Shown one piece after another: positions 1 through 37,591 of a stretch of DNA of 37,591 nt. The stretch covers positions 1-37,591 of the forward strand of contig DAOWLG010000001.1 in NCBI GenBank assembly GCA_030643485.1, read 5' to 3'. Position 1 is the first letter of the stretch. Every line of letters begins with the position of its first letter. Both the position numbers and the translations under genes were made by a program. This DNA is from Candidatus Nealsonbacteria bacterium. GTDB taxonomy: Bacteria; Patescibacteriota; Minisyncoccia; Minisyncoccales; JAGMDC01. The notes beneath the pieces are model-generated. The model ran no database searches, was not told where the DNA came from, and was given only the letters and a program-made list of their open reading frames with translations.

Positions 1-141
1 AAGGTAAAGCAAAAAAAAAGGGCTGTTTAAACTCGTTTTGAGCTCTTTAAAAATTAGAAAGGTAGAATTACCTCCACTTTATTTTTCTTTGGCTTATTTC
101 GGTATATGGGATAGCCAAGCCGCTCCGCGGCTTGCGTTCTG
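1..141. repeat. Left copy of an exact 141-bp direct terminal repeat (assembly overlap; circular or terminally redundant genome)
   Basis: Bases 1-141 read identically at 37451-37591. Confidence 0.95.
116..134 (-). other. GC-rich stem-loop immediately 3' of the M23 gene stop
   Basis: caagccgc-tcc-gcggcttg, a perfect 8-bp stem 10 nt past the stop at 144-146. No U-tract follows, so it is not called a terminator. Confidence 0.4.
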
Positions 142-143
142 TT

Positions 144-695
144 CTAATAGCGAAGTGTGTGTATAGAATGGTTTCCTTTCCATTCAATACAATACGAAAA
201 TTGATCAAAATACCCCAAAAATCCATTATTTTTATTTAAAATTTGCCAAGAAAAAATATCTGATGTAAAAGTTTTTAAAATCGATCGGAGACCAAAATGT
301 AAATGCGCTCCTGTCGAAAATCCACTATTGCCGCTCCACCCTATACAATCCCCCATTTTCACAAAAATTCCTGAAAGATACCGCGCGCGACTTAAATGTG
401 CCAAACATGCTTCCAGTTTTCTTTCCGGTGAGCGTAGCTTGATATACAATCCATATCCTTTTTTTCCTTCATTTTTAACTTTCAAAAATCCTGAAAATGG
501 AGCAAAAACTGGCGTTCCTGTCGGAACTCCATAATCTAGCCCGTTGTGTCCTCGCATTCCCCATTGTCGATATATATCAATATTTTTGATATACAATTTT
601 TTCCCAAAAAGTTGTGATATTATTTTTCTTGATCTTTTTTGGAACCAGTCAGAATTTTTTAGAATTGCAAAATTTTGAATCGGTGAAATTATCAT
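144..695 (-). CDS. M23/LytM-family zinc metallopeptidase (peptidoglycan endopeptidase; candidate endolysin or virion lysin)
   Basis: 183 aa. HNGLDYGVPTGTPVFAPFSG and GNSGFSTGAHLHFGLR supply the HxxxD and HxH motifs of M23 peptidases. Last gene of the late block. Confidence 0.85.
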   Translation of the reverse strand: MIISPIQNFAILKNSDWFQKRSRKIISQLFGKKLYIKNIDIYRQWGMRGHNGLDYGVPTGTPVFAPFSGFLKVKNEGKKGYGLYIKLRSPERKLEACLAHLSRARYLSGIFVKMGDCIGWSGNSGFSTGAHLHFGLRSILKTFTSDIFSWQILNKNNGFLGYFDQFSYCIEWKGNHSIHTLRY

Positions 696-747
696 TTTTT
701 TAAAATTAATTTTTTCCTAGATTGATTATAAAACGTTTTTTTAAAAA

Positions 748-934
748 AGTAAAAAGGTAGGAAAGTAAGAAAGTAAGAAAGTAAGAAAAATGGAGAAGTA
801 AGAAAGTAAGAAAAATGGAGAAGTAAGAAAAATGGAGATTTCTAAATTTCCTACTTTTCAAAAAAAAGTGGGAAAATTCAAAATTTTTTCCCACTTTTTA
901 GGATTTTTTCCTACTTTTTAGGATTTTTTCCCAC
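748..934. repeat. Dense short-repeat array in a 526-bp non-coding gap (iteron-like)
   Basis: GTAAGA(AA) x6 at 765, 773, 781, 798, 806, 823. AAAAATGGAGA x3 at 786, 811, 828. GT(A/G)GGAAA at 757 and 868, with its complement TTTCC(T/C)AC at 847, 887, 907, 927. A 20-bp tandem unit ttttttcc(c/t)actttttagga at 884, 904, 924. Confidence 0.85.
860..894 (-). terminator. Rho-independent terminator downstream of the 1444-aa gene
   Basis: Minus strand reads GTGGGAAAA-AATTTTGAA-TTTTCCCAC followed by T8: a 9-bp perfect stem plus U-tract. Confidence 0.65.
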
Positions 935-1221
935 TAAATTGGAAAAAATTTGATTATTTCGCGATTTAAGTTAATTTAAAAAAGCGGGGTATAAATATAC
1001 CAACATTTTTTTGAGACGCTTAAAACGATTTTTTGCATAGATTTAAGCGAATTTGCATAGATTTAGTTTTTATTTTTCCTCAAAAAAAGGTTAAAAATGT
1101 GAAGTTAAAGCCATTTTTGAAAATTAGGCGTTTAAAATTTAGCCAGGGGTATTTGTTCCTGGTGAATTTTTAAATCGCTTAAATCGAAGGAGAATGAAAC
1201 CAAAAATCCAAAATTGTTAAA

Positions 1222-4200
1222 TTATTCTGTTTTTTTTGCCAATTCTAAAATCTGGTTCCAGATTTCTTTTGTTATTATTCCTTTTTTTTTAAAATCCTCA
1301 AATTTGGTTTGTTTCTCTTTTTTTGGCAAATCTTTAAAAATTTCGTAGATTCGCTTGGCGCGCGTTTTGTTGTATATAGGAAGCCCTTTGATTCTCATTT
1401 CGGAGTACGACATTTTTTTTTCTTCTTTTTCTTCCACCTCTTTTATTTTTTCATACAAATTTTCGTCTTTTTCCTTTATTTTTTCCATTTCTCTTTCTTT
1501 GTAAAATTCGGGAAATTCGGAAAGTTTGGCAAAAATCTTTTTTGCTCTGTCTTTTTCTCTTTTTGCGGTTGACAGGCTTTTTCTTTCGTATTTTTCGGTT
1601 TCTTCAATTTCCAATCTTTCAGTTTTTCCTCCATACGCTTTTGTGAATCTACGCATTATGCTTTCAGCCAGACCTCGACCGCCCAAATGGTCGTCTGGAA
1701 TCGCGCCTAGTTCGGCTAGGAGAGTATCAGCGGCGCGCAATCCCAACAATCCCACCTCACCGAAAGTTTGTTTTAATAAATGCTCAACTTTGACGGGAGC
1801 AACCCCTTTTTCCCCCAGAATCACAGCAATTTTTTTTGCTGTTTCTGATGTAGATTTATAACTTTGAAGTTCTGGATCAAGTTTTTCCTTATATTCGGAA
1901 AGCAATTTTTTTTCACGGAAAAAATCGTAGCCCGCCAGACTTTCCACAGAAGGTTTGATTATTTGTGGGATCAAAGCAGATCCCAGGGAGGAGGTTGTCG
2001 CCTCTAGAGGCGATACAGCGCCGATGAAGGAGCTGGCAATTTCTTTCATCGTGAGTGGATGGAGTCCATACCCTTCTTCGATCCCTCTTCGAACGGGAAA
2101 AGTAAGGCTATTTAGGCCTTGAGGAATTGGAATTTTTAAAATATTCCATTTTCCATTTTCGTCTTTTTGGGGGTTCGGAGGAACGATTATTATATTATTT
2201 TCTTTTTCCCATTCTTCGATATCTTCATAGGCTATTTTACGTAGCGGGTCTTTAAGATTCCACATTGTAGCTATAGCAAGCGGAGTATATAGAGAAGTTA
2301 GTATTTTTAAGGATGTTATTTTTGGCTTGTTTTTTAAATTTCTGGCCAAAGTTCTACCCCCCTGGATTCCAGCGTTGAGATAAAGCCACCCGCCGTTTAT
2401 TACAGTCCCCCACTCCCCGCGCCGGTAAAAATTCACGGTTACTTCTCTGGCGGCTCTGGCAGCCAAAATATTCGCGTCTTTAAGTGTCCGCCCCTGGCTC
2501 AATAGCATTTTTTTTGTTACATTGAATTGATTAACGCGCGTTGCTTCTTCAGTGAAACCTATTACGTTCTCGACAGTGCTCAGCCATTCTTTAGGGGTAG
2601 TTATTTTATGTTTTATTTTACTCAACAAGTTTTTTTCAGCTCTTATACTTTCGACAGTTTTTCGGCCGACATTTCTGGAAGTATCAAAAAACGTCCCGCC
2701 GCCGCCGTGTCGTACCATATCACGATACAAGTCATTTTTTTGAAAAGTCGCAAAAATTGATTCGACATAATTCACGGGGTTGATTGTTCGCATAGTCGCG
2801 TCAGAAAAAGCAATGGCCGTGAATTGATCTTTCACAAAATTGGCCATAGCAAAAGCGGGGTTGATTCCCGTTATTCCAAGTTTTGCGATACGTACGGGGA
2901 GCGTCAAAACTCGTCCTATCACGCCGAATTGCTGAATTTTGAGCACTTTAACGACTCTAGCTATATCAGGGTCAATACCCCAAATCTCTTTAAATCCTTG
3001 GTTAAGGAAGTTCATAGTAGATTTTTGACCTGCTTTGGTATCCGAAAAAGCTAGGGCTTTATCATATTTTGCTCGTCTGGCCTGATTCAAAATTTCGAGT
3101 TCCAGGCTGGTTTTTTCGAGAGAATCGAGGAAAGGCGCCAGTTTTTCATTTTTAGCTACCAGTTGTTTTTTTAGTTTTAGAAAATCTTTAGACTGAAGGA
3201 ACTCATCCAAGAATTTTATTTTTAGGTCATCTTGGGACAGGCTCACACTTAGAGGGTCAAAGTCTTTAGTTTTGGCTATAGTTTCAGACTCTTTATACTT
3301 CTTTTTCAGGAGTTTTTTCCCTTCATATTTTATATTAGAGAGTTCTTTATTGAGGATATTAATTTCTTTTTTAGATTTTTTAACTATTTTCAGCAAATCA
3401 TTTTTGATTTTTTTGGATTCTTTCAGGTCTGAAAAAATAGAAATTCGTTTATCATAATCGGATTTAGTCCGCAACGGCTCAAGCTTGAACGGATTATTAG
3501 GCAAGTTTTTATAGGCATTTATCATTTTAGCGGCCTTATTTTTTTCGCCTTGAACAAAGGCCGCAAGAGTTTTTTCTATCAATGATCCCGTAGGACTCTC
3601 TATTTCTCTTTTCGATCCTACAAGTTTTTGTACGATATTTTGTTTTGATAAAGAGGCAACAGATTTTCCGCCAAAAAACTTCCCGCTTTTTTCCAACTCA
3701 TTAAAAATCCTATTCATAGGGATATAATTTGGGTATATCTCTTTCAACTTTTTAGCCAAATCTGCATCTATAAGATCAGATTCAACACAATAATCCAGCA
3801 AATGGTGGGAAAATTCAGTTACGGCTTTGGCTGATTCTTCGTATTTATTACCAACCGCGGCCAAAAGTAGTTTATCTTTTTCTATATTTCGACCCGTTTC
3901 AAATCCCTTAATATTCAAGTCAATAGCTTGTCTGGCCACAAGATAGTCGTCAAAATGATCGATATTATCAACGGTTTGAAGTACGCGAGGTAATTTACTC
4001 CTCTGAATAAATTCATCGGCCAAAGCGGGAGCACGATAAACCATATCTATCTGATCATGGATATTCGCGCTAGGCAATAGGGAATATTGGTATTTTTTAG
4101 CGTGGGTAGCGAGCCGATCATCAAGACGCGCGTTTGCGTCCACAAATACGGTTTTAAGTTCTTCTACTACGTTTTGGATTCTTCCTATATCTCCTTTATC

Positions 4201-5556
4201 GGCTTTTCTGGCGGCCTCTCTTTTTTTAAAATTTTCATTCATATATGCGATTGGGTCGAACTTTTTTCCTTCGTACACAATCAAAGCTTTTTCTTCTTCT
4301 CCCAAAGCCTTAAATTCGGCCAATCGACCTTCTTTAAATATACTTTCTCCATATTTTTCTTTCAAAAAAATAATTCCTTGTTCCCTAAAAATCCTATTGA
4401 AATCGGAATAAGAAATAGAATCAGGCGTGATATTTTCGACAGATTTAAAAATTATTTTTTTTTCGTTTTTGGTTAAATACCGATTAATTTGTTTACCAAA
4501 AACACTTTCAAAAACAAAATTGCCAGCCATTCCTGCAATTAAATTATTTATACCATACTCCTGTCCGGATATTTTACGTATTCCATATTCGGCCAATTCT
4601 TCATTCATTGGAAGCATACCAAATCTAAAAATTTTTGGATAAGTGTTTGCAAAACTGGTGGCTGTTTTACTCAAGAGAGTAACGCTTTTTATCATTTGTG
4701 CGCCTATAGAGTAGGCGGGGATACTCCCTACAACTTCACTAACAAAATCAATTATTCTAGCTTCGGTGGGACTTAATCTTTCGCCGTAATCAGGAATTTT
4801 TAAAATATCTTTGCCTGCTTGAACTTCATAGACAAATTTATCGCCTGCAACTCCTAGAGTTATCCCACGTTTTAAGCCTTCGGAAAACCTATTAATCCGT
4901 TCATCCCAAGCTGTTATTTTTTTGCCTGTTATTTTTCCTAAAGATTCAGTTAGACACGTTTCTGCTTTTTTAAGAAAAGTTTGAATATAAGACGTTTGCT
5001 GTTGTTTTTTAATTTTTTCTCTTATTTCGGGGGATTTTATTATTTCTTCAATTTGTTTTTCTTCTGGAAGACGCAAATTTTCGGAGAAATTTTTATTTCT
5101 TTTACTTCTAAGAAAAGCAGACGGATTTTTTTGAAAAGTATCTATATCGACAAACCCCCATTTTTTAGAAAGTTCTTTTTTTGCCATTTCTCGCGAAATT
5201 TGACGATAGGTCTCTTCATCCTGTTTTTTTATTTTTATTGCCTCATTTTCAGGAAGCTGTTGGATTGTTTCAAATTTATCAATTTTTTTGTCTGGCTCAA
5301 AAGGTGTAAGAATAAGAGTTTGCCCATCACCAGTCATAGCCTCATCACCAAACAGATCATGAACGGATATATCAGTATCCCATTTTGGCGTATTATCGCC
5401 AAAAATTACTTTATTTTCGTCTTCCGATAATCCGAATAAATCACCTTCTATTAATTCAACCCCGCCTTGTTCATCTTGTTCTTTCAGGAATTCTGTACCT
5501 ATTTTAATCCCTTTTTTGGCTTTCCTAGCTAATTCTGTGAAGTTTGAAAATGGCAT
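1222..5556 (-). CDS. Giant virion-associated protein of unknown function (possible internal core/ejection protein)
   Basis: 1444-aa uninterrupted ORF. I recognised no catalytic motif. Its position after the tail genes and the 666-aa lysin-bearing protein resembles the gp15-gp16 order of T7-like podoviruses. Confidence 0.45.
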   Translation of the reverse strand: MPFSNFTELARKAKKGIKIGTEFLKEQDEQGGVELIEGDLFGLSEDENKVIFGDNTPKWDTDISVHDLFGDEAMTGDGQTLILTPFEPDKKIDKFETIQQLPENEAIKIKKQDEETYRQISREMAKKELSKKWGFVDIDTFQKNPSAFLRSKRNKNFSENLRLPEEKQIEEIIKSPEIREKIKKQQQTSYIQTFLKKAETCLTESLGKITGKKITAWDERINRFSEGLKRGITLGVAGDKFVYEVQAGKDILKIPDYGERLSPTEARIIDFVSEVVGSIPAYSIGAQMIKSVTLLSKTATSFANTYPKIFRFGMLPMNEELAEYGIRKISGQEYGINNLIAGMAGNFVFESVFGKQINRYLTKNEKKIIFKSVENITPDSISYSDFNRIFREQGIIFLKEKYGESIFKEGRLAEFKALGEEEKALIVYEGKKFDPIAYMNENFKKREAARKADKGDIGRIQNVVEELKTVFVDANARLDDRLATHAKKYQYSLLPSANIHDQIDMVYRAPALADEFIQRSKLPRVLQTVDNIDHFDDYLVARQAIDLNIKGFETGRNIEKDKLLLAAVGNKYEESAKAVTEFSHHLLDYCVESDLIDADLAKKLKEIYPNYIPMNRIFNELEKSGKFFGGKSVASLSKQNIVQKLVGSKREIESPTGSLIEKTLAAFVQGEKNKAAKMINAYKNLPNNPFKLEPLRTKSDYDKRISIFSDLKESKKIKNDLLKIVKKSKKEINILNKELSNIKYEGKKLLKKKYKESETIAKTKDFDPLSVSLSQDDLKIKFLDEFLQSKDFLKLKKQLVAKNEKLAPFLDSLEKTSLELEILNQARRAKYDKALAFSDTKAGQKSTMNFLNQGFKEIWGIDPDIARVVKVLKIQQFGVIGRVLTLPVRIAKLGITGINPAFAMANFVKDQFTAIAFSDATMRTINPVNYVESIFATFQKNDLYRDMVRHGGGGTFFDTSRNVGRKTVESIRAEKNLLSKIKHKITTPKEWLSTVENVIGFTEEATRVNQFNVTKKMLLSQGRTLKDANILAARAAREVTVNFYRRGEWGTVINGGWLYLNAGIQGGRTLARNLKNKPKITSLKILTSLYTPLAIATMWNLKDPLRKIAYEDIEEWEKENNIIIVPPNPQKDENGKWNILKIPIPQGLNSLTFPVRRGIEEGYGLHPLTMKEIASSFIGAVSPLEATTSSLGSALIPQIIKPSVESLAGYDFFREKKLLSEYKEKLDPELQSYKSTSETAKKIAVILGEKGVAPVKVEHLLKQTFGEVGLLGLRAADTLLAELGAIPDDHLGGRGLAESIMRRFTKAYGGKTERLEIEETEKYERKSLSTAKREKDRAKKIFAKLSEFPEFYKEREMEKIKEKDENLYEKIKEVEEKEEKKMSYSEMRIKGLPIYNKTRAKRIYEIFKDLPKKEKQTKFEDFKKKGIITKEIWNQILELAKKTE

Positions 5557-5697
5557 ACTTTTTTTTAAAAAATTGCTTGCTTTTATGATAAAATTAATAT
5601 ATGATGTATTTGTCGGTTTTTGGGAGAAAGCCCTCTCACTTGATAATAAACCTTTTTTAAACCGCCACGGTAAAGAAGGTTTATTTTTTATATATTT

Positions 5698-7698
5698 TTA
5701 GTCAAACTTGCCTAGATCTAAGCTCCATTCATCCTCTATATCTTCTATCTTTCCTACCCCTACTTTATACCCTGTATCAGCAGACCGTAGAGCCTTTTCC
5801 AGTTTTTCTTCTTCCAGTTTTTCCTTTTCCATTCTTTTTGCTATTTCTGCTTTTTCGTCTCTTGACAACCCCAAATTTCCCAAACTTGCGTCTTCATCTT
5901 TTTTAAGTCGTTTTATTGCTATTTTGATTAAATCTTCATCTACAATTTCTTGTTCTTTTTTTACGGAAGGAGAAGGAATATCAATACCCCCTTTTAGTTT
6001 GTCAGGTACAAAAAACCCGACAATACTTTTTTCTAGGCCTTTTGATAAATTCATAGGCCTAAAATCAATTTTCTGACTTATTCCATCGGAATTGGAATCA
6101 TTGATAAACATTTGGCCTTTAGCGTTTCGTCTCACAATCCCCACATGTCCATTTGTAGCGTTTGGCCCTGTTCTAATATCATAAACGGCAAGAGCTCCGT
6201 CAACAGGATTTTGAAGAAAATCATCAATAGAAACGTTAATATATTTAGTTTTGCTTTCTGTCGAATCTGCAAAGATACGTCCCATTCCCAATTTTTCAGT
6301 ATAATTGTTTCCAAAATATCCACATTCACCACCTTTTTTTCCTATACTTTTGTGTTGAAGTTCTAACCATTCTTGACCGCTTTTAGCTTCCAAACTATCC
6401 ATATTATAAATTCCATTATATCCTTTGGCTCCTGAAGTTTTTCCCATTCCCAGCTCTATAGTTTTAAGCTGAATATTTTCAGGATCATTAGGGTCTCTGG
6501 TAACGATATCCAAATATGTTTGGCCTGTGGGGTCTTGTCGAGTTTTTTGGGAGATAATATCAAATTTAACATTACGTTTTTCTGATCCCACAAACATATT
6601 TTCAACTTTAAGCGCGCCTGTTGATTTATCTCTCATCACAAAATCAATATACTTATTTCCGCCTTGGTCTGTCCTAGCATTATGTGAAAGTATATCAGTG
6701 TCGGGGTATTTACTACGAATTAATGAAAGCGAATCTAATGGCATACCAGCTTGTGTTTCAAGTTTATTTATTACAAGTTTTTGTTCATCGGTTAGATCGG
6801 AAAAAGCCAATCCGCCTTGAGTAATAAGATTATTATAAACTTGCAAATTAGCTCTGGCATTATCAATTTGACGGTCTTTTACAATATCTTCATCTTTTTT
6901 CATCATTCTTTCAGCTTGATCTTCCTGACGAAAAAGATTAATCATTTGTAAATTTCGGGAGAATTCATTTTGATATTGTCTTTGAGAAGTTTCAAAATCA
7001 GATTTGGTAAAACTCATAATCTGTTCAATCACTCCATACTTGGTTTGAAGTTGATTAACAGCGACGGTTTTTTGTCGATTTATAAAATCAAGCCTGCGTC
7101 TATAATCTTTTTCACGCTGACCTATCCTTCCAGCAATAACGCCCATACTGGCCAGCGCTCCCTCTTCTCTATCGACAATATCCCTAAATTCAGCTTTTAA
7201 AGATTCTTCATCAGATTTAATTAAATTCAATTCGTCTTCAAGCGACTCAACGCCTTTTTCTTCTCTAAGTTTTCTATATTGTTCGGCCAATGATGAAAAC
7301 TTGGGTGGCTCTAATACTTTTTGTTTTGAAATTAATTTATTAATCTTGGTTTTTGTTGGAGGCGCTGTTTTCCTTGTTTCATCTTGAAAAAACTCGGATT
7401 GTTTTTGATTAAGAAATTCGTTAGCCTCATCAATATCTGTCAATTTAGGGATAGTCCCCACGCCAGCCACGCCAGCAACTAGTTCTTTTTCAGGCAAACC
7501 AAATTTAGTATAAGTGCCTGTTTCGGCATATTCTTCTTTAGCTTTTCTGTACTCGCGAATATCAGAAAAATCTTTTGCTTGAGGCAAAGTTTCAATAAGT
7601 TCGCGATCTTTAATATTGCTGGCAATACCTCCCACAATTTCAGGTTTTTCTCCTTTCTTTAAATATCTATCGTTCTTTTTTTGTTTTAAAATTTTCAT
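5698..7698 (-). CDS. Virion protein with a CHAP/NlpC-P60-type cysteine peptidase domain (cell-wall-degrading internal or tail protein)
   Basis: 666 aa. Residues about 440-565 (nt 6004-6381) read KKGGECGYFGNNY ... NGHVGIVRR ... INDSNSDG, the Cys-His-polar arrangement of CHAP amidases. Long coiled-coil-like N-terminal part. Confidence 0.7.
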   Translation of the reverse strand: MKILKQKKNDRYLKKGEKPEIVGGIASNIKDRELIETLPQAKDFSDIREYRKAKEEYAETGTYTKFGLPEKELVAGVAGVGTIPKLTDIDEANEFLNQKQSEFFQDETRKTAPPTKTKINKLISKQKVLEPPKFSSLAEQYRKLREEKGVESLEDELNLIKSDEESLKAEFRDIVDREEGALASMGVIAGRIGQREKDYRRRLDFINRQKTVAVNQLQTKYGVIEQIMSFTKSDFETSQRQYQNEFSRNLQMINLFRQEDQAERMMKKDEDIVKDRQIDNARANLQVYNNLITQGGLAFSDLTDEQKLVINKLETQAGMPLDSLSLIRSKYPDTDILSHNARTDQGGNKYIDFVMRDKSTGALKVENMFVGSEKRNVKFDIISQKTRQDPTGQTYLDIVTRDPNDPENIQLKTIELGMGKTSGAKGYNGIYNMDSLEAKSGQEWLELQHKSIGKKGGECGYFGNNYTEKLGMGRIFADSTESKTKYINVSIDDFLQNPVDGALAVYDIRTGPNATNGHVGIVRRNAKGQMFINDSNSDGISQKIDFRPMNLSKGLEKSIVGFFVPDKLKGGIDIPSPSVKKEQEIVDEDLIKIAIKRLKKDEDASLGNLGLSRDEKAEIAKRMEKEKLEEEKLEKALRSADTGYKVGVGKIEDIEDEWSLDLGKFD

Positions 7699-7942
7699 GA
7701 GAATTATTTAATAAAGTTTCAATTTTGGTTATTCTGTCGCGTAAAAATGTTATATCTTCTCTACATTTTTGAGCTTCAGTTTTATTATTATTTATTGATT
7801 TAGAGACATATTTCATTTCTTGTTTTATTAAAGATATATCAGTTTTAATTCCGTAGTATATCCCTACGGGACTGACAATAGCGGAAATCATAGCTAGAAT
7901 CAAAACGATATCTTTTAATGTGATTGATTTTTTGAGTTCCAT
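7667..7942 (-). CDS. Small single-pass membrane protein with coiled-coil tail (holin-like or assembly factor)
   Basis: 91 aa. Hydrophobic helix IVLILAMISAIVSPVGIYYGI followed by a charged region. Overlaps the start of the 666-aa gene by 32 nt. Confidence 0.45.
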   Translation of the reverse strand: MELKKSITLKDIVLILAMISAIVSPVGIYYGIKTDISLIKQEMKYVSKSINNNKTEAQKCREDITFLRDRITKIETLLNNSHENFKTKKER

Positions 7943-7965
7943 TTTAATTAAATCATATCTTATTT

Positions 7966-9222
7966 TTAAGCTGTTGCAACTAAAGTATTATTCCAATATA
8001 AATCATTTCCATTACGCCATAGAGCATAGTTGCCAGTAGAAGGGTTTGCTGCGTGTGTTACAGATATATAAAGATATTTTATTCCATTAATTTTTTGGCT
8101 TCCCATATTTAGAGAATCGATCAAATTGATAGCCCCGCCTGTCCCTCTTACATTATTTACGTACAAATCAGCATAAAAATAAGATTTACCTCCTGCGGCT
8201 GGTACATGAATAGCTGTATTGGCCGAAGAAATATAAAGAGCTGTCCCGCTTGCGTTAGAATGAGTAAGTGACAGGAGTTTTGCTGTCCCTGAATTCCTAA
8301 ACCATACGCTGGCGTTGTTTGTACCATTATAATTATCATCTATGCGAAGAATCGCCCCCTCTGTATATTCGTGGGCGCCTAAAACTCCGTAAAGCACACC
8401 ACCAATATAAACCTCAAATTTATTGGAGTTATTTGAAATTTGACATCTGGTAGAAGAAGCACTTGTCCTAATCAAGCCACCTGTTATTGTTCCAGCTGTT
8501 ATTGATCCTAAATCAGCTGAAATTGCCGAAATTTGTCCAACGTTCATTTTGGCGGCAGAAATTGACCCTGTGACCAATCTGCTACCGTTGATAGTTGTCT
8601 CATAGACAGCGTTCCACGAAGCTCCGTTATATCTGTACATTTTATATCCATCGTCTGTGTCATACCATATATCCCCGTTTACTGCTGAACCAGGGGCAGA
8701 TGTTTGATACCATGTTTGCACATCAGTCCAGTTATCAGGATTAGCATTAGCGGCGCCTGTCCAACTAGCCTCAAAAGTTGTTGACCCTGAAATTTTAATA
8801 TTGTCGGCATCGATCAAAATTCCCTCGGATGAAATATTGATTTGATTAATTACATCATTTTTTGAAACTCTAAGATTAATATTGTTAGCATTTACAGTTA
8901 TACTAGCTTGCAAAACATTATCAGCGTCGCTTCTATCAGTAGCCTCAATGACAATATCGGAAGCATTTTGAGTAATTTGAGTTTGTAACCCCGCGACAGT
9001 TGTATCAACAGATGTTGACGTAAAATCCCCGTTTACTCCTACTTTCCAGGGAGCGCTTGCGTAATCCTGCGCGCCAAACCACATTCCTTGTTTATCAAAA
9101 TGAAATCCTTTGCCCCCTTGCCCAGAAGAGAGAACTGTCAAATTTTTTAAAGCTTTATTATGAAAAAATTTAGCAATTCTTTCGTAAGGAATATCGGTGA
9201 AAGGGTTAACTGTTTTTTGCAT
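7966..9222 (-). CDS. Tail fibre / receptor-binding protein
   Basis: 418 aa, Gly/Ser/Thr/Asn-rich beta-type composition, in the tail block; its start overlaps the stop of the upstream gene. Confidence 0.5.
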   Translation of the reverse strand: MQKTVNPFTDIPYERIAKFFHNKALKNLTVLSSGQGGKGFHFDKQGMWFGAQDYASAPWKVGVNGDFTSTSVDTTVAGLQTQITQNASDIVIEATDRSDADNVLQASITVNANNINLRVSKNDVINQINISSEGILIDADNIKISGSTTFEASWTGAANANPDNWTDVQTWYQTSAPGSAVNGDIWYDTDDGYKMYRYNGASWNAVYETTINGSRLVTGSISAAKMNVGQISAISADLGSITAGTITGGLIRTSASSTRCQISNNSNKFEVYIGGVLYGVLGAHEYTEGAILRIDDNYNGTNNASVWFRNSGTAKLLSLTHSNASGTALYISSANTAIHVPAAGGKSYFYADLYVNNVRGTGGAINLIDSLNMGSQKINGIKYLYISVTHAANPSTGNYALWRNGNDLYWNNTLVATA

Positions 9223-10616
9223 TAATCTAAAATAATCTCGATAGATTCAATTATTGGCGCGGTGTTTGCTGTGGCAGTTGTTTCTATTTTAAATTGCAAA
9301 GTATTCACTTCCTCTAAAAATATTGTTCCTTCCTTAATTTTTCTCAAAGTATCTGTTTGAGAAGATAAAAGGGTAAAAGTCCCTGCATGATTAATTTTGT
9401 GTTTTATTATTATATCAGTTCCTGCTGGGAGGGTTTGATACCCAATTTTTATTTTTGCCTTTTTTTGCTCCATTCTATTAAGCGCAATTATTCTGGTTTC
9501 GATATAAGCCCCATTATATTTATTTGTGTGATCTAATTTATCAATACCGTAAACCGCGCCGTCTTTCCATGAAACCAATACATCATCACCAACAATAGCG
9601 ATAGCCCCTATTTGAATATCAGCAGTTTTATTTTGAGAAATGATATGAGAAAGAGTCAAAATTTTTGGGTAATTACTTGAATATGCGCCAAGCGTATATA
9701 TTCCTTGTTTTGCTGGGTTGCCCGCCGAATTTGATAACCCAAATAATACCAATCCGTCATAGTTAGCGCTGGCCGTTGAATGAACAACAGCCTTGTTAGT
9801 TCCTTCCCAATCTCCGGGTATTCGCTTGAATAAATTTAAAGTTTGTCCTGTAAAAACATAAATTCTACCTTTAGTTCCACATTGAACAATAACCTGATTA
9901 TCAACAGGGATAAAGGAATTTATACCCAATTCAGGTACAGAATCTTCACTTGTCCAACTTTCGCTCCAGGTGTTCCATCTATAGATTTTAGTTAAATTTA
10001 TGTTGTCATTAACGAAAGTCCCGATAAGTAATTCATCATAAAAATCCGATAAGCTTTTAATTCTATATTTATCTTCTAAATCAAGGGCATTCGCTGTATA
10101 TACCGCGGCGCTATCAACTAAAGCTACCAAAGAACCATCGCCAATATACAAACCTAAAGATTTGGTCAACATGGGATGATAATCAGTATCTCCATTCGTA
10201 AAGATATTCCAGTCGTCATCTGCTGTATTCCAATTAGTACCAATTTGCCACCTGCCTAATTCATCATCTGCCCCATAATAAACATATCCATTAAATTCTG
10301 CCGAACCTGTTATTCCTTTTCCGTCTTCATGTGTTCTGACCAAAGAGTAAACTCCTGCTGATGTTCTTTTCCAAATTTTTCCTGTTGTCGCGCCAAATAG
10401 GTACGTATTACCGTCTGAACATGGGATTATCGTTTTCACAAAATCGTCAATAGTTGCTCCGCTTTCTTTTGTTAGCTTTTGAGAAACTTTGAGTACCCCA
10501 GGTTCAGCAAAAAGATTAAAACCTACAATTGAAAAAAGAGAGTTAGAAACTCCTTGATATATACTATCCGACAAACCGCCTAAGTTAAAATCTTGTAAGA
10601 ATATCCTGGTTGGCAT
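9222..10616 (-). CDS. Tail structural protein (function unknown)
   Basis: 464-aa ORF in the tail block, aromatic/Gly-rich beta-type composition. Confidence 0.45.
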   Translation of the reverse strand: MPTRIFLQDFNLGGLSDSIYQGVSNSLFSIVGFNLFAEPGVLKVSQKLTKESGATIDDFVKTIIPCSDGNTYLFGATTGKIWKRTSAGVYSLVRTHEDGKGITGSAEFNGYVYYGADDELGRWQIGTNWNTADDDWNIFTNGDTDYHPMLTKSLGLYIGDGSLVALVDSAAVYTANALDLEDKYRIKSLSDFYDELLIGTFVNDNINLTKIYRWNTWSESWTSEDSVPELGINSFIPVDNQVIVQCGTKGRIYVFTGQTLNLFKRIPGDWEGTNKAVVHSTASANYDGLVLFGLSNSAGNPAKQGIYTLGAYSSNYPKILTLSHIISQNKTADIQIGAIAIVGDDVLVSWKDGAVYGIDKLDHTNKYNGAYIETRIIALNRMEQKKAKIKIGYQTLPAGTDIIIKHKINHAGTFTLLSSQTDTLRKIKEGTIFLEEVNTLQFKIETTATANTAPIIESIEIILD

Positions 10617-10631
10617 GACTTATTTTTTAAA

Positions 10632-10979
10632 TTAAGTAATTTCAAAAACAGTTAATAATTCTTTATAGATATGCGTTTCGGTCTCGGCATTCCACTTTAA
10701 CTCAGGATTGATGAATTTGTTTTTAGCTATATTATATTCGTTGATGGTCAACTCTCCACGAAAAGCGGCAAAATTAGTATAGTCAAGCACATCAACTAAT
10801 TTTCCCAGTTGGTCAGGAATTTTTACATTTTTAGTCGTTGCCCCTTCTTTTAGTTTGTTTAAAAGAGTAGTTGCGTCAAAAAGCAGTTCTCCAGGATACA
10901 TTCCTCGGCAAAGCCCAAAAAGCGTCTCTCTTGCTTTTTGTGATAGGGTCATTTTTACAGTTTTTTTTTCTGGAAGCAT
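10632..10979 (-). CDS. Hypothetical structural-module protein
   Basis: 115-aa ORF, tightly packed and co-directional. Confidence 0.5.
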   Translation of the reverse strand: MLPEKKTVKMTLSQKARETLFGLCRGMYPGELLFDATTLLNKLKEGATTKNVKIPDQLGKLVDVLDYTNFAAFRGELTINEYNIAKNKFINPELKWNAETETHIYKELLTVFEIT

Positions 10980-10998
10980 AGAAATAAATTAAGATTAA

Positions 10999-11235
10999 TT
11001 AGTTTTTAGTCCATGAAGTAACAATTTTAACGGCTTTCCTCCACCCGTTTAAAAGTATTCCGTTCAAATGAATAAAAAGTTGCCGGACCAATGTTATTTT
11101 TGTGATGAATACTTTTATTGGAGTTTTTGTAAAAGTGGGAGCAATAGTAATAATTTCAGCAAACGGGGTTTTTTCTGTTGATTTATTAACTTTAGACGCG
11201 ACAGTAATCGTATTATTAAGAGTTAGACTAGCCAT
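10999..11235 (-). CDS. Hypothetical small structural-module protein
   Basis: 78-aa ORF that exactly fills the gap between neighbouring genes. Confidence 0.4.
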   Translation of the reverse strand: MASLTLNNTITVASKVNKSTEKTPFAEIITIAPTFTKTPIKVFITKITLVRQLFIHLNGILLNGWRKAVKIVTSWTKN

Positions 11236-11237
11236 AA

Positions 11238-11780
11238 TTAATCAATATCAAATTTATGAGTAAGGGTGAGAGAATCACCATTGACAACATTAATAGCAGA
11301 AAAGACATTTCGATTGAGAAGTACCCCCGCGGCGGCAGCATTCAGCACACCGCTTTCAGTAACAGCAAAAGTGGCAGTTATACTGAAAGTTTTAGACATT
11401 TGAGCCGTATCATTAGCGACATCAGTGGTAACTCTGGTACAAGTAGCGGTTGTTCTTGCGCCGCCTCCTGTAGTTATTTCGGATTCAAGCGTAGTGTCAA
11501 CAACGTTAGCGGCGGTTGTACCAATACCTATAGCAACATAATTAAAGACAGCCTCGGCCCCGTTTCCATTTATTCGCGAAGCAACGCCAGCCATTCCAGT
11601 ATTAGTAATCAGATTATGGGTTTTCATAGAATTTGCCCAAAAACCAAACGGCCATATTTGAGGGGTTTTAATTCCCCAATTAAGCAAAAAATTCCCAAGT
11701 TTATTTAAGTTAAACAACAGCTTTAACTCACCATTTTTATCTTTTAAAACGTACTCAATATTAAATTTTATTTTTTTCAT
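11238..11780 (-). CDS. Virion structural protein (unknown role)
   Basis: 180 aa, Thr/Ala/Gly/Val-rich beta-type sequence, in the head-tail block. Confidence 0.5.
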   Translation of the reverse strand: MKKIKFNIEYVLKDKNGELKLLFNLNKLGNFLLNWGIKTPQIWPFGFWANSMKTHNLITNTGMAGVASRINGNGAEAVFNYVAIGIGTTAANVVDTTLESEITTGGGARTTATCTRVTTDVANDTAQMSKTFSITATFAVTESGVLNAAAAGVLLNRNVFSAINVVNGDSLTLTHKFDID

Positions 11781-11792
11781 TTTTTAAGAAAG

Positions 11793-12497
11793 TTAGTAGT
11801 TAGACCCGTCATTATAAGGGAGCATATATTCAGCGTCTCTATCCAGATTAATATTACGAATATCATTTATAGCCCTTTTTAAATCAAATTCAAAAGATCT
11901 TTCGTCTTCTGATAAAGGAATTGGTTTATCTTTACTTTCTTTGTACGCAATAATAACTTTACGCGCCAATAATTCATGTAGCTGTTTAGGCATTCCCCTA
12001 CTTATAGTGGAAGGATCTTCGCTCATATCGGTCGTGAAAGATAAATCTGTTATTGGGGCGGGGTACATGAGCCCCCACATTTTTAATCCGTTAGCTACAT
12101 CAATGATTGTGCTCCCGCTATATATATACAAAGAATTTTGAAAAATTCTATATTTTGGGTCAGTATCCTCAAAATTAGTGGTAATTGAACTTTCATCGCT
12201 AGTAACATCCATAAAAGCAATATCGATTTCATCAGCTATTACCCAATCAGTTCCGTCAAGGTTAATTTCAACTCTTTTAAGTTTAATTAGGTCATTTGGG
12301 AGAGAATACTGTCTTTGTCCTGCAACCAAATTAGCTTCAAATTTTGTACCCAAAATATCCTCATCAGCCTCCACGATTCTTTGAGCAAATTTCTCAATAT
12401 AAATGTTAGCCAGACGCATTATTTCAATATCGGTAAACAGCGTTGAATTAGTTTTTGTTTTATACCGAATATGTGCAGCAAAATCTGTAAAAATCAT
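11793..12497 (-). CDS. Virion structural protein (possible head-tail adaptor)
   Basis: 234 aa; the call rests on position downstream of the capsid genes only. Confidence 0.4.
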   Translation of the reverse strand: MIFTDFAAHIRYKTKTNSTLFTDIEIMRLANIYIEKFAQRIVEADEDILGTKFEANLVAGQRQYSLPNDLIKLKRVEINLDGTDWVIADEIDIAFMDVTSDESSITTNFEDTDPKYRIFQNSLYIYSGSTIIDVANGLKMWGLMYPAPITDLSFTTDMSEDPSTISRGMPKQLHELLARKVIIAYKESKDKPIPLSEDERSFEFDLKRAINDIRNINLDRDAEYMLPYNDGSNY

Positions 12498-12536
12498 TAC
12501 ATTAAAATAAAAAAATCCGGCAATTTTCTTAAAAGC

Positions 12537-13028
12537 TTAAAGTCCTTCAGCGTTAGGATTAAATGGGAACGGGGTATCTCGATAGACCGCGTTAGGAACA
12601 ACTGTTGCATCATCCAGGTCTGTCGTACCTCCCACAAAATTACCTGTACCTGTAGGATTAACAATCACAAACCCTATAACACCCTCATTTTCTGGGACAG
12701 TGGGAAACACAATTGTACCAAGAGTTGCGCCTTCTGTTCCCATAGTAGCCGTTACAGTTCCTGACGAATTAATTGTCAGAACATACACATTAAATTTTGC
12801 GTTAGTAACTGTTCCTGCAAGAACAATTTCAGCAGTTGTTTTTAAAACTAACGTGCCATTTATTTTAGCGTAAATACTGTTTGCAATTTTAGCTTTGGGT
12901 TTTGATGTTCCAATAACAAGGCCAGCGGCGTTAAGAACAAGATCGCAAGCATTATCTTGAAGTTTTTCTAAGGAATTACGTAAATTTCGGACTAATAATC
13001 CTTGTTGAGTAGTTAAAGTTTTAGCCAT
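12537..13028 (-). CDS. Virion structural protein (possible capsid decoration or tail tube-like protein)
   Basis: 163 aa, Thr/Gly/Val/Asn-rich. Flanked on both sides by small CCGG-centred AT hairpins followed by T-runs. Confidence 0.4.
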   Translation of the reverse strand: MAKTLTTQQGLLVRNLRNSLEKLQDNACDLVLNAAGLVIGTSKPKAKIANSIYAKINGTLVLKTTAEIVLAGTVTNAKFNVYVLTINSSGTVTATMGTEGATLGTIVFPTVPENEGVIGFVIVNPTGTGNFVGGTTDLDDATVVPNAVYRDTPFPFNPNAEGL

Positions 13029-13071
13029 AATTATAAAAACTTAAAAAATAAAAAATACCGGATTTTTCTTT

Positions 13072-13656
13072 TTAACTTAAAGCTTTTTGAGTTTCTGCGT
13101 TTCGATTTATGTTAAATGATTTATTTAATTCATTTTGTTCTGGATTCAATTGGATTTTCATATTTTCGGCCAACAGTTGCGCTACAGGTAAAGGCAATTC
13201 AACAAAAACACCTTTTTTAATGATTAATCTATAACCATTGATAGTAACTGTCTGAAACGCCCCCTCTTTTTCTCCTTCTTCCAAAGGAATGTGCATAGAC
13301 AATTTTTGTTGTCTAGCTAGATACGCCTTAGTTTTTTCAATATCCGTTTTACCTGCGAGTTCAATATCTTCGGGCGGTTTGGGATCAGGTATGGAATCAT
13401 GTACGGGATCAGGTAAATTGGGAACAAATGGAGAATTAGAAAATGATTCTAGTCTTTCATTCTTTTCTTTAATTTTTCGAATATATTCAGTTCGCTGAAA
13501 AATATAATTAACAAGGATTTCTTTTGTTGCTGTTTCATCAAAAGAAAGCGGTTTTCCTTCTTCCTTCAATTCTTGCACCATGAGCAGTAAATCGGGTTTT
13601 GAATTTTTAATCAATGCTCTTAAAGCATTATTTTTTTCAATTTCTTTTTCAATCAT
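13072..13656 (-). CDS. Capsid-module protein of unknown function
   Basis: 194-aa ORF directly downstream of the major capsid gene. Confidence 0.45.
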   Translation of the reverse strand: MIEKEIEKNNALRALIKNSKPDLLLMVQELKEEGKPLSFDETATKEILVNYIFQRTEYIRKIKEKNERLESFSNSPFVPNLPDPVHDSIPDPKPPEDIELAGKTDIEKTKAYLARQQKLSMHIPLEEGEKEGAFQTVTINGYRLIIKKGVFVELPLPVAQLLAENMKIQLNPEQNELNKSFNINRNAETQKALS

Positions 13657-13688
13657 CTTTTTAAAAAAACTTAAGAAGTAAAGAATAA

Positions 13689-14651
13689 TTAAGCGCTTAC
13701 AGCAGTCTCAACTCTGACCAAAAAATCATCATTCAAAATTTTAGCTACGAAAGTTGCCTTCCAGCCGGAAGTTGCCCTTTGATCTAATGGATCACTTGAA
13801 CCGCCGGACCCAAGAGGTTTAATAATATTTTTTAAAGCTTCTCCTGAAATTCGACTCATTCCATACGCGTCCGTACCAAAAATTAAAGTGCCATAAACAT
13901 CAACTCCACCTGCGCCCAACCCCGTAAAAACTTTGGCATTGGTTGTTTCAATAAATCTTACTTCGTCAACTTTGCCAATTTCTCCATCTAGTATAGCCAT
14001 GTGATTAGCATATTTTTCAACAGGAGTAAATCCTGATAAAGCTTTTAAATCATAAGTTACATTGGGATGAACAATACCGAGATAACAAGAATTTACTGCT
14101 GAAGTATCGTACCCGTTGCCTGGTTTAATCATTCTTGTGATTTTTCTTGTTTTGTTGGTTTTTAACAGTCTTACAATTTTCTTGATTAGAGAGCCTGTCA
14201 TTAAATCCACACTAGTTACGGTTATTCTTGACGTTCGTCCTCCACCGTAATAAACGTTGGTCCCAGCAACGACAACATTTCGAGTAAGCTGATCCAGCGT
14301 ATCTCCTGCCTGATCGCCCAGAATTGCAGAAGTTTCGACTAGCACGGGGTCTTGAGATGAATAATCCACTACATCCGTGGTAGTAACAAAATCTCCGTAT
14401 GGTTGTACTGTAGCGTAAACGAGAGTAGAAACCAAACTACTTCCAACTGGGGTAATGCCTTCACTCAAGGGAGTTAAGGCTGCGGCAAGACAAGAATACC
14501 GTCTAAAAGCTATTCTTTGAGAACCTGCTTTTCTTGGAATATCTTTTATTTGGGCAAAAGGATAATAAGCCAAAAAAGGCGTAGCTCTAAAAAGCAAATT
14601 CCTATCATAAAAATTATTAACTTCGGGTGGTATATTTGTTGTTGTATTCAT
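13689..14651 (-). CDS. Major capsid protein (HK97 fold type)
   Basis: 320 aa, directly after the scaffold gene. The N-terminal pattern FYDRNLL ... AFRRYSCL ... LSEGITPVG ... YGDFVTTTDV matches my memory of HK97-type capsid families annotated as N4-gp56-like. Confidence 0.75.
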   Translation of the reverse strand: MNTTTNIPPEVNNFYDRNLLFRATPFLAYYPFAQIKDIPRKAGSQRIAFRRYSCLAAALTPLSEGITPVGSSLVSTLVYATVQPYGDFVTTTDVVDYSSQDPVLVETSAILGDQAGDTLDQLTRNVVVAGTNVYYGGGRTSRITVTSVDLMTGSLIKKIVRLLKTNKTRKITRMIKPGNGYDTSAVNSCYLGIVHPNVTYDLKALSGFTPVEKYANHMAILDGEIGKVDEVRFIETTNAKVFTGLGAGGVDVYGTLIFGTDAYGMSRISGEALKNIIKPLGSGGSSDPLDQRATSGWKATFVAKILNDDFLVRVETAVSA

Positions 14652-14669
14652 TTTAGTTGAAGTAAAATA

Positions 14670-15443
14670 TTAAGATCCCCGACGATTTACTTGATTTAGT
14701 TCTTTTGCGAACTCTTGATCAGACATTTTAGAAAAATCTTTTTTTATTGAGCCGTCAGAACGAGCTGATGTGCCGCCTGATTGTGATTCTTTAGCTTGTT
14801 TATCAGCATTTCTTGCTAGATGTGCGCCAATTTGTAATAAATCTTTGCCTGCGGCTGAATATGCAAGCTGCTCAATGGGAAGATTTTTATAAACGGGGTG
14901 TTTCCCCCATTTAATTATTTTTTTGTAGAAGGGTTTAAAAATAGGATTTTCTCCGACAAAATCTTTTGTGTCTTTTTCAAGTTGATTTATTTCTGAATTT
15001 TCTTGAGTTTGGCGTATCAGATCAAACTGGTCGCCATATTTATTTAATATATATTCATCAATCCGCTCTTTTTCTTTCTCTTCCAAACTTAAATTTGGGT
15101 TTTCTTCTCCCCGTCCTTCCAATTTAGCAATTTCTGCGTCCAATTCGGCTAGTTTTTTTGTTCCTGTTTTATTCTTCAATTTCTCTATTTTAGCTTGTTT
15201 TCGCTCAATTATATAAGCTAAATTATTTTTTCTTGTTGGAGGTTCTTCTCCTTCAGGGGGTGTTTGTTCTCCTTCAGGGGGTGTTTGTTCTCCTTCAGGG
15301 GGTGTTTGTTCTTCTCCTTCGGGGGGTGTTTGTTTTTCTCCTTCGGGGGGTGTTTGTTCTTCTCCTTCGGGGGGTGTTTGTTCTTCTCCTTCGGGGGGTG
15401 TTTGTTCTTCTCCTTCGGGGGGTGTTTGTCCTGGTTCTAACAT
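14670..15443 (-). CDS. Scaffolding protein with N-terminal QTPPEGE(E) tandem repeats
   Basis: 257 aa, charged and helical, located between portal and capsid genes. Eight or nine Pro/Glu-rich repeats at the N-terminus. Confidence 0.6.
   Translation of the reverse strand: MLEPGQTPPEGEEQTPPEGEEQTPPEGEEQTPPEGEKQTPPEGEEQTPPEGEQTPPEGEQTPPEGEEPPTRKNNLAYIIERKQAKIEKLKNKTGTKKLAELDAEIAKLEGRGEENPNLSLEEKEKERIDEYILNKYGDQFDLIRQTQENSEINQLEKDTKDFVGENPIFKPFYKKIIKWGKHPVYKNLPIEQLAYSAAGKDLLQIGAHLARNADKQAKESQSGGTSARSDGSIKKDFSKMSDQEFAKELNQVNRRGS
15241..15433. repeat. 21/24-bp coding tandem repeat (ggggg(g)tgtttgttct(tct)ccttc)
   Basis: About nine near-identical units visible in the sequence; they encode the QTPPEGE(E) repeats. 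Confidence 0.9.
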
Positions 15444-15457
15444 TTTTAAATTAAACT

Positions 15458-15474
15458 TAAGATTTAAAATCTTA
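15458..15474. promoter_or_regulatory. 17-bp perfect palindrome 15-30 nt upstream of the scaffold start codon
   Basis: taagattt-a-aaatctta. Confidence 0.4.
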
Positions 15475-15492
15475 TTAAATTTTTAAGGTTGT

Positions 15493-15555
15493 GAGAAAGC
15501 AATCAATTAAGTGTAGAAAACCACCGGGAAAAATCTCACCTAATTGATTGTTCTC
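15493..15555 (-). other. Long imperfect stem-loop in the 328-bp gap upstream of the scaffold gene
   Basis: caatcaatta (15500-15509) pairs perfectly with taattgattg (15541-15550). The stem extends by gagaa/ttctc after a 2-nt bulge. Loop is 31 nt. An alternative pairing gtgag (15491-15495) with ctcac (15535-15539) is also possible. Confidence 0.5.
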
Positions 15556-15771
15556 CCAGAATCTTTATGATTTTTTTTATTTAAAAGATCATCTCTTTTA
15601 AAGTTAAGAATTAATTAAGGATTAATTTAAACCCTTTTTTCAATAAAATATCTGAATTAAAAACTATTCCTGTACCCTGATTTTTTTGTTTGACACCGTT
15701 CAAAAAAACACCTAAACAGATATTAACAGAATTAAGCCTATATTCCAAATTATTCCGCCTAAAAATTTTTA

Positions 15772-16092
15772 TCATTGTTTATTTTTTGATTTTTTAATTT
15801 CATCTACTTTATCAAAATAGGGGTCAGGATTTTTTATTTCTGTTTCTTCTTGTTGTAAAATTTTGAGATAATAATCAGGAAGATTAATTAAGCTTTGGTA
15901 TATTTTTAATCGATCTTTATCTCTATTTCTGTCTTCAAGAGTTTGATACTCTTTCGTCAATAAAAGTGATTTTAGATATTCTATATCATTTTTTTCTAAT
16001 AGTTCACAAACTAATTTCCAATTATCACTATTGTTAAGGATAGTTAATTTTTCTCTCAATTCTACTGCGTTTTTTAAATTTTGTAAAATCAT
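15772..16092 (-). CDS. Hypothetical protein downstream of portal
   Basis: 106 aa; its start overlaps the portal stop (ATGA). Confidence 0.5.
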   Translation of the reverse strand: MILQNLKNAVELREKLTILNNSDNWKLVCELLEKNDIEYLKSLLLTKEYQTLEDRNRDKDRLKIYQSLINLPDYYLKILQQEETEIKNPDPYFDKVDEIKKSKNKQ

Positions 16093-18032
16093 CGGACTGA
16101 TTGTAAAGTTCTAGGAGTATTAAAATCAGGTTTAGGTTGAGATTGTCCAGTCAACATTTTTTGTTGTAAAGACTGTTGTTCTTGCGCGGAGGCAAGTTTT
16201 TGTTCGGGCAAAATTTCTGGTTGTTCTCTTCCTATTAGCAAAGCTATTTTATGTGCTAATATATGGGCTTCCGTTGAGGCTGTAGGATTGGCCGCCTCAT
16301 GTATTTCCAAATGTAAATCGTGATTTTGCGACATTCTAATTTCAGCAGGTTTATTTTTATTCAAATTTTCATTCTCTTTTTCAGCTTCCCATTCATCAAT
16401 AGATTTGGGGAAAATTTTATTGATTTCATCTTGTCTTAATCCGCTTAGTTTGGCGTATTTTTTAAGAGCATATTTTCGATTAGCATTTGGGTCTTGAAGA
16501 ATATGAGCCAATAAATTAGAGAATTTTTGGAGATTTGCTAAATCTTTAGCTTCTGAAATAACTGTACTTTCAATTTTAATATCGGGATCAACTCTGGAAA
16601 TAATATTGTCTCTTAAAAGCGGTCGAAAGACAGTGTTGATTCCCTTGATTCTAATAATCTTTTTATCAATTTTTTCATTAAAATGTTTCTTGTATAAATT
16701 GTACCACTGACGCCAAAACCTTTTTTCTGACCACCCAAAAATTTTGGCTGATAAAGAGTAGCGGGTATCAACACCTTTAGCCGCTAAACTTAATTCTGTG
16801 GCGGTTCTTTGTACTTTTGTTATATTACCTTGTTGAATATCGGGAGTGGCGGTAGCGCCTTGGGCCGCAGCATCAAGCTCATTCAAAATCCATGTTGTGT
16901 CATTTTTTACAGTTTGTCTTGGCACTTCTGCCACTGCGCCACCAATATCTCCGTCAACAGGAATAGTTTTATTGAATTGAAATTTTGTTAAATCTGATCT
17001 GTTTTTTATTCTAGTTCTATCATATAAATACATGGGGTAAAGTCCGCATTTGATACCCTGTAACGTGAGATTCTGAATAGCAGCTCTTGCTCGTTGTTTG
17101 TCTTCAACCATATCTGGAACCGATACCGAATCCCAATTAAAAGGGACAGGATAAATAACTCTATCTTCGATTGGTATATACCGTCTTGTTTGGTCTTTGT
17201 TTGTCCACAATATTTTATATCCAACTACCAATGACCGATTGTTGGCTAAAGTAACCAAAACAAGTTTTCCTTTTTTCATAGTAAACCATTCCAGAAGATT
17301 ATACCCCTGGTTTTCTCCTTCTAGTTGTTCTTTTTTTGTATCGTAATTTAACCCTGCTGCTTCGTTTCTTGCTCTTTTTGCTTCCTGCTGGGGGTCATTA
17401 ATTGACGTATCGGTTTTAAGTTTGTTCAAATTAAAATAATTCCCTGTTGTTTCCAATTCCCATTTAGTAGCTTGGAAATAATAACCTATGAATCGGCATG
17501 ATCCTCGCCCTTTTTTATCTCCGTTCACGCTTGAGGCACGTGGATCATGAAGTAAAGACATAGGATCAAGATTTTCTGGGATAGGTGTTTTTGTGATTGA
17601 GTCGTATTCAAGAAGTTTAACAAAACCTCTCCCAAAAAAAGTTGCGTCCCAATTCCAAAAATAATCAGTGATTTCTTTTTCCATTTCGTCATAATCGAAT
17701 ACAGCTAAAGCATTCAAATTTTCTGCTGTTTCCTGGTCTCCGTCTTCTCTAGCAAGAAAATCAACCGATAATTTATCATCGTATAAAGACGCTAAAACTG
17801 TTTGATGAATCTTGAAGAGTAAGGGATCACCAATAGCTTCCTTATCTTTTTTTTGGTTATTATAAATTTTTAATCTAATTGTCCATTTATCCCATTTAGG
17901 TTTTTGAGCGTCGTAAGATAATTGATATTCAGAATTTACTTGTTTTATTAAATCAGTAAAATCCTGATTTGAGTAATCAGTTTTTTCGTAGATTTCTATC
18001 TGTTTATTTTTTTCAACTTCTTTTTTAGCCAT
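16089..18032 (-). CDS. Portal protein
   Basis: 647 aa. Size and position immediately upstream of the scaffold and capsid genes. Confidence 0.7.
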   Translation of the reverse strand: MAKKEVEKNKQIEIYEKTDYSNQDFTDLIKQVNSEYQLSYDAQKPKWDKWTIRLKIYNNQKKDKEAIGDPLLFKIHQTVLASLYDDKLSVDFLAREDGDQETAENLNALAVFDYDEMEKEITDYFWNWDATFFGRGFVKLLEYDSITKTPIPENLDPMSLLHDPRASSVNGDKKGRGSCRFIGYYFQATKWELETTGNYFNLNKLKTDTSINDPQQEAKRARNEAAGLNYDTKKEQLEGENQGYNLLEWFTMKKGKLVLVTLANNRSLVVGYKILWTNKDQTRRYIPIEDRVIYPVPFNWDSVSVPDMVEDKQRARAAIQNLTLQGIKCGLYPMYLYDRTRIKNRSDLTKFQFNKTIPVDGDIGGAVAEVPRQTVKNDTTWILNELDAAAQGATATPDIQQGNITKVQRTATELSLAAKGVDTRYSLSAKIFGWSEKRFWRQWYNLYKKHFNEKIDKKIIRIKGINTVFRPLLRDNIISRVDPDIKIESTVISEAKDLANLQKFSNLLAHILQDPNANRKYALKKYAKLSGLRQDEINKIFPKSIDEWEAEKENENLNKNKPAEIRMSQNHDLHLEIHEAANPTASTEAHILAHKIALLIGREQPEILPEQKLASAQEQQSLQQKMLTGQSQPKPDFNTPRTLQSVR

Positions 18033-18232
18033 TATTGAATAGGGTTTTTAGTTTTGAATCTTAAAACAATATTTTTTAATCCTTCAACTATTAAAAACAA
18101 TCCTGAAATCAAAGCTTCTATACCAATTTCGCCGCCTAAAAAAGAACTAATAGTTAAAATAAAACCTCCTACCAACTCTAAGATTCCTGACCATACTGTC
18201 CTTGATTTATACCATTTTTTTAGTTCAGGCAT
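18032..18232 (-). CDS. Small two-helix membrane protein (holin-like topology)
   Basis: 66 aa with two hydrophobic helices, VWSGILELVGGFILTISSFLGG and ALISGLFLIVEGL. Its stop overlaps the portal start. Confidence 0.45.
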   Translation of the reverse strand: MPELKKWYKSRTVWSGILELVGGFILTISSFLGGEIGIEALISGLFLIVEGLKNIVLRFKTKNPIQ

Positions 18233-18361
18233 TTTTTAAAAAATAAAGATATACGCAAGTATATTCACGATTAGAAAAATCAAAATCCCGCCAAAATACA
18301 AATAAATCACAAATTTTGCATAGTTTTCAGTATCAATGGGCGGATGTAACATTTTTTCAAG

Positions 18362-19063
18362 TTATTTTTTAATGATTATTATATGCCCGTAGTCTCCCCA
18401 TTTGGGCCCACCCCAAATTTTTTTTGGGATTTTTTTAATTTCAACTTTAAAATTTTTTATAAGTTTAGCATAATCTCTCACGTAAAGCCCTTCGCTAATA
18501 TTTCCTTTGGCTGAAAAATCTGGCGAATGAAATTCTAATAACACAATTTTCTTTTTTGTGATTCTGTAAAACTGATTCATAACTTCCTGGATTTTATCCG
18601 GGCCGATGTAAAGCAGCGTCGCACAAGTAAAAGTTACATCATAGCTATCATCAGGGATAGCTTTTAAAGCTTCTATTCCACCTTCAAACAAATGAACGTT
18701 TGTAACATTATTTTCCCTTAACTTTATTTTTCCGTCTTTGATAGCCTCGCTGCAAATATCCACTCCGCTTATTACCAGATTCTTTTTCTTTGTCTTTTTT
18801 GCGATCAAATACAAATTTATTCCGCTATTACATCCAAACTCAAAAAAACTGTTATTTTTGTAAACTTTTAAATGGTCAATTAGAAATTTCTTGCTTGGAT
18901 GATTTTCATGATCAAAAAATGTTGAGTCTTTTCTATTTTTCCAGTATTTAACGAATCTCTTCGTTTTTCCTAATTCAATATATTTATCTTGAATTTTGTA
19001 ATAAAAAAGGTTTTTTAAAAAATCAAACAATTTTGGAAAATATTTTTTTAAAATTTTCTTCAT
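18362..19063 (-). CDS. Class I SAM-dependent methyltransferase (not an obvious DNA methyltransferase)
   Basis: 233 aa. Motif I FFEFGCNSGINL, acidic post-I ISGVDICSEAI, then FTCATLLYIGPDKI. No DPPY/NPPY or PCQ motif. Confidence 0.7.
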   Translation of the reverse strand: MKKILKKYFPKLFDFLKNLFYYKIQDKYIELGKTKRFVKYWKNRKDSTFFDHENHPSKKFLIDHLKVYKNNSFFEFGCNSGINLYLIAKKTKKKNLVISGVDICSEAIKDGKIKLRENNVTNVHLFEGGIEALKAIPDDSYDVTFTCATLLYIGPDKIQEVMNQFYRITKKKIVLLEFHSPDFSAKGNISEGLYVRDYAKLIKNFKVEIKKIPKKIWGGPKWGDYGHIIIIKK

Positions 19064-19065
19064 AT

Positions 19066-19839
19066 TTAATTAAAAGTTTTTCGGCCGCGTTTGTAAAGAT
19101 TCCGAATTTGTGTCGCGTTTAACTCAATATCGTAATTACGAAATCCCCCTAGTTCGCCTAGAAAATCGTTTTTGTATAAAGATTGAACTTGATTCCATTG
19201 TGCCCCTAGTATAGTTTTACAGTTAGCATTATAAAAATTCCCTGATAAAGGCAAAAATGAGACTATCAAACTTTGTGCCACATATATTCCGTCCACATAT
19301 ATTTTAGGATTATTTCCAGCCCCATCGTACGAATAAACTGTGTGATGCCAATTGCCATCACAGAAACTATCAGTAGTTCTAATTAGCCTGTATTTTCCTC
19401 CTGCATGACAATAAATTAAAATATCTAGTTTTTCATCTACATTTAGCGTTGTAATAATATGGCCATTAGAATTGTTATCAGCAATTGCAAATAATGTGTA
19501 GCTAATGGCATCGTCTTTAGATGATTTGAACCAAAGCTCAAAAGTAAAAGGAGTACTATCTGTATATTGAAAATTTGCATTATTAAAAACAATTCTATCT
19601 CTGTCGCCATAAACTTCTCCATGTCCTCCGTCGAAAGTATAAGCGGATTTTCCAGAGCTTAAATTAAATCGTCCCATTTGGGTGGTTGCGCCTGTTACCG
19701 CTCCATTAGTAGAGCCACAACTATCATTAGCATTATTATCAAAAATATAACAATTTATTAAAGCTGCATGGGCAAATCCCAGTTTTGCAAAAATTAATAA
19801 AAAAGCGATGATTAAACAAATTTTTAATTTTTTCAACAT
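19066..19839 (-). CDS. LamG / concanavalin A-like lectin-fold protein with Sec-type signal peptide
   Basis: 257 aa. N-terminus MLKKLKICLIIAFLLIFAKLGFAHA. FTFELWFKS ... GNWHHTVYSYDGAGNNPKIYVDGIYV is a typical laminin-G-3 pattern. Confidence 0.65.
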   Translation of the reverse strand: MLKKLKICLIIAFLLIFAKLGFAHAALINCYIFDNNANDSCGSTNGAVTGATTQMGRFNLSSGKSAYTFDGGHGEVYGDRDRIVFNNANFQYTDSTPFTFELWFKSSKDDAISYTLFAIADNNSNGHIITTLNVDEKLDILIYCHAGGKYRLIRTTDSFCDGNWHHTVYSYDGAGNNPKIYVDGIYVAQSLIVSFLPLSGNFYNANCKTILGAQWNQVQSLYKNDFLGELGGFRNYDIELNATQIRNLYKRGRKTFN

Positions 19840-19850
19840 TGAAAGAAAAC

Positions 19851-20066
19851 TTAAGTAACCGTTATGTTTAAAAGATTGTTTTTTTCTGTTTCAAGCGTAG
19901 ATAAAGCTGCAAGAAGAGCGTCTTTAGTATTTTTGTTCTCAGCTTCTTTCGCGGCTTGAGCAATTTCTCCTGCTTCCACTTTTTGAGCAGATAACTGATC
20001 AAGTTTTTTCTGTATAGCTTCAATTTTTTGTTCAATTGTAGCTTCAGGATTAAATTGGATAGCCAT
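19851..20066 (-). CDS. Small coiled-coil protein
   Basis: 71 aa, Ala/Glu/Lys/Gln heptad-like sequence. Confidence 0.45.
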   Translation of the reverse strand: MAIQFNPEATIEQKIEAIQKKLDQLSAQKVEAGEIAQAAKEAENKNTKDALLAALSTLETEKNNLLNITVT

Positions 20067-20089
20067 TTTTTTATAAAGTTAAAAGGTAA

Positions 20090-20371
20090 TTAAGTAAATT
20101 TTACAATACTCCATCTTTCAGAAAAAAGGTCTAAAGGAGACGGCCAATATGGCATTTTTGTATATCCGTCTTTTTCGCCTTTGCAAGAAAGATTGAAATA
20201 AATATAAGATGTTGTCATTTTACTATTTTTATCACGTTTTTGCATTTCTAGAAACATTTTTGTTGAATCCCAATCCAAATTTGTTACTTTTTCTCCTTTT
20301 TTTAATTTTAGCAAAGCTTCTGAAAAATCAAATACGGCTACATCTTGGTCTTGATTGTTATTTGTACACAT
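20090..20371 (-). CDS. DUF2829 / Tad2-like small protein (candidate anti-Thoeris nucleotide sponge)
   Basis: 93 aa. FSEALLKLKKGEKVTNLDWDS at the N-terminus and PYWPSPLDLFSERWSIV at the C-terminus match the DUF2829 pattern (FgeAl..lk.Gkkv.R.gW ... W.ps..DllaeDW.iv) as I remember it. Confidence 0.55.
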   Translation of the reverse strand: MCTNNNQDQDVAVFDFSEALLKLKKGEKVTNLDWDSTKMFLEMQKRDKNSKMTTSYIYFNLSCKGEKDGYTKMPYWPSPLDLFSERWSIVKFT

Positions 20372-20404
20372 AAATTTTAAAAAGTTAAAATAATAAAAAT
20401 ATTA

Positions 20405-22504
20405 TTAAGTAGCAAATATTGCGGTGTTTGGGATATACCAACAAGAAAATCTGATTGATCCTCCTGCAATAGTCGAACCAACTTGATCGCAAAAAAACTG
20501 TATTCTATCCCCTAGGTTTAACCCCGTTCCTGTTGAGGGTCTGTCATAAGTACTATCATTCGCGCTTGCCGATACAGAAATTTTGCTTGAGTATGTCGTT
20601 GTTCCATTTTTGTGAAGATCGAATAGTCCAGCCGCACCAGTTGGCGCGGTATCCACTCTAACCTGACACCCCAAAAGCAATCCGTCGTCTTTTAACCTCT
20701 GGGTTCCCATAGCATTAGACGAATCAGCAACAGCTGTTAATTCATCTGTGTATTGTAAAACTTCCGCATTTTCATCCGCAAATTTAATTGTAAGCGTATC
20801 ATTAAAAAGATCTTGTTGAGCAAGGATTGTGATTTCTGTGTTGGTGGTATAAGCCGAATCAATAACAACTCCATAGAAAATTTTGGCGCCAGAATTGGTA
20901 ATTTTTAACAATTTTCCAGCTGGAAATAATTCAGTAACATCCGCGCTACTGACATACGCCACGGTTGCGCCTGAATACGTGGTAGTAACACCGTCATCAT
21001 TCCAAAATGCCGCGCTTCCGCCTGCGCTTGCTGCCCATTCGGGAGCTGTTGCGCCTGCATTCATGGTGAGGACTTGCGTTGCTGTCCCTTTGGCAAGCCT
21101 TGTTAGTTTATTAGAATTTCTGTAATAAACATCTCCGTCCACGTCGCTTCCCAGACTCATAGTTACATCGGCCACGGCTGCGCCTGTCGATAATGTACCG
21201 CTAGTTACTGTCCCAATTTTTGAAATTGTTCCTAATAAATTTGTCCAAGTGATTTTGTTGTTATGCCCGCCTGTATCATCATAAAAAATAAATTCATCCG
21301 CGGCCGCTAAGGTATCAGCAGCTTCCCCGTTGATGTTTAGCGCTATTGTAACAGTATCGGTAGCCCCTACCGTAGTAGTTATCGCACTACCGCCTGTAAT
21401 TGTAATTGTATTTTTGTCGTTGATAGTTTGGTTGGCCCCGCCGTCTCCTGCCAACGTAAGATCATTGAAACTAGCTGTCCCTCCAATATATATTGTATCT
21501 CCGTTAATCGTAGTAGCAACCTGGCCACTTCCCGCAATGGTTAAAATATCAGTTGTTGAATCTGCTGTTGTGCTTCCCAAATCTCCTGTTATAGTAGCCC
21601 AAATATTTTGAGCGCCTGCCACTGAAATAAACTCAAGAGCATTTTCGGCGGCATTTACGGAAACGACTTTTCCCCCGCTTCCTGTAAAAACCGAAGGGGT
21701 ATCAGTCAAAGCTAAAAAAGTGGTTGCACCTGTTGCACTCGCCAAAATATCTGTATCTGTCCCAGCTGAATCTTTGAAAAAAAGTTTTGTGATTCCTGCT
21801 ACATCTTTTGTATATAATCTTGCTTTATTTGCTGCTGGATTCGCGGGCGCTGCAATTTCTGAAAACTCAACAAAAGAATCTAAAAGCTTGATACCTTCCG
21901 CTAATATTCCGTTATTGGTGGTATATTCAAGGATTGTATCAACTAATAAATTCCCGGATAAAGTTAAGCCTGTAAACCCAGGGCTTACACTCCCCCGCAA
22001 ATCTTGAGAAATGAAAGTATGATCTGTCCCATCGCTTGATACATGGGTATATGCTGAATCATAATTTGTTTTTAGCGCTGCAGTTAGATTTTTTTCACTT
22101 CTAACGAAATTAGCGCCGTCATCAATATCATCAATCGTCGCGCCTGTCCCTACCTGTCCGCTTGTTCCTCTCAAAATTCCTGATAAAGCTTGAACATGAA
22201 AAGTACTATCAATATTTACACCGCTCCCCGCTGTCTTTTCCTGGATATGATCGACCAATAAGGGATCTAAAGCTGCTCCGCTGAACGTCGAAACATCCAA
22301 AACGTCAAAATATCCGTTTATTCTATCCGAAGGATCACCAACGGAAAAACTTCGAATCGGTTTAACTGCGGATTTTCCTGAAATTTTAACCCAATAATCT
22401 TGGATTGATCCCGTGATTGATCGCGCATAAACAGGCGTCATAATCCCGGCAAAAAAACTCAAAAGAAAAAGAAGTACAACACAAAATTTTTTAAATTTGC
22501 TCAT
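20405..22504 (-). CDS. Large fibre/adhesin-like protein with Sec-type signal peptide
   Basis: 699 aa. N-terminus MSKFKKFCVVLLFLLSFFAGIMTPVYA-RS. The remainder is Thr/Gly/Ala/Ser-rich beta-type sequence. Confidence 0.5.
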   Translation of the reverse strand: MSKFKKFCVVLLFLLSFFAGIMTPVYARSITGSIQDYWVKISGKSAVKPIRSFSVGDPSDRINGYFDVLDVSTFSGAALDPLLVDHIQEKTAGSGVNIDSTFHVQALSGILRGTSGQVGTGATIDDIDDGANFVRSEKNLTAALKTNYDSAYTHVSSDGTDHTFISQDLRGSVSPGFTGLTLSGNLLVDTILEYTTNNGILAEGIKLLDSFVEFSEIAAPANPAANKARLYTKDVAGITKLFFKDSAGTDTDILASATGATTFLALTDTPSVFTGSGGKVVSVNAAENALEFISVAGAQNIWATITGDLGSTTADSTTDILTIAGSGQVATTINGDTIYIGGTASFNDLTLAGDGGANQTINDKNTITITGGSAITTTVGATDTVTIALNINGEAADTLAAADEFIFYDDTGGHNNKITWTNLLGTISKIGTVTSGTLSTGAAVADVTMSLGSDVDGDVYYRNSNKLTRLAKGTATQVLTMNAGATAPEWAASAGGSAAFWNDDGVTTTYSGATVAYVSSADVTELFPAGKLLKITNSGAKIFYGVVIDSAYTTNTEITILAQQDLFNDTLTIKFADENAEVLQYTDELTAVADSSNAMGTQRLKDDGLLLGCQVRVDTAPTGAAGLFDLHKNGTTTYSSKISVSASANDSTYDRPSTGTGLNLGDRIQFFCDQVGSTIAGGSIRFSCWYIPNTAIFAT

Positions 22505-22510
22505 ATTTTT

Positions 22511-22804
22511 TTAGGCGTTAATTAAGGCTATTTGATTATTCGTTCCGCCGTTAGAAATTAAATTAAATACGGGGTATTCTTCCCCCGTCCATACATATTC
22601 TCCATTAGCGGCGGGGATAAGAATACCGCTACCAACTACAGCCGTATCGTCCAATTCCAGGTATATATCATACGAAGCATGAGTATTTTGTAAGGTTACA
22701 CTTTTTTTTCCAGGCAAAGAAATATGCTTGGCAAAAACTGTTTTTTGCGCGGCAGATAGCAAAGAGGTTAATTCTGAACTTGTCGCGGGGACAGAAATGA
22801 GCAT
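22511..22804 (-). CDS. Hypothetical small beta-rich protein preceding the 699-aa gene
   Basis: 97-aa ORF, separated from the downstream gene by 6 nt. Confidence 0.45.
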   Translation of the reverse strand: MLISVPATSSELTSLLSAAQKTVFAKHISLPGKKSVTLQNTHASYDIYLELDDTAVVGSGILIPAANGEYVWTGEEYPVFNLISNGGTNNQIALINA

Positions 22805-22832
22805 AAGATTTTTTAAAAATATCTTTTATAAT

Positions 22833-23603
22833 TTATTCATAACACAAAAACAAAAAAAAGGAAAATATTATTTTTTTTTTGTGTTTTTGAGTTTTCAAAA
22901 ACTCTTTCTTGTAAAAATCACAGCAAGAAAAAAAACTTGTAATATTTGTAGGATTATCGATTTTTAAAGTTTTATTGATTATTTTTTCAGAATATTTTTG
23001 AAAAACAAAGCTGGTTAAACCTTCTGGAGATTTTACTCCTTCTTTTTCTGAAAACCATTTTTTTAAAACTTCAAAATTTTTTCTTTGGGGGGTAAGGGGG
23101 GGTTCTTTAATATTCTTTATATTCTTATACCCTTCTTGAATGTGTTCACTTTTTGTTCGTTTGTTGTTCACTAGTTGTTCAGTCTTTTGATATTTGTTCC
23201 AATTCACTATATGTATAAGCCTAAATTTATTAAAAGTTTGTTGTTCAATTTTTGTTCGTTTGTTGTTCACTAGTTGTTCACTTTTTTGATATTTTTTCCA
23301 ATTAACTATATGTATAAGCCTAAATTTATTGAAAGTTTGTTGTTCAATTTGTTGTTCGATTTCGAGGTATTTCAAAATTCTTTCAATTTTACTCTCGTTA
23401 ATACCTGAAATTTTAGCTAATTTTTTTCGTCCAGTTATAAATTCACCTAGCCTTAATTTATTTTTTTTACTATTAAATATGAAGAATTGTTTTTTTTGGT
23501 GATTGGCTAGTATTAGTAAAAGAAGCCACAAAGCTAAATATTCTGGTTTTTTAGAAATTACATTTGTTAAAATTTTACGATGTAGTTTAATCCAGCCTTG
23601 CAT
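22833..23603 (-). CDS. Phage replisome-organizer / replication-initiator-like winged-helix protein
   Basis: 256 aa. MQGWIKLHRKIL ... GEFITGRKKLAKISGINESKIERILKYLEIEQQIEQQT ... RLIHIVNW.KYQ resembles the N-terminal domain of Firmicutes-phage replisome organizers. It contains a duplicated 33-aa segment. Confidence 0.6.
   Translation of the reverse strand: MQGWIKLHRKILTNVISKKPEYLALWLLLLILANHQKKQFFIFNSKKNKLRLGEFITGRKKLAKISGINESKIERILKYLEIEQQIEQQTFNKFRLIHIVNWKKYQKSEQLVNNKRTKIEQQTFNKFRLIHIVNWNKYQKTEQLVNNKRTKSEHIQEGYKNIKNIKEPPLTPQRKNFEVLKKWFSEKEGVKSPEGLTSFVFQKYSEKIINKTLKIDNPTNITSFFSCCDFYKKEFLKTQKHKKKIIFSFFLFLCYE
23151..23348. repeat. 2 x 99-bp tandem duplication inside the replisome-organizer-like gene, rich in TTGTTCA (TGAACAA) iterons
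   Basis: Unit starts at 23151 and 23250, with only a few mismatches. Encodes EQQTFNKFRLIHIVNW(K/N)KYQK(S/T)EQLVNNKRTK twice. Confidence 0.9.
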
Positions 23604-23633
23604 TTACTTTTATTTTTATATTTAAAAAGCCCT

Positions 23634-23753
23634 CCTTCAAAAAAGGAAAACCAAAGTTAAATTAAGTTGCGAGACAACTTTTAAGAGAGGAGAGCTTTTT
23701 AAATACAAAAAACTTTGGTATTTTTTATTATCTCGCATACAAACTTTTGAAGG
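23634..23753. promoter_or_regulatory. Nested inverted repeats in the terminase/replication intergenic gap (structured element)
   Basis: ccttcaaaa 23634-23642 pairs with ttttgaagg 23745-23753. ccaaagtt 23651-23658 pairs with aactttgg 23711-23718. aagttg 23664-23669 pairs with caactt 23675-23680. gcgaga (23670-23675, spanning the hairpin loop) is complementary to tctcgc at 23731-23736. Confidence 0.5.
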
Positions 23754-23829
23754 TATTTTTTAATTATCTCATTTTTTAAAAAATTTGTCCATATTTTTAA
23801 GGATATGACTGATTTTGTCCCCCTCTCTT

Positions 23830-25278
23830 CTAATACGGATCACTAAGAGGAATATCAGAATCAGAGAAATCATTTTCTTTTTCCATTTCTCGAAATTGGG
23901 GTTTTTGGATTAAACATCTGCCCAAATTTTCAATAAAATGGTCATCTTTATCGACAGGTTTTTCTTTCGCTCCTTTTTTATTTCTGGCTTTACCAACCCA
24001 ATTGTCCCACCTGTATCGCTCCACTTCCCAAATCATTTGTTTACAATTATCAAAAAAGTAAAGTTGAGGTGGTTTTTGCATAAATCCGCCTAGTTCCTGA
24101 AAATTTAGAGCGTTAGCAATACATCTATCAGCTGTGCTTCTAAATTTTGTTGCTTTTTGATAATGCAAGCCTTTTTCACTCAAAATTTTAGCTAAAGAAT
24201 TGTTAGAATCACCTCTATGTTGATCTTCATTGAAAGCGGCAGGATCGGCCAGCCGCTTAACAATTCTGAATTGAGAGGCTTTATTTTTGATTCGTTGGGC
24301 TAATTCATCAAATTTGCCAAAAACGTTAATGCTCAATTCATCAACAACAAAAATTGTTCCTTTGCGGTCGATAGCAACCCAAAGCACAGCATCGGGGTGG
24401 CGCGGGTGAGGGTCAAGCATTTCCCACACAACATAATTTTCCATAGTGATATCAAACGGTTTAATCACATGGATTTTTCTTGAAAATTGTTTAAAAATAA
24501 TTCCTGTTAAATGTTGATATTTCCCAAAAATTCTTGCTTGTTTATCTTCTTCGGAATATTGAGAGATCATTAACTCAATATTTTGTCTGCTTAGTTGTCC
24601 TCTTGTTCCTGGAATATCTTTACAGGCGCTCCATACGTCGGCTTGGACATAAGCTCTTTTTCCTTTTTCGTTATTTGTATTACAGATAATTTCATCATAC
24701 AAAAAAATTGAATTTGAGCCGATAGGAGTTTCCGTAATAAACATTCTTCCCCCCATACGTAGCCGTGAAATATTGGCTTTATAAATAGCCTCAGGGCAAG
24801 GCTCGTCTAAAAAGCACCACCCCAAATCAACACTCTCAAATTCTTTGGTTTCTTGATCATAAGTCATCAAATCAAAACTAAAAGCTGTATCCATTTTCCA
24901 AAAATACTCATAATTTTTACCTTTTTTTTCGGTTGTGTATCTTCCTTCAGGCAACCATTTTTTAAGTTCAGGTATGATTTTTTCTTGTATATTTGTTGGA
25001 TCAGAAACGATCCTCCCACGCTTGATATATGGCCAATCTAGCCATAGCGGTGTTTGAAAATATTTATTGCCACACGGAAAAAACAAATGTGCGAGCATAT
25101 TAACAGCGGTCGCGGTTTTTCCAATACCGTTAGCCGCTGAATATAACGTTATAAACCACTCATTACTACCAACCAAATCAATAAACTCTTCTCCCTTGAC
25201 TGTTGGAATAAAATACCTATATTTTTCCTTTTCTAGTCTATATAATTTTTCTTTTTTCAGCTCTTGTGTATCAGTCAT
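23830..25278 (-). CDS. terL: Terminase large subunit
   Basis: 482 aa. Walker A-like NGIGKTA, Walker B-like WCFLDEP, C-terminal acidic nuclease-type region. Preceded by a small-terminase-like gene. Confidence 0.85.
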   Translation of the reverse strand: MTDTQELKKEKLYRLEKEKYRYFIPTVKGEEFIDLVGSNEWFITLYSAANGIGKTATAVNMLAHLFFPCGNKYFQTPLWLDWPYIKRGRIVSDPTNIQEKIIPELKKWLPEGRYTTEKKGKNYEYFWKMDTAFSFDLMTYDQETKEFESVDLGWCFLDEPCPEAIYKANISRLRMGGRMFITETPIGSNSIFLYDEIICNTNNEKGKRAYVQADVWSACKDIPGTRGQLSRQNIELMISQYSEEDKQARIFGKYQHLTGIIFKQFSRKIHVIKPFDITMENYVVWEMLDPHPRHPDAVLWVAIDRKGTIFVVDELSINVFGKFDELAQRIKNKASQFRIVKRLADPAAFNEDQHRGDSNNSLAKILSEKGLHYQKATKFRSTADRCIANALNFQELGGFMQKPPQLYFFDNCKQMIWEVERYRWDNWVGKARNKKGAKEKPVDKDDHFIENLGRCLIQKPQFREMEKENDFSDSDIPLSDPY

Positions 25279-25279
25279 T

Positions 25280-25465
25280 TTATTGTTTTTGAGGTTCTTT
25301 TAGAAATTTGTCACATTTGTTAAAAAGAAGACACTCAACTAGACAATTTGAATCTTTAATTAGTCCGTCAACTTTGGTATGGAGAGTAGAAATGAGGTGA
25401 AGAGTTACCAATAACATCAAAAAAAATAAAGTAAAAAAAGCCGTTTTTAAAAAATCATCTAACAT
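25280..25465 (-). CDS. Small single-pass membrane protein
   Basis: 61 aa; hydrophobic helix AFFTLFFLMLLVTLHLI; sits between the two terminase genes. Confidence 0.35.
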   Translation of the reverse strand: MLDDFLKTAFFTLFFLMLLVTLHLISTLHTKVDGLIKDSNCLVECLLFNKCDKFLKEPQKQ

Positions 25466-25488
25466 TTTTTAATGATTAAATAATAAAA

Positions 25489-26022
25489 TTAAGTTGCTTC
25501 CAAAAGTTTTTGATTCAGTTCTTCATCGCTTAAATTAGAGTAAGGTCTAGGAGAAATCTCATGTTTTTCGGGCGCAAAATCACCGCGTAACCTAAAAACA
25601 AATTCTAAGGCTGATTTAACTGAAAAAGTGTCGGGTCTTTCTGATTCAATCATGCTCAATTTCTTTTTATTTCCTTTAAATTCTATTTTTTTGATCAACT
25701 CATTTTTGTCTAGAAGCGCTTTCAGTTTTTTCGCCAAAAATTTTTCATCTATCCCGACTTGATCAAGTTCGGCGATTAGGGCAGTCGGAAAAATTTTAGT
25801 TATTTCTTTTTCTAACCGTGATTGAAAATTTTGGCTCCTATATCCTGCAATTTTTAAGGCAGCTCTCCCTGTATGCCCGTTCAATTTTGCTGCGACATAT
25901 CGAGCTTGTCTTGGGTTTAGTTTATTTTCTTTCTTTTTAAACGTTTTTGCTTTCTTCTTTAATATGTCAACTTTGGCAAGAATGGCCAAAGTTTTTGCGG
26001 GAAAGATTAAATTTTGAGACAT
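25489..26022 (-). CDS. terS: Terminase small subunit
   Basis: 177 aa. LNPRQARYVAAKLNGHTGRAALKIAGY resembles the HTH of Terminase_2-type small subunits. Located upstream of terL. Confidence 0.65.
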   Translation of the reverse strand: MSQNLIFPAKTLAILAKVDILKKKAKTFKKKENKLNPRQARYVAAKLNGHTGRAALKIAGYRSQNFQSRLEKEITKIFPTALIAELDQVGIDEKFLAKKLKALLDKNELIKKIEFKGNKKKLSMIESERPDTFSVKSALEFVFRLRGDFAPEKHEISPRPYSNLSDEELNQKLLEAT

Positions 26023-26034
26023 TTTTAAATTTAA

Positions 26035-26277
26035 TTAATATTGTTTAGAATTAAGCAAAATACTTAAGCCTGCGGCTGCACATTTTGCTGAACAGTATTT
26101 AGTTTTTGGATGTTGCTTTAAAAAACTTGGTAATTTATAGAAAATTTTAGAGCAAATGGGACAGAGACAAGGAGTCCTTTTTACTCTTTCTCCCTTCAAA
26201 TGATTTCCATGTCTCCCTCGTCCGTCTTTTTTTTTAATAATTTTAGGCTTATGCTGGTTTAGATATTTTTTTAACAT
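26035..26277 (-). CDS. Small basic zinc-finger protein (FCS/MYM-like)
   Basis: 80 aa; CLCPICSKIF ... YCSAKCAAAG. Confidence 0.45.
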   Translation of the reverse strand: MLKKYLNQHKPKIIKKKDGRGRHGNHLKGERVKRTPCLCPICSKIFYKLPSFLKQHPKTKYCSAKCAAAGLSILLNSKQY

Positions 26278-26639
26278 TAATATATTTCTTTAAAAAGAAT
26301 ATCAGGATTTTTTTTAAAAAACAATTTTTTTTTGAGCTTATAAACCTCTGTTGTAAAGGTTTTTGAGGCTTTGACATCTTCTACTACAACTTGTCCTGTT
26401 AGATTATAATATTCGAAATCGGCGATGTATTTTATTTGGCGTATGTTTTTACCATTATGTTTAAATTGTTCTTGTAATACGTATTCAGGTTGTAGTTTTA
26501 GGCATGTAATATTTTTACATCGTTCAAGGATTTTTAATTCGCAATATCTATTGGCCTCTTTTTTTGAATCAAATTTTATGCCGTCAATTACTGTTTTTTG
26601 ATTATGGTACTTAGACCTTGGAATATTCCAACGAATCAT
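26277..26639 (-). CDS. DUF1064-family protein (PD-(D/E)XK-like putative Holliday-junction resolvase/endonuclease)
   Basis: 120 aa. KYHNQKTVIDGIKFDSKKEANRY ... LQPEYVL ... IKYIADFEY ... VEDVKA matches the DUF1064 pattern known from SPP1-type and staphylococcal phages. Confidence 0.75.
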   Translation of the reverse strand: MIRWNIPRSKYHNQKTVIDGIKFDSKKEANRYCELKILERCKNITCLKLQPEYVLQEQFKHNGKNIRQIKYIADFEYYNLTGQVVVEDVKASKTFTTEVYKLKKKLFFKKNPDILFKEIY

Positions 26640-26899
26640 ATATTTGTCGGTTCTGATATTTTGATTTTGATTTCTTGTAATTCTTTGATGATTTGCCGTA
26701 GCTCTAGAAGGTTGGTGGCCTGAAGAGACAAAATATCGATTGCATCGTTGTAGGCAGCGATTAACGTGGGATAATAACCCAAAGTTTTAAATGGATATTT
26801 TGGGTTGTTCATTTTTTTGGTAACCGCCCAGCTCAAATCATCAAATTGAACAAGAAAATGGTCTTTTGGTAGATTGAATTTTATTTTATTTTTTTCCAT
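26636..26899 (-). CDS. Hypothetical early protein
   Basis: I prefer the internal Met (MEKNKIKF) of the 106-aa ORF, because the longer start would overlap the upstream gene by 71 nt. Confidence 0.4.
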   Translation of the reverse strand: MEKNKIKFNLPKDHFLVQFDDLSWAVTKKMNNPKYPFKTLGYYPTLIAAYNDAIDILSLQATNLLELRQIIKELQEIKIKISEPTNI

Positions 26900-27104
26900 T
26901 CTTAAAAGTTTCGTAAAAAAATAGAATTTTTGTAGAATCAAGCCAAATACGTACATGTTTAGGTGGCTTTATTTTGTCGATAATTAGCAAAACCTGGAAA
27001 AAGTGAGATTTGCTTGTTTGATGTTTTTGGATCAAAGCAGCGATTTCTAGGACATCATTTTTGAGTTTTATTTGAACCCCTGTGGTAAGAATTAGTTCAG
27101 TCAT
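26886..27104 (-). CDS. Hypothetical early protein
   Basis: 72-aa co-directional ORF. Confidence 0.4.
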   Translation of the reverse strand: MTELILTTGVQIKLKNDVLEIAALIQKHQTSKSHFFQVLLIIDKIKPPKHVRIWLDSTKILFFYETFKNGKK

Positions 27105-27116
27105 TTTATTATATGG

Positions 27117-27293
27117 TTATATTTTAAATTCGATTTTATGTTTTATAGCCTTTTCTATTTCCTTTTGAATCAAAGAAAGAGGCTGGAAGCTCAACTGTTT
27201 TTTTAATTCTTGGTTTTCTTGTTCAAGTTTTTGAATTAAAATTTGTTGTTTTAAAATTATTCTAATTCTGTTATCTTGTTCAAGGTTTTTCAT
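27117..27293 (-). CDS. Small coiled-coil protein (below the ORF-track size cut-off)
   Basis: Hand translation: MKNLEQDNRIRIILKQQILIQKLEQENQELKKQLSFQPLSLIQKEIEKAIKHKIEFKI (58 aa). It fills an otherwise empty gap. Confidence 0.35.
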   Translation of the reverse strand: MKNLEQDNRIRIILKQQILIQKLEQENQELKKQLSFQPLSLIQKEIEKAIKHKIEFKI

Positions 27294-27444
27294 TATTGAT
27301 TTTATTTAGAAAATTTTTAAATTGTGTTGGTTTAAAATTTCCACAAACAGTACAAGGTTCACATACCCAAAACTCCCCCGTTAATCCAATTTTTTTAGCA
27401 CAATCTTCACAAATTGCATAAGTTTCTTGAGCTATTTTTTCCAT
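27280..27444 (-). CDS. Small zinc-ribbon protein
   Basis: Starts at the internal Met MEKIAQETYAICEDCAKKIGLTGEFWVCEPCTVCGNF; has CxxC and CxxCxxC motifs. Confidence 0.4.
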   Translation of the reverse strand: MEKIAQETYAICEDCAKKIGLTGEFWVCEPCTVCGNFKPTQFKNFLNKINNEKP

Positions 27445-28171
27445 TATCAAAAATATTAAAAAATAATTTAGCTTCATCTCTGATTTCCCAATTTTCATCT
27501 GTTTTTGTTTTTTCTGGAAACCCTAAAGTTCTAAAAGCCTCAAGCCTAATTGTGCAATCTTCATCTTTTTTTGCTTTTTCCGTAAATCCTAAATTTCGAT
27601 AAGCTGCTAATCTGATATCAGTGTCTTTATTTGATTTTGCTTTTTCATCAAAACCTAAAATTCTAAAAGCTTCAAATCTGATTTTATAAAAAACATCGGA
27701 TTTTGCTTTTTTCGTAAAGCCTAAAATTCTAAATGCTTCGAGTCTAATTCCCCAATATTCATCTTTTTTAGCTTCTTCGGTAAAGCCTAAAATTCTAAAA
27801 GCTTCAAATCTAATATCAATGTCTTTATCTGATTTTGCTTTTTCATCAAACCCTAAAATCCGAAAAGCTTCAAATCTAATATCAGTGTCTTTATCTGATT
27901 TTGCTTTTTCATCAAAACCTAAAATTCTAAAAGCTTCAAGCCTAATTGTGCAATCTTCATCTTTTTTTGCTTTTTCCGTAAATCCTAAATTTCGATAAGC
28001 TGCTAATCTAATTTCCCAATTTTCATCTTTTTTTGCTTTTTCTGTAAAACCTAAATTTTTAAAAGCTTCAAATCTGATTTCATCGTTTTTATCTTTTTTT
28101 GCTTCTTTTGGAAAAAGGCTTATACAAGCTAGTTTTTCTTGAAAAGTTAAATCTTCATATTTTTTTTTCAT
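27407..28171 (-). CDS. Tandem 22-aa repeat protein (HEAT/PBS-lyase-like), paralog A
   Basis: 254 aa with about nine units of consensus KAK(K/S)D(E/K)(D/N)x(E/D)IR(L/F)EAFR(I/N)LGF(T/D)E. The D..xIRxxAxxxLG core resembles PBS-lyase HEAT-like repeats, but the period is 22 aa. Confidence 0.6.
   Translation of the reverse strand: MKKKYEDLTFQEKLACISLFPKEAKKDKNDEIRFEAFKNLGFTEKAKKDENWEIRLAAYRNLGFTEKAKKDEDCTIRLEAFRILGFDEKAKSDKDTDIRFEAFRILGFDEKAKSDKDIDIRFEAFRILGFTEEAKKDEYWGIRLEAFRILGFTKKAKSDVFYKIRFEAFRILGFDEKAKSNKDTDIRLAAYRNLGFTEKAKKDEDCTIRLEAFRTLGFPEKTKTDENWEIRDEAKLFFNIFDNGKNSSRNLCNL
27541..28009. repeat. 66-bp coding tandem repeats, including an exact 73-bp duplicate
   Basis: 27541-27613 is identical to 27937-28009, an offset of 396 bp (6 x 66). 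Confidence 0.9.
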
Positions 28172-28182
28172 GGTTTAAGATA

Positions 28183-28416
28183 TTATTTTTTAAAAATAGT
28201 TATTTTGTCCATCATTTTATTCCATTCGTACATTTTCTGTACCTGATTTACAAATTTATTCAAAATTTGCCATTCGACAGAAAAATGACAAAGTTTTAAA
28301 CTTTCAATAATTTTCTGTCTTAAAAGTTCCGGTGGTAATTGTTGGCTTCCTTTTCTTATTATTTCAAATTGTGAGATAATTTTTTCCTTTTCTTTTTTAT
28401 TCATATTAAATTTCAA
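28183..28416 (-). CDS. Hypothetical early protein
   Basis: 77-aa co-directional ORF. Confidence 0.4.
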   Translation of the reverse strand: MKFNMNKKEKEKIISQFEIIRKGSQQLPPELLRQKIIESLKLCHFSVEWQILNKFVNQVQKMYEWNKMMDKITIFKK

Positions 28417-28816
28417 ATAATTTAGGTTGATATGGGGAATTTTTTAGTTTAGTTCCATTGATAAAAATTTGAAAAAATTGCCCACCTTGAATATATTTGG
28501 GGCCTTCTTTGGTGAGCAATTTGGTTTCAAATCCCTTTTGAGATGAAGAGGCTGTATTGTACAATTCATATACCAATTTCGCTAATTTTTCTTGAACTAA
28601 TATTTTTTCTTCCCGAAGTTTTTTAACATTTTCGTTATTTTTTACTTTTTCAAACAATTCATCTTCTAGTCTCTTTATTTCAAAATTTAACTCTTTTTTT
28701 GAATTTCTTAATTCATCTAATTTAGCTGAAATTGGTAATTGAAATTTAATTGCAACTTTTATCGATTTGAGTTTTGCTTGTATTTTACAAATTTCTTCTA
28801 ATTTTGGTTCAAACAT
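28406..28816 (-). CDS. Coiled-coil protein of unknown function
   Basis: 136 aa, heptad-rich N-terminal two thirds; sits inside the recombination module. Confidence 0.45.
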   Translation of the reverse strand: MFEPKLEEICKIQAKLKSIKVAIKFQLPISAKLDELRNSKKELNFEIKRLEDELFEKVKNNENVKKLREEKILVQEKLAKLVYELYNTASSSQKGFETKLLTKEGPKYIQGGQFFQIFINGTKLKNSPYQPKLFEI

Positions 28817-29102
28817 AATGTTTTTGAGGATAAAATTTTAAAATATTTCCGTCAGGATCGGGGATGCTAATTTGGAGTTTAAGGTATGCCCATATATAAA
28901 TTTGAATAAGATATTGTTGAAAATCTAAAGTAGATAATTCTGTTGAGCTTTTTACATTCAAAAATTTTCGTTTTAAAAGTTTGTGAACTTCTTTTTTAGT
29001 CCATAATTGCGGACAAAGTAGGGGAATCACGACACTCCAATAATACTTGTTTTGTTGTAAACTTCTTTGTTTTTCGATTAACATTTTGTTACATTTGTTC
29101 AA
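28809..29102 (-). CDS. ninB: NinB/Orf-like recombination mediator
   Basis: 97 aa. QRSLQQNKYYWSVV ... SSTELSTLDFQQYLIQIYIWA ... ISIPDPD parallels lambda NinB (RSLDQNRKLWACL ... STSRMRVGEFAELLELIQAFG). Confidence 0.5.
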   Translation of the reverse strand: MNKCNKMLIEKQRSLQQNKYYWSVVIPLLCPQLWTKKEVHKLLKRKFLNVKSSTELSTLDFQQYLIQIYIWAYLKLQISIPDPDGNILKFYPQKHYV

Positions 29103-29346
29103 TAATATTGAGAATGTCGTTTATTATATTTATATCTCCATTTGCTGAAGATTCTTTTATTTTGTTAATTAGGTGTTCTTTTTGATAGGGAAGAAAGGTA
29201 GGAGCTAACCAACGCCAAAAACTTTCTTTACATTCTGGACAAAAGATAAGACTTCTTTTGTTATTTGCTGAATCAAAAATAATTCTTACAAAAATTTTAG
29301 TTTTTTTGTTACATCTATCACAAGTTTTTAATGGTAAGTTATTCAT
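29089..29346 (-). CDS. Small zinc-ribbon protein
   Basis: 85 aa; CDRCNKK ... FCPECKE. Confidence 0.45.
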   Translation of the reverse strand: MNNLPLKTCDRCNKKTKIFVRIIFDSANNKRSLIFCPECKESFWRWLAPTFLPYQKEHLINKIKESSANGDINIINDILNIIEQM

Positions 29347-29473
29347 ACGATTTTATGAGACTTTTTATGATTCTTATTTTGTTTTTGTTCGTGGTTAATT
29401 CTTTTTTTAAATCCTCTATTTCATTTTTGAATATATTGAGTTGATTATAATCTTCATGAGGTTGAAATATCAT
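29339..29473 (-). CDS. Possible 44-aa ORF (below the track cut-off)
   Basis: Hand translation MIFQPHEDYNQLNIFKNEIEDLKKELTTNKNKIRIIKSLIKSYE. Its stop overlaps the next gene's start. Confidence 0.25.
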   Translation of the reverse strand: MIFQPHEDYNQLNIFKNEIEDLKKELTTNKNKIRIIKSLIKSYE

Positions 29474-29497
29474 TTTTTATCTTTTAAGGAATAATAT

Positions 29498-29668
29498 TTA
29501 AAGTTTTAACGCCTTTTTTATATCAAATATTGCTTTATTGTAAGCAGTAATTTCGAGAAAAGCTATTTTTTTATCTTTTAGCGATAATTTGTAAAATCGC
29601 TTATCCAATTTTAAGCAAAATGAGTCTAAAAATTTGCAAAGCAATTCTATTCTAAATTCTTTTACCAT
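29498..29668 (-). CDS. Possible 56-aa ORF (below the track cut-off)
   Basis: Hand translation MVKEFRIELLCKFLDSFCLKLDKRFYKLSLKDKKIAFLEITAYNKAIFDIKKALKL. It fills the gap after the nuclease gene. Confidence 0.3.
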   Translation of the reverse strand: MVKEFRIELLCKFLDSFCLKLDKRFYKLSLKDKKIAFLEITAYNKAIFDIKKALKL

Positions 29669-29672
29669 AAAA

Positions 29673-30611
29673 TTAAATTAGTATATATTCTTTTTGTTTC
29701 GCGTAGTCACATACTCCATACGCCGGACATTTCAAGCATTTTTCTCTATTGTCGGAAGACGAATAAATACCTAATTCTATGGTACTCATCATGTTTTCCA
29801 GCGTATTTAGAATATTTTGTCTATTATCCAACAAACTCATTTTATCCGCCATATAAAAACTTGATCTAGCTGGGTCTTCTTTGGTAACAACTTGCAATCT
29901 TCCACCACACAGAATGTCAAATTTAATTTCTACCAAAAATTGATAGAATGAGAGCTGATTTTTGTATTTTTCTAAGGCTGTGTAGCCATCAATCCATTTT
30001 CGATCAAGACCCTCAATACTAGCCGCGGTTTTTATGTCGCTGATAAGTTGGCGATCAGGATAAAATTCATCCATAGTGCCCTTTAATTTATGACCTTTAT
30101 AATTAATTTCTACCGATATTTGGGTCTGTTTTGAATCAAAATCAAACAACGGCTGTCTGTGAAATTCATTCAGACAGTTCACCAGTTTGTCTGCTTGTGT
30201 TTCGGTTAGCTGTTCTTTTCCGGTGTTTTTTTGATACATAATTTTTTCTTCTTTTAATTTTTGTAATTTTAAATTTCTGGTTTCGATTTTTTTAATATCA
30301 CCTTTTTTTGATTTTTTGATTTTTTCAATTTCTCTGATCTCTTGCTCTATTTCGCTCATTGTAGAACCAATTTTTTTAATCTTCTTTTTGGGATCAAACC
30401 GGATTTTGACCACATTGTATTTTTCGTTCATGATTTTTTCGTCGTCTTGTATGAATTGATCAAAAGCAGACCCAAAAATCAAGGCATCGCTTCTGGATTC
30501 TGGTACGATTTTTTGATTATATTTTAAATCGAACAAAGTTGGACAAAATTTGAATGAATTCATTTTAGAGTTTGTGATAAACCCTTCATTTATTTTTAAA
30601 TAATTATTCAT
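29673..30611 (-). CDS. Cas4-like / RecB-family PD-(D/E)XK exonuclease with a four-cysteine Fe-S cluster signature
   Basis: 312 aa. N-terminal SFKFCPTLF; catalytic GTMDEF and SDIKT; QLSFYQ (QxxxY); C-terminal CLKCPAYGVC (CxxCx5C). Confidence 0.8.
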   Translation of the reverse strand: MNNYLKINEGFITNSKMNSFKFCPTLFDLKYNQKIVPESRSDALIFGSAFDQFIQDDEKIMNEKYNVVKIRFDPKKKIKKIGSTMSEIEQEIREIEKIKKSKKGDIKKIETRNLKLQKLKEEKIMYQKNTGKEQLTETQADKLVNCLNEFHRQPLFDFDSKQTQISVEINYKGHKLKGTMDEFYPDRQLISDIKTAASIEGLDRKWIDGYTALEKYKNQLSFYQFLVEIKFDILCGGRLQVVTKEDPARSSFYMADKMSLLDNRQNILNTLENMMSTIELGIYSSSDNREKCLKCPAYGVCDYAKQKEYILI

Positions 30612-30622
30612 TATTTAGAAGA

Positions 30623-31687
30623 TTAAACATTAGAAATTTCTGGATGTTTTTTAATTGTTTCAGCGATTTCTTGCTGATCTAAAACGTTAAACTGACTTTC
30701 AAAAGCTTTTCCAATTTCTCTTTTTTCTTCTTCATTCCATTTGGTTTGTTTTTCAAAATTTTGAATAGCTGACGCCAAAAGTTTTAAATCAGGAATTTCT
30801 TTAATAACTGTTATAATTTGAGCTTTTGTTGTGATTTCTGTTTTTATTTGTTTCTCCTTTCCTTCTTCTTTTTTTGTAGTTTTTTGTGGTTCTTTTATTT
30901 GATTATTTTCTTTAAATTTTACAATTTTATTTTTAATTATTTCAGAAATTTCTTTTTTTTCAGTTTCTGAAAATTGGTTAAAAATTGGTGGCAATTCTCT
31001 CTTTATTTCTTCAATTTGGTTTAAATTTTCAGCTTTTTTAGCTTTTTCTAAATAATAGTTTGACGCTGATCGAAGGGTTTTTTCGCCCGTTTGTGATTCT
31101 ATTTGAGTTGTATTCATTACTTCGTGATCTTCCGCGTGAGCAATCCCCACAGGAAAAGCAACCTTGAGACACCGTCTAGTGGCTCTTCCTTCAGCCATTT
31201 GTTCAGCGAGAAGATTGGTTACAAATTTTCGTGATATGGATGAGGGGTCGGCTGTAGCTTCGCGCGAGAATACAACCTCTCTGTTGTTGATCAGTCTTGT
31301 TATAGTACATTTATAACGATAGTATTTCTTTCCAAGATCTTTTTCGATAAGTTCGGTCAAATTTGAACACAATTCTCCGCTAATTTGAGCGTTAAAAAGA
31401 TGTCCATCCAAAGTGATATAGTTCTGGCCTTCCAGGACTTGAAGGTGATTTAACATCGAATTCAAACCTAATGTTTTGCAAGATACAACATAGGAAAACG
31501 CTTCATAAATAGTTAATGGTCTTTCGCCTTTTCCTTTTTCTACGGTTTTTTTGACATTCAAGACGACAAATACATCTCTGATAATTTCTTTTTTCTCTTT
31601 TTCCTCGTAGGTAGAAGCTAATTGATACAAAATTTCTTTGTTACGATCTTGTGTCGTTTGTTTAGCTTTTTCGTAGTTGTCTGGCAT
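30623..31687 (-). CDS. Single-strand annealing protein (RecT/Redbeta-like) with a long Lys/Glu-rich C-terminal tail
   Basis: ATG at 31687 preferred over the TTG at 31705. CKTLGLNSMLNHLQVLEGQNYITLDGHLFNAQISGE resembles the RecT core. Sits adjacent to the exonuclease gene. Confidence 0.5.
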   Translation of the reverse strand: MPDNYEKAKQTTQDRNKEILYQLASTYEEKEKKEIIRDVFVVLNVKKTVEKGKGERPLTIYEAFSYVVSCKTLGLNSMLNHLQVLEGQNYITLDGHLFNAQISGELCSNLTELIEKDLGKKYYRYKCTITRLINNREVVFSREATADPSSISRKFVTNLLAEQMAEGRATRRCLKVAFPVGIAHAEDHEVMNTTQIESQTGEKTLRSASNYYLEKAKKAENLNQIEEIKRELPPIFNQFSETEKKEISEIIKNKIVKFKENNQIKEPQKTTKKEEGKEKQIKTEITTKAQIITVIKEIPDLKLLASAIQNFEKQTKWNEEEKREIGKAFESQFNVLDQQEIAETIKKHPEISNV

Positions 31688-31701
31688 GATTTTTAGGTTA
31701 A

Positions 31702-31863
31702 TCAAATAAGGATTAATTGGTGATCGTATTTTTCGTACGTTCTATTACAGTTAGGGCAAGTTAGATATTTTTGGGAAGTTTGGCGATGTTCTCCATTTTC
31801 GTTTGAAAAATCTAAAATGTGGTCTTCCTCCAATAGTTCGAAGTCACAATTCGGACAGTACAT
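31702..31863 (-). CDS. Small zinc-ribbon protein (below the track cut-off)
   Basis: Hand translation MYCPNCDFELLEEDHILDFSNENGEHRQTSQKYLTCPNCNRTYEKYDHQLILI (53 aa); two CPNC motifs. Confidence 0.5.
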   Translation of the reverse strand: MYCPNCDFELLEEDHILDFSNENGEHRQTSQKYLTCPNCNRTYEKYDHQLILI

Positions 31864-31914
31864 AATCAAGAACATAAAAAATTAAAATAAATAATGGTAA
31901 AATTGTGAGTTCAT

Positions 31915-32400
31915 TTATAATATACATTTTTTTGTTTTGGTTAAGGTTAAAAATTGTTGCAATTTTGCATAAAGTTCAATATTTTTTTCAGTTTTATTGG
32001 TAAAATTTTGGAAAATAATAGCAACAAAATTCTTAAATTCTGCTCTTGTTTTTTCGTTTAAACATCTTTTTTTCCAATAGTATTTTTTTGACGCTTTTCT
32101 TTGAATTTTTCTGACTTTTTCAGTTTTGTTATAAAATTTTCTCCATATTTTTCCATTTCCTCTTTGCCAATTTTGTTTATCTAGTTTTCTTCTTATTTTT
32201 CTTTCTTCTTGGTATTTTTGTGTCTTTTTATGATGTTTTGATATACTTAATTTTTGTTTTCCTTTCAGTATTCTAGAGATTGAACTTTCAGTAATATCAA
32301 ACAGTTTTGCTATTTCAACGTTTTTGAGTTTTTGCGCTTTATAATGTCTCAAAACTTCTATAGTTATATAGTTGATTTTTTTGGTTGTTTCTTTTATCAT
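31915..32400 (-). CDS. HTH DNA-binding protein with a very basic C-terminal half
   Basis: 161 aa; LKNVEIAKLFDITESSISRILKGKQ is a helix-turn-helix. Confidence 0.6.
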   Translation of the reverse strand: MIKETTKKINYITIEVLRHYKAQKLKNVEIAKLFDITESSISRILKGKQKLSISKHHKKTQKYQEERKIRRKLDKQNWQRGNGKIWRKFYNKTEKVRKIQRKASKKYYWKKRCLNEKTRAEFKNFVAIIFQNFTNKTEKNIELYAKLQQFLTLTKTKKCIL

Positions 32401-32435
32401 GAAAATAGGTTAAAGAATTAAATTTACTACGTTAA

Positions 32436-32454
32436 GGGGGCTATTTTATAGTCC
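32436..32454 (-). promoter_or_regulatory. Conserved bulged hairpin upstream of the HTH gene 31915-32400 (copy B)
   Basis: Minus strand GG-A-CTAT-AAA-ATAG-CC(CCC), 35 nt before the ATG. Related to the copy at 34630-34654. Confidence 0.45.
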
Positions 32455-32794
32455 TTTTTCCGTTTTTTGTATAATTATAAAATCCAATTATTCCGATTTC
32501 AGTAGTCAATGGTCGTATATCTATTTTTCGCTTACCTTTGCTGTTAGAATCAAAAATATAATGCGTATTGTCAACAATTTTGACAATTCCCACGTGGCCG
32601 TATATAGATTTAGTTTGATTGTATATTGCTATACAGCCGTGGCAAGCTTTATAAGTATTGATTAATTTTTTTTTGGATTCAAAACTGTCTTTGATTGGCC
32701 TTGTTTCAAGACCTTTTTTTTTAAGAAAATTGTTGACAAATGTTCCGCAATGCCCACCATAATTTCCTTTTTTAATCAGAAATTCAGTTTTTTT
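32441..32794 (-). pseudogene. CHAP-type peptidoglycan hydrolase domain in a start-less reading frame (the -1 frame relative to ORF 32776-33090): frameshift-dependent gene or pseudogene
   Basis: Hand translation KKTEFLIKKGNYGGHCGTFVNNFLKKKGLETRPIKDSFESKKKLINTYKACHGCIAIYNQTKSIYGHVGIVKIVDNTHYIFDSNSKGKRKIDIRPLTTEIGIIGFYNYTKNGKRTIK. No ATG/GTG/TTG precedes the catalytic Cys. Motif-for-motif parallel to the CHAP domain at 6004-6381. Confidence 0.7.
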
Positions 32795-33090
32795 TTAATC
32801 GGGCATTCCGCGTCCTGCCCCCATTTTTCTTTGGATTTTTTTTGGCAAGCTTTTCTTAAATTTTCATTTTCTTTTTCCGTTTTTTGTTGTTCGTTCTCTA
32901 GTTCAAGCCATTTCTTAGAATTATCTTGAATTTTTTGGATTATTTGGTCAACGGTTAATTTTGATTTTCCGCCTGTTAATGCTGGAAGTAAGAGCAGACC
33001 AAGCCCCATAATCACGGTTAGCATTACCGCTCCGCCAATTTGGAGAAATGAAAAATTGTCTGATGATGTTTTTTGTGTTTCTTCATTCAT
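32776..33090 (-). CDS. N-terminal membrane-anchor / linker ORF, probable 5' part of a frameshifted signal-anchored CHAP lysin
   Basis: 104 aa. Gly/Ala-rich hydrophobic helix FLQIGGAVMLTVIMGLGLLLLPALTGG, then a coiled linker. Ends in KKK encoded by an A9 run (plus-strand T9 at 32788-32796). Confidence 0.65.
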   Translation of the reverse strand: MNEETQKTSSDNFSFLQIGGAVMLTVIMGLGLLLLPALTGGKSKLTVDQIIQKIQDNSKKWLELENEQQKTEKENENLRKACQKKSKEKWGQDAECPIKKKLNF

Positions 33091-33123
33091 TTTTTGTTTT
33101 TGTGTTAATGTAAATAAAATTAT

Positions 33124-33330
33124 TTATTTTTGTGTTGTAAATTTGTTAAGTAATTTTAGTTGGAATTTTTTTATTCCAACTAATTCTTTGTTTTCGTATT
33201 GTAGATCCCAATAATCTCCAAATAATTCTGTCATTCTATTTCTAGTTTTTGGTGCATTCTCCCCACTGATAATCACATAAAATCCTGCACATCCGTGATC
33301 AAAACTGAATGTAAAAAAATAATCTTTCAT
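33124..33330 (-). CDS. Hypothetical early protein
   Basis: 68-aa co-directional ORF. Confidence 0.4.
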   Translation of the reverse strand: MKDYFFTFSFDHGCAGFYVIISGENAPKTRNRMTELFGDYWDLQYENKELVGIKKFQLKLLNKFTTQK

Positions 33331-33355
33331 AGTTTAAAAAGTTAAAAATCATTTT

Positions 33356-33988
33356 TTATATTTGATATTTTTTGCAAAACGCTTGGATATAATCGGCTTT
33401 TTCTTGGTATTGTTTTGTCCCGATTTTTCTAGCTATTTTTTTAATTTTGGAAAATAAGTCCGCCTCATCTTGAATCCAATACCATTCCTTTTTCAACGCT
33501 TTCTTCGTAAATCCTAAAATCCGATAAGCTTCAAGTCTGATTATGCAATCTTCATCTCTTTTTGCTTCTTCGGTGAATCCTAAATTTCTAAAAGCTTCTA
33601 ATCTGATACTAGGGTCTTCATCTGTTTTAGATTTTTCATTAAATCCCAAATTCCTAAATGCTTCTAACCGAATCTTGTAAAGAACGTCTCTTTTTGCTTC
33701 TTCGGTGAATCCTAAAACTCGATAAGCTGCGAGTCTGATTTCCCAATTTTTATCTTTTTTTGCTTTTTTATCAAACTCTAAATTTCTAAATGCTTCTAAC
33801 CGAATTTTATAAAAAACATCGGATTTTGCTTTTTTCGTAAAGCCTAAAATTCTAAAAGCTTCTAATCGAACTTCATCGTTTTTATCAATTTTAGCTAATT
33901 TCGGAAAAAATTTTATTCCAGCCATTTTTTGAAAGCGGTCTAAAGAAAACCAAAATTTTTGTTTTTCGGTTGGGAATAATACGCACAT
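33356..33988 (-). CDS. Tandem 22-aa repeat protein (HEAT/PBS-lyase-like), paralog B
   Basis: 210 aa with about seven units of the same consensus as 27407-28171. An exact 53-bp stretch (33804-33856) is shared with 27681-27733. Confidence 0.6.
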   Translation of the reverse strand: MCVLFPTEKQKFWFSLDRFQKMAGIKFFPKLAKIDKNDEVRLEAFRILGFTKKAKSDVFYKIRLEAFRNLEFDKKAKKDKNWEIRLAAYRVLGFTEEAKRDVLYKIRLEAFRNLGFNEKSKTDEDPSIRLEAFRNLGFTEEAKRDEDCIIRLEAYRILGFTKKALKKEWYWIQDEADLFSKIKKIARKIGTKQYQEKADYIQAFCKKYQI

Positions 33989-34004
33989 AGATTGAAGTTT
34001 TAGA

Positions 34005-34049
34005 TTTTAAAAAATAGAAATCCTGACTCACATCAGAAATGAGAGCCAG
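34005..34049 (-). terminator. Hairpin plus T-tract between early genes
   Basis: Minus strand CTGGCTC-loop-GAGTCAG (one G-U pair) followed by GATTTCTATTTTTTAAAA. Confidence 0.45.
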
Positions 34050-34118
34050 AGACCTTTATTTTTATTCTCCATTCGGAGAAATCATAGGTGGGATTGGGTT
34101 TTAAGGAAGACTAAAAAA

Positions 34119-34598
34119 TTATTGTGTAAATTCTGCAATACATCCATTATCGAAAATTGTCAAAGGTTTAACTTGGCTGGATTTCCGTCGTAACAAACAA
34201 TTACCTACAGATTGAAACAACTTATTAAATAAAATCCCTCTGTTTCTTTTTTTATTTGTACCCATTGGGCGAATTATGGAAGAATCAGCGAAAGTAAAAA
34301 ACATTTGATCTAAAACAAAATCCAAAATTTGATCAAAAGAAAGATGACACAACCTACATGATTTCCAGGCAACCCATTTGGCCAGAGGATAAACCTCCTC
34401 TTCTCCGATATAATCCCAAATAGGGAATACATCGCGATCTTGAATCCTTTTTTTTATTCCTATTGGTCGAGATTTCAAGATAATTCCTTTCCTTATTTTT
34501 CCTATGGTAGTTTTATGTAAATTTAATTTTTTAGCAATTTTTACATCGCTTAGTCCCTTATCTACGAGTGGCTGGATATCATTTATAGTTATATACAT
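34119..34598 (-). CDS. HTH DNA-binding protein
   Basis: 159 aa; N-terminal GLSDVKIAKKLNLHKTTIGKIRKG is a helix-turn-helix. Confidence 0.6.
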   Translation of the reverse strand: MYITINDIQPLVDKGLSDVKIAKKLNLHKTTIGKIRKGIILKSRPIGIKKRIQDRDVFPIWDYIGEEEVYPLAKWVAWKSCRLCHLSFDQILDFVLDQMFFTFADSSIIRPMGTNKKRNRGILFNKLFQSVGNCLLRRKSSQVKPLTIFDNGCIAEFTQ

Positions 34599-34599
34599 T

Positions 34600-34783
34600 T
34601 TTTTAAAATTATTAAAATTTGAGCAGTAAGGGGGGGGGCTATTGCTAGTCCCCCAGTTTCCCCGACCTTAAACAAAAGTAGAAAATCTCAAGGGTCTTTT
34701 TTCCGAGAGGGATAATTCCCTCTCTCCTTATCTTTTGGCCAAAAAAATAAGGTCGCTATCGTCAGAATTGGCGATAGATGAGC
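34600..34783 (-). other. 184-bp GC-enriched structured leader (candidate cis-regulatory RNA or small RNA)
   Basis: Perfect hairpin gagaggga-taat-tccctctc near 34705-34730. Bulged hairpin G5-CTA-TTGC-TAG-T-C5 at 34630-34654. No ORF. Confidence 0.45.
34741..34777 (-). terminator. Hairpin plus T-tract after gene 34784-35062
   Basis: Minus strand AAGTAAGCTCAT-CTATCG-loop-CGATAG-CGACCTTATTTTTTT. Confidence 0.5.
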
Positions 34784-35062
34784 TTACTTTTTTTTAAATA
34801 ATTCTTCTTTTAGTAAATTCAAAACATAATAAAAACATTCTTCTTTTTTTGCTTTATTAGCTAAGTTTCTGACAAAAACAGACAAAACAAAAACAAGTCT
34901 AGATACAATTTGAGCATACTGATCATCCTTAGGTTTTTTACCTTCAAGAGAAGCTTTCTCTTTTGTGATTTTTAAAACCCAGGAAAGATTTTTATTGGAA
35001 TCCATTTTTTTGATATTCTTAATTTTTTCCTTCATAATTTTAAAGTTAAAAAATAAAGTCAA
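34784..35062 (-). CDS. Hypothetical early protein
   Basis: 92-aa ORF. Confidence 0.45.
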   Translation of the reverse strand: MTLFFNFKIMKEKIKNIKKMDSNKNLSWVLKITKEKASLEGKKPKDDQYAQIVSRLVFVLSVFVRNLANKAKKEECFYYVLNLLKEELFKKK

Positions 35063-35087
35063 CCATTTTTAATTATTAAAAACGGTT
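35048..35087 (-). terminator. Hairpin plus T-tract after gene 35107-35478
   Basis: 13-bp arms AACCGTTTTTAAT / ATTAAAAATGGTT, with a G-U pair only in the minus-strand RNA, followed by GACTTTATTTTTTAA. Confidence 0.55.
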
Positions 35088-35106
35088 AGAGCTTACTTTT
35101 TTTCGT

Positions 35107-35478
35107 TCAATATGGAAATGGGATTATTTCAAATTCCAATAAAGTTTTTTCATCAATTTTGACTTTTTCCATTTTTGCTAATTTTAGCGCTTCGTTTCCA
35201 ATTTCTAAAATTTTTTCAATCGTTTTTGTAGTCATCTTTGGCAGATTTGGATCAAGTTGAAGCTCTTCCTTCGTTATTACAGTCTCTTGCCATTCGCCAG
35301 TTTGTACCTGTCGATTTTTTGTCAAAGAAATTAAAAAATTCTCCGTTTTAAGTTCGATCCAAAAAGCATGATAAATAATTTGTGGATCTTCACTTAGCTC
35401 TTTTTTAAGCCAGGCTAAGGTTCCATCGTTAAAATTCTCATCTTTCCAGCTTGTTATTTGCATACTTGTTGTTTTCAT
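35107..35478 (-). CDS. Hypothetical early protein
   Basis: 123-aa ORF. Confidence 0.5.
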   Translation of the reverse strand: MKTTSMQITSWKDENFNDGTLAWLKKELSEDPQIIYHAFWIELKTENFLISLTKNRQVQTGEWQETVITKEELQLDPNLPKMTTKTIEKILEIGNEALKLAKMEKVKIDEKTLLEFEIIPFPY

Positions 35479-35490
35479 AAATTTAATGTT

Positions 35491-35522
35491 AAAAAAATAA
35501 AACAGGAAGGCTCAAGCCCTCC
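35491..35522 (-). terminator. Rho-independent terminator after gene 35536-36069
   Basis: Minus strand GGAGGGC-TTGA-GCCTTCC then TGTTTTATTTTTTT. The single non-Watson-Crick pair is G-U on the minus RNA but A-C on the plus RNA. Confidence 0.65.
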
Positions 35523-35535
35523 ATGTCTTACTTTT

Positions 35536-36069
35536 TTAGTATTTTTCCAAAGGTAATTTGTTTTTCATTCGGTATCTCTCAATTTTATTCCAGTCTTTTT
35601 TCGTTATAATTCTGGCCGTTATAGTAAACCAATTTTTGGGGCCATATTTGATCCATTCGCCTTCTTCTTTAACTTGAATACCTAGTTTGCGTGCGGTCGC
35701 CTGATATTTCAGATTTCCTTTCAGGTCAAAATGGTTTGCTGCCCATTTTTTAGCTTCTTTTTTATCGAGTCTTTTAAATTTTTTTCTTTCTTTTATTTCG
35801 ATTTTAAGTTTTTTAATTTCCTTTTCTTCTTCTTCTTTATTTTCAAAAATATAAAAAGAAAGATTTTTGTTAGTTTTCACTCGTTTCAACCTTATTTGGT
35901 CTGGATTTTCGGGTATCGGATCGGGTATCGGATTGTGTTTGTAAAAAATGGTTAAATCCCATTCTTTGCCAATTTGGTATTTTTTTAAATTGGCATTTTG
36001 CACATAAAAGTTTTTTTTGAGTTTTTGAATTGTTTTCAAACTCAAAAGTGTTGTTTTTGGAATTTTCAT
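35536..36069 (-). CDS. Hypothetical Lys-rich early protein
   Basis: 177-aa ORF. Confidence 0.5.
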   Translation of the reverse strand: MKIPKTTLLSLKTIQKLKKNFYVQNANLKKYQIGKEWDLTIFYKHNPIPDPIPENPDQIRLKRVKTNKNLSFYIFENKEEEEKEIKKLKIEIKERKKFKRLDKKEAKKWAANHFDLKGNLKYQATARKLGIQVKEEGEWIKYGPKNWFTITARIITKKDWNKIERYRMKNKLPLEKY

Positions 36070-36082
36070 GATATTGAAAATT

Positions 36083-36116
36083 AAAAAATAAAGTGAAGAG
36101 GGTCAAAATGATCCCC
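36083..36116 (-). terminator. Hairpin plus T-tract after gene 36131-36466
   Basis: Minus strand GGGGATC-ATTTT-GACCCTC (one mismatch) then TTCACTTTATTTTTTAA. Confidence 0.5.
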
Positions 36117-36130
36117 TTACATTCTATTTT

Positions 36131-36466
36131 TTAAGCAACTTGTTTTTCGGAGAACAAGTAAGCGATAGGAAAAAACTCAATATCCTTTTGGTCTTCTTCT
36201 TTTATTCCTTCTTTTTTTTCTTTAAATTTACGGGGTTTACCCCAGATTGCATTACCTTTTTCTCCTTTTTTTACTTGTTTTCCCTCTTTTTTCCAATTTA
36301 AAAAGGATTTTAAAATTTTAACCTTTAATTCCTTTTTATAAAAATCTATAATAATAGAATTGACGGTTTTTCCCATACAATTTGGATTGACCAACTTAGT
36401 TTTTTTCGCAAACATTGATAGTTTTTGAAGTTTCAGCCGAACAGCTGAATTTTTCGTGTTTTTCAT
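36131..36466 (-). CDS. First sizeable early gene; ArdC-N / DUF1738-like ssDNA-binding domain protein (candidate anti-restriction)
   Basis: 111 aa. LKSFLNWKKEGKQVKKGEKGNAIWG ... FPIAYLFSEKQV resembles the TFxQWxxxGxxVKKGEKG core of the ArdC N-terminal domain. This is a memory-based match. Confidence 0.35.
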   Translation of the reverse strand: MKNTKNSAVRLKLQKLSMFAKKTKLVNPNCMGKTVNSIIIDFYKKELKVKILKSFLNWKKEGKQVKKGEKGNAIWGKPRKFKEKKEGIKEEDQKDIEFFPIAYLFSEKQVA

Positions 36467-36475
36467 GGCATTTTT

Positions 36476-36510
36476 TTAAAAAATAAAGCTCAAACCCTCG
36501 GAAAGGGCTT
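36476..36510 (-). terminator. Hairpin plus T-tract after small ORF 36525-36680
   Basis: Minus strand AAGCCCT-TTCCG-AGGGTTT (G-U pair on the minus RNA only) then GAGCTTTATTTTTTAAAAA. Confidence 0.55.
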
Positions 36511-36524
36511 GTAGTCTTACTTAT

Positions 36525-36680
36525 TTAGATTTTCCATCCGAAAATTTCATCTCCGAATTTTAATTTTTTCCCGTTTTCTAAAACTATTCCTTCCTCGCTT
36601 TTTTTCTTTATTTTTTTCCACCCCCCTTTTTTTAGAATTTTTTGACCAACTTGGACGTTTTTGCCCAATTTACAATTCAT
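36525..36680 (-). CDS. Possible 51-aa basic protein, first ORF after the control region (below the track cut-off)
   Basis: Hand translation MNCKLGKNVQVGQKILKKGGWKKIKKKSEEGIVLENGKKLKFGDEIFGWKI. Confidence 0.35.
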   Translation of the reverse strand: MNCKLGKNVQVGQKILKKGGWKKIKKKSEEGIVLENGKKLKFGDEIFGWKI

Positions 36681-36927
36681 AATAATATTTTTAAAAAATA
36701 AAGCTTCTTGATCTCTTCGATCCCCCCCCTATATAGAAGAAGAAGAAAAGGGGTCAAGCTTGCCATATTTTTTTCTTCTGTGTTTTTAAAGATCTTTTTT
36801 TAAAAAATGGAGGAAATTCAAATTGATGACTCGGTGGTCTATTGTCCCTCTCACTCTTTCTATATATAGTATATAGGAAGAAGAATAAAAAAGCAAGGCC
36901 AATAAACAAGAAATTTAATACTTCCAG

Positions 36928-36956
36928 TTGACAAGTTTTATCAGTGTTGTAGTTTA
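36928..36956 (+). promoter_or_regulatory. Candidate plus-strand promoter facing the early promoter
   Basis: TTGACA (36928-36933), a 16-nt spacer, then TAGTTT (36950-36955). The -10 is weak and no plus-strand gene lies downstream. Confidence 0.2.
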
Positions 36957-36969
36957 ATGACGCACAATA
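36953..36969. promoter_or_regulatory. Left arm of a 17-bp perfect inverted repeat (candidate operator overlapping the early -10)
   Basis: tttaatgacgcacaata is the reverse complement of 37108-37124. Confidence 0.5.
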
Positions 36970-36992
36970 TTAAAACTTATTTTTTCTGTCAA
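36964..36992 (-). promoter_or_regulatory. Candidate sigma70-type early promoter
   Basis: Minus strand TTGACA (36992-36987), a 17-nt spacer, then TATTGT (36969-36964). It points toward the early genes. Confidence 0.35.
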
Positions 36993-37069
36993 GTTCCTTG
37001 TTTTTCTTTTAAATAACCTTAAAAACAAGCGCTAACTTTGAAAGTAAAAATTTACTCCTGTTTTTCGGT

Positions 37070-37105
37070 GGCTTTTATAAGCCAAAAAAGAGACGTCTCT
37101 TTTTT
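37070..37105. terminator. Bidirectional terminator-like element
   Basis: Hairpin ggctt-ttat-aagcc (37070-37083) abuts the 22-nt perfect palindrome aaaaaagagac/gtctctttttt (37084-37105). It lies between the end of the late block (by wrap-around) and the early promoter. Confidence 0.5.
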
Positions 37106-37107
37106 TG

Positions 37108-37124
37108 TATTGTGCGTCATTAAA
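37108..37124. promoter_or_regulatory. Right arm of the 17-bp perfect inverted repeat
   Basis: tattgtgcgtcattaaa; separated from the left arm by 138 bp. Confidence 0.5.
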
Positions 37125-37130
37125 AAAAAA

Positions 37131-37200
37131 CCTCCCCCCTGATTTGTCCCCGTCGGCGCCCTGCCACTAGGCTCCCCCCTCTCTTCCCCTCTCCCCTAGG
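37131..37200 (-). other. Island of about 70 nt, G-rich on the minus strand (G-tract / polypurine element)
   Basis: Minus strand CCTAGGGGAGAGGGGAAGAGAGGGGGGAGCCTAGTGGCAGGGCGCCGACGGGGACAAATCAGGGGGGAGG followed by T9. Six G3-G6 tracts in an otherwise AT-rich genome. Confidence 0.6.
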
Positions 37201-37450
37201 CATATATCTTTGATACAACTTTTTTTTAGAGATTTGAAATTTAAAAAAATTGTATGCCTGAGGGTTTCGGGTTTTCGGGAGTGAAATAGCCCTCCTTATT
37301 GGAATTTTCCAAAATTTTTGAAAAGTGTAAATTCCTAGCCAGGAGACGGCCCCAATCACTTATATTTTCAGCTTTTGATAGTTTTTCTGCCAGAAAACAT
37401 AACTCGACTCATCTTTTTTCTCTTTTTTTAAAGTATCAAAAAATTTTAAA

Positions 37451-37591
37451 AAGGTAAAGCAAAAAAAAAGGGCTGTTTAAACTCGTTTTGAGCTCTTTAA
37501 AAATTAGAAAGGTAGAATTACCTCCACTTTATTTTTCTTTGGCTTATTTCGGTATATGGGATAGCCAAGCCGCTCCGCGGCTTGCGTTCTG
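37451..37591. repeat. Right copy of the 141-bp direct terminal repeat
   Basis: Identical to 1-141; the window ends 3 nt before the M23 gene stop codon would recur. Confidence 0.95.

Follow-up and report, generated by a model that had tools for sequence, protein, structure and literature searches.

A variable terminase-portal interval of a podovirus-like phage encodes a fibre-like and a LamG protein with predicted Sec signal peptides

T5 Llp, lambdoid Cor and lambda Lom are Sec-exported morons that lie beside receptor-binding or fibre genes, are expressed late and act in the envelope on the phage's own receptor. They are small (60-200 aa) and bear no relation to fibres; Llp carries a lipobox. 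The PblA and PblB proteins of the Streptococcus mitis phage SM1 are fibre-like adhesins on the bacterial surface; they have no signal peptide, reach the surface after holin/lysin release and are also parts of the virion. Signal-peptide endolysins form an established class, for example Lys44 of the Oenococcus phage fOg44. SPP1 G38P and lambda O are replisome organisers whose origin sits within their own gene. Hypervariable hot spots of phage genomes, those of P2 and P4 among them (PMC9122126), hold morons and, between conserved structural genes, anti-defence or defence islands.

We analysed a window of 37,591 bp from an uncultivated phage of a cold seep. In this window, the genes for the terminase large subunit (TerL; 23830-25278, minus strand; phrog_2, 4e-15) and the portal protein (16089-18032, minus strand; PF23899 SU10_portal, 2.8e-20; phrog_1216, 1.5e-13) are separated by 5,797 bp (18033-23829). 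TerL shares 29% identity with the large terminases annotated in Manatee Spring phages, and 37-54% with its counterparts in the 59 related loci where a portal gene is present as well. The initial annotation had listed eight ORFs in this gap, and we find all of them on the minus strand, as stated, with every domain call reproduced. A ninth ORF, of 38 aa (18236-18352), had escaped the list, and the span of 18362-23603 given for the island stops short of the 66-aa gene and does not take in the intergenic DNA at its flanks. All genes of the interval and the features described below are on the minus strand, the strandless tandem repeat excepted. The 226-bp intergenic region after TerL (23604-23829) holds a 24-nt inverted repeat (23613-23636 and 23688-23711), two copies of GGTATTTTTTA and a candidate sigma-70-like site, the best of the region, at 23791-23763; the sigma-70 type may not be that of the host.

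As at the P2/P4-type hot spots, the junction is fixed and carries different cargo in related genomes, and a single anti-defence gene with a short direct repeat is gained or lost. Unlike those hot spots, it lies between terminase and portal of a podovirus-like uncultivated lineage, and its cargo includes a replication initiator and a fibre/lectin cassette predicted to be exported, not defence systems. Comparing 52 non-redundant related loci, we found terminase-portal gaps of 102-3,068 bp (median 780) and none of the interval's genes at the junction in any of the 52, which agrees with the earlier description of the region as accessory and variable; other small conserved genes and endonuclease-like ORFs occupy these gaps instead. 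The RepOrg, 97-aa, 71-aa and methyltransferase genes have homologs in none of 89 related loci, and the remaining interval genes gave four weak matches there, all elsewhere in those loci. In L013, the nearest relative on capsid comparison, other genes fill the junction over at least 5.9 kb. With a GC3 of 0.19-0.35, the interval genes stay within the range of the phage itself, and the region is thus not foreign in composition.

The gene next to TerL encodes a DnaD-like or replisome-organiser-like (RepOrg) protein of 256 aa (22833-23603; phrog_2514, 1.3e-30; 17.9 bits against PF09681, under the cutoff of 23.3). A 99-bp tandem repeat of 2.2 copies lies inside it (23143-23358; TRF score 381, 94% matches; repeat families D1-D2) and is iteron-like, being rich in TTGTTCA/TTGTTCG heptamers. 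Searching the window's other ORFs, we found no second replication initiator. RepOrg, which had been counted as island cargo, is the phage's only recognisable one, and together with the repeat array in its own coding sequence it probably represents the initiator and candidate origin. Like SPP1 G38P and lambda O, it combines a DnaD-like N-terminal domain with direct repeats in the coding sequence; unlike them, it sits between terminase and portal rather than in the early region, its PF09681 match is sub-cutoff and its origin is putative. A 97-aa protein follows (22511-22804; weak phrog_30212 match, 0.02), 6 nt upstream of the 699-aa gene. The small proteins that L013 encodes at this place do not resemble it.

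The DUF2829 protein of 93 aa (20090-20371) is a Tad2-family member, as first called, with PF11195 above its cutoff (2.8e-11; 44 bits against 25), and it aligns end to end with the SPO1 Tad2 structure 8sme. The main ligand contacts of SPO1 Tad2 are W25, N26, W73 and D79 (bioRxiv 10.1101/2023.05.01.538930); three of these four are identical here (W34, W76, D81), and N26 is replaced by D35. It shares the single-domain architecture of about 90 aa with SPO1 Tad2 (gp34.65, an anti-Thoeris gcADPR sponge; bioRxiv 10.1101/2023.05.01.538930; PDB 8sme), whereas its pairwise similarity to solved Tad2 proteins is weak (phmmer E = 0.04) and there are differences at several water-coordinating positions (H71 to P, D67 to Y, T78 to L). 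By blastn break points, the gene lies in an indel (20075-20390) with the 10-bp direct repeat TTTTAACTTT at both ends (about 20381-20390 and 20075-20084). In the sibling (L090/L091, ~96% identical) the repeat is single and the Tad2 gene is missing, and the indel separates genomes from adjacent samples of one study. The Tad2/DUF2829 gene is thus a single-gene moron, present as a clean indel, whose product would trap gcADPR-type Thoeris signals in the cytoplasm.

One cassette, kept within a sub-lineage, comprises the genes for the 699-aa protein, a 71-aa coiled-coil protein and the LamG protein, then a variable slot and the gene for a 66-aa membrane protein. L092 keeps the order 699-aa/71-aa/LamG/66-aa at 41-68% identity, and L093, a short contig, keeps only the 71-aa-LamG pair. 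The whole block is not common to all relatives, the situation in which the initial annotation would have taken it for a conserved structural module, although its four-gene core is kept within the sub-lineage. The 71-aa gene (19851-20066) is always directly upstream of the LamG gene, at the same position in L090/L091 (99% identity), L093 (48%) and L092 (41%). The 66-aa protein (18032-18232) has two membrane helices by hydropathy and is 94% identical in L090 and 57% in L092; the stop codon of its gene overlaps the portal start (TAATG). In L060 a homolog (38% identical) follows an Amidase_2 endolysin gene at a distance of 1 nt, and on this ground the 66-aa protein is predicted to be holin-like. 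The 38-aa ORF, with one TM helix read from the sequence, is intact in L090 with 4 aa changes and absent in L092.

In the variable slot lies a class I SAM-dependent methyltransferase of 233 aa (18362-19063; Methyltransf_25/31/11/12, 1e-8 to 1e-11), whose sole homolog found is the sibling copy. The (D/N/S)PP(Y/F/W) motif is absent from its sequence and, as had been proposed, it is not a DNA methylase; it would work on some non-DNA substrate. Unrelated ORFs take up the slot in relatives, encoding a 120-aa TM protein (L092) or a 132-aa protein (L093), while the LamG gene stays, so the adjacency of methyltransferase and lectin that had first drawn attention is incidental.

The 699-aa protein (20405-22504) consists of a predicted signal peptide (aa 1-27; nt 22424-22504), an orphan region (aa 28-90), fibre shaft modules and a C-terminal domain, and it clusters alone. 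It matches phrog_677 (2e-7) and cyanophage gp9 baseplate connectors; 119 partial matches have in common aa 424-500, at 70-86% identity, and aa 240-420, and aa 90-240 recur as repeats in 234 proteins. Its aa 90-500 are a mosaic of the modules found in cyanophage (T4-like) gp9 and DUF2793-type 'GD.YYR...L..G..GQVLT' fibres, with local identity up to 86%. It differs from these fibres in that a Sec-type N-terminal signal replaces the virion-attachment domain, and its gene is not in the tail module but between terminase and portal. Among 1.8e9 representatives, aa 1-90 have almost no relatives, apart from P0001 itself and a few matches overlapping part of aa 31-90 (for example P0195), and hence no conserved virion-attachment domain is visible. 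Some fibres with these shaft modules, P0189 and P0056 among them, begin instead with a recognisable KISQL-type N-terminus. The copies of the protein recovered are identical or N-terminally truncated, and the C-terminal half is 97.5% identical in L090 and 68% in L092.

The LamG protein (257 aa; 19066-19839; PF13385 Laminin_G_3, 2e-15) is a pentraxin-like jelly-roll protein. Its residues 1-25 (nt 19765-19839) are a predicted signal peptide, and Cys30 and Cys41 are an invariant pair. It has the highest Cys content among 20 window proteins tallied, the virion proteins having 0-0.6% Cys. Its AF2 model, of low confidence, resembles pentraxins and toxin receptor-binding jelly rolls.

Both large proteins begin with a basic n-region, a hydrophobic core of 14-16 residues, a helix breaker and small residues at -3/-1, and cleavage is predicted between VYA and RS in the 699-aa protein and between AHA and AL in the LamG protein. 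They are the only minus-strand ORFs of more than 110 aa, among those of at least 50 aa, with a signal-like N-terminus. In three LamG homologs (P0121-P0123, 43-47% identity) the signal sequence has diverged, yet the n/h/c features remain and the -3/-1 rule is obeyed; predicted cleavage falls in register before a mature N-terminus that is conserved, (A/S)L(I/V)NCYIFDN, followed by the invariant Cys pair. Judged from this conservation in diverged homologs, the Sec signal peptides of the initial annotation look genuine, and both proteins would be exported; their hydrophobic N-termini could also serve as uncleaved anchors. Like Llp, Cor and Lom, the pair bears signals predicted for export and is linked to fibres, but it is larger (699 and 257 aa), is built of fibre modules and a LamG fold, and has neither a lipobox nor sequence similarity to them. 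With PblA and PblB it shares a fibre-like nature and a surface location, here predicted, whereas those two have no signal peptide; the likeness is one of kind.

Signal-like N-termini occur in 30 of 116 proteins (~26%) that share the fibre motif of the 699-aa protein. In all six phage contigs checked, the signal-bearing motif proteins lead runs of signal-peptide, lipobox or TM genes within structural operons, and none of the virion genes upstream of these runs has a signal. A LamG domain is fused to the motif protein or lies within the next two genes in four of the six.

We give about an even chance to the reading that the terminase-portal junction is, in this podovirus-like lineage, a slot prone to recombination, that this phage has gathered there a composite of four independently evolving pieces, and that the exported pair masks the receptor. 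The pieces would be a DnaD/RepOrg-like initiator with its iteron-like array; a late cassette of the 699-aa, 71-aa and LamG genes, the variable slot and the 66-aa gene; the Tad2/DUF2829 single-gene moron; and the non-DNA SAM methyltransferase occupying the variable slot. Late in infection, Sec would carry the 699-aa and LamG proteins into the cell envelope, where the signal peptides would be removed and the proteins may attach to glycans of the envelope or to the receptor that the phage itself uses. Receptor masking would be the likeliest outcome, leading to superinfection exclusion and keeping progeny off the debris of lysed cells, as T5 Llp and the Cor/Lom-type morons do. Against an exclusion role, neither protein has homology to known exclusion proteins, a lipobox or a type IX secretion C-terminal domain, and in siphovirus-type contigs the signal-bearing proteins take up several kb in total at the classical tail-fibre position, which is much for exclusion.

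While exported receptor- or glycan-binding proteins remain our leading reading, its main rival is that the two are true virion parts. As accessory tail, neck or head fibres they would make up a host-range cassette with the 71-aa protein as chaperone, and their hydrophobic N-termini would be uncleaved assembly helices, or export signals with periplasmic maturation and attachment at or after lysis. The fibre/baseplate mosaic, common to more than 100 fibre-like proteins and to cyanophage baseplate connectors, argues for this and against the leading reading, as does the place of the gene in a late structural operon, tightly packed with head genes. So does L013, whose junction carries a non-homologous cassette of ordinary fibre-like genes that have no signals. 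Five of the six other contigs place the signal-bearing homologs after tape-measure and distal-tail genes, where tail fibres are expected, and P0007, P0016 and P0076 each unite a LamG domain with these fibre motifs in one polypeptide. A small cytoplasmic coiled coil after a fibre gene, such as the 71-aa protein, resembles fibre-assembly chaperones and would argue for cytoplasmic folding, and the signal-bearing motif proteins show no Cys enrichment over the others (p = 0.22), which also speaks against export. On the other hand, virion assembly is cytoplasmic, we found no literature precedent for tailed-phage fibres with Sec signals, and the phage's other large tail proteins are signal-less. The signal features are kept under divergence, as for a working export signal, and the nearly unshared aa 1-90 offer no conserved attachment domain. 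We therefore regard virion fibres as possible but rather unlikely.

It is improbable that the cassette is a lysis or egress module, in which the exported proteins would act from the periplasm on envelope or capsule polymers, binding or loosening them, and would release progeny together with the 66-aa and 38-aa proteins. In its favour, the 66-aa homolog of L060 adjoins an endolysin gene. Small TM and lipobox proteins of holin/spanin type follow the signal-bearing fibre/LamG genes in L104-L107 and L109, aa 321-411 of the 699-aa protein have a weak beta-helix-like match to pectinesterase (E = 0.0085), and signal-peptide endolysins do exist as a class. However, no catalytic domain was detected in the 699-aa or LamG protein, the LamG model looks like non-catalytic lectin-type jelly rolls, and the window's candidate endolysin, an M23 peptidase (144-695), is 17 kb from the cassette.

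The initial annotation had raised, as one option, a single export-dependent surface-remodelling system of all eight genes; in such a system the methyltransferase would modify a glycan read by LamG. The methyltransferase does adjoin LamG in the window and in the sibling, and its best NCBIfam match, the pseudaminic-acid-associated methylase TIGR03587 (1e-15), hints at a sugar substrate, but at 58 bits this match is far under the cutoff of 112. Synteny already disfavours such a unit, which we hold to be very improbable: the genes fall into four separate parts, with Tad2 a lone, independent indel, the methyltransferase slot variable beside constant LamG neighbours, and RepOrg a replication gene. 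There is equally little chance that the signal-like N-termini are start-codon or chance artefacts of ordinary cytoplasmic proteins, for although no Shine-Dalgarno sites were found to fix the starts of the genes, the 699-aa and LamG starts lie 6 and 11 nt past upstream stop codons, the next Met residues are at 22 (within the signal) and 56, independent gene calls on the source contig agree, the features persist in the three diverged LamG homologs, and the AF2 predictions place helices at the N-termini (residues 2-18 and 2-29).

Returning to the reading of an exported receptor- or glycan-binding pair, the pattern of a fibre- and lectin-like pair with predicted export, for which no function has been described, recurs in other phages.

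All genes of the window lie on the minus strand of a tailed-phage genome segment, which comes from a scaffold of 40,455 bp in the metagenome of a South China Sea cold seep (sample RS_19, PRJNA707313). Rechecking the ORFs against Pfam and PHROG, we found the inventory of genes that the initial annotation had placed between the terminase gene (TerL) and the portal gene to be correct. Its coordinates did not hold, as the 66-aa gene had been left out, and the full interval runs from 18033 to 23829 (5,797 bp). Upstream lie a small-terminase-like gene (25489-26022; phrog_51, weak) and TerL (23830-25278; phrog_2). They are followed by a DnaD/replisome-organiser-like gene (RepOrg, 22833-23603), a 97-aa ORF (22511-22804) without family evidence, a 699-aa ORF with fibre motifs (20405-22504), a Tad2-like/DUF2829 gene (20090-20371), a 71-aa coiled coil (19851-20066), again without family evidence, the gene of a 257-aa LamG protein (19066-19839), a 233-aa class I SAM methyltransferase (18362-19063), a 66-aa two-helix membrane protein recognised by hydropathy (18032-18232) and the portal (16089-18032; PF23899). 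Downstream of the portal are the scaffold, major capsid (phrog_1357, 9e-75) and tail genes. The putative scaffold protein (14670-15443) opens with about eight tandem QTPPEGEE repeats. No match was found for the window in Rfam, or for the region by megablast against GenBank phages. The idea that the island is compositionally foreign DNA was rejected, with the GC3 of its genes falling inside the phage's own range; codon position 2 accounts for the elevated GC of the 699-aa gene. In the early region, two proteins (27407-28171 and 33356-33988) are built of HEAT-like repeats ('IRFEAFRILGF(D/T)EKAK.DKD'), and the second matches Pfam HEAT_2. A 111-aa ORF outside the island (36131-36466) weakly matches an anti-restriction family (phrog_7245, 3.5e-5) and could be a second anti-defence gene.

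With the portal and capsid proteins, we retrieved 89 related loci from IMG/VR and located the window's proteins in them. TerL was within reach in 22 of the 24 loci having at least 6 kb upstream of the portal. The TerL-portal gap measured 102-3,068 bp (median 780) across the 52 non-redundant loci with both genes, so the 5,797 bp of the window is unusual, as had been proposed. None of the window's eight island genes was found at this junction in any of the 89 loci. Other genes occupy it there. A conserved family of ~95 aa ('YKGCPIYYRNF..FEYLT..YTAHI') sits in the gap of 35 loci (e.g. L014 5594-5902 and L004 4066-4371), another of ~100 aa ('LP.IK.W.VG..Y') lies directly upstream of the portal in 13 loci, and HNH/NUMOD-like endonuclease ORFs occur sporadically; the window has none of these. 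The nearest relative by capsid (L013, 68%) carries a different cassette of ~6 kb (753-6699) directly upstream of its portal. This cassette encodes three signal-less fibre-like proteins (215, 278 and 831 aa), of which the 831-aa one has E1_FCCH-like and tail-tube-like domains, together with a C92-peptidase-like protein and small coiled-coil and beta-rich proteins. The island proteins show no similarity to the L013 fibre cassette. The TerL-portal junction is a cargo slot of this lineage, and only two of its fillings, that of the window among them, reach such a size. One related locus (L089, 4534-6891) has a 785-aa terminase of a different type, which, judging by sequence alone, appears to be interrupted by an intein/homing-endonuclease-like insertion.

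Searching with the LamG protein, we obtained three homologs (94, 47 and 43% identical). Two sibling contigs from the neighbouring sample RS_18 (L090 and L091, ~96% DNA identity to the window) hold the C-terminal part of the 699-aa gene, the 71-aa, LamG, methyltransferase and 66-aa genes and the portal, and lack the Tad2 gene. By its break points, this difference is a clean indel comprising the Tad2 ORF and one intergenic spacer; in the window, TTTTAACTTT flanks it on both sides, and the sibling has a single copy. A more distant contig (L092) keeps the order of the window with the C-terminal half of the 699-aa protein (68%), the 71-aa (41%), LamG (43%) and 66-aa (57%) proteins. The methyltransferase position is taken by an unrelated 120-aa TM protein in L092 and by an unrelated 132-aa protein in L093. 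Because of the gene content of these four contigs, we distinguish a conserved core (699-aa, 71-aa, LamG, a slot, 66-aa) from two swappable single genes. The synteny comparison with related phages that had been called for therefore shows a variable island: Tad2 is an indel, the slot differs in L092 and L093, and the junction of the wider relatives is without these genes. We conclude with high confidence that the island is composite and not one system. The region belongs to a known kind, the cargo hot spots of phages, and carries a putative anti-defence moron.

The Tad2-like protein scores above the cutoff for PF11195 (E = 2.8e-11, 44.2 bits vs 25; residues 15-90 on profile positions 2-73 of 73), upholding its first assignment, and by sequence is a member of the DUF2829/Tad2 family. 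It aligns end to end with SPO1 Tad2 (8sme). The main gcADPR contacts of SPO1 Tad2 are W25, N26, W73 and D79 (bioRxiv 10.1101/2023.05.01.538930). Three of them are retained as W34, W76 and D81, and N26 is replaced by Asp (D35); the secondary SPO1 residues H71, D67, T78 and T65 differ. Tad2 proteins bind gcADPR as homotetramers and block Thoeris, and the window's protein may act as such a sponge.

The methyltransferase carries SAM-binding motifs (EFGCNSG). Neither motif IV, (D/N/S)PP(Y/F/W), nor PC...ENV is present in its sequence, and its Pfam matches are to generic class I small-molecule or protein methyltransferase families only; the absence of DNA-methylase motifs is thus borne out. A PDB sequence search likewise returned generic methyltransferases, and PADLOC gave a single generic methyltransferase-domain match, mad2. 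The best curated match, to the pseudaminic-acid-biosynthesis-associated methylase TIGR03587, reaches 58.4 bits, far below the cutoff of 112; it hints at a sugar substrate but does not place the enzyme in that family. A homolog search found the sibling copy alone, and adjacency of methyltransferase and LamG genes is not conserved.

RepOrg matches phrog_2514 (1.3e-30), while PF09681 scores 17.9 bits, below the 23.3 cutoff. It is the sole recognisable replication initiator in the window, and we count it among the core genes despite its unusual position, and not as cargo. Within the gene lies a 99-bp x 2.2 tandem repeat (23143-23358), which carries many TTGTTCA/TTGTTCG heptamers and encodes a duplicated 33-aa segment. 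The repeat looks like an iteron array, a candidate origin inside the initiator gene, with the layout expected from SPP1 G38P and lambda O, whose origins lie inside their initiator genes. The stretch after TerL (23604-23829) has a 24-nt inverted repeat (23613-23636 / 23688-23711, 92% complementary), two copies of GGTATTTTTTA (23717 and 23752) and the region's best sigma-70-like site.

A Shine-Dalgarno site was seen in 0 of the 39 window genes, and their leaders are A-rich. An octamer, TTAA[GC]TTT, stands 15-18 nt upstream of six late-gene starts (Tad2, 71-aa, LamG, scaffold and two others); the direct repeat at the borders of the Tad2 indel consists of it as well. The Bacteroidota-type promoter motif (TTTG...TAnnTTTG) had no informative placement. 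The MAG bins of capsid relatives are contradictory (Bacteroidia, Bacteroidales, Parcubacteria and several others). Because of the missing Shine-Dalgarno sites, alongside these bins, we lean towards a Bacteroidota host; our argument does not rely on it.

Canonical Sec signal peptides had been proposed for the 699-aa and LamG proteins. Our signal-peptide calls are heuristic, made from sequence features and conservation in homologs. The N-termini read MSKFKK-FCVVLLFLLSFFAGIM-TPVYA|RS in the 699-aa protein and MLKKLK-ICLIIAFLLIFA-KLGFAHA|AL in the LamG protein (bar, predicted cut). Both show the Sec/SPI features (basic n-region, hydrophobic core of 10-16 residues, helix breaker, small residues at -3/-1), with three basic residues, a core of 14-16 residues, Pro or Gly at -4/-5 and V-Y-A| or A-H-A|. 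No other window ORF above 110 aa has such an N-terminus. The start codons lie 6 and 11 nt past the upstream stops, and an independent gene caller agrees with them. In the three LamG homologs, the signal sequences differ (MFKRFLFLGFLSLFFVVGVTNA|A... and MLTFPKIIKKILVGVFLLFLLPIGISQA|S...) and the architecture is the same, P0122 and P0123 showing the features retained as the sequence diverges; the predicted cut aligns with (A/S)L(I/V)NCYIFDN, the strongly conserved beginning of the mature protein, after which an invariant Cys30/Cys41 pair follows. Such a pattern, with architecture kept and sequence diverged, is expected of a functional export signal and difficult to account for in another way. 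The proposal thus gains support from these homologs for the LamG protein; for the 699-aa protein, the database copies were solely identical or N-terminally truncated, with no diverged full-length homolog found. The predicted cleavage sites of the two proteins have no lipobox Cys, and Pfam and NCBIfam gave no match in either to a type IX secretion C-terminal sorting domain, which would matter only in a Bacteroidota host.

The LamG protein matches PF13385 (2.1e-15) and is predicted to be a lectin-type jelly roll. Its low-confidence AF2 model was built on 4 sequences (pLDDT 54) and is used for the jelly-roll class alone; with it, Foldseek ranked pentraxins and the receptor-binding jelly rolls of toxins highest (E about 1e-8). 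We detected no match of the protein to a catalytic family, and none by PDB sequence search. Scanning with a LamG profile, we found no match in IMG/VR and two remote matches only in metagenomes. With modest confidence, we suggest that the conserved cassette encodes exported envelope-binding proteins, most plausibly masking a receptor or a surface glycan. This role would resemble that of Llp, Cor and Lom, signal-peptide morons encoded beside fibre genes; the two proteins gave no PHROG, Pfam or PADLOC match to superinfection-exclusion families of the Llp/Ltp type.

Nearly as likely, the 699-aa and LamG proteins may be real virion fibres, either with an uncleaved hydrophobic N-terminus or with periplasmic maturation and attachment at lysis. 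The 699-aa protein, unique as a whole, is a mosaic of fibre modules. Its residues 424-500 ('GDVYYRNSNKLTRLAKGTATQVLT...PEW') are found at 70-86% identity in about 100 proteins, residues 240-420 recur in 10-25 proteins, and residues 90-240 are repeats present in 234 proteins. Residues 278-347 match the gp9 baseplate connectors of T4-like cyanophages, and the C-terminal domain is common to P0056, a collagen-repeat fibre with a KISQL-type N-terminus. For residues 1-90, a search of 1.8 billion representatives yielded hardly any relatives, and the protein resembles neither the window's tail proteins nor the L013 fibres; no N-terminal attachment domain shared with fibres of related phages was recognised. 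Performing tblastn with the 699-aa and LamG proteins, we recovered solely a module of 60-70 aa, present in gp9 proteins of cyanophages and in a single gut phage without annotation. An AF2 model of the 699-aa protein (54-row alignment) has a mean pLDDT of 48.6 and a pTM of 0.25, and a PDB sequence search returned a weak pectinesterase stretch and nothing else.

A lysis-accessory role of the cassette is less likely than either envelope masking or a fibre. The 66-aa protein at its end has two hydrophobic segments (about 13-33 and 34-50) and a basic C-terminus, KNIVLRFKTKNPIQ; by size, TM segments and charged C-terminus, it is holin-like. The gene of its sole homolog among the 89 loci (in L060, 38% over 61 aa) follows an Amidase_2 endolysin gene (PF01510, 1.7e-22) at a distance of 1 nt. 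In the window, the M23 peptidase gene (144-695) is not beside the 66-aa gene, whose stop overlaps the portal start. Between the methyltransferase and 66-aa genes, we also read from the sequence a 38-aa ORF with one TM helix (18236-18352), which the initial annotation did not list; it is intact in L090 with four amino acid changes and absent from L092. Disfavoured is the original proposal of one surface-remodelling module that includes the methyltransferase, given the synteny against it, with the slot swapped in L092 and L093 and Tad2 an indel.

Proteins with such a signal and the fibre motif recur in unrelated phages. Signal-like N-termini were present in 30 of the 116 complete proteins sharing the fibre motif (26%). 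We inspected the neighbourhood of six such proteins on phage-sized contigs. Five of the genes lie directly after tape-measure and distal-tail genes of siphovirus-type genomes, and the sixth follows the capsid gene in a P22-like genome. Each of the six signal-bearing genes opens a series of genes for further proteins of signal-peptide, lipobox or TM type, and the upstream virion genes are without these features; a LamG domain is fused or encoded within the next two genes in four. On these six unrelated contigs (L104-L109), blocks of two to six consecutive such genes follow the tail or capsid genes, and L108 (10001-18841) has four signal-peptide/lipobox/TM-type proteins of 278-984 aa in a row. 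Because of this recurrence, we regard the window cassette as an example of a more widespread module that combines a signal peptide, a fibre motif and a LamG domain. Our literature search found no paper on signal-peptide-bearing phage fibres or on this module. Cys enrichment, taken as a proxy for export, was not significant in the signal-bearing over the other fibre-motif proteins (p = 0.22). A split of the homologs between signal peptides and KISQL-type adaptors was unsupported, adaptor-type N-termini being too few.

Thus, the terminase-portal junction is identified as a cargo slot in a widespread lineage of uncultivated ~40-kb phages. The Tad2-like gene offers a clean natural case in which an anti-defence cassette of one gene is gained or lost, at a defined repeat of 10 bp, inside a single environmental population. 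The replisome organiser, the methyltransferase and the holin-like protein are otherwise ordinary genes. We put forward, only tentatively, that phages commonly encode Sec-exported fibre-module/LamG proteins as an undescribed functional class, which would be either periplasm-matured fibres joining the virion only at lysis or exported copies of receptor-binding modules, hiding the receptor on infected cells and on their debris. If the signal-bearing fibre/LamG proteins are truly exported, then either the sites of folding and attachment of phage fibres are not fully understood, or phages export copies of their own receptor-binding hardware for exclusion.

Follow-up and report, generated by a model that had tools for sequence, protein, structure and literature searches.

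Shortened, 22-residue HEAT-like repeats in a phage-borne protein family that probably forms protein-binding solenoids

Two genes of a phage, here called A and B, encode proteins built from tandem units of only 22 residues, which raises the question of what kind of repeat this is and what such arrays do for the phage. The stretch of DNA analysed (hereafter, the window) comprises 37,591 nucleotides of contig DAOWLG010000001.1, assigned to a Candidatus Nealsonbacteria bacterium (GCA_030643485.1). It is a fragment of a phage genome, with genes for a large terminase, a portal, a PD-(D/E)XK exonuclease, and a major head protein (phrog_1357, E 8.8e-75). Every long open reading frame (ORF) of the window is on the minus strand, and the GC content is 33%. 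Genes A and B lie within its replication and recombination modules.

Gene A (27407–28171, minus strand) is an ORF for a 254-aa protein of 22-residue HEAT-like repeats. The protein begins with an N-cap (residues 1–21, MKKKYEDLTFQEKLACISLFP; 28109–28171, minus strand), continues with nine canonical units, A1–A9, of 66 nt (22 aa) each (residues 22–219; 27515–28108, minus strand), and ends with a degenerate tenth unit that forms the C-cap (EKTKTDENWEIRDEAKLFFNIF; 27449–27514, minus strand) and a 13-residue tail. The original prediction, made from the DNA letters, had described tandem 22-aa units with the consensus KAK(K/S)DxxxxIR(L/F)EAFR(I/N)LGF(T/D)E, and this description was correct: the nine canonical units follow one another in perfect register. 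Tandem Repeats Finder reported 9.6 copies of a 66-nt period (score 556), together with an additional higher-order period of 198 nt. The paralog that had been placed 5.2 kb away is gene B (33356–33988, minus strand), which starts 5185 bp beyond A and encodes 210 aa: an N-cap related to that of A is followed by six canonical units, then by a degenerate cap unit and a tail of 45 residues. In the wider family (see below), the N-cap motif Y.DL...EKLAC(I/V)SL(F/Y)P is kept within one subfamily (P0002, P0005, L007, L008, L009, L026, and L089), and the C-cap motif IR.EA..(Y/F)F is family-wide. From our own reading of the two sequences, which have neither a signal peptide nor a membrane segment, proteins A and B are probably cytoplasmic. 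A zinc-ribbon ORF overlaps the 3′ end of gene A, and its similarity to a zinc-ribbon domain fused to the repeat array of a relative (L010) was not significant. Scanning the surroundings of A for promoters and terminators gave no informative signal.

Profile searches place the repeat in the HEAT superfamily. Protein A scored 39.2 bits against Pfam HEAT (PF02985; cut-off 23.5) and 30.9 bits against HEAT_2 (PF13646; cut-off 27.7), protein B scored 29.7 bits against HEAT_2 and 28.3 bits against HEAT, and among 127 relatives, 82 matched HEAT_2 and 80 matched HEAT at E <= 0.01. The HEAT match covers positions 10–25 of the 31-position profile only, corresponding to its helix-B part. When PDB sequences were searched with phmmer, the matches were designed alphaRep proteins, aligned with a 9-residue gap opened in each unit. 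A three-unit profile built from 12 family members, which was used both against PDB chains and to search for loci, matched alphaRep chains at E 1.9e-17 to 1e-10. In this comparison 41 query columns span 50 residues of the alphaRep chain, so that nine residues are missing per unit, and the missing residues are the helix A segment of alphaRep (..IGDERAVEPLI..). The helix-B-only Pfam match and the 9-residue gap together indicate a HEAT-like unit whose helix A has been reduced to roughly a single turn. The original prediction had recognised a PBS-lyase HEAT-like core (D..IR..A...LG) with a period of 22 rather than about 30 residues; the HEAT and HEAT_2 cut-offs and the alphaRep profile match bear out the former, and the period proved to be rigid and family-wide, arising from the 9-residue shortening of helix A. 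The repeat is HEAT-like, yet it has neither the unit length nor the full helix A of HEAT and PBS-type units; a HEAT unit proper pairs two complete antiparallel helices over 30–47 residues. We hold this structural and family assignment with high confidence. At the superfamily level, annotation as a ‘HEAT repeat protein’ is correct, and none of Pfam, PHROGs, and NCBIfam has an entry dedicated to the A/B family.

The closest comparison is with the thermostable HEAT-like repeats of the alphaRep/Mth187 type (IPR004155; PDB 3LTJ, 4JW2, 4ZV6, 8AW4), of which the designed alphaRep proteins are idealised versions. The signature K-D-E-D-x-x-(I/V)-R-x-x-A-x-x-x-L-G, with the helix-B pattern D-x-D-x-x-(V/I)-R-x-x-A-x-x-x-L-G, and a full helix B are common to both, both carry N- and C-cap units, and in both the variable residues occupy equivalent helix-B positions, which in alphaRep form the binding face. 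However, the alphaRep unit is 31 residues long and contains a complete helix A (..ERAVEPLIKAL..), whereas the unit described here has 22 and has lost nine helix A residues. It carries a conserved Tyr/Phe at position 16, where alphaRep has Ala, and a conserved aromatic at position 21, where alphaRep is variable. The A/B family is restricted to phages, unlike alphaRep. Canonical HEAT proteins (PF02985; PP2A A subunit, importin-beta) are likewise alpha-solenoids of helical hairpins, and the HEAT cut-off is passed here, but their units are about 37–47 residues long with two full helices, whereas the present proteins are small, with 2–19 units.

LRV proteins (PF01816; Azotobacter vinelandii, PDB 1LRV) have 24-residue repeats in which alpha- and 3-10 helices alternate, forming a right-handed superhelix, and we take this to be the nearest architecture to a 22-residue unit. 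Both periods are short (24 vs. 22 residues), and both units combine one long and one very short helix and carry a D....VR..A-like motif, although the class of the short helix in our model comes from DSSP ‘H’ only. In sequence, however, the A/B family falls outside LRV: neither Pfam LRV nor HEAT_PBS (PF03130) matched A or B at E <= 1, neither matched any of the 127 relatives, and 1LRV appeared neither among the PDB profile matches, taken to E 10, nor among the first 50 Foldseek matches. A literature search turned up no account of a HEAT-derived repeat of 22 residues, nor any of the A/B phage family. For the repeat proteins of the window, PHROGs gave nothing below E 0.008 and NCBIfam gave no significant match. 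A Pfam Holin_SPP1 match of 22.6 bits, under its cut-off of 27, was set aside as an effect of composition.

Structure prediction with AlphaFold was unusable from the single sequence of A (pLDDT 45). With the 127-sequence alignment, pLDDT reached 90–98 over residues 1–125 (90–97 in the N-cap) and 46–67 in the C-terminal half, the latter probably because shorter homologs are aligned onto the first units. In the confident half, DSSP shows a 5-residue helix (positions 1–4) alternating strictly with an 11-residue helix (positions 9–19), separated by a loop at positions 5–8 and a G-aromatic-T turn at 20–22. D6, in the loop, immediately precedes the long helix and G20 immediately follows it, positions that would suit helix-capping residues. 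Foldseek searches of solved structures returned alphaRep chains as the best matches (E 4.5e-3, TM 0.27–0.38, rmsd 6–14 Å) and none with the same overall geometry, for a model of which half is of low confidence. The suggestion that the short period makes a distinct solenoid agrees with the helix lengths in the confident half of the model. Against BFVD nothing was significant; the best match (E 0.24, TM 0.69 relative to the target) was to a protein of 106 aa from Acinetobacter phage 133.

To describe the family, we searched 1.84 billion cluster representatives with HMMER, which yielded 203 proteins at E <= 1e-3, of which 79 had E <= 1e-10. In the best 150 of these 203 relatives, 193 of 225 motif spacings were 22 residues and 13 were 44. 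Twenty loci were found in IMG/VR and 79 in metagenome contigs, and some contig names mention brine, groundwater, and activated sludge. Viral contigs gave no match when searched with the single A protein; the three-unit alignment did find loci. The exact A protein was not found in the contig index. Among 185,579 species genomes there was one locus, a count that is a lower bound because the scan used one peptide pattern; it is in a Treponemataceae metagenome-assembled genome, among apparently chromosomal genes. The family was absent from 50,697 GenBank phage records searched by tblastn with A and two other members, the other members giving at most a 25% match, to an Acinetobacter phage protein of the ordinary HEAT type. 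A megablast search with 14.6 kb of the window likewise had no match among GenBank phages. The family is rare and almost phage-only.

Within the unit, conserved and variable positions are clearly partitioned. Positional entropy, computed over 406 and 607 units, identified an invariant framework (A3, D6, I/V11, R12, A15, Y/F16, L19, G20, an aromatic at 21, and T22), and was highest at positions 10, 18, 9, 5, 7, 17, 8, 14, and 13 (in that order). On the model, the variable positions map to the loop that leads into the long helix, to the first turn, and to one face of this helix. In alphaRep libraries, positions 18, 19, 22, 23, 26, and 30 are randomised for binding (PMC3754942). The first five correspond to unit positions 9, 10, 13, 14, and 17, and alphaRep position 30 corresponds to unit position 21, the aromatic that is conserved in the family. 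The aromatics at 16 and 21 may replace the core contribution of the lost part of helix A. Among the units of the window, synonymous divergence is high (pS 0.56 at framework codons), as in an old array, whereas pN at these codons is 0.03, a sign of strong purifying selection. At positions 7–10, pN was 0.50 and pS 0.70; this ratio of about 0.7, a crude estimate that does not exceed 1, is compatible with either relaxed constraint or positive selection.

Gene number and repeat number both vary across the family. Two or more paralogs are present in 25 of the 99 loci, although most contigs are 1–3 kb long. One locus (L004) has 11 consecutive tandem genes with conserved caps and 3–10 units each, and another (L013) has four paralogs, one of which has an open frame of 524 codons that contains at least 19 units. 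By the strict motif, complete genes contain 2 to 11 units. The repeat-number variation for which a survey of related phages had been proposed was seen between two loci from different samples (L008 and L011), whose flanks are 99.7% identical over >10 kb: their genes encode 176 and 132 aa, a difference of exactly two units. As the units concerned are almost identical, this difference might in principle stem from assembly.

Traces of recombination are also evident inside gene A. An exact internal copy of 73 bp had been reported from the sequence; the copy is real and its length is 74 bp, with 27540–27613 (second half of A8 and first 41 nt of A9) identical to 27936–28009 (second half of A2 and first 41 nt of A3). 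As had been stated, the copies are six units apart (396 nt = 6 x 66). A 44-bp exact tract (27632–27675; end of A7 and start of A8) recurs at 27896–27939 (end of A3 and start of A4), at an offset of four units, and a 53-bp tract is common to both genes (27681–27733, end of A6 and start of A7, encoding ..GFTKKAKSDVFYKI; 33804–33856, end of B1 and start of B2). In 1000 column-preserving shuffles, no in-register exact run exceeded 36 bp within A or 42 bp between A and B. The three tracts of 74, 44, and 53 bp are longer than every shuffle maximum, which points to gene conversion. Of the proposed recent unequal recombination or gene conversion, recombination was upheld, in the form of a mosaic of short conversion tracts, and a single six-unit unequal crossover was not. 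Such a crossover or block duplication is rejected because identity drops at once on one side of the 74-bp tract, because unit A8 is a chimera whose first part comes from A4 and second half from A2, and because the adjacent 44-bp tract has a four-unit offset.

On a rival reading, the exact duplicate, and with it the repeat number of gene A, would be an artefact of assembly through collapse, expansion, or chimerism between strain variants. We checked this in k=31 Logan contigs from the probable source run, a cold-seep metagenome that contains 92% of the sampled words of the window. The short-read contigs are broken throughout the array, and unitig depth in gene A is uneven (10.5 to 33.9), which could mean strain heterogeneity. 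However, all four distinct junctions of the 74-bp copies (both left and both right) are present at a depth of 15–21, near the genome depth of about 20, and the shared 74-bp core has a depth of 33.9, close to the sum of two copies, compared with about 20–21.5 in its flanks. The units between the copies have a depth of 10–23, compatible with one traversal. Taken together, the junction, core, and intervening depths fit two real copies traversed once, and contig depth at k=31 supports this duplication, as a consistency check rather than independent proof because the assembly itself was probably built from this run. Furthermore, 74 bp is less than an ordinary Illumina read, so reads would span the tract, a 204-bp contig from a second sample is colinear with 27623–27826 apart from two differences, and gene A keeps an open frame in which purifying selection acts on the framework codons. 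An assembly artefact is therefore very unlikely.

Genomic context provides a setting for the family. The neighbours across its loci include AAA_24, PolA, PolB, SSB, RecT, PD-(D/E)XK, and RNase H genes, and in one locus (L001) the family gene is directly upstream of RecT. A tally of neighbours over the loci revealed no single conserved partner gene, so context points to no particular target. Locus L010 is related to the window in its packaging genes (terminase and portal 51% identical, a segment of the major head protein 58%), and its family gene is located just upstream of them, as in the window. Among longer relatives, the only extra domain found is PcfJ-like, in a diverged member, and it gives no functional clue.

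The best overall explanation, and in our judgement the probable one, is that A and B are protein-binding solenoids. They would be small cytoplasmic alpha-solenoids of a PBS-lyase/alphaRep-type HEAT-like unit shortened from 31 to 22 residues, in which the invariant framework would hold a rigid stack and the aromatics at 16 and 21 would fill its core. Positions 5, 7–10, 13, 14, 17, and 18 would then form a continuous variable surface much like the randomised binding face of alphaRep, and the proteins may bind a protein target stoichiometrically in the early or replication phase of infection. New specificities could arise by repeat gain and loss, by short-tract conversion within and between paralogs, and by paralog amplification. 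The role as a protein binder is somewhat better than an even proposition. That the target comes from the host, for example a protein of defence or one subverted in takeover, is a more tentative choice, which we would put at less than even. It is the best guess given the restriction to phages, the accessory distribution, and the rapid turnover, which favour counter-defence or host takeover. The binder or anti-defence idea, already raised in the original prediction, fits the pattern of variation, the expansion of paralogs, and the genomic position. Searches of PADLOC, PHROGs, and NCBIfam gave no match to an anti-defence family. Over 48 residues, B (E 1.2e-5) and A (E 1.4e-3) matched the candidate PADLOC family PDC-M18A, which we interpret as a shared repeat motif and not membership.

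The position of the genes also invites the reading that A and B serve the phage's own machinery, as adaptors, chaperones, or scaffolds for the RecT-like annealing protein, the PD-(D/E)XK exonuclease, or the replisome. Both in the window and in relatives the genes lie inside replication and recombination modules, and the RecT-adjacent locus, together with AAA_24, PolA, PolB, SSB, and RecT in the tally of neighbours, favours this reading. However, no particular neighbour is kept across loci, a housekeeping adaptor would not be expected as 2–11 divergent paralogs, and neither a change in repeat number between 99.7% identical phages nor a hypervariable surface would be expected of one. The absence of the family from the GenBank phage records also means that it does not perform a core function. 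We consider a phage-internal role improbable, and less probable still that the arrays are modular nucleic-acid readers, contacting one base or phosphate per unit through positions 7–10 in the manner of TALE, PUF, or PPR proteins, or binding DNA non-specifically like AlkD. The most variable residues do occupy the loop and the initial turn leading into the long helix, a position formally similar to that of the repeat-variable residues of TALE proteins, and proteins A (pI 8.65) and B (pI 9.64, net charge +16) are basic, with a lysine-rich short helix. Across the family, however, pI ranges from 4.7 to 9.6, and many members are strongly acidic (pI 4.7–5.3, net charge down to -17), among them the majority of the 11 L004 paralogs. 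The short-helix lysines become F/L and D in other subfamilies, and neither Foldseek nor the PDB profile search gave a structural or sequence match to TALE, PUF, PPR, or AlkD. The range of pI implies no single kind of target. We reject DNA mimicry as a general function, the proteins of the window being basic.

Virus-encoded repeat proteins with a comparable way of life include the ankyrin-repeat host-range proteins of poxviruses, which expand by a ‘genomic accordion’, and the ankyrin-repeat proteins of sponge-symbiont phages; both are used against hosts. Like the A/B family, these are solenoid binders with variable paralog number, rapid turnover, and recombination. They differ in repeat type and have no sequence relation to it, and the host-directed function demonstrated for them is proposed for A and B by inference. 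On a further-reaching interpretation, which we regard as possible but doubtful, the family would be a phage-encoded natural repertoire of minimal solenoid binders directed at variable host immune proteins, a natural counterpart of the engineered alphaRep and DARPin libraries. Its new specificities would come from shuffled units, from conversion over short tracts, and from amplified paralogs (as many as 11 genes in tandem), and its 22-residue unit would be a distinct geometry, the smallest-known HEAT-derived solenoid. A bolder variant of the repertoire idea would have each unit read nucleic acid singly through its hypervariable loop, as in TALE proteins.

If the proposed binding role is true, the tiny cap-delimited solenoids would be phage accessory proteins of a class not described before, with a specificity surface that evolves by repeat shuffling, a mode not documented for phage counter-defence. 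If the proteins instead prove to be inert scaffolds, what remains is an elegant case of a repeat gene undergoing concerted evolution. The 22-residue unit also offers protein engineers a shorter natural HEAT-like scaffold with about nine variable positions per unit. Because the family is at best annotated as ‘HEAT repeat protein’ and is invisible in cultured phages, its definition would aid the annotation of environmental phages. At the Treponemataceae locus, we read the neighbouring genes, from their translations rather than by family search, as encoding a methyl-accepting chemotaxis protein with a long coiled signalling region and a 795-aa sensor kinase.

The largest paralog array among the loci seen was found in contig locus L004, where 11 genes of the 22-residue HEAT-like repeat family lie in a row on one strand (L004:173-9176), with stop and start codons overlapping between several neighbouring genes. 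The number of units ranges from 3 to 10 per gene across this array; the N-cap (..LCKI.N.KIDP..) is conserved in all 11 genes, as is the C-terminal tail (..EAKKYFELKEKYTKEEAKKIIDLWKLEKL).

The closest relative of the window phage, L010 (L010:42-1059), encodes a fusion of an N-terminal domain of roughly 100 aa, with CxxC/CxxC cysteines, to a repeat array (237 aa), and a stand-alone, near-identical copy of the cysteine domain (106 aa) lies directly downstream of the fusion gene. Ten diverged 22-residue units (DEDAKDDESxxIRKIYYKNNPD) are joined to a PcfJ-like domain (Pfam PF14284, E 8.8e-15) in the 497-aa metagenomic protein P0143; these units have no LG(F/Y)T turn and may represent a sister repeat type.

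The window carries a small Cys4 zinc-ribbon ORF (27280-27444, minus strand), which showed no significant similarity to the L010 cysteine domain on comparison. It overlaps the C-terminal tail of gene A (27407-28171), starting 38 nt ahead of the gene A stop codon, and this overlap may point to translational coupling. The central stretch of gene A (27580-27830) had a unitig depth (k=31, probable source run) of only 10.5-14.8 compared to about 20 in the flanks, a drop that could reflect coexisting variants of differing unit content. Between L008 and L011, phage contigs from different samples with 99.7% identity, a second difference beyond two repeat units is an insertion of about 420 bp (L008:5240-5660 vs L011:8372), which holds two tiny ORFs and is situated directly downstream of the repeat gene.

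The scan of 185,579 cellular species genomes with one peptide pattern, a lower bound, yielded a sole family copy (L006:7935-8549), located on a 198-kb contig of a Treponemataceae MAG. Judging by eye from their translations, neighbouring ORFs resemble normal genes of a chromosome (chemotaxis receptor-like, nucleoside phosphorylase-like, HAD hydrolase-like, and sensor kinase-like), and the copy is not inside an obvious prophage.

Elsewhere in the window, a 24-nt tandem repeat (15242-15429; 8.1 copies, 94% identity) encodes eight (E)QTPPEGE(E) units in the N-terminal part of a 257-aa protein (ORF 14670-15443, minus strand). This gene adjoins the major head gene, and its product may serve as a scaffold or as a decoration protein.

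Follow-up and report, generated by a model that had tools for sequence, protein, structure and literature searches.

A conserved run of nine adenines as a proposed recoding site between a membrane anchor and a CHAP cell-wall hydrolase domain in an uncultured phage

We analysed a stretch of DNA of 37,591 nucleotides, hereafter the window, in which a membrane-anchor gene and a peptidoglycan hydrolase domain meet in different reading frames at a run of nine adenines (A9). The arrangement suggests programmed recoding at the A9 run, with a probability of about 0.8, whichever of two routes is used, so that one gene would yield both an anchor-only protein and a 216-aa protein carrying the anchor and a CHAP domain. 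Standard decoding would give a 104-aa bitopic membrane protein with a transmembrane (TM) helix and a helix of about 45 residues containing two conserved Cys. In a fraction of expression events, the frame would move by −1 at the run. Decoding would then continue through a flexible linker into the CHAP peptidoglycan hydrolase and give the longer protein, in the order anchor, helix and CHAP. The shift could be made by RNA polymerase, slippage of which would turn A9 into A10 in the mRNA, or by a −1 tandem slip of the ribosome. Both routes would give the same protein and may act together; we lean towards the polymerase. We infer both the shift at the run and its efficiency from the sequence. A sequence-only reading of this DNA had proposed that the CHAP domain is reachable only by a −1 event on A9 from a membrane-anchor ORF, and our analysis supports the core of that proposal.

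Organization of the locus

The 104-aa ORF, the A9 run and the −1 frame open as far as position 32441 were found exactly where they had been placed from the sequence alone (Table 1). In the zero frame, the codons at the run are ATT AAA AAA AAA CTG, and the TGA stop lies three codons past it. The short product therefore ends with ...CPIKKKLNF-TGA (...WGQDAECPIKKKLNF-TGA). One A added to the mRNA would lead to ...CPIKKK-TEFLIKK..., as would a −1 slip of the ribosome on A_AAA_AAA, and the predicted junction peptide of the fusion is ...CPIKKKTEFLIK. The conceptual fusion consists of 216 aa (101 + 115). It has the anchor-CHAP architecture expected earlier, and the earlier length of about 214 aa is corrected by this count. 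In the AlphaFold model of the fusion, the junction sits in a low-confidence linker (residues 99–110).

Table 1. Positions of the features of the locus in the window
Feature	Position	Strand	Remark
Zero-frame ORF, 104 aa	32776-33090	−	Short anchor-only product by standard decoding
N-terminal transmembrane helix, about residues 15–38 (FLQIGGAVMLTVIMGLGLLLLPAL)	32977-33048	−	AlphaFold helices 15–33 and 35–38
Long single helix, coiled-coil-like, residues 47–90	32821-32952	−	AlphaFold, pLDDT 74–89
TAA in −1 frame overlapping the first A's of the run	32795-32797	−	Closes the CHAP frame upstream
A9 run, proposed recoding site	32788-32796	−	T9 on the + strand
−1-frame ORF, CHAP cysteine-peptidase/amidase domain	32441-32794	−	TAG stop 32441-32443 included
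Catalytic Cys, TGC, fusion residue 115	32747-32749	−	Invariant column in the alignment
Second A9 run (L-K-K-K-G) inside the CHAP frame	32714-32722	−	Lineage-specific; L001 orthologue GCT GAA AAA GGT
Third A9 run (S-K-K-K-L) inside the CHAP frame	32666-32674	−	Lineage-specific; L001 orthologue AGT AAG AAG GCG
Catalytic His, CAC, fusion residue 166	32594-32596	−	Invariant H166 in the alignment
N183, polar third residue	32543-32545	−	Invariant in the alignment

The minus-strand translation of positions 32441-32797 reads stop-KKTEFLIKKGNYGGHCGTF...RTIK-stop. We confirmed that no ATG, GTG or TTG occurs in this frame before the catalytic Cys and that a TAA overlaps the start of the run, as had been noticed before. 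The first such codon is the GTG in YGHVGIV at 32593, and the same TAA is present in L001/L002. Thus, in the window and in L001/L002, a frame closed by TAA and devoid of a start before the Cys leaves only a shift as a means to express the CHAP domain. We also considered that TGA might encode an amino acid (code 4 or 25). In that case, 32 unrelated residues would follow before a stop (ORF 32662-32760), and relatives have TAA at that position; both facts rule this possibility out. The two further A9 runs of the CHAP frame, pointed out in the sequence-only reading, are real and are absent from the nearest relative. These runs would themselves cause slippage losses.

The membrane anchor

The 104-aa anchor protein is present in a public protein collection (P0001). 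A hydrophobic segment occupies the TM position in all five anchor homologues. The long helix is followed by a conserved C...WG....CP motif with two invariant Cys, C82 and C96. The other invariant residues in the homologue alignment are W61, W90, G91, P97, K99 and K100. The anchor would have an N-in/C-out topology, and the enzyme domain of the long product would face the cell wall. A weak, sub-threshold match of the anchor to the DivIC profile of Pfam reflects only its TM-plus-helix shape.

The CHAP domain in the −1 frame

The assignment of a CHAP domain to the shifted frame, made before without searches, was confirmed with Pfam. The fusion of the window matches CHAP (PF05257) with 28.5 bits at a cut-off of 26, and the L001 orthologue scores 35.6 bits. 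The residues C115, H166 and N183 are invariant in an alignment of the window, L001, P0003, P0010 and a 666-aa paralogue. In the AlphaFold model, the CHAP region, with a pLDDT of mostly 80–93, has the papain-like alpha+beta fold of the papain-like NlpC/P60 superfamily. The top Foldseek matches were PcsB, PlyPy, an NlpC/P60 protein of T. thermophilus and LytE, with probabilities of 0.91–1.00 and weak E-values (1e-3 to 0.09). The CHAP domains of the fusion and of the 666-aa protein are paralogous (38% identity, E=4e-14).

Comparison of the window with L001 gave 60% protein identity in the shifted CHAP frame, a saturated pS of 0.70 and a dN/dS of 0.16; the dN/dS of the anchor ORF was higher (0.34). 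Judging from these sequence comparisons, the CHAP frame is under purifying selection. The alternative of decay, in which a frameshift disabled an originally fused anchor-CHAP gene and left only its anchor in use, has to be weighed against a frame that is intact in two lineages with saturated synonymous sites and evolves under stronger constraint than the anchor itself. None of the catalytic residues varies, and in five of five lineages the downstream frame has no interruption before its stop or the end of the contig. An uninterrupted protein of the same architecture exists, so the fused state could be ancestral, but decay is still very improbable.

Conservation of the run across lineages

Three other assemblies, which derive from at least two biosamples, contain the locus with 100% identity over 1001 nt (938 nt where the contig is shortest), A9 included. 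Four more anchor proteins, 99–106 aa long and 30–48% identical, were obtained in an exhaustive HMMER search. It turned out that all four stop right after W-G-x-x-x-x-C-P-[IVL]-K-K. Exactly A9 occurs at the homologous position in nine of nine contigs, with no A8 or A10 allele among them, and a −1-frame domain ORF follows it in all five lineages. These lineages are represented mostly by short metagenomic contigs and share ancestry, so the conservation of A9 does not count as five independent events. Part of it also costs little, since the proteins conserve K-K and AAA is used for 91% of Lys codons. The sub-groups differ in the codon phase of the run (ATT AAA AAA AAA or GTA AAA AAA AAC), while its length is always nine and the downstream frame is always −1. 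Thus, the differing phase together with the constant length and frame indicates selection on the length of the run.

A gene split at a homopolymer usually raises the suspicion of a one-base assembly error. The identical A9 was recovered in contigs from ENA (two biosamples), Logan, JGI and NCBI, produced by different pipelines. Seven other runs of 9–10 A's lie within intact ORFs of the window, three of them in a 1444-aa ORF. Such an error is extremely improbable. The run could instead be a phase-variable homopolymer at the DNA level, with A9 (off) and A10 (on) genotypes. Homopolymers of such length are indeed prone to replication slippage, as discussed in PMC1088944. However, all nine contigs of the five lineages have the "off" length, and no in-frame protein of the A9 clade was found among 1.84 billion protein representatives. 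We consider phase variation quite improbable. Thus, of the five explanations listed in the sequence-only reading, assembly error, pseudogene and phase variation have become unlikely, and transcriptional slippage and/or ribosomal frameshifting remain.

We also assessed whether the run could be an effect of base composition. The + strand of the window contains ten T9 runs and one T10 run. In other ORFs, seven A-runs of at least nine were observed, when compared to 11.6 +/- 1.8 expected from synonymous-codon shuffles (P=0.016). Runs of at least seven or at least eight were not depleted in these ORFs relative to the shuffles. Only five of 13 KKK triplets are all-AAA, although AAA makes up 91% of Lys codons (binomial P=0.005). 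The depletion of A9 elsewhere, together with its retention in every relative, argues that its conservation is not a composition effect.

The domain after the run differs between lineages. It is CHAP in L001/L002, a different domain in L003/L004 and a third one in L005. For the non-CHAP domains, searches of Pfam, PHROGs and PDB sequences gave a single match, a sub-threshold Glucosaminidase hit of the L004 C-terminal domain (E=0.017). That these domains are wall hydrolases as well is our guess. In L003, L004 and L005, the −1 frame contains an ATG 9–35 nt upstream of the run, within the conserved GAA-TGY or TGG-GG codons, and gene callers annotate the domain ORFs as separate overlapping genes. 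Independent initiation of the domain ORF may occur in these three lineages.

It is conceivable that the CHAP domain is likewise translated on its own, starting near the anchor stop through non-canonical initiation or termination-reinitiation (CTG or ATT in ...TTT CTG ATT AAA...), in the manner of a holin-endolysin pair. In the window, CTG and the TGA stop overlap (CTGA). The more distant loci L145 and L146 also have their domain ORF offset by −1, with a TTG that could serve as its start (TTGA overlap in L146), and a TTG closely precedes the conserved domain in L003 and L004. However, L001/L002 have TTA and ATC in place of the CTG and ATT of the window, so no near-cognate start is conserved, and a start at this place would lie only about ten codons before the catalytic Cys. 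Separate expression would leave the exact conservation of A9 unexplained, and a start-less, signal-less domain would have no means of reaching the wall. Proteins in which the fused architecture is uninterrupted also speak against it. Overall, separate expression is improbable.

Two such uninterrupted proteins were found. P0003 (224 aa; E=6e-12 over residues 14–209) combines a TM segment, a helix and a related CHAP domain, and P0021 (223 aa) combines a TM segment, a helix and the L003-type domain; the AlphaFold model of P0021 is poor (pLDDT 47). The anchors of P0021, P0003 and L146 have no detectable homology to the anchor of the A9 clade, so these proteins support the architecture only. A homologue with a single uninterrupted ORF had been suggested as a check. 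In the A9 clade itself none was found among the 1.84 billion representatives, and P0003 is an uninterrupted protein that shares the architecture and has a CHAP domain of related sequence. The evidence for a single protein comes from P0003 and not from the "WLEL" motif, which had been used to link the anchor ORF to the CHAP region of the 666-aa protein. This is a chance match of four residues (pairwise E=1.4), situated about 40 residues from the junction and not about 12.

The clade is rare in the collections that we searched. A profile built on the five anchors recovered only the same five. The locus, 25 kb of the window and the fusion protein gave no BLAST match among 50,697 phage records, and a word-indexed protein search with the fusion gave no match. 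Profile-guided scans revealed no anchor in IMG/VR and GTDB genomes and no anchor-CHAP fusion in IMG/VR. A degenerate DNA pattern of the junction gave 10 matches in IMG/VR and at least 120 in metagenomes, all of which proved to be chance after profile filtering. The terminase of the window is only 29% identical to those of uncultured spring-water phages.

Polymerase or ribosome

Nine is the reported length threshold for selection against slippage in many bacteria, and dnaX of Thermus thermophilus uses an A9 run (PMC1088944). In tssM1 of Citrobacter rodentium, an A11 run gives 20–25% slippage and two required isoforms (PMC4256274). Ribosomal −1 programmed frameshifting alone on A_AAA_AAA is a sub-case of the recoding proposed here, and the confidence in the two overlaps. 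Both sub-groups have a heptamer in the right phase: the window and L001 carry A_AAA_AAA, and L003–L005 carry either A_AAA_AAA or A_AAA_AAC. Both heptamers are among the shift sites discussed in the recoding review (PMC5009743), and a ribosomal slip would yield the identical product.

Nevertheless, folding of the 80 nt that start at the run predicted no stem-loop or pseudoknot downstream of it in the five lineages (z −0.86 to +0.2 relative to shuffles). Shine-Dalgarno-like motifs were found in none of the 37 genes of the phage, which does not use them. A GGGGAG about 20–26 nt upstream of the run is too distant to act as a stimulator and encodes the conserved W-G-E. Thus, with neither a downstream structure nor a Shine-Dalgarno-like motif at an effective distance, the usual stimulators of ribosomal −1 frameshifting are absent. 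Besides, seven A's would be enough for the ribosome, yet nine are kept in all lineages whatever the phase. Ribosomal frameshifting on its own is possible but doubtful.

Other folds were predicted near the run. A hairpin directly 5' of it, pairing GGGG (Trp-Gly codons) with CCC (Cys-Pro codons), is significant in L004 (z −2.9) and L001 (z −2.0). The same hairpin is not significant in the other three lineages, and its bases are fixed by the protein motif. In the window, a larger fold enclosing the run was predicted as well (z −3.15).

Comparison with known systems

Recoding at homopolymers is well known in dnaX, IS transposases, secretion-system genes and phage tail chaperones. The slippage genes dnaX of T. 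thermophilus (A9), mxiE of Shigella and tssM1 of C. rodentium (A11) likewise contain at least nine A's in the coding region, and their mRNA with an inserted A gives a second product with a shared N-terminus. Both mxiE and tssM1 depend on the slip for their longer product; in tssM1, each of the two isoforms is important, and so is the ratio between them. The present locus differs in that the product is a phage membrane-anchored wall hydrolase, the slippage is predicted from sequence, and the C-terminal module varies by lineage.

Programmed −1 ribosomal frameshifting operates in the G/GT tail chaperone of lambda, 10A/10B of T7 and dnaX of E. coli (A_AAA_AAG). These genes, too, have a slippery heptamer near the end of the short ORF, and the −1 frame adds a C-terminal extension that fixes the ratio of short to long product. 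In contrast to them, no stimulatory structure or Shine-Dalgarno-like element was found at our locus, and the length of the run is conserved rather than a heptamer.

The best structural match to the modelled fusion is PcsB of Streptococcus pneumoniae (PDB 4cgk; Foldseek probability 0.99). A weak profile match covers the helix and CHAP, and the sequence similarity is not significant (E=0.07). In PcsB, too, a helical stalk carries at its C-terminal end a CHAP wall hydrolase, which acts on the outer side of the membrane. PcsB, in contrast, is secreted, is held by FtsEX without a TM anchor of its own and is encoded by a single ORF without recoding. Some endolysins, for example that of staphylococcal phage 2638A, have isoforms that arise at internal translation starts (PMC12203907). 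There, too, a single lysin gene encodes two isoforms, which are expressed together, have a module in common and associate with each other. Their short form is the C-terminal wall-binding part, whereas here it would be the N-terminal anchor, with the enzyme optional through the frame change.

The label of a SAR-type endolysin, given in the sequence-only reading, is not supported. In signal-anchor-release (SAR) endolysins, such as Lyz of P1 and R of phage 21, an N-terminal hydrophobic segment also precedes the wall-degrading domain without an evident cleavable signal peptide, and the segment of the window is fairly Gly-rich. However, a helix of about 45 residues and a linker separate anchor and enzyme here, and the catalytic domain is CHAP and not lysozyme. 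The Gly/Ala/Ser-rich, weakly hydrophobic segment directly before the catalytic domain that characterizes SAR endolysins is not found: the relatives' anchors (L003, L005) are strongly hydrophobic, Phe/Leu-rich and not Gly/Ala-rich. A candidate holin and M23 peptidase pair elsewhere in the genome weakens the label further.

Possible role and significance

The short and long forms may co-assemble through their shared helix, and the shift rate would then set a low, fixed dose of a dangerous enzyme. More tentatively, A9 could be a conserved "recoding joint", by which an uncultured phage clade would link one helical scaffold, shared and anchored in the membrane, to interchangeable wall-degrading modules: two lineages have CHAP, and three have two other domains. 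The stoichiometry would then be set by the slip rate, and the short form, made in abundance, would oligomerise and would control or place the rare form that carries the enzyme. If true, such phages would have a means, so far undescribed, to set the dose or the timing of a lethal wall hydrolase apart from the holin-endolysin cassette.

The mechanism as such is known, and its use in a phage wall-hydrolase gene appears undescribed. We found no case of recoding in a phage peptidoglycan hydrolase, endolysin or lysis-related gene in the recoding review (PMC5009743) or in full-text literature searches. If confirmed, the locus would add a new functional class to programmed slippage and would show how a phage can obtain a small, fixed amount of a dangerous membrane-tethered enzyme beside an excess of anchor. 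In the lineages of the window and L001, the CHAP domain is not covered by any called gene, and in the other lineages the domain ORFs are mis-started. Because gene callers miss or mis-start these domains, such enzymes are invisible to protein databases and to lysin mining.

A Run of Nine A's Separates the Anchor ORF from the CHAP Frame

In the window, the minus-strand sequence at the end of the membrane-anchor ORF reads GAA TGC CCG ATT AAA AAA AAA CTG AAT TTC TGA. The -1 frame (TAA AAA AAA ACT GAA TTT...) is open as far as a TAG codon and is translated as KKTEFLIKKGNYGGHCGTF...YGHVGIV...DSNSKG...GFY..., with no ATG, GTG or TTG ahead of the catalytic Cys. The conceptual fusion of the anchor and the CHAP domain is 216 aa long and matches CHAP in Pfam with 28.5 bits (cut-off, 26 bits). 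Every element noticed in the sequence-only reading was thus borne out: the ORFs, the A9 run, the start-less -1 frame and the CHAP domain. The two potential products have the anchor and the helix in common, and the longer one adds a wall hydrolase domain on which purifying selection acts.

Coordinates of the features discussed (window unless a locus on a relative's contig is named)
Feature	Positions	Strand	Remark
M23 peptidase gene	144-695	-	Pfam 65.7 bits; downstream end of structural module
Very hydrophobic ORF, 62 aa	706-894	-	GTG start; directly upstream of M23 peptidase gene
A9 runs inside other ORFs	1282-1290, 1413-1421, 4455-4463		examples
666-aa CHAP protein	5698-7698	-	adjoins 1444-aa giant protein
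Scaffold-like protein	14670-15443	-	just upstream of capsid gene
256-aa protein	22833-23603	-	internal duplication
A10 run inside another ORF	22871-22880		example
HEAT-repeat proteins	27407-28171, 33356-33988	-	early region
Stop codon (TAG) of -1 frame	32441-32443	-
Anchor ORF	32776-33090	-	encodes 104 aa
A9 run	32788-32796	-	within end of anchor ORF
G-C hairpin	32797-32825	-	same position in L001, L003-L005
L145 junction	2846-2895
L146 junction	2960-2990
3D-domain protein gene	L006 5109-5366; L007 4372-4629; L008 1322-1579		follows anchor-CHAP gene

With the fusion as query, 1.84 billion representative proteins were searched exhaustively with HMMER. The 19 matches form four groups: P0001, which is the 104-aa product of the window itself; P0002, P0004, P0005 and P0009, anchor-only proteins of 99-106 aa aligned to residues 1-104; P0003, an uninterrupted protein of 224 aa aligned to residues 14-209 (E=6e-12); and the CHAP domains of large proteins that are presumably virion-associated, along with a few short CHAP-only proteins. 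All four anchor-only relatives terminate directly after the motif W-G-x-x-x-x-C-P-[IVL]-K-K, and their contigs each carry exactly nine A's at the motif, followed by a long -1-frame ORF. The closest relatives, L001 and L002, come from two unrelated metagenomes and have the window's arrangement (ATT AAA AAA AAA CTA AAT TTT TAA): a TAA at the start of the run closes the -1 frame, and CHAP lies downstream (35.6 bits). In three further lineages of this A9 clade (L003, L004, L005) the run starts one base earlier in codon phase (GTA or CTA, then AAA AAA AAC). Despite the different phase, the domain ORF after it is likewise in the -1 frame. These downstream domains are not CHAP: an AWAET... domain, with only a sub-threshold Glucosaminidase match, is common to L003 and L004, and L005 has a third type with the motif ENG...GFCQIH.

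Assembly Error, Decay, Phase Variation and Separate Initiation

A one-base homopolymer error in the assembly, offered earlier as an explanation of the split, is excluded because A9 is uniform over nine contigs, five lineages and several pipelines. The window locus itself recurs in three other assemblies (at least two biosamples), where the compared stretch is 100% identical with A9 in each. It also counts against an assembly error that intact ORFs of the window contain seven further runs of 9-10 A's, the 1444-aa ORF alone having three. DNA-level phase variation at the run, another earlier suggestion, is unlikely: none of the assemblies has A8 or A10, and the exhaustive search returned no in-frame protein of the A9 clade. 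Decay of the CHAP frame as a pseudogene, also suggested from the sequence, is excluded since the shifted frame is under selection. Between the window and L001 its dN/dS is 0.16, below the anchor's 0.34, at 60% protein identity and with saturated synonymous sites (pS 0.70). The catalytic residues Cys115, His166 and Asn183 (fusion numbering) are invariant.

Separate initiation of CHAP is unlikely in the window and L001. The TAA at the run closes the frame, and no near-cognate start is common to the two lineages, which have CTG and ATT in the window against TTA and ATC in L001. For L003-L005 only, the downstream domain may be initiated independently, as these loci carry a -1-frame ATG just upstream of the run and gene callers annotated overlapping genes there. 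This ATG arises incidentally from the conserved codons GAA-TGY or TGG-GG.

How the Frame Would Shift

A -1 event by either route, transcriptional or ribosomal, would yield ...CPIKKK-TEFLIKK.... The favoured route would be RNA-polymerase slippage inserting one A. We lean to it because of the run length, the missing stimulators, the genomic depletion of such runs and the nine-A threshold. The run is exactly nine A's in every lineage although its codon phase varies, which favours slippage since a ribosomal heptamer would need just seven. RNA structure downstream of the run is predicted in no lineage, and a Shine-Dalgarno-like stimulator is unavailable because none of the 37 phage genes has such a motif within 25 nt upstream of its start. 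Runs of at least nine A's in the phage's other ORFs are depleted relative to synonymous shuffles (7 vs 11.6, P=0.016), and runs of seven or more, or eight or more, are not. KKK triplets avoid the all-AAA form (5/13 against an expected 75%, P=0.005). According to Baranov et al., selection in many bacteria acts against slippage-prone runs from a threshold of nine, which is also the run length used by Thermus dnaX (PMC1088944). It is possible that a ribosomal -1 slip on A_AAA_AAA acts alone or contributes.

Pairing of GGGG (Trp-Gly codons) with CCC (Cys-Pro codons) allows a short G-C hairpin in all lineages, ending 2-4 nt 5' of A9. Its geometry recalls a terminator hairpin, and it is significant against shuffles in L004 and L001 only. 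We leave it unexplained because the protein motif fixes its bases. A larger fold in the window spans the run, with AAUGCCC pairing with GGGCAUU (z -3.15).

Two IMG/VR loci with the L003-type domain, L145 and L146, are more distant. Each has a TM-plus-helix ORF and, after it in the -1 frame, the domain, but no A-run at the junction. In L146 the anchor ORF ends ACT TCT TTT TGA, and a TTG overlaps this stop; the sequence could act as a shifty stop (T_TTT_TGA) or couple translation through TTGA. In L145 the two ORFs overlap by 22 nt, within which lies TCT TTT CAG TAG. These offsets could represent another frameshift site or translationally coupled genes.

Fused Architecture and Proposed Role

P0003, found on three contigs, consists of a TM helix, a helical spacer and a CHAP domain that is related to that of the window, and its junction, CCA AAA AAA GTA, is an in-frame A7. 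In the P0003-bearing phage, the gene after anchor-CHAP encodes a 3D-domain protein (PF06725), a wall-associated module. P0021 (223 aa, seven contigs) is also uninterrupted, with a TM helix, a two-Cys helical region and an L003-type domain 52% identical to that of L003; its junction has no A-run. The computed L003 fusion would have the same length (99 + 124 = 223 aa). The N-termini of P0003 and P0021 showed no detectable homology to the A9-clade anchor, so these two proteins speak for the fused architecture but not for a shared ancestry of the anchors.

Modelled with AlphaFold, the window fusion (mean pLDDT 72) has a TM helix at residues 15-33, a single long helix at 47-90, a low-confidence linker at 99-110 that falls exactly on the recoding site, and a confidently modelled CHAP domain. 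Its top structural matches are PcsB (coiled coil plus CHAP), the phage lysin PlyPy and NlpC/P60 enzymes. The topology would be N-in/C-out, because the enzyme has to get to the wall and because positive charge is higher ahead of the helix in most relatives. Short and long forms would co-assemble via the common helix, and the slip rate would hold the enzyme-bearing form rare.

Homopolymer slippage or -1 frameshifting that gives two isoforms with a common N-terminus is a known mechanism. In function, the nearest known case is Citrobacter rodentium tssM1: its A11 run yields 20-25% of the long form, and neither isoform is dispensable (PMC4256274). A recoded wall hydrolase or endolysin was found neither in the comprehensive 2016 recoding review nor in full-text literature searches. 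Known endolysin isoforms are made from internal starts (PMC12203907), in contrast to the frame shift proposed here. The proposed recoding of the anchor-CHAP gene is well supported by comparison of sequences, within a very small family.

Phage Genome and Neighbourhood

The window is the genome of an uncultured tailed phage (~33% G+C, no tRNA genes, essentially all genes on the minus strand) with large terminase, portal, capsid and tail genes. The leaders of the 37 ORFs are A/T-rich, and the lack of Shine-Dalgarno-like motifs in all of them suggests a host in which initiation does not depend on these motifs. The anchor-CHAP gene is surrounded by early or replication-type genes, including those for an HTH protein and a PD-(D/E)XK nuclease, and this order is kept in L001. 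At the opposite end of the genome, the 62-aa ORF, with two copies of an internal repeat HFSYF..FLTFLL, and the M23 peptidase gene may form a holin and endolysin cassette. Given this neighbourhood and the separate candidate lysis pair, we doubt that the anchor-CHAP gene is the main endolysin, and the SAR-endolysin label attached to it earlier is not supported. The 666-aa CHAP protein is probably a virion-associated lysin; its CHAP and that of the anchor-CHAP gene are paralogues (38% identity, E=4e-14). Together with the M23 peptidase, the phage therefore encodes three wall hydrolases.

The scaffold-like protein begins with about eight tandem PPEGEEQT repeats, and the 256-aa protein has a near-exact internal duplication, EQQTFNKFRLIHIVNW[KN]KYQK[ST]EQLVNNKRTK x2. 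The two HEAT-repeat proteins (repeat unit IRLEAFRNLGF..EAK.D) are unusual content for a small phage.
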